Below, piece after piece: positions 1-64,000 of a stretch of DNA of 64,000 nucleotides (position 1 is the first letter of the stretch; each line of letters starts with the position of its first letter). The stretch spans positions 13,752,726 to 13,816,725 of the forward strand of contig CM119269.1 in NCBI GenBank assembly GCA_051294375.1. The letters are read 5' to 3'. The notes beneath the pieces are model-generated. The model was given only the letters and a program-made list of their open reading frames with translations. It searched no databases and was not told the DNA's origin. This stretch comes from Paraspadella gotoi (taxonomy: Eukaryota > Animalia > Chaetognatha). A program made the translations under genes and the position numbers.

Positions 1-261
1 AGTAATATAAACTAAGGATCTATCTTTAATTCATTTTGTTTACAAATATGCAAGCACTCATAGTAACGTTATCGGCCTCTTATGTTCTTTTTTTTTATTG
101 CGAGAGCAAAAATTGTCTGCCTTCCTTTCAAATTTCAATAAATACATCGTAAGTCAAGATAAAGTATTTTATTTTTGACGAAAATATCGAGACAATAGAA
201 ATCGCATCGTGCATAAGTAAAGGCGATTAAATTGTTTTCAATTTTACCCGTGACTCTCTCT

Positions 262-848
262 CTTTATGTGCGACTGTTTCTCGCTCAAGCTGCCCCAAAT
301 GTATTAATAACATGTTATAACTTGAAACATACTTTATTGTAAATGTTTTTTTGGAAAATACTATGCAGACACTTGAAAGGAAGGTTTTAAACCTAAACTA
401 ACATAACTAGTTGTAGATATTGTTTCATCCTATTGTATATAATATGTAATCCACCCGGAAAGTAATGGTGACCTCCAATTATATTAGCTGATAAGATTTG
501 AAATGGGTTGGTAAAAAACCAACCATGGACCAATGGGAATGTATAAAAGATCGCCGCCACCCCCTTTCTTTTCTCCTTAAATCCATTAATCTGCATACTT
601 TTTCGGACCGACTTACCAAGCGCCTCCACATCGATTCGGCGCCGCCCATTTGTCGGCGCTCATTTCCAGACGGCGAATGGAGGATTCCAAAGACGCCACT
701 AATGAACTGGTGTCAGCAGTCGATCCGAAGGAATTACGGCGTCGCCAAATTGCCTGATCTAGTTTTAGGAGCAGACGTCAACGACGAGGTTTAGAGGTTT
801 TGTCTCTCTCTCTCATCTTCTCTCTCTCCTCTCATCTCTCTCTTTCAT

Positions 849-884
<36 letters not shown>

Positions 885-3311
885 CTCTCTTCTCTCTCGT
901 CTCTCAATAATTAAATATTTTAAACCTTCCCTGCTTTTCAGTGGACCGACAATCTCTGCCACTGCCCCTCATTTGCGCCGCGTCCACGCGGCCACGGAGG
1001 TATCACCACGTGTCGGCCGCTTGATCGAATCTAGCGCCGCGGTTGGACGCCTTCCGCGCGGGGAGAGACCGCCGTTGGCGGTTGGCGTGCGGCGGGCGTC
1101 GTCACGGCGACGCCGGCGCGACGCGATTCTTGGCGCCGGCGCCAGCCTGAAAAAGGCTATGGGCGTTGGCGTCGGTTATATCAGGATGAGTGAGATCGCC
1201 GGTCTGGAAGCGCATTAAGGTCGTTTAATTCAGTTGATGAGAGAGCATAAGAGATCGAAGAGAGAGAGAGATGAGACGACGAGAGATCGAGAGAGAGAGA
1301 TGAGAGATGAGAGAGAGAGGAGAGTTTTGGTTCTAGAGTGACGGTAACGAGCACAGGACTCACAAGCAGCGTGCGTTTTTCATGTCGGTTAAGCGGTTCG
1401 AGGCGACGTCAATGGGCGCCAACTACTAACTAAGGTCGAGTAGACGTCTGACTGACAAATCTAAAAGCGTAAGTAAAGCGCACCGCGGGGGAAATGGTGG
1501 GAAGGAAAATATAATGTAAGCGGCCTAAGATCGGCCTTGCGTAAAAAAATGGTACACAGAGATCTGAACGGAGAGAGGGACGGTGAGAGGAGAAAGAGAG
1601 GAAAAAGCGTGAGATGAAAAACCTAAACCCTGGACTCGAGCTGGATCTCCGGCGAGGAGGGGGAGGAGGAGTGAGGAGAAAGAGTGAGTTAAACGGCTCT
1701 TGCATGGATGGCGAAACCTATCGGTGCTTTCTNNNNNNNNNNNNNNNNNNNNNNNNNCCAACCGCAACGGCGTCTCTCCGCCGCGCGTGAGAGCGTCCAC
1801 CGCGGCGCCAGATTCGATCAACAGGCGACACGTGATCCCGTGGCCGTTGGACGCGGCGCAATGAAGGGGCGTGGNNNNNNNNNNNNNNNNNNNNNNNNNA
1901 AACGAGAGAGAGTTGCCCACCCTCGCGCTCGACCCTACTGCGGCACTCATATTGAGTTGATTATAATTCGGCGAATTAACCAGGCGATTTGTCTTGCAAC
2001 GAAAGGCAAAACCAGTCACGTGATTCACAACCGTCACCTGAACATTTTAATTATTATCTTTTTTTGCCTTCAATATTTTTAACAATTTTTTGGGTATCCC
2101 AAAAGTTTGATTTTCTATTATTTTTAATTTTTCAAAAGTTTTTGACTGCAAAATTGTAGGGCCATGTTTTTGTTCAATACCTGGATAGTAATATAAACTA
2201 AGGATCAATCTTTAATTTTCAATTTTGTTGACAAATAAAGCAAGGCTACTTCATTAGTAAGTTATCATGACCTCTTATGTTTTGCTTTTTTTTATTGCGA
2301 GAGCAAAATTGTCTGCCTTCCTTTCAAATATTCAATAAATAGCCATTCGTAAGTCAAGATAAAGTAATTTTATTTTTGACGAAATATCGAAGACAATAGA
2401 AAATCGCATCGTGCATAAGTAAAGGCGATCTGAATTGTTTTCCCATTTTAACCCGTGACTCTCAGAAAGCACCGATAGGTTTCGCCATCCATGCAAGAGC
2501 CGTTTAACTCACTCTTTCTCCTCACTCCTCCTCCCCCTCCTCGCCGGAGATCCAGCTCGAGTCCAGGGTTTAGGTTTTTCATCTCACGCTTTTTCCTCTC
2601 TTTCTCCTCTCACCGTCCCTCTCTCCGTTCAGATCTCTGTGTACCATTTTTTTACGCAAGGCCGATCTTAGGCCGCTTACATTATATTTTCCTTCCCACC
2701 ATTTCCCCCGCGGTGCGCTTTACTTACGCTTTTAGATTTGTCAGTCAGACGTCTACTCGACCTTAGTTAGTAGTTGGCGCCCATTGACGTCGCCTCGAAC
2801 CGCTTAACCGACATGAAAAACGCACGCTGCTTGTGAGTCCTGTGCTCGTTACCGTCACTCTAGAACCAAAACTCTCCTCTCTCTCTCATCTCTCATCTCT
2901 CTCTCTCGATCTCTCGTCGTCTCATCTCTCTCTCTCTTCGATCTCTTATGCTCTCTCATCAACTGAATTAAACGACCTTAATGCGCTTCCAGACCGGCGA
3001 TCTCACTCATCCTGATATAACCGACGCCAACGCCCATAGCCTTTTTCAGGCTGGCGCCGGCGCCAAGAATCGCGTCGCGCCGGCGTCGCCGTGACGACGC
3101 CCGCCGCACGCCAACCGCCAACGGCGGTCTCTCCCCGCGCGGAAGGCGTCCAACCGCGGCGCTAGATTCGATCAAGCGGCCGACACGTGGTGATACCTCC
3201 GTGGCCGCGTGGACGCGGCGCAAATGAGGGGCAGTGGCAGAGATTGTCGGTCCACTGAAAAGCAGGGAAGGTTTAAAATATTTAATTATTGAGAGACGAG
3301 AGAGAAGAGAG

Positions 3312-3347
<36 letters not shown>

Positions 3348-3880
3348 ATGAAAGAGAGAGATGAGAGGAGAGAGAGAAGATGAGAGAGAGAGAGAGACAA
3401 AACCTCTAACCTCGTCGTTGACGTCTGCTCCTAAACTGATCAGCAATTTGGCGACGCCGTAATTCCCTTCGATCGACGCCGTCATTAGTGGCGTCTTTGG
3501 AATCCTCCATTCGCCGTCGGAAAATGACGCCGACAAAATGGCGGCGCCGAATCGAGTGTGGAGGCGCTGGAGTCGGTCGAAAAAAATATCAATTATGATT
3601 TAGGAAGAAAAGAAGGGGGTGCGGCATCTTTAACATTCCATTGGTCATTTGTTTTTTACCAACCTCATTTCAAATCTTATCAGCCTAATAATTGAGTACC
3701 ATTTCTTTCCGGGTGATTACATATTAATACAAGGATGAAACATTCTCAACTAGTTTGTTAGTTAGTTTAAAACCTTTCTTTCAAGTGTCTGCATAGTATT
3801 TACCAAAACATCTTACAATAAGTATGTAAGTTATAACATGTTTTATAACATTTGGCAGCGAGACAGTCAGACATAAAGGC
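262..3880. repeat. Large inverted duplication (arms ~262-1732 and 2464-~3880); 1-256 is also a direct copy of ~2187-2463; probably gap-filling artefact
   Basis: Identical ORFs on opposite strands whose coordinates sum to 4196 (1430..1705- = 2491..2766+; 1181..1363- = 2833..3015+). Outer parts of the arms differ by read-like indels. Two 25-N gaps lie inside. Confidence 0.9.
1758..1874 (-). CDS. Clean fragment of the ankyrin gene's last exon, isolated between two 25-N gaps
   Basis: Translates TPLHCAASNGHGITCRLLIESGAAVDALTRGGETPLRL, a canonical ankyrin repeat. The same exon occurs in noisy form at 2978-3254(-) and 942-1218(+). Confidence 0.85.
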
Positions 3881-5890
3881 GGACAGAAAGATAAACCAAC
3901 GGACAGACCGACCGAAAATTGGCGTATGATTTCCACCGCGACCACGACAGCGCCCTCACCCACCCCGATTTCTTCCTCATCAGGCGGCGCTCCTCGCCAC
4001 CCGCACGCCTCGTGAATTCGTCTCGCGGCGTTCATCATCGGCGCCGTCTCTTCTTCGACGATTCGAAACAGCGCCGCGTCGCCGTCACTCAAAACCGGCG
4101 TCACGACGTCGCTCATCGCGCAGAGTTTCCTAAATTGCGCCCGGCGTTCCTCCAGGTCGCGAAAGTTTAAAGCGGTCGATAAATCGGCGCCGTTTTGGAG
4201 AAGCGTAGCGACGACGTGGGCGTGGCCGCCGCGGATTGCGTGACGCAGAGGCGTGCCACCCGCGGCGTCGGGGGCGTCGACTGTGGCGCCGCCACGTAGC
4301 AGATCGGCGACGGCGATCGGGTGACCGTTGGACGCCGCCTGGACGAGAATTTTTAGATGGAATTAATTTATATTAAAACGAGAATAAAATGATTAACGAT
4401 ATCGAGTGAAGCAAATTTTTTTGACTATCGGCCTTGGATTTTTTAATAATAATAATGATGAAGATGATGACGTATGATGATGAGAATCATTGATGATCAT
4501 TGGATGATGGATGATGGTTGATTATGATGAAAAATACAAATAGTTGTTATACTTCTGTAATGGTCATTTGCTTTTAGGTTTCCTTCGCAAATAAATGAAA
4601 TTTTTCAAGAAAACAAAATCGATTCTTTAATTGTCGATTTCATTTGTCAGGGAAACCTTTTTCGCGCCCGACGGAGCAGCAGCTGCTGGCTGCAGCAGAT
4701 GGCGGACGCACGGCGGCAGCAGTAACAAATGAAATCAAAACTAACTAAAGCAAAGAAGGTTAGAAAACTCGCCTGAATGCAACGGAGGCTGGTGACGCCG
4801 CCCGCAACGACGGCCGTAACGTCCGCGCCCCAATTCACCAGCGCCGCCACGACTGTTGCGCGTCCGCGACGACGGCGGCCGGTGCAGAGGCTTCATCGTG
4901 GGCCAATCGTCGTCGCCGTGAAGTGTGCGGTCAACATCGCGTCGCCGTATTCCTCTCGAAGACGTTCTAGGGCGTCGAGATCCGATCGGCGCCCTTTCCA
5001 TCCGCAGGCGTCGTTGAAGCGGCGCCGTGGCGACGGCGAATCGACGGCGCGTCGATTCGGCGACGTCACGGATCGCTCGGATTGCGTCATCTTCGTCGTC
5101 TTTCGTTTGCCGCCTTTCTCCACCGACGTCTTCAGTTCGTCTCTCATCTTCAACAAAAAACTCTCCTCAAACTTCTCGTCCGCTTCGTCCAATTCGTCGC
5201 CGCCGACAAAGACCGCCGCCTTCGATCAGCGCCCCGCCGCCGATGATTTTCCGGTCGCGGATCGCCACACGCAGCGCCGGTTGACCAAGCCCGTCGCGGG
5301 CGTCGGGAGCGGCACCGCTGGAGAGGAGAGCGGAGCAGACGTCGGCGTTGATCTGAATGGAATACGTTGATGGGTCACTCGATTTGTCTCTCTCTCTCTG
5401 TAGAGATATTGCAGTTCGTGTAGCTCTTTGCCTTCATTAGACTTTCTTCCTAGCTCTTGATAGATAGTTCGCTTTTATGCTTACTTTGACCCTCTACTTT
5501 TCTACTTCCAGTTCAATAACAATAAGTAGCCAAAATTCCATGTCAGACGCAACGTTAGGGCTCTCCATACCCGTCCACAACGGCACTTTATTACGACCGT
5601 GTTACACTATGTCAGCAGTAGCCACGTCACCAGTCACGTCACCTCTGGTTCCACCATTTCCAATAACTTTAGTCAGAGGGCGATAAGACGCCCAACAACG
5701 AAGCCAACAAGACTGGACCTTGCGGGTGGCTACTAATGGGCGCCACAAGGCTTTCGGATGCGGGTCTTAACGAACGTCGGCGATGACGCCTGTGGACGGG
5801 AGTCAGCTTTCCTGCTACGACACAAGTATTGGCTGCACGACGGAAGCGCGAAGCGGCAGGGACTCCCGGCCCAGAGCGGGCAAACTCTCT

Positions 5891-5926
<36 letters not shown>

Positions 5927-6100
5927 CTCTTCTCTCTTCTCTCTCTCTCTCTCTCTCTCTTCACCTTTGAGCGCCGCTTCGAGCAGCGGAAAGGCGCCGT
6001 CGAGTCGGCGTTGGTTGACGTCGGCGCCGCGAGAAATCAAAAACTCGACGATGTCCGCGTCGCCGGATATAGAGGCCGTCATCAGGGGTTGTTGCGCCTC
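2978..6100 (-). CDS. Multi-exon ankyrin-repeat protein (exons ~6100-5965, 5317-4773, 4338-~3962, ~3585-3411, 3254-2978)
   Basis: Exon translations PLMTASISGDADIVEFLISRGADVNQRRLDGAFPLLEAALK; AASNGHPIAVADLLRGGATVDAPDAAGGTPLRHAIRGGHAHVVATLLQNGAD; KTPLMTASIEGNYGVAKLLISLGADVNDE. AG acceptors and GT (one GC) donors at most boundaries. Several frameshifts, probably read errors. Confidence 0.8.
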
Positions 6101-8001
6101 GAAAATGATAAGAAATAAAATAAATGCAAGCAGTAAAATGACAATAATAAAATATTAGTTATTTCTCTTTTTTTTTCTAAAGATGTTATCGTAACCTTTT
6201 TGCTTTCGGTTCAAATGAAAAAAGTGTCACGTAAAAACAAAATTATATAGAGTTCATATAATTTGCATATCGTAGTAAATTAAAGTCTTATAAGTTTTGT
6301 ACCATATATCAATATGTGACTTATTATCTAGGTTTAATAATCTGGTTTAGTAGTGGACATAAATGATTCCTAAATGATACAATCTCTTGAAGAGAAACAT
6401 CNNNNNNNNNNNNNNNNNNNNNNNNNNNNNNNNNNNNNNNNNNNNNNNNNNNNNNNNNNNNNNNNNNNNNNNNNNNNNNNNNNNNNNNNNNNNNNNNNNN
6501 NNNNNNNNNNNNNNNNNNNNNNNNNNNNNNNNNNNNNNNNNNNNNNNNNNNNNNNNNNNNNNNNNNNNNTCTCTCTCTCTCTCTCCCTCATGTATTTTTA
6601 TTTAAAAAAACAAAAAAGAACAAAAAGAACCTAAAGTCGGAAACATCTGAGCCCGTTAGTTTTGAGTTGACGCTCGCTCTTTCTTTTTCTTTTTCCATTT
6701 TTTTTTCAGCACTTTCACCTTTTCCTTGATCAATGAAAGAAAACAAATTAAACAATCGAGTTAAAGGCCAATCAAACAAATCAAAATAAAACAATCAAAT
6801 CAATCAAATCAATCAAATCAGTTTAAACCCGAACAGGAACTAACAGAACAAAACAGAATCGAAACGAAATGATTTTAAAAATCAAATTTAACAACTTTAT
6901 AAAGCTTCATAGTTTACGTTCTTCAAGTTGATATAAATCATTGATTATATCAATCTCTAAAAACAGAGCTGCCCTCTTAGTCGACCTATCCCCAACTCTT
7001 TCTCTTCTCGCTCCTCATTCCCAACTAATCTCAACCAGGAATGAGATTCTCTAGTGAATTTTCTTCGAAAGCCTTTTTTCGTGACAAATAAAAGAGGCGG
7101 AGGCTAAAGATCACGCCGCCAGTGACTTGGCGGTGATCGTAATTCGTACCACGTGACCACTGACCAAGCAAGATTGCTCAATGCTCAGGGGGTTAAGATG
7201 GTCAGGCGAGGGGGTCGGTATACGCGTACTGCGCAGTGTTGATAAAGATTATGTTCAGTTGTTCAATATTCTTCCAAAAGGAATTATTATCATTTTTCTT
7301 ATTCTTATCTTTATTATTATCTTTGTTATCGTTATTGTTATTGTTATTTGTGTTCTCGCAATGTTACAATTGAGATGTATCTTTCAGTTCATAGAACATT
7401 TTTTTCCGATAATCATTTGAAAGAGTTTCAACGATTCTCATCGATCTAAAATTCTAAATTAATGTTTTCCCTTTTACTCTAATTGTTTACTTTGTGCTAA
7501 GAGGAAAAAACAACAACAACAACAAGAGTTCACAAATTGCGGTTTCTGCTGAGAAGAAGAACTTTCTTCTTTCTTGGGGGAAAATCACCATTTCCTTTTA
7601 TCTCTCAGAAAAAGAAAAAAACATTGGAAAACGAATAGTGGNNNNNNNNNNNNNNNNNNNNNNNNNATGAGCTACCTCCTCCATCCCCCTCTTTCTCTTT
7701 TCCTCCTCCTCTATCATCATCAGAAGTCATTTCCCATGTTGTTCTTGTGTTTCTAAAAACAAAATCCTTGCAACATTAAGTTCCTGATATGCAACTGAGA
7801 GAGCGAGAGACGGAGAGACGGACGAGAGACGAGGAAGAAGATCGAGAGAGAGAGAGAGATGAGATGAGAGGAGAGAGAGAGAGTGGAAATAGGAAAATCT
7901 TCCAGGGGAATTTTTTTTCTTTCTTTTTACGCCGTAGAGATGTCGCGGTTCTTATCTCTTTTCTTGTTCTTCATTAGTCTTTCTCTCTTCTCTTCTCTCC
8001 G

Positions 8002-8037
<36 letters not shown>

Positions 8038-8369
8038 CTCTCTTCTCTTCTTCCACTATTGTCCATAATCCATCCGGACACCAAAGGTCTTTCATCCGAT
8101 TAACATCAGAATTTCTTTTCATTTTTCAATTCGTGCATCTGCTTAATCATTGCCGAAGAGAAGATCTGCAAGCATCGGCCAATACGGACGACCATCGAGC
8201 ACTTGCCGATCGGAGGAAAGTTGTTGAAAAAGGAAAAGAAATGAGGATAATTGCCATTAGACTGTCTTTAGTTATTCTACCTAATAACCCCTGTACTAAT
8301 TCATTCTAGGCGACTGCATTGTACTTTGACTTTTGATCAACCATTTGGCAACCAATTAAAAATTCATTC

Positions 8370-8945
8370 TTTTTCTCCTTCTCCTCCCATTCCATGGTGA
8401 TTTCCCTCTTTCTCCTCCTTCTCTTGTCCTTTCGGGCCCTCCCCGTTTTCTCCTCCTATTGTCATTCTTCGCCACCTCTCTTTTCCCTCCCTTCCCATTC
8501 CTGCACATCACTTGTTCTCTGCTCTTCTTCCGCAGGCTTCCTCCGACTTTATGTCATCTCCTCTTCCTTTTCCTCTTATCTTTCTTCCTCCTCTTCCACT
8601 CCTCTCACTCCCTTTCCACCTTCCTTTCCTCTTCTTTTTCTCTCTGCCGCTACCCCTTGCTCTCTTCCCCTCTTCTCACTTTTCATCTTTTCCGCCTCGC
8701 TCTTCCTCTCTCCTTTCTTCCTCCTTTTCCTCGTTCCTTTTTCTCTTACCTTCATCTATTTCTCTTCTTCCTCTTACTCTTTCCTCCTCTCTACTCTTCC
8801 TCCTCCTCATCTGTCCTTCTTTATCCTTTCACATACTTCTCGTTCCTTCTTCAGTTTCCTTTATCCTCTCCTCTTCCCTCTTTCTCTTCCTCTTCCTTTC
8901 CACTCTTCCCTTTCCTTCCTTTCTTCCTCCATCCTTATTGCCTCC
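8370..8945. repeat. Polypyrimidine (CT-rich) low-complexity tract
   Basis: Almost only C/T; the ORFs here are F/L/S/P compositional artefacts. Confidence 0.85.
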
Positions 8946-9754
8946 CGAAAGAGACCAACATTAAAAACAAAACACTCAATATTACTTTTTTGTTGAGAGG
9001 AAAAATCGTTCCCTCGTTTTCGATCCACGTTATTTCTTTTAGGTCATATTTTCAAAAAACGCCCCGATGTTTCTATTTTTCATGGTTAAATTCTAGTATT
9101 AGCGAAAAAAGGTCTATATTTAATATTTTACCCAGATGAATTTATTTTATATTATACCATTCCAGTTTTTAAATAAGTTGTTTGAAATTTAAAGGTTTTA
9201 AAGGGTTAAGGATAAAAATTTTAGCGCAGCAATAATTTTTAAAATTTTTAAAAATTTGGTTTAATAATTTGGCTTCAAGATTAGCGGGTCTAAGGTTAGA
9301 AATTACGTTTAATAATATTCAATAAGAGACCTTAATAAAGTTTTAAAATATATCGATTTAAAATTATTTTTGTTAAAGGATTAATATGGAAATGTTTATA
9401 CTAGTTAAAATATATCATCTTCTAGAGAAAACGGAGGTACACAAATAAAAAAAATGGCACTATCGGAAAAAGTGTTGCCCCTTTTTTGAAAAAAGTATAA
9501 AAAAATAAGACGAAAGAAAAAAAAAACAATGACAAAATTTATCCATTTTATCTATTAAGTAGCAAAAAAAAAGCGTTTGATTATTTTTTTTTTCTTTTTT
9601 TTTTTTTCCTTTCTTTTTTTAAATTCCGTCCAGAATTTTGTTTTCATGGAAATACTCTTTTCGGTTTTCCGATCCGAACTGAAAAAAAGGGGAAGTATAT
9701 TCTCACTGAGAATTGAAACAGAAAGAAAACACGGATGAGGAAATTAGTGATATA

Positions 9755-11285
9755 GCTTAGAGAGGGGAGAGAGAGGTGGTGTTGCTTCGTGTGTGTGACG
9801 TGACGAGAGACGAGAGGAGAGAGAGAGGGGGGAGAAGAGAGAGGATGGGAAGAGGACAAAGGACAGTAGTACATCGAGAGTAGTCATCTGTGACAAGCTG
9901 TAGGAGCTGATGAGAATGACAAGCCTATACCACAGGTGCGAGGGTATTCAGAGCGAGGAAGGAACGTGAAATCGTCGACACTTGGAGTGAGGAGTGTGTG
10001 GGTTAGCAGTGTAGGAGCGGAGAGGACAGAGAGGGAAGAACAGAAGGGATAGAGTGGGTGAGGCGGGCGGGTAGGGGCGGGCGGGAGAGAGTAGAGGCAG
10101 GCTGCAGGAGAGATGAGAAGGAGGACCAGAGCAGAGATGGCGTCACTAGGAGGGACGGACGAAAAAGGGGAGGGGACAGAGGAATACTGCAGCAACACCG
10201 GACGAACACTGCGCGACAGAGTCATCCCTTCCAGCTCGACCTAGAGAACAGAAAGCAAGAGAGAGGCTACGAAAGACACGAAGACAGAGAACGACACGAG
10301 GCTGGGAGAGAGCCAAGAGAGGAGAGATAGGAGACGGATGAAGGAGTCATAAAGAAAAGGGGCATGACAGCAGCAGAGAGAGATAAGGGGAGGCAGACGA
10401 GACAGAGGTAAAGTGTAGCGAGAAGGCAGAAGAAAACGGATAAAAACGGTGAGAAGAGAGGAAGAGAGACGCGTAGAGCCGGAGGAGCTACGAAGAGAGA
10501 GTGAAAGAGGGGAGATAGAAAGGTGGAGGAGAGAGGATCGGCCAGTGGAAGAAAAGGATGGAATGATAAGGAATTAAAAGAAATAAAAAGAGGAGGAGAT
10601 AAAATAAATACTTTACCCTCGTCCAAACTTCGTCGCGAATTCCATCTCCACTAGAGAGAGAGAGAGAGAGAGAGGGCAGAAGAGGAGAGAGAGAGAGAGA
10701 AAGGAGAGGAAGAGAGAGAGGAAGAGAAAGAGAGACGGCGAGGAGAGAGAGAAGAGAGAGAGAGAAAGAGAGGAAGAGAGCAGAAAAGGAGACATCGTCT
10801 TTTTTACCCATTGCGGAACCAAAACTTCGTCGGCTGAATTCACATCTCCACGAGATGAGAGAAGAGGACGAGAGAGTAGAGGCCTGTGGGAAAGAGGGAG
10901 AGAGAGGAGAGCAGAGAGCAGAAGAGAGAAAGAGTACGAGAAGTACATATGAAGTAATATAAAGCTTCAATTTGGAAGGTTGAAGGACAGCCTTCCTGTT
11001 GATGTTGCCCGCAGACGAGAGAGAGAGAGAGAAGGAGCAGAGGCGCGACCGAGAACGAGAGACAGACCTTAGGATGAAAGAGAAGAGTGGGTTTTATTCG
11101 GGCTTTCACAAAGAGTAAGGAAGTATTAGTCCTTTAAGTTCTGGTGAACAATATAAGAAAACAGCAAGAAGAGAGGGGTCGAGAGGACGGAGAGAGAAAG
11201 AAGAGAGAGAAGCAAGAGACGAGGAAGAGATGAGAGACAGGAGTGAGAGAGGAGGAGTAGCAGACCAAGAGCAGACAGGAGAACA
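9755..11285. repeat. Polypurine (GA-rich) low-complexity region, noisy read-like
   Basis: Dominated by irregular GA/AG runs. Confidence 0.75.
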
Positions 11286-11339
11286 TCGTCAACCTCACCT
11301 CGTCCAAAACTTACGTGGCGCTGAAGCTTCACATCTTCC

Positions 11340-11930
11340 ACGAGGTTTCATCTCCGAAAGACATGCGGTCGTGAAATATTCTTGGATACCGAGGAGCTGC
11401 AGGACCAAGGTGAATCAAGGCGTTTTTCTAGAGGCGGCGTTAACGAAGCGGCCCCAACAACGCCGGCGCCACCGCAGCGTGAAGACGTGAACGTGACGCG
11501 CCACCGTCCCGTGCGGGCGACGCCATCTGACACGACAAGACCCAACGACGCCGTCGAAGCGAGCGGCGTCTTTCGTCGCATCACAAGACGCGATCGAACC
11601 CGAGGAAGCGGCGTCATCCTGCGGCGTCGCGCGCCGATGGCTTTTCCGTTTTTCTCTACGTGGTAAATTTAGAGCGCGGCGCCTTTCGAGGATCACGGAC
11701 GCGCGTTTATCTCCGCTATGGCGCCGTTTTTTTACTTTCAGGTCGCCACGGTCTTATTCTTGCCGCCGGTTTTGTCCCCTGCGGCGTCGGTTCGTCTTAG
11801 TCTTCGATCGTGGCGCTCTTGACGTTGTAGCGACCGAAGGAATTTCCATTTGGTCGAGAGAATCGAAGGTCGACTTCGTGAAGTCGATGAATTCATTGTT
11901 ATTTCTCGGGATACGTTATAGGTTTTGCTG
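11340..11930. other. CpG-rich probable exon(s), product and strand unresolved
   Basis: Same CGACG-rich composition as confirmed exons; tttcag acceptor at ~11741(+). No family motif recognised with confidence. Confidence 0.35.
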
Positions 11931-12379
11931 GGCAGTCGTTTTTCTTTTGTAGAAAGTTTTTTTTGTGGGCGGTGCTTGAATGTTTGTACTTCTACTTGAC
12001 TTTGATCTCGGCATTTGTACCACGATTTTTTTTTTAAGTTAACGTCGTCTTTAGTCTTTTCAGTTTTCGTCAAAGGAGATACTTGCGTGATTTCCGTATT
12101 CAGAATTAAATATTCTTTAATTAAGATACTCTCCAAACTTTGTTATTTCGCTATTTCGTTATATTCTATAATTGATAAATAGTTCGTGGCGAAAAAAACC
12201 AACATATTAGCTGATTCCTTCGCAGTTTTCTCATTCGTTCTTTCGACAACATTTACATTCTTTCGTCGAATTTAAATTGAGCCCGTTCATTTGTTTTGTT
12301 CATTTGTTTTGTTTATTTGTTTACTTTCTCCGCCTCGATTTCGATTCGCGCGAACCGAAACCGCCGATTAGATTTTCCG

Positions 12380-12555
12380 CCCGAAAGTCACGTGACCTAA
12401 GGGGCCGAGAAATTTACTCGAGTGAAGCTAAACAAGAGGCGATTGTCGCTGGAGAAAAACCCCAATTTGGTTTCCGGCGCCCTCGCCGCTCTAGTTGTTG
12501 TTGTTGTTGTTGTCTCTTTCGGCCCCGCTTCCGCCGGAACGCCCGCGTATGTATG
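12380..12555 (+). promoter_or_regulatory. CpG-rich promoter-like segment with palindromic E-box GTCACGTGAC and ETS-like CCGGAA
   Basis: gtcacgtgac at 12387-12396; cttccgccggaa at ~12528-12539, followed by a donor-like gtatgt. Confidence 0.35.
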
Positions 12556-12858
12556 TATTCTATAATGTATGTAGTAATTGTGTGTTTGTATTCTTCGTTT
12601 GATTACGCCAACAATTCGCTTTTGAACGTTATTTTTAGTTCCGTTTTTTACGTAACAAATTAGCTGTAACCACGACGCGATTGCAAATACCCGGCATTAA
12701 CCATTTTAAACGTAACGCTGTTTTTTTTTCCTTGAGTGCCACGCCCAGTAAATGAGCTCTTGTTGTAGTTGATTGGCTCAGAATCTTTCAACTGCAAAGA
12801 CTTAAAAAAAACCCGGTTTTAAATTTTCCACGTCGAATAAAAACAGGTTTGCGTGCAG

Positions 12859-12860
<2 letters not shown>

Positions 12861-12909
<49 letters not shown>
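12861..12909. repeat. (TC)n microsatellite
   Basis: Pure TC run. Confidence 0.95.
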
Positions 12910-12914
<5 letters not shown>

Positions 12915-15739
12915 TCTCGGCTGTTTACCTTTTACCTGCCTTAGAATTGACTTTGTTTCAAGAACAAATATACTCGAAATATTAATCCGTCATGCGTAGA
13001 GAGCGAACAAAATTTTATTGTAAGTGAAGCCACATGATACGTATAAAGTGTTTTAACTTGTTTAAATCGTGATCATAATTAAAGAAATAACCGTGGCTAA
13101 TGGTTATGAGGTACAAGGAACACAGAGACATAGTCACGCATAATTCCATAAAGTAATTCCACCAAGTTGATTTCCAGTTAATCAGGAGTGATTGAAAGCG
13201 GATACGGATACTGAACTCATCTCAAACGGATAAGTTATTGCTGTTAATGCATTAATGATTATCTCTTTAATCATACTTATCGATTTGTTTCTTATCGTTG
13301 TGCTCATCGTCGTCGTGTTTCTGTTGTAGCCGAGAATAAAAAAAAATTGCTACAAACAATCTTAAATCATTTATTCATTCAATGATTAAGCTATTTCGCC
13401 GCCGACCTTTGACCAGCTAAGATGAGTAAAGGCAACCATCCTACAAGATAATGACTCTCACAGACCAAGGTTCTCTTTTCCCATTTAATTATTCTCACGA
13501 TCGAACGATATTCACTCTAGCGAGTCTAATCACTTAATATACTCTAATCAGTTGTTACAAAATTCTTATCGAATTCTTAATCTCAAAATTTAGGACAAAA
13601 AATAAATTAAAGATTAAAAAAATAAAAATAATTCAAAATATATTATAATAACATCGCAGGAGAATCAAAGAAGCTCATCGATGCCCGAATCTTTGCTGAT
13701 TGCATTCACTCGCTCTTTATTCGCGTCGCGCGTACTTCTTACAATGATCGGGCCGCCCGAGACATTGTTCCGCAAGTTGCAACACGTGGTCAATATGAAC
13801 GATTCCCTATATAATATTTCGAGGGAAAACCCGGGATGTTGATGCTTCGTTGAAGTTTATCCTAAACTTACATTTTTGAACCTCGCTACGTTAATTTTCG
13901 ACAAGTCTAAATATATAACCCTTTTTTAAAATTGTTATCATCCGTAGTTCCTTCGAAACCCTTCTTTCTTTTTCTTTGCCTAAAACGTTTATTTCGCCAA
14001 AATCTCGCTCGAGGTAAAACCATTACAATGTAGTGACGTATGTAATAACACTCGGACCACTTTGCGAGTTTCTCTCTCTTCACCTGAAAACCATGATCCA
14101 ACCTTGTTTTTTTTAATTCGCCCATAAAAAAAAGTCCCACCATGCGGTTTCAATACTCAATTAAAAAAAACAATTTAAAAAAACTTAAAACTTTTTCCTC
14201 GATTAGCAAAGAAAAAAAAAAAACAAAAAAAAAAACTGTTGCTCGGAAAATTAGCAAGGCTTTTATTTTAACGAAAAAAAACCGCTGTTCATGAATCCAG
14301 GGAGAAAAAAAAAGGGGTTTAAAAAAAAATAAAGATTAATGAGGACGAAAAGAGGTAAAATATCGAATCGTTTCTATCGCAACACTTTTGCTGATTCGCC
14401 GATCAAAAGAAAAAATCGGAGGTTAAATCGAATTCAATTTGTTTTATTTTCGGTTGAAATTAATTGTTAGATAAACAAATCAAACATCTCACGATAAAAT
14501 ATGACTTTTTCAGCTATTGACGGGAGAGAAATTTTTATTTTGACAAACTTCATTGTTCAGTAATACTTGCTCGTCGGAAAGTAAAATGGCCAAAACAAAA
14601 TTTGTTTTCCGACGAAACAAGAATAATATCTAAAGTTCGGTTATTACGCCCCATGGTTTCGTGAGGATCACATTTAATCTTTCCAGTTTCTATTGTAGTA
14701 ATAATATGGGCCAGATGCTCTTTTGCTTTGCTAGTTTTTAGTTCGGATTTTTTCCGCTTTAAAACTCGAGTGAGCAGGTAAAAACAGTAAGGACGAACAA
14801 AAGAAAAAAAAGAGTCAAACAGATTTTGTTATTATAATCATATTTTACTTTAGAACAAGCTAGCCGTTATAATATTAATTTGTCAAAATAAAATTCGATA
14901 ATTTGACAATTTACGCCTAGATTTATAAAATAAGTCCACTAGCTAGTCAACGTGAATAAATAAAAGGAAAAACTAAAAATACAGAAAACAATTGTAATCA
15001 ATTTAAGTATATTTGTGCTACAAACAAACAACTAAATTGTACTAGATAATGCACATACGAAATGGCAAAAAAAAAGGACGGTAAAATGAAATGAGACAAT
15101 GGAAGTTGCACTAGGGGTAGCCCCACTCAATGGGGTGAGTCAAAAATTTAGAGTATTTTGAGTACATGCTCAAACGAAAATTTATAAATTTTTAAGTATA
15201 CTTTCAATAGACAAAAAAATTCTTATATGGCTCTATGCCCTAGTAGTTAATTTTTTTAATATTTATTTATAGATAGCAAAGGCCAAACATTTTTGGAGAA
15301 TTTGTAAAATTTAAGACCAGATTCAGATAGCTCATAAAAAGTTGNNNNNNNNNNNNNNNNNNNNNNNNNGCTCTACACAAAGTTATACATCTCTTTTTCC
15401 TAAATACTTTTTAAAAGTGACAAACAATAAAAAAACCATATAATAAAAATCCATGATTTAGTCAGTTTTTTTCTACATTTTCACTTGAAAAACAATGATT
15501 TTTAAAAGCTGCTAATTATATTCTTGTTTAACTTTTTATTCTCTATAGAATCCATCAAATTTTTCTAATATTTAAAAAAAAGTTGCTTTCCCTATACTAG
15601 TAATATAATTTACTTAATTATGGCTATACCCTCAGAAGAAAGCATCTTTTACAAAAAATATTTATACCAGAAACATAATGTCCATGAGAGTCTATTAACG
15701 CCCTGCATATACACAATACATTTAAATTTCATCGAGCCT

Positions 15740-18700
15740 ATGGCTGTCTACATTGTTTGCCGATCTCTATTGCTCATCTCCAAGCAAACGAGTTCCATCT
15801 TCTCCTTGGTGATCCGTCACATTCCACCCAGAAGTACTAGCCTTCATTCAACAAGAAATCGAGAATTCGGAGACGCTATGTTGGCGGAAGAGCCGCGGCT
15901 CCAGCGGAGTCAGGGCGCGACTGGAAGTGGGAAAAGTAGATCAATGAGAGGTAAGTTTTTTATTTTTGGGTTGGGCAGAGTGTTAACACTTACCTTCGGT
16001 CGAGCAGCGAAAGAGGTTGGTATTTAGCGCAAAGGATTTCGAATCCTTCCTCGTCACCTTTCTCATCGGATCCGTCTCGTTCGTAATGGGACAAGACGCC
16101 TGGGGGGAGATATGAGGGAGTTGAAGGGATTGGCAGAGAGAAGAGAAGCACGAGAGAGAGCAGAGATGAAGAAGAGAGAGAGACGAGAGGAGAGATGCGA
16201 GAGACGATTAGAGAGAGAGAGAGAAATTGTGGAAAGAGAGGAAGAAAGAAGAAAGAAAGTAGAACTAACCAACCAACCCAACACCAACCAACCAAATTAG
16301 CGGAATTGACTTTATCCAACGATTGTCTTCTTCCCTTATCCTTCTGTCGAATGTTTAATCTCAAATCGTCCTAACAACAAAAGATCATTGTAAAATTCTA
16401 ATCAATTGTACAAATTTTAACTATTAATCAAATACAATTAAAGATTTGCCTCTCCTAGGTATGACTTCTTGATAACCCTCACACCGCTACCTAGATAAAT
16501 CCGTAGTTGCCGATGCCGCGCGAGCCTTTCCACATAATATGTCTATACTGCCGTTTTCGCCTCACTGGTCGCGTCGCTCCGTCCATAACTCTCCAGACGT
16601 CCACGCTCGGCGCTCATTTCGTACGCGAAGATCTCGTCAAACGTCATAACAATGGACGAAGTCACACGCGTCCGAGAGTGATATTTCCCTCCGCCTCACG
16701 ACGTCGAGGTAAGAGCACTGTCAGAAACCAACGAGAAAAACGAACTGCGGGCTCGGAGATTTTTAATCAACAAAAAAACACGTGTATGCAAAACATTTGC
16801 AATTTCTCTAACGCCTTCTAGGTGGGCGCTACATTCGGAACATTTTCGATTGTGGCGATCATTGTCCTTATCGATAGCGCGATATTTATCAAAGTCAGCC
16901 TTCTGCACTTACCTTCTTCTCATCGAATTCTTTTCGTTAGTTCTATTTTATATTGAACTCGGGACGCAGAACAAGTGCTACGCCTTACTTTTTTATTGCC
17001 CGCATACTCGCGCCGCCTATTCACATACTTGGGAATTGATATAATAGCCTCTTTCGTGGTATTCCAGTCACACGCTCCATCAATGTGCCCACACGTCTGT
17101 CTGCAAATACGATTGAACAGCTCTCATATCTCATTTTTTCGTCGTCGAATCCAAAGCTGATAGATAGTCTAACTAACCGGTCAAATTTGACGTGTCGCAA
17201 CTATTACGCTCAGGCGTCCATGAAACATGCACTGATCGACCCTCTTCATACAGATAATGACACATGCGATTTGACGATCTCTTTCTGAAAATTCCATCAC
17301 ACAGATACTATCGCGCTTTTCTCACGTCTAGACGATACCCCTTACTTCTTTCACACCCTCGCGTCTGCGGTGCTATACGCACATTCTCCTATCATCGTAA
17401 GACGACGCCAGTCCCGACGGCAGGATGCTAGCGATCCAGATCGGACGCGGGCCGGACGCCGCGCCTGTAGCTGCGCATCATTCAATCCAGCGATATCCCG
17501 CTTCCGTCGAGTCCCGCGACGAGGCGCTTGGCGCGCTCTGCCATATTGAAGATATTGGACGGATGCTCTTTTGTTCCGCGAGTATACGCCATGCCTGAAG
17601 ATACATTAATATTAGATAATTTTTTAATTGATTTCATCTACTAATTTATTAAATGGTAAAATTGTAACTATTTCGATGTCAATAAATGAACGTACGAAAC
17701 CTTACCAACTCGGTTGAACTTAAGAAAAAAATTTAATGTAGTTTTGTCGGGGATTATTCAGTTTAATTTTTGTCTTAACATTTATTCTAGTCGGAATAAA
17801 AGAAGAATGCTAGAGAAATACAGTAAAGCAATATATTTTTTTTAAATATACATTGCATGTGTGGGACCATACGATAGTGGTATGTCTTCTCTTTATCTTA
17901 AACAGAGCAGTTGTCTTATTGCTTCAACTAACATAGAGCATTATATCAAAGAATGTCAAAACAATTAATATATCGGCAAAAGGCTGAGAAAGCAGTTAAT
18001 TTGAATCTTTATTCAGATTTTAAAATCCATAATTACCGTTCGTCGTATGACTTTTTAAATTTTTTCTCTTTATTATCAGTCCCACCCCTGTACACCTTTC
18101 ATCAGAAAACCTTATATGGCCAATCCAAGACCACCAAACGATAGATATTTTAAACAAAATTTATTTTTTTATTATTTTTTTTTAAAAGTCTTAATGACAC
18201 TTCTGCACATATTATTATTATTATTATTATATTTTTATTATTATTAATTATTATCATTATTATTATTATTATTATATTATTCTATTATTATTATCCCGCA
18301 TCGTAAATATCAGCGCCACCTTCTTGAAACCTCCGTCGGTTCAACCAACCGGCGTTCATTTTAGCGCCCACGACGCCGAATCATCGACTCTGAGCATGCG
18401 TCGTCCGCTGACGCAGACGAATTCGAAGACACTCGCTCGCGAGAAGGCCGCCCCTCCGGCCATATCGAGAGGCGCGTTCTGTTCCTACGTCGACGCGCCG
18501 TACGACGACGCCCCGTGGCGCCGGTGGGGACCTCGACCGAGCAGCTCGCGACCACACTAGACATCTGAACGTAGATGGGCGATAGTATTACTTTATGTCA
18601 TATTTCGACTATGATTGTATTTTGACTACTTGATTGATCTGAGCTCTACCTTTAGTTTCAGTCCTCTTGTGAATCAATTATTTGATTGATTAGAACTGTA

Positions 18701-19230
18701 TTTGATTGATCTTATTGAATGTTGATTGATGGAATTGCATGATCGATTGATCATTCGATTCACATCAACTTTCACTCATTCTTCATTAATATTTCATAGT
18801 GGATTATTCTTTTTTTTGGATCGATAGGATGATTTTTCAGGGATCGATCCGCATAGTTATATAAAATTTATTGCAATTTATTCATCGAAAGATTAATTGT
18901 TGCTGATGATCGGATTTCTTATCATCGACTCGTCTTCCAATTAATGCAATACATATTCCGTCATTCTGTAGGTTAAATCAGTCATTAAATTTTCAATCAT
19001 TCTGTTAACCAATCAAATCGTGATCAATCATAAACAAACAACTCTCCTCTTCACACTCAACGACGTTCGCTACACGCGCGCTTCTACACCATACTGGGGT
19101 GGATTCGCTCCGATTGATTCGTCGCGAAAATCCTACTTGAAGTATCCTCGTTTCCTTCGGCGACAGTCACTCCCGGAGCCGCCGGCCGTTTATGAGTTCG
19201 CAGAGGCAGTCGTCATCGTGGTCAGTTATC
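15740..19230 (-). repeat. Second, noisy tandem copy of the 3' part of the DM9-SOCS gene (offset 4261 from ~20000-23390)
   Basis: ORFs 16112/20373, 16507/20768 and 17085/21346 are identical at a constant offset of 4261, including apparent errors; the flanks differ by indels. Confidence 0.85.
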
Positions 19231-19446
19231 TTGGACTCTCTTCCTTTTTTAAAGAACCAACCAACCAACCAACCAACCAACCAAATAGCGGAATGACTTT
19301 TCCAACGATTGTCTCTTCCTCCTCTGTCGAATGTTTAATCCTCAATCGTCCTAACAACAAAAAAATCATTTGTAAAATTCTAATCAAATTGTACTAAATT
19401 TAACTTTAATTCAATACAAAATTAAAGATTTTGGTAGGATATTTAC

Positions 19447-19647
19447 CCACGAATAAATCCGTGTTGCCGATGCCGCGCTTTCCATTAAAGGATACGGCGT
19501 TTTCCGGCAGGCGTCGCTCGTTCCTAACTCGATCGTCCACGCGGCGCCATTCGTACGCGAAGTCGTCGTCAAACGTCATAAACTGGAAGCGACGCGTCCG
19601 ATGAATTTCCCCGCCGCACGACGCGAAAGAGAAGTGAAAAGACGAAC
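19447..19647 (-). CDS. Clean copy of an internal DM9 exon, out of order in the assembly
   Basis: ccag acceptor, gtaaat donor, 201 nt, phase 1-1: GSSFHFSFASCGGEIHRTRRFQFMTFDDDFAYEWRRVDDRVRNERRLPENAVSFNGKRGIGNTDLFVG. LPENAV..G....LFVG matches the DM9 pattern. Garbled versions lie at ~16490-16750 and ~20750-21010. Confidence 0.75.
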
Positions 19648-19999
19648 CTGGCGGAAATTTAAAAAAAAAAAAGGAAAATGACAATTTCAAGGCGTTGGCG
19701 ACGCATCGAACATTCGATTTGATCATTTGTTTTCGATTAGCCTCGATTCAAATCCTCATTTACTTTATAATTCTTTTTTTAGTTATTTTTATATGAACGA
19801 GGGCAAAAGGGCGGATACTTTTTTATTGCCGATCGCGTGATTACAATGGAATGAAAAAGCTTTTCGTGGTATATCACCTATCAATCTGCCACACGTCTGT
19901 ATGCAAATGAGATTGATGAGCTCAATCTCATTTTCGGTTGAATCAAAAGTATAGATTAGATAATAAGTCAAGATTTGAGNNNNNNNNNNAAATTTCATC

Positions 20000-22439
20000 G
20001 GCTATGGCTAGTCGTACATTGTTGCTCGATGCTCTATGCTCATCCCAGCCAAACGAGTTCCATTTTCTCTTTGGTGTTCGTCGACGATCCATTCCAGAAG
20101 TAGCGCTTCATCAAAGAATCGGGAATCGGGAGACGCTTGATGTTGGCGGGAAGACCGCGGCTCCAGCGGAGGATCCGGGCGCGACTGGAAGTGGGGAAAA
20201 GGTTAGATCAATGTGAGGTAAGTTTTTTATTTTTGGGTTGGCAGAGTGTAAACTTACCTTTGGTCGAGCAGCGAAAGAGGTTGGTATTTAGCGCAAAGGA
20301 TTTCGAATCCTTCCTTCACCTTTCTCTCGGATCCGTCTCGTTCGTAATGGGACAAGACGCCTGGGGGGAGATATGAGGGAGTTGAAGGGATTGGCAGAGA
20401 GAAGAGAAGCACGAGAGAGAGCAGAGATGAAGAAGAGAGAGAGACGAGAGGAGAGATGCGAGAGACGATTAGAGAGAGAGAGAGAAATTGTGGAAAGAGA
20501 GGAAGAAAGAAGAAAGAAAGTAGAACTAACCAACCAACCCAACACCAACCAACCAAATTAGCGGAATTGACTTTATCCAACGATTGTCTTCTTCCCTTAT
20601 CCTTCTGTCGAATGTTTAATCTCAAATCGTCCTAACAACAAAAGATCATTGTAAAATTCTAATCAATTGTACAAATTTTAACTATTAATCAAATACAATT
20701 AAAGATTTGCCTCTCCTAGGTATGACTTCTTGATAACCCTCACACCGCTACCTAGATAAATCCGTAGTTGCCGATGCCGCGCGAGCCTTTCCACATAATA
20801 TGTCTATACTGCCGTTTTCGCCTCACTGGTCGCGTCGCTCCGTCCATAACTCTCCAGACGTCCACGCTCGGCGCTCATTTCGTACGCGAAGATCTCGTCA
20901 AACGTCATAACAATGGACGAAGTCACACGCGTCCGAGAGTGATATTTCCCTCCGCCTCACGACGTCGAGGTAAGAGCACTGTCAGAAACCAACGAGAAAA
21001 ACGAACTGCGGGCTCGGAGATTTTTAATCAACAAAAAAACACGTGTATGCAAAACATTTGCAATTTCTCTAACGCCTTCTAGGTGGGCGCTACATTCGGA
21101 ACATTTTCGATTGTGGCGATCATTGTCCTTATCGATAGCGCGATATTTATCAAAGTCAGCCTTCTGCACTTACCTTCTTCTCATCGAATTCTTTTCGTTA
21201 GTTCTATTTTATATTGAACTCGGGACGCAGAACAAGTGCTACGCCTTACTTTTTTATTGCCCGCATACTCGCGCCGCCTATTCACATACTTGGGAATTGA
21301 TATAATAGCCTCTTTCGTGGTATTCCAGTCACACGCTCCATCAATGTGCCCACACGTCTGTCTGCAAATACGATTGAACAGCTCTCATATCTCATTTTTT
21401 CGTCGTCGAATCCAAAGCTGATAGATAGTCTAACTAACCGGTCAAATTTGACGTGTCGCAACTATTACGCTCAGGCGTCCATGAAACATGCACTGATCGA
21501 CCCTCTTCATACAGATAATGACACATGCGATTTGACGATCTCTTTCTGAAAATTCCATCACACAGATACTATCGCGCTTTTCTCACGTCTAGACGATACC
21601 CCTTACTTCTTTCACACCCTCGCGTCTGCGGTGCTATACGCACATTCTCCTATCATCGTAAGACGACGCCAGTCCCGACGGCAGGATGCTAGCGATCCAG
21701 ATCGGACGCGGGCCGGACGCCGCGCCTGTAGCTGCGCATCATTCAATCCAGCGATATCCCGCTTCCGTCGAGTCCGCGACGAGGCGCTTGGGCGCGCTCT
21801 CCATATTGAAGATATTGAGGATGCTCTTTTGTTCCGCGAAGTATACGCCATGCCTGAAGATACATATAATATTAGATAATTTTTTAATTGATTATTACTA
21901 ATTCTATTAAATGTAAAATTGTAATATTTGATGTAATAAATGACGTACGAAACCTACCAACTCGGTTGGAACTTAAGAAAAAAATTTAATGTAGTTTTGT
22001 CGGTGATTTTAGTTTAATTTTTGTCTTAAAATTTATTCTAGTTCTGATAAAAGAAATATGTAGAGAAATAAGTAAATGAATATATTTTTTTTAAATATAC
22101 ATGATGGTGGGACCATACGATAGTGGTATGTCTTCTCTTTAATTTAACAGAGCAGTTGTCTTTTGCTTCATAAAATAAGCATTATATCAAAGAATTCAAA
22201 ACAATTAATATATCGGCAAAAGCTGAGAAAGCAGCTTAATTTGAATCTTTATTCAGATTTTAAAAATAATTACGTTTCGTCGTAGTGACTTTTTAAATTT
22301 TTTTCTCGTTTATATAGTCCCACCCCTGTAATTTCTCAAAAATTATATGCCAATCCAAGACCACCAAACGATAGATATTTTAAACAAAATTTATTTTTTT
22401 AATTTATTTTTTTAAAAGTCTTTATTGAACTTCTGCATA

Positions 22440-22534
<95 letters not shown>

Positions 22535-24205
22535 CCCGATCGTAATCATCGCCACCTTCTTGAAACCTCCGTGGTCCAACCAACCCGGCGTCGATTTAGC
22601 GCCCACCGACGCCGGAATCATCGACTTCAGGATGACGTCGCCGCTGACGCAGAGAATCTCGAAGCAGCTCGCTTCGCAGAGGCGCCCCTCGCGGCGATAA
22701 CGGAGGCGGCGTCGTTCGACGTCGACGCCGCCGACGACGACGACGTGGGCGCCGGTTGTGGGATCGACGAGGAAAGCGCGACCCACATAGATAATCTGAA
22801 CGGAGGGCGATTGATTGATTGATTTGATTGATTGATTGATTGAATTGATTGATTTGATTGATTTATTGACTTGATTGAATAATTGATTTGATTGATTAGA
22901 TTGATTTGATTGATTTAATTGAATGTTTGATTGATTGATTGATTGATCGATTGATCGATTGATTCATACTTTCATTCATTCGTTCATTAATAATTTCATA
23001 GTGTGATTGATTCTTTTTTTGATCGAAGGATTGATTGTTTAGGGATCGATAGATAGTTTATAAATTTATTGCATTATTCATCGAAAGATTAATTCGTTGT
23101 ATGATCGATCTTATCAATCGACTCGTCTTCAATTAATGCAATACATAATTCCGTCATTTCTGTAGGGATTAAATTCAGTCATTAAATTATTCAATCAGTT
23201 CTTTAACCAATCAATCGATCAATCAAACAAGGTCGTCCACTCACGCGTTTCGCCACGGGGTCGAATCCGCCGATGACGGCGAAATCGTTGAAGAGTTCCT
23301 CGTTTCCTTCGGCGACGATCCACTGGAGGCCGCGGCGTTTATGATTCAGCAAGAGGCAGTAGTCGTCATCGGTGGTCAGTAGAAAATCTTTTGGGGGTAA
23401 ATGTAAAATGTAAAATGTAAATGTAATGTAAAATCTTTGGGGCTAAATGTAAATGTAAAATCTTTTGGGGGGGTGGGTGAGGCGAGATGTGAAGTGATTT
23501 ATCGGCGTTAGGGGGGGGGTACCTTACCCTCGGCACCGTCGAAGTCCATTTTAAAATCTTTAATTTTCATTGAGGCCGGGGTCATTTGTTCGTTTTCCGA
23601 TGCGGAACCTGGGATCGATCGAAGAGAGAAATCGAAATATCATTTAGAGTCTGGAGGGCTGTTAATAAACGAGAAAATTAAATCTTTCTTGAAAAACATC
23701 ATTTATCTTTATCTTTTTATCGTCTTAACTGTCAAATTGTTTCTTTTATTTCAGAAAAAATAAATCATCATTTCGTTGAAGGGACGGAGTCTTTATCCAA
23801 AATTAGCAGACAATATTTAACTTGATTATTAAAGGAATGGATAATTTTGGTGTCGAGACAGCTTATATATTGCATGAATTAAATTTATTTAAATTGGTTT
23901 CATCAATTACAAAAATGAGTGCATTTTTTTACTTTAAGCTTTCAAGTAAGGAGACCCTTTAAACACCTATACATCGGTAATCTATTCTTACTCGAAATCT
24001 TACTCCGTCTCCTCACGGCGCCCGGTTCGTATTGGGCCCGGCTCGCGTATCCGGGCAACGTCACCAGGACCGCGCCGACCAAGACGACGCTGCCGTCGGC
24101 GTCTCGACCGGCGACCACGCCGGAATTGAAGACGTGTTCCGGCGTCAATCGTTGAGAGGACGAAGGAAGCCAATAGAAGTCCGGAGGGGAGGAGGAAGAG
24201 GACAT
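20000..24205 (-). CDS. DM9-repeat (lectin-like) protein with C-terminal SOCS box; exons 24205-24004, 23608-23528, 23387-23245, 22795-~22540, 21853-~21615, ~21010-20750 (noisy), ~20400-20258, 20184-~20000
   Basis: The first four exons join in phase through GT-AG: ...FYWLPSS..GVVAGRDADGSVVLVG..YEPG...LQWIVAEGNEELFNDFAVIGGFDPVAKR/IIYVGRAFLVDP..EGRLCEASCFEILCV. A later exon reads YERDGSERKVKEGFEILC. The last junction gives PLSLLDQS/RARILRWSRGLPANIKRLPIPDSLMKRY (BC box plus LPxP Cul5 box). Confidence 0.75.
22440..22533. repeat. (ATT)n microsatellite in an intron
   Basis: Pure ATT run; source of the poly-Ile ORFs. Confidence 0.95.
22808..22965. repeat. (GATT)n imperfect microsatellite in an intron
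   Basis: Repeated gatt/tgat units. Confidence 0.85.
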
Positions 24206-24360
24206 CCTGCGGACGACTGGACGGCGCCCTTTGGGATGTGGAACAAAGTGGCCGATAAATAGGCATAGAGAAAAGATTAAAAATAATACTTTTAATTATA
24301 AAACTAATACTAATAATTATACTAATTATACTCCGTAAAAATATTCGAGTTTTCTCATTG

Positions 24361-24920
24361 AACAAGTTTGAGCAAACAATGCCGGATCTAAATAATTAAT
24401 TAATAATTAATCCGGCATTTTTTGTACAAACTTTTTTTCTTAGGTCTTTTCGTCACTGACCACAACAAAAGCAAAACACGACGATGATGTAGACGACGAC
24501 GATAACACCGACGATTAATTAATTAATTAATTGACTGATAAATTAATTAATTTATAAATTGATTATTTAATTGATCAGATAATTGCTTAATTACTTGATT
24601 AATTATTTGATTAATTAATGCAGCTTGAATTTATATTTAGTATATAAAAAAAGCATATAATCAATTCTTAAAACAGGTTTTTCGTTTTTTCCGAAGCTAA
24701 AGACGGACGCTTATGATCGTGGCTTTGCTCAAACTGGTTTTTAATTAGCTTCTCCTTCTTGAAAAGCCAGTTTTCTTCTGTGTCTATCTTTATTTCTTTG
24801 CATGTTTCTCTCTCCTCCATTTCGTGTCTTTTTCTTTTGATTTTTTGCATATTGATGTCTTTTAATAATAATGTCTTTTGATTTTTAGTCGGATCTGCTT
24901 ATCAACATGCGTATTGCGTA
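24361..24920 (-). mobile_element. Fragments of the Helentron/DINE-1-like (HINE) family
   Basis: aacaagtttgagcaaacaatgccggatct terminus at 24361; opposite-orientation terminus ttttagtcggatctgct at ~24884. Confidence 0.65.
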
Positions 24921-25299
24921 ACCCTTTGTCGACTTTTGGACCAGAAAGAACCCATTTTTAAAAATATTTTTGGAAAACTTTTTTTAAAAAATATGTTAAA
25001 AGCTTTTTCTTGTCATTTTATATCAAATTCAGTATAAATCTGACAGTATTTTTTCATGGCTTTCTGGTGATATAGTTTTAATCTTTCTAATGCAACCAGA
25101 TAAAAAGATATTAAAAGTTATACAAAAAAATCGTATTTTTTGTCTCTATTTTAAAGCTATTAAAAAAAAACAAAAAGGAAAGATTACACAATGTGTTGCG
25201 GGTTTTTTCTCATAAAACAAATGCTATACAGGGTTTAAGCAGTGCAATTATAATTTCATTTAATAATAAAGACGCGATTCCAATTCGACATTAATAAAC

Positions 25300-26290
25300 G
25301 GGCGATCCCGGAGTTGAATTCCCTCTGGAGGCTCATGGGAAAACGAAGAGAAAGAAGAGGAAAAAATAAAGTTCGTTTCTTTACGGAAAAGAAAATTTAA
25401 AACCGTAACAACAATGATATTAAAAACGTTTTTAAGCTTAACGAGCTAAGGATTTCTTTTTAATTATTTTAAAAAATTAATTATAATATTTTTTTTTCAT
25501 TGCCTTTGATAGATATTTACAAAATAACAGTTTTATTCATTTAATAATTCGGATATGTTTTGGTTCTTGTTTTTTGAACCTTCATCAACCAGTTTTAATA
25601 GTTTTAATAAATATTTGGATACTAACTTTGAGAGATAGAGAGAGAGGCAATTATAACCTTGATATCTCTCACTCTCTCCGAATTATTAAATGACCATTGT
25701 AATCATAAATAAAAACTTTTACTTTGTAAATGTTATTATTATATTTTTTATAAATTTATTAATATTTAAATATTATTTTTTGAAATGTTAAATTATTGTA
25801 TACTTAAGCCGAAAATTAATTTTAAATTTAACTTTAATTTACCTTAACTTACCCCTAACCCAAACTTACCCCTAACCTAAACTGACCTCTACCCCTAACT
25901 TACCCTTACTCCTAACTTACCCTAAACCCTAACTTACCCCTAACCCTAACTTACCCCAAACCCTAACTTACCCCTAACCCTAACTTACCCCTAACTTATT
26001 TTTAACCTAAATTTATTTTTCTAGTTAACTTATACTTATTCTTAATTTATTCTTAACCATAATTTATTGTAACCTTAATTTTTACCCAAATTTATATTGG
26101 TTGTACCAAATGTAACAATAATAAAAAATATTTAAAAAAAATTATATCTGAATTCCTTTATTTTTTTCCCCGAAACGTTATCCTCTTCCGTTCCATTTCG
26201 TTCCTCTTCATTTTTCCGTTAATTCTTTAAGAAAAACCTTGCTCTTCGTTTTCCCATAGGCCTCCAGAGGGCATTGATCTCGAGGAATGA
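25300..26290. mobile_element. Two inverted copies of a short SINE-like repeat flanking a dispersed element with a CCCTAA-containing minisatellite
   Basis: ccctctggaggctcatgggaaaacgaagag at ~25320 and its near reverse complement at ~26243-26272. 25575-26000 matches 62195-62700 and ends in (ccctaacttac)-type repeats. Confidence 0.55.
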
Positions 26291-38880: not shown

Positions 38881-41800
38881 TAAATTAAAATCATATAAAT
38901 ATTAATAAAAATAATAGATTATAAAATAAAATAAACAAATATATAAATACATATCAATCAAATAATCAAAAAATAAAAAATAAATATACTTATTTAAAAA
39001 AATAAAAAATATATATAAAAGAATGTAAAACTATAAATTAGCATATATAAATAAATAATCCAAATAACAGGAATAAAAACACAAAGCAATCCCAAAATAA
39101 ACATAAATCTATTTAATTCCATTATATAAATTTAAAATACTAATTTCAATTTAATAGTAAATAATAAAATCACAAACATATCCTAGGCAAATATAATTAA
39201 AAGAAACAAAAAAATAAAATAATTTATAAAACTATAAAATAACATAATAAAATACATTTTAATTAAATATATAAAAAATCAGAAATTTATAAAAAAATAA
39301 CGCAAAATATATAACATAACTAGATAAATAAATAATACTATGATAATAATGAATAATTCAAAAAAAAACATCAAATAAAAATCATAAAAAAAAGAATAAA
39401 ATGAAAAAAACAAATAACATATAAACATTCATAACTATATTAAAAATATTTAGTATATCGCATAAAAAAATAATAATATATCATCACAAATAATAAATAT
39501 ATGAAAAATAATAATCAGCATTAAAAAAAATTAATTATAATAATACATAAACATTCAAAACAATAATAAAAATTCAATAATCATTAAAAAAAAATAAAAA
39601 AAAACAGTATATTAATCCATAAATAAATCAACTTAATCATCAATTGAAATAAATACAAAATATGAAAAGAAATATAAAATAAATCAAACAAAATATACAA
39701 TTAATATAAGAAAATGAAATATAATAATAATAAAAAATAACTAAAAGTCATAATATATAAATGATTTAAATCAATACTTGATAATAAGAATCATTAATAT
39801 ATATCTATATATAAAAGTATAATATAAATAATAAAAAAAATTTAAGATATATATATAAATCCATGATAAATAAAGGATATATATACAATAATGTATAACA
39901 CAAATAAAATCACAATATAAATTATATTAAAATAATCCAAATGAAAGAAAATATTATAAATCCCTCAATATATAATCAAAATTCCCTAAAAAATAATAGA
40001 AAATAATCAAATCATTCAAGAAAAATATAAGCATTAAATATATTAAAAATATATCCAATATAATCAACTAAAAAAATATATAATATCATATAAACAAAAA
40101 TAAAAATCAAGAATCTATCATAATCATACAAAGATAAATCCATATAAAAAATCCCAAAACATCATATTTAAAAATTTATCAAATAAAATAAATCCTATAA
40201 ATAAATAAAATAATTCAAATTGAAATATAAAAAAAAGTATATAAAAAATTCTTAAAATAAAAAATAATCATCCATAATTAATAAAAGACAAATAATAATC
40301 ATAGAATCTAATATTCTTAAAATGAATATATAACAAAAATATTCAAAAATAAAAAAAATAAAAATATAACTAATATAAAAATTCAATTATGATATAATAA
40401 TAATAAAAACAAAACTATATTAATATAATAACTTATATCAATTTTATAATAAAACAATATCCAATATATAAAATAACAATATGAAATCATCCATAAACAA
40501 AAAAAATCAAATATCATAGTTAAATATATTATATATATAAAGAAGAATCAATAATAACATTATACAATACATATTAATAAAAAATTAAAAATGATATATG
40601 AAAAATATAAACCAAATATATAAAAAATATAATTAATAATAAAATATAAATATAATAATACAATAATAATATATATGAAATTATAATATCAAATAAATGA
40701 TAAAAAAATAAATCAATAAAAAATTTATAATAACAAAAATATTAAAAAAATAATAAATAAAAATAATTCATCTTCAAATAATAAATATATTAGATGAAAA
40801 ATAAAATACTAAAAAAAAGTAAAATTATATACCATAAAATCAAAAAATAAATCATCAATAAAAATATATGTTATAATTCAAATATAAAAATAAAAAACAA
40901 AAAATAACAAATAAACAGTAATATCATCACTCATAATATAAAGAATTTAGAATACAAAAAATCTGTATTAATATCCAGATTAAAATAAAATATACATAAA
41001 AAAATTCATTATAAAATAATCAATAAAAAAAAGAATAAATAATATGAAAATTGATAATATTAAAATATAAAGATTAATTATAATAACTAATATAACACCA
41101 ATCCAATTAAAAATAAATAAATATCATAATACATAAATAAATAAAATATAATTCATAATAATAGACTCAAATAAAATAAAATAATAATTATACAATATAT
41201 TAATCATTTAAAATATTAAAGAAAAATATAAATAGAATCATAAATTCATTTATAATTATACATATATAATTAATAAAGATTAAAAAATAGAAAAATAATT
41301 AATATACATCCCTAATATATAATAAATCTTATATTCAAAATCTTAGATTACAGAATATAGAAATATAAAATATAATAAGATTCTAATTTACAAATAATTA
41401 GAAATAATAATAAAATCTAATATTATTAAAAAAAATATACATATAATATAGAATATAATAAAAATGATATAAATATCAAATATTAATTATTAAATCCATT
41501 CTCAATAATAATAACTGATAGCAAATCAAGAATATGAATATATGAATAACAGTGGGAGGCAGGGGGTAGGGTGAGCGCACGGATGTAATATAAAGTAAAA
41601 ACAATTTACCATATAAGACCAAAACTTCAAAATAATAATCTTATATGAATATAATAAATTATACTCCCAAATAAATATAAAAGATAATTGATAAAAAAAT
41701 CAATCACTAAACTTATATAATAGTCAAAACATATATAAATTCATAATGATTAACTAAATAATCCATTAAATAATCAATTCATGAATTATATATAATGAAT

Positions 41801-43165
41801 TCATATAATTAAATAAATACAATTAAATATAATAGAAATAATAAAATAAATATAAAATATAAATAATCATATCTATATATTAATATATCCAGACATTCAA
41901 ATAAATACACAACAAAATATATAAAATAATAAAATAAAAAAAAACAATATTATCATATGAAATATATGATCATCAATAATAATAAAAAAATCAAAAAATA
42001 ACGCAATTATAAAATAAAAGATCATTATGAAAAATCTTCAAAATATCAATATCGATCAATTACATATAATTACAGATTCTCAGTAATAAAAAATTAAAAT
42101 AAAAATTTTAATCACATCAAAATAAATAGATTAAATCTAAAGATCAAAAGAAATAAAATTAAATAAATAATCTAAAATATAAGGAAAAAAATAAATATAA
42201 AAAAATAATATAAAAAAAATCTAATTCACAAAGAAAAAAAAAACAAAAAAAAAAAAAAAAAATCAAAGTCAATGACAATATAAGAAATAAAATATATCCA
42301 TAAAATATATTCAAAAAATATAAAATAGATAAGAAAATGAATAAAAAAAAAAATATCAAAACAACACAAAACAAAATATCATATAATATCAACATCAAAA
42401 TAAATCCACATTAAATATAATAAATACAAAATAAATAATAAATTTGAAATATATGATTATACATAAACAAATACCAAAATAGATAGAAAAACATTAATAA
42501 TAAGAATTATATAATATAATAAAAATAAAATCCAATTAACTAAAAAATAAAAAAAAAAAAAATGAGAAATAACAGAAACATAATATAAAAAGATATAATT
42601 AACAAAAATTAAACCAAAAAAAAAAATAAAAAGAATCATGATATTAATTAATATAATTATAATGAATTTACAGATATAAATACATTAAAAAAACTAAACA
42701 AATAAAAAATCATATAAATCAAATTATGAGATAATGACAATTATACATATAATAAATAGTAAAAATTATAAATAATACATCAAATAATATTAACAAAATT
42801 AAAAATATATAAATATAAAAAAAAATATCTACAAAATAAATATTAATAAAAATTTGATAAATATAAATCGAATAAGTTACAATACACATATACTAATAAA
42901 ACTTCATCAATAGATACTGATAAATATAATCATATCAAAAATACAAAAACCCAATCATACTTATAAATAAAAAATAAAAAATAAAAACAAAAGATAAAAA
43001 TCAAATTAATCCATAACAAATATTTGAATTAATCATAAACAAATATAAATTAAAAAAATTAATATAATAATAAAATATAAACTAATATCATAATTCAAAA
43101 CATCTATAATACACAATATAACATATAAATCATACAAAAAAAACAATAAATAAAAGTATATATGT
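38881..43165. other. ~4.3 kb aperiodic A-rich, G-depleted sequence, most likely low-quality long-read sequence
   Basis: Extreme A>T and C>G skew, no periodicity, no credible ORFs, abrupt edges. Confidence 0.75.
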
Positions 43166-43598
43166 ATCGTGCGGCTTAGTTGGTGGAGAAGGGCGCTCCA
43201 CCTACATGCTTTTTTTTTTTAAAATGTTGCCCCCGAATTCCAAAAATAGGCTAGGAAGGGAGGTCCGAATCGTCCTGCCATCAGCGGTTCAGAGAGGGCT
43301 CGAGGGCTTTGATGTAAATCGCCTCTCTGAGAGAGAGAGAGAAGGAGATATAAAATAAAATAGAGGATGTTTGTTTGTTTTGATAAAATTTAAACAAAAC
43401 ATTTAATAACTGTCCTGACTCAATTTTAAGGACATCGATGATGACAAGCTAAATAAAAATTATAATTAATTATTAAAATTAATTAATTAATTAATTAATC
43501 GATTAATTAATTAATATCGTAGGCAGATCCGACATTGTTTGCTCAAACTTGTTTTTTATTTATACTATATATAATACCAAATTGACTTTTTATAATAA

Positions 43599-45593
43599 AA
43601 CAAGTTTGAGCAAACAATGTTGGATCTGCCCACGATCATTATCGGTAATTAATTAATTCAAGTTAATTAATTGTTTAATTGATTAATAATTAATTTATTC
43701 AAGTTAATTATTTAAACAATTTGGCAATTAATTAATTAATTTGATCCGAAATGTTTGTTTTGATTGATTAATCGACTGATTAATTAATTATTGATTAATT
43801 AATTGACTAATTGATTAATTACCTGATTAATTATTTGATTAATTAATACATCTTGTATTTACATTTAAAAGAAAAAGAAAAAGAAGCATAATCAATTAGT
43901 GAAACAGGTTCTTTGTTTTTTCCATTCAAACTCATTTCCACTCAAATGATTCTATCGAAACTTGATTTCCAGTTTAATCACACACTTTTCTACGTAAATA
44001 CAAAATTTCAAGTCAATTGCCCCATCCACTTAAGAGTAATTGGCATTCCAATATAAAATATATTTTTTTGTTTTTTCCATTTAAACTCTTTTCTACTTGA
44101 ACAATTTCATCGAAACTTCATATCCAGCTCAATCACACACTTCCCTACCCATAGACAAAATTTCATTCCAATCCATCCATCCAATCACGAGTAATTGGTA
44201 TTTTTTGTTAAGGTGGGACGGACGGACGGACATTGTTTTTTTTTGCATAATTTATCATAATTCGATGTTCTGAAGTGTGTTCCGATAACCGTTAACTGTT
44301 AACGGTTATTAACGGTTAAAAATAATTTTAACTTAACCGTTAATATATTCATTTTAACGGTTAAATTCGGTTAATTTTCAAATGTGATTTTTTTCATATT
44401 TTGGTAGAAATCTTTAAATTTAAAAAAAAAACTATTTTTTTCTGTTCTCTCCTCTCCCCTTCTTACCATATTTTTACCCCTCTCTCTCTTCTCCAATTTT
44501 TTCCTGCTTTTTTCCTTTGTTATTTTCTCCTTTTTTCTATCCTCATCTCTCTCTTATTCTTCTCCCCTTTATTTACCTCCTCCTGTTTCTTTCTTTTTCT
44601 TTCTCACTTTTCCCTTTTTCTTTCCCCCTTTCTTTTTTCTCCTTTTTTCGCCCTTTGCTTTTGCCTTTTTCCTTTTTTTTGCCCTTTCATGCAATAATAT
44701 GTATTCAATTAGCTAAAAATAAATAATCCCTTCTATTTTACTTTTTCTCTCTTTTTCTTTCCCTCTTTAAAATTAACAAAGAAGCAAATGAAATAAAACC
44801 GAATGAATGAAAAAAATGAATAAAAAACCAAATAAAAAATTATTATAAAAGATTTAAAAATTAATAATAGAAGGAACGAATCTTAAAAAGACATAAAAAA
44901 AGAATAATGATGATATACTTTTTAATTAAACTGAAAAATATATTTATTAATCAATAAATATTTTGATCAATCGATAATCAACCAGTCTATCAATAAATTA
45001 AAATTTATATTTATATTTATGGTCAATGACCATTGTTCATAGTTTATGAAAGACTAACAACAGAAAACAAGCGTTTAAGAAACTAACAACTACAAAAATA
45101 ATGGGGAATAGAAAGAAGTAGAGAAAGAAAAAGAGAAAGCAAAAGAGAGAAAAGAAAAACAAAATATAGAATTAGAATTTGATGGTATCTTTCGTTTTGT
45201 TGTGTTATGATATTAGCAAAAATATTTGTTTTGTTATAACAACAATTTTATTTGACATAAGAAATAGACATGTTCGACTCTGTTTCAAGTCTTTATCAGC
45301 GCATTCAAGAGCCAGAGTTAAAGAGAAAATACCATTAAATACTTTATTTTGTTTTAAATCTTAATATTTTAAATTTAAAGTTAAATTATAAAATTAACCG
45401 ATCTTAACGGTTAACCGTTAAAAATGTTAGTTTTAACGGTTAAGCGAATTTCCTAAAAAATTAACGGTTATCGGAACTCTAGTTCTGACATGATATAAGT
45501 GAATGCCGACAGAATGACGGGGGCGGACCGACGGACCGACAAAGTGAATTATAGAGATATAGATATAGATCTGCTTTCAACAGATCCGACTTA
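43599..45593 (-). mobile_element. HINE (Helentron/DINE-1-like) copy inserted in intron 2 sequence, with nested hAT MITE
   Basis: Termini aacaagtttgagcaaac... and ...cagatccgactt; (ggac)n microsatellite. It interrupts ataaaa/aattgaataagtgg, which is contiguous at ~47772 and ~53975. A further plus-strand 3' end lies at ~43440-43552. Confidence 0.8.
44275..45481. mobile_element. hAT-type MITE
   Basis: TIR gtgttccgataaccgttaa / ttaacggttatcggaactcta; TSD gttctgaa/gttctgac. The empty site is visible in the HINE at ~48540. Confidence 0.8.
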
Positions 45594-46160
45594 AAATTGA
45601 ATAAGTGGTAAGTAGTTATATATTCACACATTAAAAGTATATTTTTGAAAAGTGAACGAAATGAAAATAGGATGAGTCTGTATCAGATGTGTGGCTACAG
45701 AAAAGTAAAAAGTTTTAACAAAACTTGTCCAGAAAATCGATCAGTTAAGTTGGACCAAAAAAATGATAAAAATGTCTACGCGTGTAAGCGCTGCTGTAAT
45801 CACATTTTTAGGCAAATTGAACTTTTGGTCAATATAAATATCAAATTGTTTTCTAACAAATGAATGTGATAAAAAGCAGAAAGAATTAAGAGTTTAATAA
45901 AGTTTTTTCGTATCACACCAGATTTAAGTCCCTGTACAAAACAAAGTAGAATGAATTAAATAACAAACAAAGATAAAAATATCAGTTTTCCCTAATTCCT
46001 GCATGAGGAGGCCAGCTCAAAATCTTTTAAAACAATATATTTGTAAATTTGATTATTTCATACATCACACTGAATTAATTGGAAATAATTGGAACAGTGA
46101 GAATTTCTTAAGTACTTATCTCTGTCCTGTGAATTTGATTTAATTGCCATTCTTCATCAG

Positions 46161-46409
46161 GAAGCTTTACGCGAGATTGTGTGGCCCATTGCAAAAAAAG
46201 ACATGGTTGCTCACGACAGCTACACTTGTCTTTTATTCAAAAACAAGCTGAATCGTCCATGGCCAACGCAGCGAATTCCCATAGAATTCCTTCCATATAA
46301 AAATGAATCAAACTTTGTTGGCGCCATTTGGTTCCTCTCATTAAAAGGCACTGGTGAATGTCCAAAAGAATGCCGACCAAAAAAACATCAGGATTGGCTC
46401 ATGTGTTAA
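46161..46409 (+). CDS. Last exon of a glycosyltransferase-like paralog (copy A)
   Basis: catcag acceptor; 249 nt EALREIVWPIAKKDMVAHDSYTC...CPKECRPKKHQDWLMC*. Confidence 0.85.
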   Translation, partial: EALREIVWPIAKKDMVAHDSYTCLLFKNKLNRPWPTQRIPIEFLPYKNESNFVGAIWFLSLKGTGECPKECRPKKHQDWLMC

Positions 46410-47064
46410 GTTATATTGAACTATGGGAAGAACAAGAAACTAAAGCACATAAGTACAAGATAGGATACATGTCCTCTTGTGCCCCCTTAATTTTTTGTAT
46501 TTGATATAACAATATCAACCAAGATAAAAAAATTAAAAATTTGTTAGCCCAATTTCTCCATTCTATTTTGTTTAATGAACAATGAACAATGTTCATATTA
46601 CTTTTTTAATTGAATTAATAATAATTTATTAAATAAATATCAACCATTTTGTTCTGGCTTAATCATTCAAAACTTGAAATAATAGAATTTAAATATCAAA
46701 ATTATTAGCTAATTTTTATTAATTTTTCTTCTTTTTAACACGGTTCCTTTTTACATCAATTTAATCGGCACTGAGTGAACAAGAATGAGATGTCTCGGGA
46801 TACGTTTTCTGACTTTTGGGCTACACAAAAAAAGGGTAATAAAATATTTCCTAATGACAGTTTTTTTAAAAATTAATTTTAAAATTACCTATACAAAATC
46901 AATAAAGTAAAATAAAAAAAAATAAAAATGGTTGCAATTTTTTAAAAATTGAAAGTATTATGCGTTATCCATAATCTATAACCAATTTCATTTTGTTTGA
47001 GTCCTTAACCTTTATTTTATGTTTAATAGTTTATTTGTAAATAATTTTTCTTTATTAAAATATT

Positions 47065-47418
47065 CTTTTAACTTTTTTCAAATGTTTTGCGATTACTCCT
47101 TCCTTTGTGGTAAGTCTGCAGTGCTTGGCCAGTTCTTGTGGCATGTTGAACGTGCGGGATAAAATCATCTTCTTCGGCACTGCTACCGTCATCGTTGTTT
47201 TAGAGTTTTGGCTTTGTTTTGTTTGGGTCCCGCCAATACGTCCAGTTGCCCTTGGGTGCCGGAATGGGCGGTATATTTTTCTCGGCGGGGGCGGAGTCAG
47301 AGGTGGAGGGTACGGGGTCCATTTGGGATGGCGTGGTCGTTGTTGTGCACTTTGGCTTCTCGGAGGAGTGGTGAGTCTTGCCCAGAAGTCCTGTCACCAC
47401 ATTGAAGGAAAAACTCAT
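47065..47418 (-). pseudogene. Short intronless ORF with one in-frame stop, product unknown
   Basis: MSFSFNVVTGLLGK...GNWTYWRDPNKTKPKL*NNDDGSSAEEDDFIPHVQH...TFEKS*; an AATAAA follows. Confidence 0.4.
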
Positions 47419-47499
47419 GGATTTTTAAGACGAAATCGAATGTGATTTATTCTGAGAATAATAATAGTGATGGTGAGACAAACACAGGAGTCCAGATCA

Positions 47500-47640
47500 A
47501 TTCTACTGAAACTAAGGAAAGCTAGGTCTATTTATATCTAGAGAAGAGGATCAGAGGCAAGAGTGATTTTGACAGTTCCATTGATTCTGCAAGCTGATTG
47601 GTTGATGCCATTCTCTCCTTGACCAATCACGATCCAATGA
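47500..47640 (-). promoter_or_regulatory. TATA + Inr + CCAAT core promoter
   Basis: Minus-strand TATAAAT starting at 47536; TCAGT initiator with A at 47507 (29 nt spacing); several CCAAT/ATTGG at 47595-47640. Confidence 0.6.
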
Positions 47641-48439
47641 TTCGAAATCTGCGGATTTTATCCGATCCTCTGATCCTATTTTGATTCCGGTTCTGATTTA
47701 TATTTGATTTCCCTTTTGGTGAGGTTGAGTCTCCTGCGATGTTATATATAATACCAAATTGACTTTTTATCATAAAAAATTGAATAAGTGGTTAGAAGGT
47801 ATATATTCATACATTAAAAGTATATTTTTGAAAAGTAAACACAATGAAAAAAGGATGGACCTGTATCAAATGTGTGGCTGCAGAAAAGTAAAAAGTTTTA
47901 ACAAAACTCGTCCAGAAAATTGATCGGTAACGTGGGAACAAAAAAAAGATAAAAATATCTACGCGTGTAAGCGCTGCTGTGATCATATTTTTGGGCAATT
48001 TGAACTTTTGGTCAACATAAACATCCAATAGTTTTCTAACAAATGAATGTTATAAAAACCTATAACCAAAATGAATTAAGAGTTTAATAAAGTATTTTCT
48101 TATCAGATTTAAGTCCCTGTACAAAAAAAAGTAGAATGAATTGAATAACAAACAATTTTTTGAGACACAGAGTCAAAAAGAAAAATATCAGTTTTCCAAT
48201 AAAGAATTCCTTAATTTAAAAATATACCTCTGAGGCGCAATAAAATGAATCTCCTTAGGTGTCCCCCTTAGGTACAAAGGTTTTTTGGTAGTTTTCTTTT
48301 CACCCAGACACTGCCTCTTAGCAACATGAGGAGGCCAGCTCAAAATCTTTTAAAACAGTTTTGCTGCATATATTTGTAAATTTGATTTTTTCATACTTCA
48401 CACTGAATTAATTGGAATTAATTGGAACAGTGAGAATTT

Positions 48440-49221
48440 TTAGTCGGATCTGCTTTCAGCAGATCCCGACTCTATAATTCACTTTGTCGGTCCGTTGGTC
48501 CGCCCCCTCAATCTTGTCGGGCATTCACTTATATCATGTCAGAACATCGAATTACGATAAATTATGCTAAAAAAAGATGTCCTCCGTCCATCCATCCGTC
48601 CGTCCCACCTTAGCAAAAAATACCAATTACTTGTGATTGGATGGATGGATTGGAGTGAAATTTTGTGTGTAGGTAGGGAAGTGTGTGATTGAGCTGGATA
48701 TGAAGTTTCGATGGAATCATCCGAGTGGAAATGAGTTTAAATGGAAAAAAACAAAAAAATATATTTCACTATTTGAACACCAATTACTCATGAGTGGATG
48801 GGGCGATTGACTTGAAATTTTGTATTTGGGTAGAAAAGTGTGTGATTAAACTGGAAATCAAGTTTCGATGGAATCGTTTGAGTGGAGATGAGTTTAAATG
48901 GAAAAAACAAAGAATCTGTTTCACGAATTGATTATGCTTCTTTTTATTTTTATTTTAAATGTAAATGCAAGATGTATTAATTAGTCAAATAATTAATTAG
49001 TTAATTAATCAATTAGTCAATTAATTAATCAATAATTAATTTATCAGTTAGTTATTCATTCAAAACAAACATTTTGGATCAAATTAATTGCATAATTGCA
49101 TAATTAATTAATTAACTTGAATAAATTAATTATTAATTAAATAATTAATTATTTATTAATTAATTAATTAATTACCAATAATGATCGTGGACAGATCCGA
49201 CATTGTTTGCTCAAACTTGTT
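48440..49221 (+). mobile_element. Full-length HINE (Helentron/DINE-1-like non-autonomous element)
   Basis: 5' TTTTAGTCGGATCTGCTTTCAGCAGATCCCGAC hairpin/subTIR; (GTCC)n microsatellite; 3' subTIR AGATCCGAC, GTTTG-CT-CAAAC hairpin and CTTGTT end. Inserted in a T-run; empty site gagaatttcttaagtac at 46099 and 54645. Confidence 0.85.
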
Positions 49222-49273
49222 TAAGTACTTATCTCTGTCCTGTGAATTTGATTTAATTGACCTTCTTTATCAG

Positions 49274-49522
49274 GAAGCTCTACGCGAGATAGTGTGGCCC
49301 ATTGCAAAAAAAGACATGGTCGCTCATGACAGCTACACTTGTCTTTTATTCAAAAACAAGCTGAATCGTCCATGGCCAACCCAGCGAATTCCCAGTGAAT
49401 TCCATCCATATAAAAATGAATCAAACTTTGTTGGCGCCATTTGGTTGCTCTCGTTAAAAGAAACTGGCGAATGTCCAAAAGAATGCCGACCAAAAAATCA
49501 TCAGGAGTGGCTCATGTGTTAA
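49274..49522 (+). CDS. Last exon of a glycosyltransferase-like paralog (copy B, no upstream exons nearby)
   Basis: tatcag acceptor; 249 nt open frame ending HQEWLMC*. Confidence 0.85.
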   Translation, partial: EALREIVWPIAKKDMVAHDSYTCLLFKNKLNRPWPTQRIPSEFHPYKNESNFVGAIWLLSLKETGECPKECRPKNHQEWLMC

Positions 49523-50236
49523 GCAGTATTGAAGTATAGGAAGAACAAGATAGGATACATGACCTCTTGTGCCCCCTTAATTTTTTGTATTTGATATAAG
49601 AATATCCACCAAGATAAAAAAATAAAAATTTGTTCCCTAAATTTTTCCATTCTATTTTGTTTAATGAACAATGAACGATGTTCATATTACTTTTTTAATT
49701 GATTTAATAATAATTAATTGAATAAATAGCAACCATTTTGTTCTGGCTTAATCGTTCAAAACGTAAAATTTAAAAAAAATAAAAACAAAGTGAATTATAG
49801 AGTCGGGATCTCCTGAAAGCAGATCCGACTAAAAATAATAGAGAGAATACCCTTGGTAAACCTTAGTTACCCCACTTGCCGATCAAATTTTTAAACGAGG
49901 TTTTTTTTCATCTAATCTAGACATAACTATTGGTACTATTTATTTTTAATTTTTAATTGTCTTGATGCATGACGCAAAGATCACGTATGTATGCAAGTAT
50001 AAAATATCAACTTACTATCAAGTATTATATTAACTTTTTATGCAGTAATTTTTAAGTGAAGAGCATTTAAAATTAAGTAAGACCAACAGACAGACAGACT
50101 GACCATCGGACGGACCGAATAACCAATCAAAAAAAGAAATATAGAGTTGCTCTTCAAATACTTGGCACTTACAATTTTCACCAAACAACAAGGAGATTAA
50201 AAAAAATGTAATTCCCGTTGTTGAAAACGTTTTATA

Positions 50237-51172
50237 CAAGGTGACACACGACAGCCCGCCGCTAAAAAAAATTATTTGCAAACTTGTAAAAATTTTTTTC
50301 ATTTGAAAGATTTTTTCTGTAGTAAAAACCTAAATCATTTATATATTCAAATTTCATATTGATTGGTTATGATTTGACTTGGCAATGACAGGGAAAATGT
50401 TGCTTTAAAAATCGTCTTTCATTTTAAAACAAATCTTTTTTTTCAATCTTTTTGTTTAACTTTATGAACATTTTTTAAAGAACGTTTACATAAAACGGTA
50501 TCAATATTAATATATTCTGAAAGCTCATAAAAATTAGAAGAAAATGACATATTTAAAAATATTTTAAAATAAAAATAAGTTTCACCAGCTTTAGTTTAAT
50601 GAAGATAATCCAAATTGAAATAATAAAATCTTAAATTATATTTTTTCCAATATCTGATCTATTTTTACTATAATGATCTCACCAATTATTGTTTATATAG
50701 GTATCATAAAAAAGCTTAAGAAAAACTAAATTAAAATGGCTAACAATAATTTAATAATTATTCCAAAACTACTTTTTAAAAAAATTTAATTTAATAATTA
50801 TCTTAATTTTAATTACCTTTTTTTATTTAAACCTAGATGGGCTAATTTTTATATTACAGTATTTTTAATTATGTTATTCTCTTCATATTTTTAAGAGCTT
50901 TCAGAAGATATTAACATTGATACCTTTTTATATAAATATTTTTTAAAAAATGTTAAGAAAGTTGGACAAGCAAGTAGTTTTTAAATAAAAAACGATTTTG
51001 AAGGCAACTTTTCTTCGCTCATTGCAAAGTCAAATCAAAACCAATCAATATAAAATTTGGATATATAAATGATTTAGGTTTTTACTACAAAAAAATCTTT
51101 CAGATTAAAAAAGTCTTCACAAGTTTACAAATGACAATTTTTTTTAGGGGCGGGCTGTCGTGTGTCACCTTG
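50237..51172. mobile_element. Tc1/mariner-type MITE with long TIRs
   Basis: TA|CAAGGTGACACACGACAGCCCGCC ... GGCGGGCTGTCGTGTGTCACCTTG|TA; arms stay complementary for several hundred bp. Confidence 0.9.
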
Positions 51173-51814
51173 TATTTTGTCAACAGGTAATAATATATAA
51201 TATGAAAAAATTAAATAGCATGTGATTAAACAAAAGTTTGTGTCTGTTTCATACAGAATTTTTAATATCAGTATCTTTTTTATTTTATCAAAAGTAAGTA
51301 AATATAGCAGTCAGTATTACTAAAAATAAAAAAGTTATAAAATTATTATAATTGAGAAGGATACAACAGACCAGTAGCTATTAAAAACATCATTAACAAT
51401 TAATTAAAAATTATGTTTATTATGCTAAAAAAAAATTCAAAGTTATAAATTTTTTCATATATTTAATTTTATAAATTATTTATTTTCTATGTCGAAACAT
51501 AATCTTAAAAAACTTATTATATTTGTATATATATCAATGTAAAAAGAAATATTTGCATTTTTATTTTTATTAATACACTTATTTTATACAAAATTTAAAT
51601 TTAAATAATATATATCAATTCAAAACATTTTTATATAACTTTTTTAATAAAATTTATTTTATAATATAAAACATAATTTGATTAGTAAAAATTTTGTAAT
51701 CCTTTCTTTTTTTGTTGTTGTTTTAGTAGATTTAAGAGATACGAAAATTTCGTGGAACAACTGTAGTCGGGCATTGCCTAGGTTCACCTCGCCTAGAAGC
51801 ATATCACTTTAGGT

Positions 51815-52032
51815 TGTGACCCGGAGGCTCATTGAGTAAAGGTTTCAGTTTATAACCACTAGGTACCGGGTTCAATCCTAACCCTGGTACCAAGAAGCGT
51901 GAGGACGGCCGTAAGCCGCCTTGGGGGCATGGCAAACCCTCAAGCCTGGTTCCAAGCCCAGGGACCCGATCCATGGCTGCTAGAGGGGTTATAGAAGTTA
52001 CGGACAGTCATCATCAGCCCACGTATCCACAC
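51815..52032 (+). mobile_element. tRNA-derived SINE-like element
   Basis: A-box-like ggctcattgag and B-box ggttcaatcc; the 3' half recurs at ~58118-58218. Confidence 0.6.
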
Positions 52033-52054
52033 AAAGTTTTTATTGTGAATAAAA

Positions 52055-52102
52055 TTTGAGCATGTTTCGACTCCGTGGAATTCGAGTCTTCATCAGCTTT
52101 GA
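52055..52102 (-). ncRNA. Penelope-type minimal hammerhead ribozyme motif (possibly degenerate)
   Basis: Minus strand CTGATGA-A-GACTC-gaattccacg-GAGTC-GAAAC-ATG; related copies at ~45265-45300 and ~56898-56940. Confidence 0.6.
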
Positions 52103-52461
52103 AATCACAAACATTCACATTTCCAACTCTCTCTCTTACAAACTTAATAAAAACTTTGTTTTTCCACGAAATCTTCATATCTCTTAAAACATAATTTAAA
52201 AATTAAACAAGTAAAAACCTAGAACTGATTTAAATTTAATTTTTATTTTTATAATTTTTTTTAAAAATTGAATTTGAAATATAGTATCATAAATGGTAAG
52301 GACACTTTGAACATCTTTGACATTGTTATCTCAGAAATAAGATTTAAGAACACAGTTCCCTAAAATATGTAAAAGTTAACTGACTGTACCATTGTGACAC
52401 ACTTTCGTTAGTTTTTGTAGATAATAAATTATTATGAATTTGAGAGTACTAGTGTCATAAA

Positions 52462-52858
52462 TGTCTGACTTAAACTCTCGTCGTAATCCGTCGATCTTAT
52501 TTCCCTTTTTTAAAAGGGTTTAAAAATATTAACAATCAATATTTTTTTACAAACAATACAGTTCATCGTTATTTCATTACTTTGTTAATCATGATTTCAT
52601 TCGTTACAGATCGCATTAATGTTAATGAGCCATCGTTGGGGTTTAGTTTTGGTTTCATATTGGTCTCGCAATCATTTATATGGTTTACGTTGTTTGGATT
52701 GAGTGGCTAAGCCGAGCTTACCTGAGAGATCATTGCTATTGCTTACCGATGCTTGCTCCATTGCTTTCTTCTAGTTCCTGTTCTATAAAGACTCGTTAAA
52801 CCCTGCAATATTGATACTCTCAGAAGGGTGAGCAAGAGACAGAAAACCCCACTCATCA
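52462..52858. mobile_element. Solo LTR (397 bp)
   Basis: TG...CA termini and 5-bp TSD ATAAA; empty site gtgtc-ataaa-aagcg in the paralog at ~27606-27620. Confidence 0.75.
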
Positions 52859-52932
52859 ATAAAAAGCGTTTAATTCTGGCTCACCTCTTACCTAGGAATC
52901 ATATAATTAGACTGACATTATCTTTTAAAACC

Positions 52933-54955
52933 ATGGAACTAAAAATAAGCCCTTGGATTGTCATATTTAATTGTGTTATAATTTTTATGATTATGTCTAC
53001 ATACTTGTACAAAACTCGTATTGAAAACTTTTCATTATCAATTATATCAAATAATTTTAAAAACCCGGCTATTTCCATAATGGATCCGTTATGTGGCTGC
53101 AGAGAAGTAATAAGTTTCAACAAAACGTCTTCAAAAAATCTATCAACATGTGGAGTTTCCGCCACCCAACGTGGCCCAGGACAGAAAATCATCTCATATT
53201 CCTTTTATGGAATCATGGAAAGCAAGTATTTTAGTGGCATCACAGAAAATGTAATGTATGTGAAGACCATGTATCCTGGATATGTGATGCGACTTTACAT
53301 GAATTGGAAAGCTGCGTCAAAAAATGAAACAACCATTTTATGTAAACTCTTTTGTGAAGAACCCATTTTAGACATTTGCGACGTTAACTCTATTAGTAAG
53401 GGAAAGTTATTTAATTTGAGTGATTTTGAAAACTTTATTAAAAAAATTTATCTTTTTTCAGCCCAATACCCAAAGCTAAAAAATAAATTTGGAATGGTTT
53501 GGCGATTCACACCAATGACGGATCCACTATGCTTACAGTTCCACAGTCGTGACTTGGATAATAACATCATTTTGAGAGAAGTGGCAGCTGTGAAGGAATG
53601 GAATGCGACTAACTATTCTTTTCATGTGATGAGGGATAACCCTGCTCACACAACTGAGATTCTAGGAGGCATGTTTGGAATAAGGATAACAGACAAAAAT
53701 ATAAAAATTATGAAAACAGCTTTTGAAAAAATGTTGGTCTATGTTGGAAATAGGAAAAACAAAGGGCTAGACCAGGTATGGTAGCACTTTGAATTTGATG
53801 GCATAATTAACTAAAATCTTTCTAGCTGTTGCATGTCGACATGGCATAAAGACGACTTTGTTATTAAATAAAAGTTATTACAGTAAATAAAATAGGTGTT
53901 GGACTATAATTTTTTTTTAAATTATATTATTATTTTTTATTTATGTTATATATAATACCAAATTGATTTTTTATCATAAAAAATTGAATAAGTGGTTAAA
54001 AGTTATGTATTCACACATTAAAAGTATATTTTTGAAAAGTAAATGAAATGAAAATAGGATGGACCTGTATCAAATGTCTGGCTGCAGAAAAGTAAAAAGT
54101 TTTAACAAAACTCGTCCAGAAAATCAATCGGTTAAGTTGGAACCATAAAATGATAAAAATGTCTACACGTGTAAGCGCTGCTGTTATCATATTTTTGGGC
54201 AATTTGAACTTTTGGTTGACATAGACGTCAAATAGTTTTCTAACAAATAAATGTGATAAAAACCTATAACCAGAAAGAATTAAAAGTTTAATAAAGTCTT
54301 TTCATATCACTCCAGATTTAAGTACCTGTACAAAACAAAGTAGAAGGAATTGAATAACAAACAATTTTTTGAGAGACTGAGTCAAAGAGAAAAATATCAG
54401 TTTTCCAATGAAAAGATACTTCTGAGGCACAATAAAATGATTTTCCTTGGGTGTCCCCCTTAGGTACAAAGGTTTTTCGGGACTTTTTCTTTTCACTCAG
54501 ACACTGCCTCTAAGCAACATGGGGAAGCCAGCTCAAAAGCTTTTAAAACAGTTTTGCTGGATATATTTGTAAATTTGATTTTTTCATACTTCACACTGAA
54601 GGCTTTTACATCACACTGAATTAATTGGAAATAATTGGAACAGTGAGAATTTCTTAAGTACTTATCTCTGTCCTGTGAATTTGATTTTATTACCATTCTT
54701 TATCAGGAAGCTCTACGCGTGATTGTGTGGCCCATTGCAAAAAAAGACATGGTCGCTCACGACAGCTACACTTGTCTTACATACAAAAACAAGCTGAATC
54801 GTCCATGGCCAACTCAGCGAATTCCCAGAGAATTCCATCCATATAAAAATGAAACAAACTTTGTTGGCTCCATTGGGTTGCTCTCGATCAAAGCCGCTGG
54901 CGAATGTCCCAAAGAATGCCGACCAAAAAATCATCAGGATTGGCTCATGTGTTAA
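52933..54955 (+). CDS. Intact 3-exon gene (52933-53395, 53462-53775, 54707-54955; 341 aa): type II membrane, putative glycosyltransferase-like protein of an uncharacterised family
   Basis: N-terminal signal anchor (WIVIFNCVIIFMIMSTYLY); motifs KIISYSFYG, YPGYVMRLY, GMVWRF, SRDLD (DxD), REVAAVKEW, FHVMRDNPAH..ILGGMFG, DQ..L...VWP, AHDSYTC. GT-AG introns in phase. Confidence 0.88.
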
Positions 54956-55099
54956 GCAATATGGGAAGAACAAGAAACTAAAGTACATAAGTACAAGATA
55001 GGATACATGATTTCTTGTACCCCCTTAATTTTTTGTATTTGATATAAGAATATCCACCAAGATAAAAAAAATAAAAATTTGTTCACTCAATTATTCCGT

Positions 55100-55795
55100 T
55101 CTATTTTATAAAGCAATTAGATGCAAACATTTATAGAAAAATAGAAATAGAAAATTAGCAAAATTCGGTGTTAAAGAAAGCTGGTTAAATTGACTATTCT
55201 AAGTGAAATATCCTTGTGAAAGAGTTTATAATAAGTTTTATCTGAATTGAGCCCTGACTTTTTTTTTGGAAGGCTTAAATATCTGAATTTAAAGTTTAAT
55301 TGAATGACTCCAATAATTCTGTTTAAAGCCTCGAATTGATTGAATTTTATACATTGAATTTGAATAACTGGTCTGTCATTTGTTAATAATAACTAGTAGA
55401 TATTTTGATTTTATTTTCAAAATGTGAACTCTCCTCTCATTGGTTGTTATAATTTTGTCCTTGTTTATAAAAGGAGAGTAAATTCTTGATTTTTGGGAGA
55501 TTCTTCTGAGAGCATCAGGTATTAAATGATATTTGTAAAATTACTTGAATATGTTAATGAATTTTAAGTTTTAATATAGCTTTGAGCTGCTGCTGCGTTT
55601 CGGCTCTGCTGCTGCTGCTGCATCTTGGCTCTGTTGCTTATCTGTCATACTGATGCACGTCTCTCAATGACTATTGGATTTTGAATACTTAATAAAGTTA
55701 TTATTCTACTTTTATCTTTTGATATATGGATTGAGTTAATATTAAGTCGAGATTAAGCACTGCTCAAACAATGTTCTCATCTGAAACTGAAACCC
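55100..55795 (-). mobile_element. Decayed 5' portion of a possible non-LTR element ORF1
   Basis: Interrupted frame starting MTDKQQSQDAAAAAEPKR; truncates the gene's 3' flank relative to the paralogs. Confidence 0.3.
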
Positions 55796-56072
55796 CCCCA
55801 AGGAATCTTCTTTAATCCTGTTTACATCCATAAAAATATAAACAAGTTTGATCGAACAACGCCTGATCTGCAAGCGGGCAATTAGCGTTAAGCAGCGAAT
55901 CAGATGATAAGTTATGATTAATCTTGAAATTTATTATTTTATTTATTTATTTTATTTTATTTCGTATTTTATTTATCACAATTCACGAACAATATTTATA
56001 ATTTATATTTTTTTGTGTGGTATTTGTTGTCATTCTGGTGATAATGGTGATAATGGTCTTTATGGTTGTAAT

Positions 56073-57561
56073 TAGTGTTCCGATAACCGTTAACAGTTAA
56101 CGGTTATTAACGGTTAAAAATAATTTTAACTTAACCGTTAATATATTTATTTTAACGGTTAAATTCGGTTAATTTTCAAGTATAATTTTTGTTATGAAAA
56201 CTTTGATTTTTTAAGAAAAAAATTTTTTTTCCTTATTCTCCTCTCCCTTTCTCACTATATTTTTCCCCCTCTCTCTGTTCTACATTTTCCCCTATTTTTT
56301 CTTTGTTATTTTCAACCCTTTAATCTTTTTCTATTTTAATCTATTATCATTTTTTTTCTGCCCTTCCGGTATTTTTTTTACTTACTTTCTCCCAATTGTT
56401 TTCGTTTTTCCTTTCAGCTAATTAAGCATTTACATCAAAGAATATTTTGAAATATAATATGCATCTGCATATATTTTTTTGCAAATCAAATTTTTACATG
56501 CAATAATATTCTATTTTGCTAATAAAAAAATAAATAATCTTTCTTCTTTTACTTTTTTTAGCTTTTTCTTTCAATTTTTAAAATGAACAAAGAAGTAAAT
56601 ATAATAAAGCCGAATGAATGAAAAAATTTAAAAAAAACTAATATAAAAAAATTATTAGAAAACATTTTAAAAATGAACAATAGAAGGAATGAATCTTTGA
56701 AAAGACATTAAGGCTAACTAAAACTATCCTTCAATGATGATATACTTTACTTTAATAAAATTTAAAAAAATATTTATTAATTAATAACTCTTTTGATCAA
56801 TCGATCATTAAACAATTCAATTAATAAATTGATATTCATAATTAAGAGAAAACAAAGTTTATTTGTTTACAAACAACCGGTTTTTATTCCAAAAAACGGA
56901 CATGTTTCGACTCTAGTTTTTCCGAGTCTACATCAGCGCGTGAGAGTCGAAACATGTCCTTTTTTTAAAAATAAAAACCTGTTGTTTGTAAACAAATAAA
57001 CTTTGCTTTCACTTAACTATAAACGTAACGAAAAGAAAGTCTTAATACAATATTTATAATTATATTTATATTTATGGTCATGGTTTATGAAAGACTAACA
57101 ACAGAAAACGTGCTTTCAAGAAACTAACAACTATAAAAATAATGAGGAAGAGAAATAGAAAAAGGAAAAGCAAAAACGAAAGAAAGAAAGAAAAAGAGAG
57201 AAAGAGAAAAGAAAATATACAGAATTAAAATTACATTGTGCTTTTTCTTTCATTGTCTTTTTTCATATTTTTATTATGCTATGAGGCAAAAAAAATTTAT
57301 ATAATGCTGTTTTTTCAAATCAATTTTCTCATTTATCAACTATAATGTGTACCTCATCTATCTGAAATAAAAGATAAAGACTATTCAGTAGCCGGAGTTA
57401 AGGAGAAAATACCATTAAATACTTTAGTTAGTTTCAAATATTAATATTTTAAATTTAAAGTTAAATTATAAAATTAACCGATTTTAACGGTTAACCGTTA
57501 AAAACGTTAGTTTTAACGGTTAAGCGAAGTTCCTCAAAAATTAACGGTTAACGGAACCCTA
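56073..57561. mobile_element. hAT-type MITE (second copy)
   Basis: TIR TAGTGTTCCGATAACCGTTAA / TTAACGGTTAACGGAACCCTA; perfect 8-bp TSD GTTGTAAT. Confidence 0.9.
56843..57014. mobile_element. Inverted-repeat Penelope-like remnant carrying a hammerhead motif
   Basis: ~70-bp inverted arms (56843-56913 / 56942-57014) containing acatgtttcgactc; absent from the equivalent position in the other MITE copy. Confidence 0.6.
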
Positions 57562-59262
57562 GTTGTAATGATAGTTATGGTGGTGGCTGTGGTTGTAGTG
57601 TTTGTTATAATTACAGTAGTTGTTGCAACATTGATTAATTATTAGATTGATTAATTGCTTAATTAATTAATGAACTAATTGAATAATTAATGCAGCTTGT
57701 ATTTATATTTAACATAAAAAAAGCATAATTAAATAATTAAACAGGTTTTCGGTTTTTTCCATTTAATTTTATTTCCACTCGAACGATTCCATCGAATCTT
57801 AATATCCAGATTAAACACATGCTTCTCAACCCATACACAAGATTTAAGGTCAATCGGCTGATCCATTCATGAGTAATTGACGTTCAAAGCTAAGGGGGGG
57901 ACGGACATCGTTTTTTTTCTATAATTTATCACAACGAACAGAAAAAATTATACCATGCATAATTTAACATAATTTGATATTCTGACATAATCTAAGTCAC
58001 TTACCGACATGAATTATGGGATGGAGCGACGGACCGACAAAGTGAATTGTAGAGCCGGGATCCGCTGCATAATTTTAAAATCGTAATGTTTCTGTCTTAT
58101 TGATTAAAGAATCAAGCATCAAGCCTGATTCAAAGCCCAGAAACCGTTCCATGGCTGTTGAGGGGGAAGAGAACTAACGGATAGTAGTCTTCAGCCCACT
58201 TAGCGCCTTATCCACACTGTCTTATTATGACAAAAGCATAAAGCGATTATAATTTAAAACTCAAGATCACTTTTTAATTTGATTTCTTGATATTTTTCAG
58301 TTGATATACTTCATTATAGCCATTAAACCATCTAATATCAACGGCCGGGCTGAGATGATGATGATATTAAGGCTTTTATGCCCGAGCTTATATATGGCTC
58401 TTGGGCCCTAAGTTAGGGCAATACTCTTTTTAAATTGTACTATATCAGTAAGGTTAAAAACTTCGCCAGCCGCACGCGCGGTCTTAGGGCTGAGAAAAGA
58501 AACCGTATTATACGTGGCTCAGCGATCAGCGATAATCAGCGATAATCAGCGATCCCGGTGGGAAAGAAAACGATCTTTCTCTAACAACAACAAAATCTGT
58601 CAAGTAAAATGACCTCTTGCTTCGTTAGAAACCGTAAACACCTGGATTTGATTTGTTTTGACTGTAAACTTGATGATGATTACGTATTTACATTTGGATT
58701 TTATTTCGTATTTGTAGCGATATGTTCAAAAATGCTTTTAAAAACTTACCAGATTAGGTTTTAAGTATACGTATTATATTACAGTCGCAAGTTGCAGTAG
58801 AAATGTAAAGATCAAAATTACTTCGACAACGAGTTTTTTTTTTTTCGGGAGGAATTTAACCCGAAATTCAAGGATTTGGTTCTGGGCTTTCTGGTCCAAA
58901 ACCTGTTTTGACTATGACTGAGGCGACTCTCTCTCTCTCACTCTCTCTCTTTCATGCCCCGAAAAACTAATAACAATAAATGTAGAAAATATGCACAGTT
59001 TCTCATTCCATGCGTCAAAGAGGAATGTTTCTGTCAAGAAAAAACAGCACAAAGAGAAAACAGGATTAAGAAAAGAGAAAAAGAGATAAAGAAATGGAAA
59101 AGGAAAAATAAAAAGAAAGGTACTAAACTTATATGAAAGGTGATAATATTAATAGAGTACTGAAAAAAAAAAGATCCTAAAAAAAGCAAAGCTAAGAAAT
59201 AGAAAATAAAAAACAGAAAAAAAGTATTAATAACGTTTATTCGTGGGTGTAGAAGATAGAAA

Positions 59263-59522
59263 AACAAGTTTGAGCAAATAATGTCGGATCTGCCCATGAT
59301 CATTAAAGTTAATTAATTATTAAATTTGATCCGAAATTTTTGTTTTTAGGTCTTTTCGTCACTGACTGCGACAAAAGAAACGACGACAATGATGGCGACG
59401 ACGACGACGACAATAATGCCGATAACTATTGACTTGATTGATTCCTTGATTAATTAATTAATTAATATATAAATTAAATGAATTATAGAGTCGGGATCTT
59501 CTGATAAGCAGATGCGACTAAA
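59263..59522 (-). mobile_element. Internally deleted mini-HINE
   Basis: Both HINE termini within ~260 bp. Confidence 0.75.
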
Positions 59523-60845
59523 AAAAACACCAATTTTACTTACATTTCTTTTTCAACGCCATGTTAACCTTGTCGCAGAATATCTGGCTCGGCGATTCAC
59601 GGCGGTCGCGAAGCCAAGAGAGAAGGTCGAATTTCTCGGATGTCATTCGTAGACGTATTATAGTCCGAATCTGTCAAAAATCCATTGCAGTCATGGGATT
59701 GAACAAAGAGCCTATTTTGACGTGTCGATTCTTGCAACGGAGGTCATCAGCAGTTGAAAAGCGTTCCTCGCTCGTCTTCATCTTCCGCTTCCTCTTTCCA
59801 TTAGATTTACCCGCCTATCTCCTCCTCGCGATGATGCATTCATGGGCGAGAGAGAATGAAACCGATGAAAGAAAAAAGCCGAAGCGGGTGACCGTTCGTG
59901 TGCCGTAACATTGTATTACTACGTACTATTGGTATCTAGCTAGATCTCTCTCGCAATATTTGGTAAAGTCAACAAGGGTAATCTGATTACTAATCGATAA
60001 AACGTTTCCCCATCGAAGCAGGCTGGGAATCGAATTCGGGTGTTTAATCTGACCTGGTCGCAATTGAAATGCGAGAATTTTGCGAAAATCATTGATGCCC
60101 ACAAATCTGAAGACTGAAGCAATAAAAAACAACAAAATCACACAGCAGGAAACACAAAATTGGTAAAGTAAAAAAAACAAACAAAAAAAAACTATAAATC
60201 TTACTTGTTCTTTGAACAAGATGTACAACATTAACAACGAAGCAATTTATATATAAATAAAAAACAACAAAAGAGAAAGCATTCCCTGAGCTTCAGATGG
60301 GATTGTAAAACTAAGTTTCAGGCGGGTTAAGCCCCCTGTCCCTTTTAACTGATGGGCGGCCACCGGGCAAGATGACCATACCTTTTGTGTCAGGAGGCGA
60401 ATGTCTTCCCTCCTGCACCAATGGCCGCTGATGAAAGGTTGATGGATTTTTATCCACCTAAAGCTATACACGTGACTTCAATTCGTTTTTGATATCGATT
60501 AATTTCGTTGTTAGTTTAGATTCTTGATGCGCAAAAAAAAAGACATCAGGACTCTGCAGCGCGTGTAGCATTTTTGGTGTAAGCAGTCGTCATAGCGACC
60601 GGGAAACTGGCTCACGTCGTCTCCCTTCAATTTTCATTCGCCACTCGGTCTCCGATATATTGGCATCCCTCCTGAAATGTCCAAACAAGATAATAACGTT
60701 TTATTTAAAACTACCGCTTTATTCTTTAATCATTATAATTATCATTATCATTAATAATCAATATCGATAGCTACAGCCAATCAACTACATTCGTCTCATA
60801 AACTTTATTCCGCTCCGCTTCATTTTTCGTCGGATACTGAAAGAA

Positions 60846-60970
60846 AAAAATTATGTCAGTTGAAAAAATTATGACAGTTGAAAAAATTATCTCAGTTGAA
60901 AAAATTATGTCAGTTGAAAAATTATGACAGTTGAAAAAATTATGACTATTAAAAAATTATGACAGTTAAA
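60846..60970. repeat. Tandem 18-19-mer minisatellite (aaaaaattatgacagttg)n
   Basis: About 6-7 near-identical units. Confidence 0.9.
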
Positions 60971-61932
60971 AAATTTATAAAATTTGAAAACAAAATATAA
61001 ATTTAAAAAATGATACAAGTTAAAAATATCATAAATAAAAAAATAATGCAAATTCAAAATATTGTGGTGGACTCTTCGGCGAGCCATTCACTTTGGCCGA
61101 AAACATTTATGTGAAATGTCTCTTTTTTTTTCTCTCTCTCTCTCTCTTTCTATGTCTCTTTAAATTTTTAAATTTTAAATTTTAAAAGTTTAATATTATG
61201 ATTATCTCTTTCGAAGTTCAGTTTAATTCTTTGAAAGCAATTTACATGTATTGGCGCAGCTATTGGTTTACTAAACAATCATCCACATGTTACTTAAGTC
61301 ATTTCTAGCGTTACAAATCTGTTTTGTACATTCCCTTATCGTACAACACTATTTATTTGTTGATCAGCATTGTTGCGTAATGCGTATAGATGACAAATGA
61401 TTGATGGCATTTTTAGTGTCGTTTCCGCAATAACAGACTGACAGACAGATCGACCGACTGACGAATCTAGATTAATTACTAATTAGGAAAAATACACACG
61501 GATACATCTCATTGTTATCTCATTTTTAACTCACCGGTCCTAATTATTACGTAGTTGTCTGCCCAAAAAAATATCGAAACCAAACGAGACGGGGGAAACG
61601 AACAAAACCGATGCCACTATATCGCTTAATTTATTATCTTCCTAGTAAATCTTGCGAATTAATGTGCCTAAAACTATAAATTGAGAATCGAATATATGCA
61701 TGATAGTTAGTTTTAATCATTGTCAAATAACATAAAACCGGAGGCGAAACGACTCCAACGAAACCCGAAGAGCGACTAAATCGTGACTCGAATTTACATA
61801 ATAAGCGAAGGCTAAATCTCCAGAACAAAAAGCAGGAACAAAAAAAAAATTATATTTCTTTATATAGAACGGCAACGAAATCTAATCTCCGTTGAAACGA
61901 ACTGAGCGATTGTTAATATATATTTCATCGAC

Positions 61933-62140
61933 ATGAGCGTGACGCTACATTCGCCCGCTCACGCTCCTTGCGGCCCGTTCCGCGACCTTTTGCGTCTGGG
62001 TTTCGCGACACAGGACGACGCCGCAACCTCAATCCAACACGGCGTCAGGGAAGACGACGGCGCTCTCGTTCACCGCGCCGCCGGAGGACCTTACTTTCTC
62101 AGCTTCGAAGGGAAGGAGAAGGCCGTTACCGATTACGAGG
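61933..62140 (+). CDS. Probable first coding exon, DM9-like C-terminal pattern
   Basis: ATG...GVREDDGALVHRAAGGPYFLSFEGKEKAVTDYE then phase-1 gtgagt donor; CpG-rich. SFEGKE....YE resembles the DM9 G.E.....YEVL motif. Confidence 0.5.
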
Positions 62141-62194
62141 GTGAGTTTATTCCGTGATAGGAGAGTGTGAAAATTGTAATTTAATCTGTAATTT

Positions 62195-62700
62195 TTGAAC
62201 CTTCATCAGCCAGTTTTGATAGTTTTAAAAAAATATTTGGATATTAATTTTGAGAGATATATAAAGAAAGGCGATTTTAACCTTGATATCTCTCTCTTTA
62301 TTAAATGATCATTGTAATCTTAAATAAAAACTGTTACTTTGTAAATATTATTATTATGAAATTGGTACAACTAATATAAAAATTATCCATTCATTTAATA
62401 AATAAGCTATCTTGCCCCTTACTTTGGACAGGCTTTGGTGGTTTAACTTTAAGGCCTCTATCACTCTTGCAAGATAATGATATAGCAGGTCTCTGCAAGC
62501 TTTCAATCAAAACTCTCACACATTCTATATATATATATTTTTTTAATTATTAATATTAAAATATTATTTTCTGAAATTTTAAATTATTGTATACTTAAGC
62601 TGAAACTTAATTTTAAATTTAACCCTAATTTAACCCAAACTTACCCCTAACCCAAACTTACCCCTAACCTGAACTTACCCTTAACCCTAATTTACCCTGA
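62195..62700 (+). repeat. Dispersed element with CCCTAA-containing minisatellite (copy of 25575-26000)
   Basis: Long match starting ttttgaaccttcatca.ccagtttt and ending in ttacccctaac repeats. Confidence 0.75.
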
Positions 62701-64000
62701 TTTATGCATCAAACTTTTTATGGCGATGATTGTGCCGTGCCTCAGTAAATTTCAACTTCAAGTAAATTTTGTCAGCCTAGATTTAATTCTATGAACCAAA
62801 AAGTAACATCAAAACGCCATAGAATCATGTCTCAGCGCGTCATAAGTTAAAAATGTAGTAGAAAACAACGATTGTTAATTGCTAACTCGGTCCAGTCGAA
62901 AATGCTTTCCAAGAAAGGCGACAGCGAGGTCGTATAATCTCCGGGAAAGTGCGGTTAAATCCTCAATAATTAAAGGCCGGGTTTTCTTCTACTCCGGTTA
63001 AATTTGACTCGTGATTTCGTAGAAAGTGAAGTGGATATTTTTCGGGGTTGGATATGAATACATGGGGCGAACCGGTTCTTAGTCACCTACTTTTGAAACT
63101 GGTTGTTTTTATTTACTGCTTTAATAAATCATGCCGTGAACAAATACGACCAAAGTTAATTTTTTTCAAAAACATATACGAGATTACTTAAGTTGGATTC
63201 TAGTTAGCAGGTGAATGGGGTGAGAGGGTGGTCAAGGAAAAGTTAGTGGGTTATTTTTTTTTTTAGAATAAAAAATCATAAAAAAAAAAAATTTCAAGCA
63301 AATTTACAGAAATTATTACTACTCAGTCATTTTTAAGCTAAAAAAATGGTTATCTTTTTTTAATCGTCATATGCAAATCGGAAAAAAATCTGTAATCAGC
63401 TACATCAGTTAAATGAAGTCTAAACGTTTTTAAAAGGTTTCATGTGGAACACGACACTACATTCTTAACGTTTTCAATAAATATTTTAAGTGTTTTTGTA
63501 TAAAGTAGTTTTATTTACTACCACACCTTAGCAGAAGAATTTATTTTTATATTTTACGACATAATCGTTAAAACAACCAGTTTTTTTTCTGTAAGTGGAA
63601 ACGGTGGACTATTTCTACTAAACTAAACCATTAATGTCCAGAGAGGTCAGGGCCGCGGCATTTAGCAAATAAGAGACCATTTTGATTATGGAACGGGTTT
63701 TTTTTTTTAATCAAGAGAGATATTCAGGTTTAATTGGCAATAAATAAACACTCTAGTCTCGCTTCTGTCTCCTCGATATGGGGAGTTGTTTTTGCTAAGA
63801 AATACGTTTCCCCCTATCAGAAATCTAGTTATAACTGTTAGGTTCATGCTGTTCCCAAAAATATCATTATCAGAATGGGTTTGGAACTTGGGAAGGGCCA
63901 AACCTGTAAGCGAGACAAAGGAAGGGTTGAAGGGGGGGGGGCACGTAATCCGCAACGGACTTGACGTCAAAAACCTGTCTCGTCGCGGCCATCGTGGGTT

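What the first reader, a model, noticed from the sequence alone, without database searches (positions are those of the whole stretch)
20000..24205. DM9 lectin repeats fused to a SOCS box: candidate sugar-recognising Cullin5-ElonginBC substrate receptor
Seen: spliced exons give roughly 4-5 DM9-like units (W...P..AV.GG....YVGRA....G.E....FEILC). The last unit runs directly into PLSLLDQSRARI...IKRLPIPDSLMKRY across a canonical 73-nt intron (20185-20257). No signal peptide follows the ATG at 24205. Known: DM9 proteins (oyster CGL1/DM9CPs, natterin N-termini) bind mannose-type glycans and microbes. SOCS boxes (BC box plus LPxP) recruit ElonginBC-Cul5. The glycan-reading ubiquitin ligase adaptors I know are F-box proteins (Fbs1/FBXO2 family). 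Inference: a cytosolic CRL5 adaptor that tags exposed glycans on damaged organelles, ERAD substrates or intracellular microbes. I do not recall this architecture being characterised, but could not search.
Basis: partly seen in the sequence, partly recalled or inferred. Interest (0 to 1): 0.85.

Follow-up and report, generated by a model that had tools for sequence, protein, structure and literature searches.

The report
Lectin-fold protein with ubiquitin-ligase docking tail
A spliced animal gene joins several worn-down copies of a sugar-binding protein fold to a tail that matches the docking motif of a cellular protein-destruction machine, so it likely selects targets for disposal, but most of its readable sugar pockets lack key residues and the targets are more likely proteins than mannose sugars.

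Summary
The observation largely holds. An RNA-type contig splices 20258 to 20184, joining the last DM9-like unit to a SOCS-box-like tail. A DM9 profile built from 287 natural units scores the N-terminal and C-terminal parts at 19.5 and 18.2 bits; the best of 2000 shuffles reached 7.6 and 6.4. The tail fits the published BC box fully and the Cul5 box except its last aromatic. The middle of the gene (about 21740-20345) is error-ridden assembly fill, present twice; two exons were recovered from a cleaner copy at 19647-19282. Three units are statistically supported and a fourth is partly supported.

The sugar-sensing reading is weaker than proposed. Only the last unit keeps the Lys that natural DM9 units almost always have (279 of 287), and its pocket lacks both aromatic residues. 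Best reading: an ElonginB/C-Cul5 substrate receptor with a repurposed DM9 fold. No homologue was found, and five literature searches showed no DM9+SOCS description. This scan has noted DM9+SOCS before, in tunicates and a sponge (unchecked notes). Nothing was tested for binding.

The parts
24004..24205 (-). Exon 1: presumed ATG and first part of DM9-like unit 1
   Evidence: Open frame, GC3 0.76, GTAAGA donor; DM9 profile 6.3 bits; hhalign probability 54%, E 1.3e-4. Start codon not verified.
23528..23608 (-). Exon 2: insertion-bearing middle of unit 1
   Evidence: AG/GT ends and frame continuity; junctions inferred, not seen in reads
23245..23387 (-). Exon 3: end of unit 1, start of unit 2
   Evidence: AG/GTGAGT ends, GC3 0.73; junctions inferred
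22556..22795 (-). Exon 4: rest of unit 2 (YVGRA ... FEILC); 3' end uncertain, three candidate donors without and three with the micro-exon
   Evidence: Unit 2 scores 10.9 bits; ESM Atlas ranks 2, 3 and 7 are DM9 clusters, scores 0.81-0.85, a lead only; donors listed
21958..21971 (-). Possible 14-nt micro-exon
   Evidence: Polypyrimidine-AG and GTAGGT flanks; not tested in reads
21739..21853 (-). Readable start of exon 5
   Evidence: AG acceptor; one frame has GC3 0.69 against 0.41 and 0.53
20345..21738 (-). Error-ridden assembly fill that hides further exons; holds noisy twins of exon X (20981-20756) and exon Y (20631-20556)
   Evidence: Identical to a second copy over 1406 bases, twins 72% and 84% alike; 21480-21010 resembles the last unit, 0 of 150 shuffles reach its score
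19447..19647 (-). Cleaner copy of exon X, misplaced 3' of the gene: end of the penultimate unit and start of the last unit
   Evidence: Open frame, AG/GT ends, GC3 0.67; hhalign to DM9 over 42 columns, E 0.003, probability 10%
19282..19350 (-). Cleaner copy of exon Y: middle of the last unit with the conserved Gly-Lys
   Evidence: AG/GT ends; its last 7 bases match the RNA contig's loose end just before exon 6, the noisy twin does not
20258..20360 (-). Exon 6: end of last DM9-like unit and first half of the BC box (first 23 bases error-ridden in the assembly)
   Evidence: 20258-20337 matched by the RNA contig with no difference
20185..20257 (-). 73-nt GT-AG intron inside the BC box
   Evidence: Skipped in the RNA contig
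20040..20184 (-). Exon 7: rest of the SOCS box, 19-residue tail, stop codon
   Evidence: Covered by the RNA contig; Pfam SOCS_box positions 10-35 of 39, E 0.055; motif match
15724..19240 (-). Second, error-ridden copy of exons 3-7: likely assembly artefact
   Evidence: 91% alike with 193 gap positions over 3374 columns, yet identical in the middle

Best explanation
The gene is spliced and encodes divergent DM9-fold repeats followed by a SOCS-box-like tail; the protein likely docks on ElonginB/C and Cullin-5, and likely uses its repeat array to hold a protein target, rather than mannose, for ubiquitination. Shown: the last splice junction, DM9-like sequence in three to four units, and the motif match. 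Inferred: a length of roughly 520-600 residues with up to six units, cytosolic location, ElonginB/C binding through the BC box, and Cul5 choice through the LPxP motif. Least certain: what the repeats bind. Most readable pockets have lost residues that CGL1 needs, so the fold was probably repurposed, as with the sugar-blind lectin-fold F-box protein FBXO44 and the DM9-fold motility protein MFP2. A residual weak sugar site in the last unit is not excluded.
For: Junction in an RNA-type contig. DM9 profile 19.5 and 18.2 bits against best shuffles 7.6 and 6.4 of 2000. BC box (S,T,P)LxxX(C,S,A)xxx-hydrophobic (PMC4878042) matched exactly; Cul5 box core (PMC2988792) matched; both together in 1 of 200,000 shuffles. 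Pocket residues: Lys in 279 and Glu in 282 of 287 natural units. Unit 2 has no Lys in that stretch in any register, unit 1 has Ala (by eye) or Arg (MAFFT), and the penultimate unit has Ile for Glu and Cys for the loop aromatic. K43A abolishes mannose binding in CGL1 (PMC5712788). Precedents for lectin folds without shown sugar binding: FBXO44 (PMC6389600) and MFP2 (PMC3110756, PMC8106982). No hydrophobic N-terminus.
Against: The last unit keeps the Gly-Lys and, in the HMM alignment, the Glu; Fasciola DM9-1 binds mannose without the Asp. One or two units could not be read, so an intact pocket could lie there. Alignments of such divergent units are uncertain (HMM and MAFFT differ by one residue at the Glu). 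The Cul5 box lacks its final Tyr/Phe at the consensus position and also fits the Cul2-box pattern. Pfam SOCS_box is below cut-off on exon 7 alone. Earlier unchecked notes say tunicate and sponge DM9+SOCS proteins keep one pocket.
Confidence: 0.47

Rival explanations
1. A glycan-sensing CRL5 receptor: the last repeat pair, or the unreadable units, would still bind exposed mannose-type glycans on damaged organelles, mislocated glycoproteins or microbes and bring them to Cul5.
For: Last unit keeps Lys and probably Glu, the two residues called most important (PMC8106982). An oyster DM9 protein acts as an intracellular microbe sensor (PMC12379375 abstract). F-box lectins Fbs1-3 do this job for SCF (PMC6389600). 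Unchecked notes of one kept pocket in other animals.
Against: In the last pair the site-A equivalent has lost Glu and the loop aromatic, and the site-B equivalent has lost both aromatics (natural units: 275 and 262 of 287 aromatic). CGL1 site B is already the weaker one (PMC4932603). Units 1 and 2 lack the Lys.
Confidence: 0.3
2. An ElonginB/C-binding protein that would use Cul2, or no cullin, rather than Cul5.
For: The tail fits the Cul2-box pattern and misses the last position of the Cul5 box.
Against: LPIP fits the LP-hydrophobic-P motif that defines the Cul5 box; the box is C-terminal, as in SOCS-box families; the Cul2 pattern is loose.
Confidence: 0.12
3. The true N-terminus lies upstream and would add a signal or membrane segment, so the protein would not be a free cytosolic adaptor.
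For: The ATG follows an acceptor-like CAG-G; a hydrophobic, Cys-rich exon-like stretch with a GT donor lies near 24460-24513.
Against: That stretch would splice into a frame that closes after about 20 codons. The known exons use 1368 of the contig's 1925 nt, and the unreadable middle can take up most of the other 557. A SOCS box needs cytosolic partners (established knowledge).
Confidence: 0.07
4. The fusion is an assembly or annotation artefact, or the tail resembles a SOCS box by chance.
For: The locus is visibly misassembled, with duplicated error-ridden fill; only one run holds it; no homologue was found.
Against: The RNA contig joins exon 6 to exon 7 and runs on into exon Y; the motif pair occurs in 1 of 200,000 shuffles.
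Confidence: 0.04

Closest known systems
CGL1 / CgDM9CP-1 of Crassostrea gigas (PDB 5id8, 5idb, 5mh0-5mh3; two-DM9 mannose lectin)
   Same: DM9-type repeats with the W...P..AV..G....YVGR and G-K...F/YE-L pattern; the PDB entries match the DM9 profile at about 100 bits, and this gene's parts match a related profile at 18-20 bits.
   Different: CGL1 has two units and nothing else. This gene has four to six far more divergent units (below Pfam detection exon by exon), a SOCS-box tail, and lacks most pocket residues.
SOCS-box CRL5 substrate receptors (ASB, SPSB and others)
   Same: N-terminal recognition domain plus C-terminal BC box and LP-hydrophobic-P cullin box.
   Different: The recognition domain is a DM9 array, not found with a SOCS box in five paper searches or in 120 listed DM9 proteins; the last Cul5-box aromatic is displaced by one residue.
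Lectin-type F-box proteins Fbs1/FBXO2, Fbs2/FBXO6, Fbs3/FBXO27 and the sugar-blind FBXO44
   Same: Lectin fold fused to a cullin-adaptor box; FBXO44 shows that such a fold can have no detectable sugar binding.
   Different: Different fold, different box (F-box/Skp1/Cul1); an analogy, not homology.
Ascaris MFP2 (PDB 2bjq; Pfam PF12150)
   Same: Cytosolic protein of four DM9-like units with no assigned sugar binding. A cluster with MFP2b members is rank 7 in the Atlas; 2bjq is rank 3 of 48,161 for a poor model, Z 2.9, rmsd 2.9, 46 aligned, tied with unrelated rows.
   Different: No SOCS box; acts on sperm MSP polymerisation. No sequence-level link was shown here.
Natterins (DM9 x2 + aerolysin domain)
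   Same: DM9 repeats.
   Different: The C-terminus here is a SOCS box, not a pore-forming domain; the unread part (at most about 185 codons) partly resembles another DM9 unit.

Membership tests
DM9 repeat family (PF11901) | Match to the Pfam DM9 model above its 26.2-bit cut-off | tested here: inconclusive
   No single exon piece hits; the units are split by introns and the spliced protein could not be scanned against Pfam.
DM9 repeat family (PF11901) | Repeated 60-75 residue units matching a DM9 profile above chance | tested here: met
   Custom profile of 287 units: 19.5 and 18.2 bits against best shuffles 7.6 and 6.4 of 2000; reversed sequences below 0.
DM9 repeat family (PF11901) | Two-unit beta-sheet fold of CGL1/MFP2 | tested here: inconclusive
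   Only exon 4 was folded, without alignment, pLDDT 47; Foldseek found nothing at E<=0.001; MFP2 at Z 2.9, tied with unrelated rows.
CGL1-type mannose lectins | Pocket Lys and Glu (K43/E59 or K114/E130) | tested here: inconclusive
   Missing in units 1 and 2 (Lys) and in the penultimate unit (Glu); Lys kept and Glu kept or shifted by one in the last unit; one or two units unreadable.
CGL1-type mannose lectins | Stacking aromatics (H52/F126 or Y123/F55) completing a pocket | tested here: not met
   No readable pair has a complete set: the loop aromatic is Cys in the penultimate unit, and the RNA-supported start of exon 6 has no aromatic at either position.
CGL1-type mannose lectins | Measured mannose binding | not testable with these tools
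   Needs protein.
SOCS-box (CRL5) substrate receptors | BC box (S,T,P)LxxX(C,S,A)xxx-hydrophobic | tested here: met
   Exact match across the confirmed junction.
SOCS-box (CRL5) substrate receptors | Cul5 box hydrophobic-xx-LP-hydrophobic-P-xx-hydrophobic-xx-(Y/F) | tested here: inconclusive
   All positions met except the last, where Tyr lies one residue later.
SOCS-box (CRL5) substrate receptors | Pfam SOCS_box above 23.5 bits | tested here: inconclusive
   14.1 bits, E 0.055 from exon 7 alone, which lacks profile positions 1-9.
SOCS-box (CRL5) substrate receptors | Box at the C-terminus behind a substrate-binding domain | tested here: met
   Directly after the last DM9-like unit, about 20 residues before the stop.
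SOCS-box (CRL5) substrate receptors | Binds ElonginB/C and Cul5 | not testable with these tools
   No Elongin sequence was held and the BC box spans an intron, so no complex was modelled.
Natterins | C-terminal aerolysin domain | tested here: not met
   The RNA-confirmed C-terminus is DM9 unit, SOCS-like box, stop.

The most novel reading that the evidence does not exclude
This is a long, multi-repeat member of an undescribed animal family of DM9-fold Cul5 receptors. Its last unit, placed right against the SOCS box, keeps one live sugar pocket, making it a glycan-reading CRL5 adaptor that tags exposed mannose glycans on ruptured organelles or intracellular microbes: a counterpart of the F-box lectins on a different cullin, while the other units read the protein part of the target.
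Probability: 0.27. Interest if true: 0.8.

Novelty: new variant of a known kind. Interest (0 to 1): 0.5.

Why it matters
SOCS-box proteins choose what Cul5 ligases destroy, and each new recognition domain defines a new class of targets. DM9 + SOCS box was not found in the papers searched. If the fold still binds sugar, it would be a glycan-reading CRL5 receptor and an invertebrate route to tagging damaged organelles or microbes. If it does not, it is a clean case of a lectin fold turned into a protein-recognition module. Comparing this pocket-poor long form with the short tunicate and sponge forms noted elsewhere in the scan would make the question directly testable.

Tried and rejected
No whole genome is held, so paralogues and Elongin/cullin genes could not be checked. 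Run search: no holder on record as RNA; one run guessed as RNA. Homologue searches: exon 4, longer proteins, 0 of 79 candidates at E<=1; exon 7, no candidate; exon 4 against 1.84 billion representatives gave 1 hit, a bacterial cadherin-repeat protein, rejected as spurious. PDB by sequence: exon 4 one chance hit at E 3.2, exon 7 none. Atlas with exon 7: no usable hit. Viral contigs: DM9 pattern 0 matches, exon 7 no relative. DM9 profile search: none of the best 120 of 239 hits lists PF07525 (119 not shown; lengths 73-265 only), and none of the 120 matched a BC-box-like pattern. Single-sequence fold of exon 4 was poor. hhalign of single exons against 46 DM9 proteins gave probabilities of 19, 54, 10 and 4%: weak, same direction. 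Frameshift-tolerant reading of the noisy middle: the DM9 profile did not recover even the known exon X twin, so only self-comparison was used; 21760-21480 gave nothing (93 of 150 shuffles as high), the cleaner copy 19979-19660 was marginal (8 of 150). A third DM9 unit across exon 4/5 was not supported in any of 6 splice models (best 2.9 bits; shuffles of one model reach 6.8). The idea of a real tandem gene duplication was rejected in favour of an assembly artefact (identical error-ridden middle). No Rfam match in the window. Look-ups of earlier findings near this place and by sequence returned nothing. Three of 33 metagenome loci (L004, L009, L012) were left out of the first profile as non-DM9 chance matches.
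Full report
Setting. The window is AT-rich (GC 0.354), intron-bearing, animal-like DNA with small N gaps. No genome is held, and the organism was not identified.

Gene anatomy. On the minus strand, exons with AG/GT ends chain in frame from ATG 24205: 24205-24004, 23608-23528, 23387-23245 and 22795 to about 22556. Third-position GC is 0.73-0.77 in exons 1, 3 and 4 and 0.54 in exon 2. Exon 5 starts at 21853, possibly after a 14-nt micro-exon at 21971-21958. These junctions are inferred from sequence only.

The assembly is broken in the middle. Bases 15724-19037 repeat 19990-23230 at 91% with many one-base gaps, yet 1406 of 1406 bases of the middle are identical in both copies, and that middle does not read as coding sequence. 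This pattern is what error-ridden long-read gap fill inserted twice would give (inference). A third, partial copy at 19979-19230 is cleaner and holds two readable exons, X (19647-19447) and Y (19350-19282), whose noisy twins lie at 20981-20756 (72%) and 20631-20556 (84%).

Transcript evidence. One run holds the locus (RNA is the tool's guess; share 0.17). Laid on 19995-20395, one 1925-nt contig of depth 50 skips 20185-20257 exactly, with GT-AG ends on the minus strand and 80 letters on the shorter side. Its loose end at 20337 shows that the first 23 bases of exon 6 are error-ridden in the assembly. It then runs into 7 bases that match the end of the cleaner exon Y and not its noisy twin. So exon Y, exon 6 and exon 7 are joined in one transcript. 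Only this 401-base stretch was laid; exons 1-5 were not checked against reads. The modelled exons use 1368 of the contig's 1925 nt, leaving 557 for the unread middle and the 5' UTR. If the contig is near full length, the protein has roughly 520-600 residues.

DM9 test. Single exons do not hit Pfam DM9. I collected DM9 proteins from metagenome loci (a test protein hits PF11901 at 183.7 bits) and a database search, and built a profile from 287 units. The spliced N-terminal part scores 19.5 bits (unit 1 start 6.3, unit 2 10.9) and the C-terminal part 18.2 bits (last unit 16.7 over profile positions 10-72 of 75). The best of 2000 shuffles scored 7.6 and 6.4, and reversed sequences scored below 0. 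The ESM Atlas returned DM9 clusters at ranks 2, 3 and 7 for exon 4, at scores 0.81-0.85 with a low recognition value, a lead only. The end of a penultimate unit aligns at the start of exon X, and the noisy stretch 21480-21010 resembles the last unit under a frameshift-tolerant alignment (28.5; 0 of 150 shuffles as high; the cleaner copy 8 of 150; an intron control 126 of 150). Two further slots could not be scored. Count: three units supported, a fourth partly, room for up to six.

SOCS test. Across the confirmed junction the sequence reads S-L-x-x-x-S-x-x-x-I, an exact fit to the BC-box consensus (PMC4878042, passages). Ten residues later I-x-x-L-P-I-P-x-x-L fits the Cul5 box (PMC2988792, passages) except that the closing Tyr is one residue late; the looser Cul2-box pattern also fits. 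Both motifs together arose in 1 of 200,000 shuffles. Pfam SOCS_box matches exon 7 alone at 14.1 bits, E 0.055, profile positions 10-35 of 39, under the 23.5 cut-off; the missing positions lie in exon 6.

Does it bind mannose? CGL1 site A uses Asp22, Lys43, His52, Glu59, Phe126 and Ala127; site B uses Lys114, Tyr123, Glu130, Phe55 and Ala56, and is weaker (PMC4932603, passages). D22A and K43A abolish binding (PMC5712788, passages). Fasciola DM9-1 binds without the Asp, and Lys and Glu are called the key residues (PMC8106982, passages). I placed these residues on the profile through the PDB alignment. Among 287 natural units, Lys is present in 279, Glu in 282, and the two aromatics in 275 and 262. 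In this gene, unit 1 keeps Asp, the loop aromatic and Glu but has Ala (by eye) or Arg (MAFFT) for Lys. Unit 2 keeps Asp but has no Lys anywhere in that stretch and no Glu at the column. The penultimate unit has Ile for Glu and Cys for the loop aromatic. The last unit keeps Gly-Lys, keeps Glu in the HMM alignment (shifted by one in MAFFT), has a basic residue for Asp, and, in the RNA-supported reading of exon 6, no aromatic at either position. No readable pair has a complete pocket. The best candidate is a site-B-like remnant next to the SOCS box. Unread units could change this.

Location. The first 15 hydropathy windows peak at -0.14; the most hydrophobic window (1.52, residues 30-48) lies in a DM9 strand region. 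An in-frame stop lies 31 codons upstream with no Met between, but the ATG follows an acceptor-like CAG-G, so an upstream exon is possible and untested.

Mechanism. Shown: spliced transcript, DM9-like units, motif match. Inferred from established CRL5 biology: the BC box binds ElonginC/B, LPIP selects Cul5-Rbx2, and whatever the N-terminal array holds is ubiquitinated. I put the adaptor role at about 0.85-0.9 overall. For the target I favour a protein surface (0.47) over canonical mannose glycans (0.30). Precedents: FBXO44 has a lectin fold and no detectable sugar binding (PMC6389600, passages), and MFP2 is a cytosolic four-DM9 protein with no assigned biochemical activity (PMC3110756 and PMC8106982, passages). 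On the other side, an oyster DM9 protein acts as an intracellular microbe sensor (PMC12379375, abstract and outline).

Relatives and print. No sequence relative was found, which is weak evidence given the short queries. None of the best 120 of 239 DM9 proteins lists a SOCS box. Paper searches: DM9 + SOCS box, 1 paper, unrelated mentions (PMC9024128, passages); DUF3421 + SOCS, 0; natterin + SOCS box, 1 (PMC12064177, listing only); DM9 + Elongin, 0; DM9 repeat + ubiquitin ligase, one fungal work (PMC10282164, listing only). A natterin review has no mention of SOCS (PMC8402412, passages). The library lacks most subscription papers, no supplements were read, and InterPro could not be queried. Two earlier notes of this scan describe DM9+SOCS genes in tunicates with sponge relatives, said to keep one pocket. 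I could not obtain those sequences, so kinship with this gene is untested.

Verdict. A real, transcribed DM9-fold/SOCS-box gene: a new variant of a known kind of ligase adaptor, apparently not in print, already seen by the scan on other DNA. The glycan-sensing claim is possible but not favoured for this divergent member. Interest 0.5.

Noticed in passing
window 262-6154: Ankyrin-repeat exons on the minus strand (Pfam Ank hits at 3784-4362 and 5672-6154), with an inverted duplication 262-1732 / 2464-3878 at 93% around N gaps; possibly another gap-fill artefact.
   Followed up: partly
window 24460-24513: Short GC-richer stretch upstream of the ATG that reads as a hydrophobic, Cys-rich peptide on the minus strand and ends at a GT donor; could be a 5' UTR exon or part of another gene.
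   Followed up: partly
window 20077: The RNA contig differs from the assembly at one base, changing an Asn codon in the tail after the SOCS box.
   Followed up: partly
window 25841-25995 and 62631-62697: 17-base tandem arrays with a telomere-like look inside a dispersed repeat shared by 25571-25906 and 62192-62698.
   Followed up: no
window 50234-51175: About 940-base imperfect inverted repeat (75% self-match); shorter ones at 43464-43695 and 56835-57023; possible fold-back or miniature transposons.
   Followed up: no
window 39000-43200: Extremely AT-rich stretch (GC 0.12-0.26) made of degenerate short tandem repeats.
   Followed up: no
window 43598-49769 and 53943-58067: Several 400-700-base repeat families at 73-89% identity in both orientations.
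   Followed up: no
window 29862-33494: GC-rich exon-like open frames with no convincing Pfam match among the 4 pieces scanned.
   Followed up: partly
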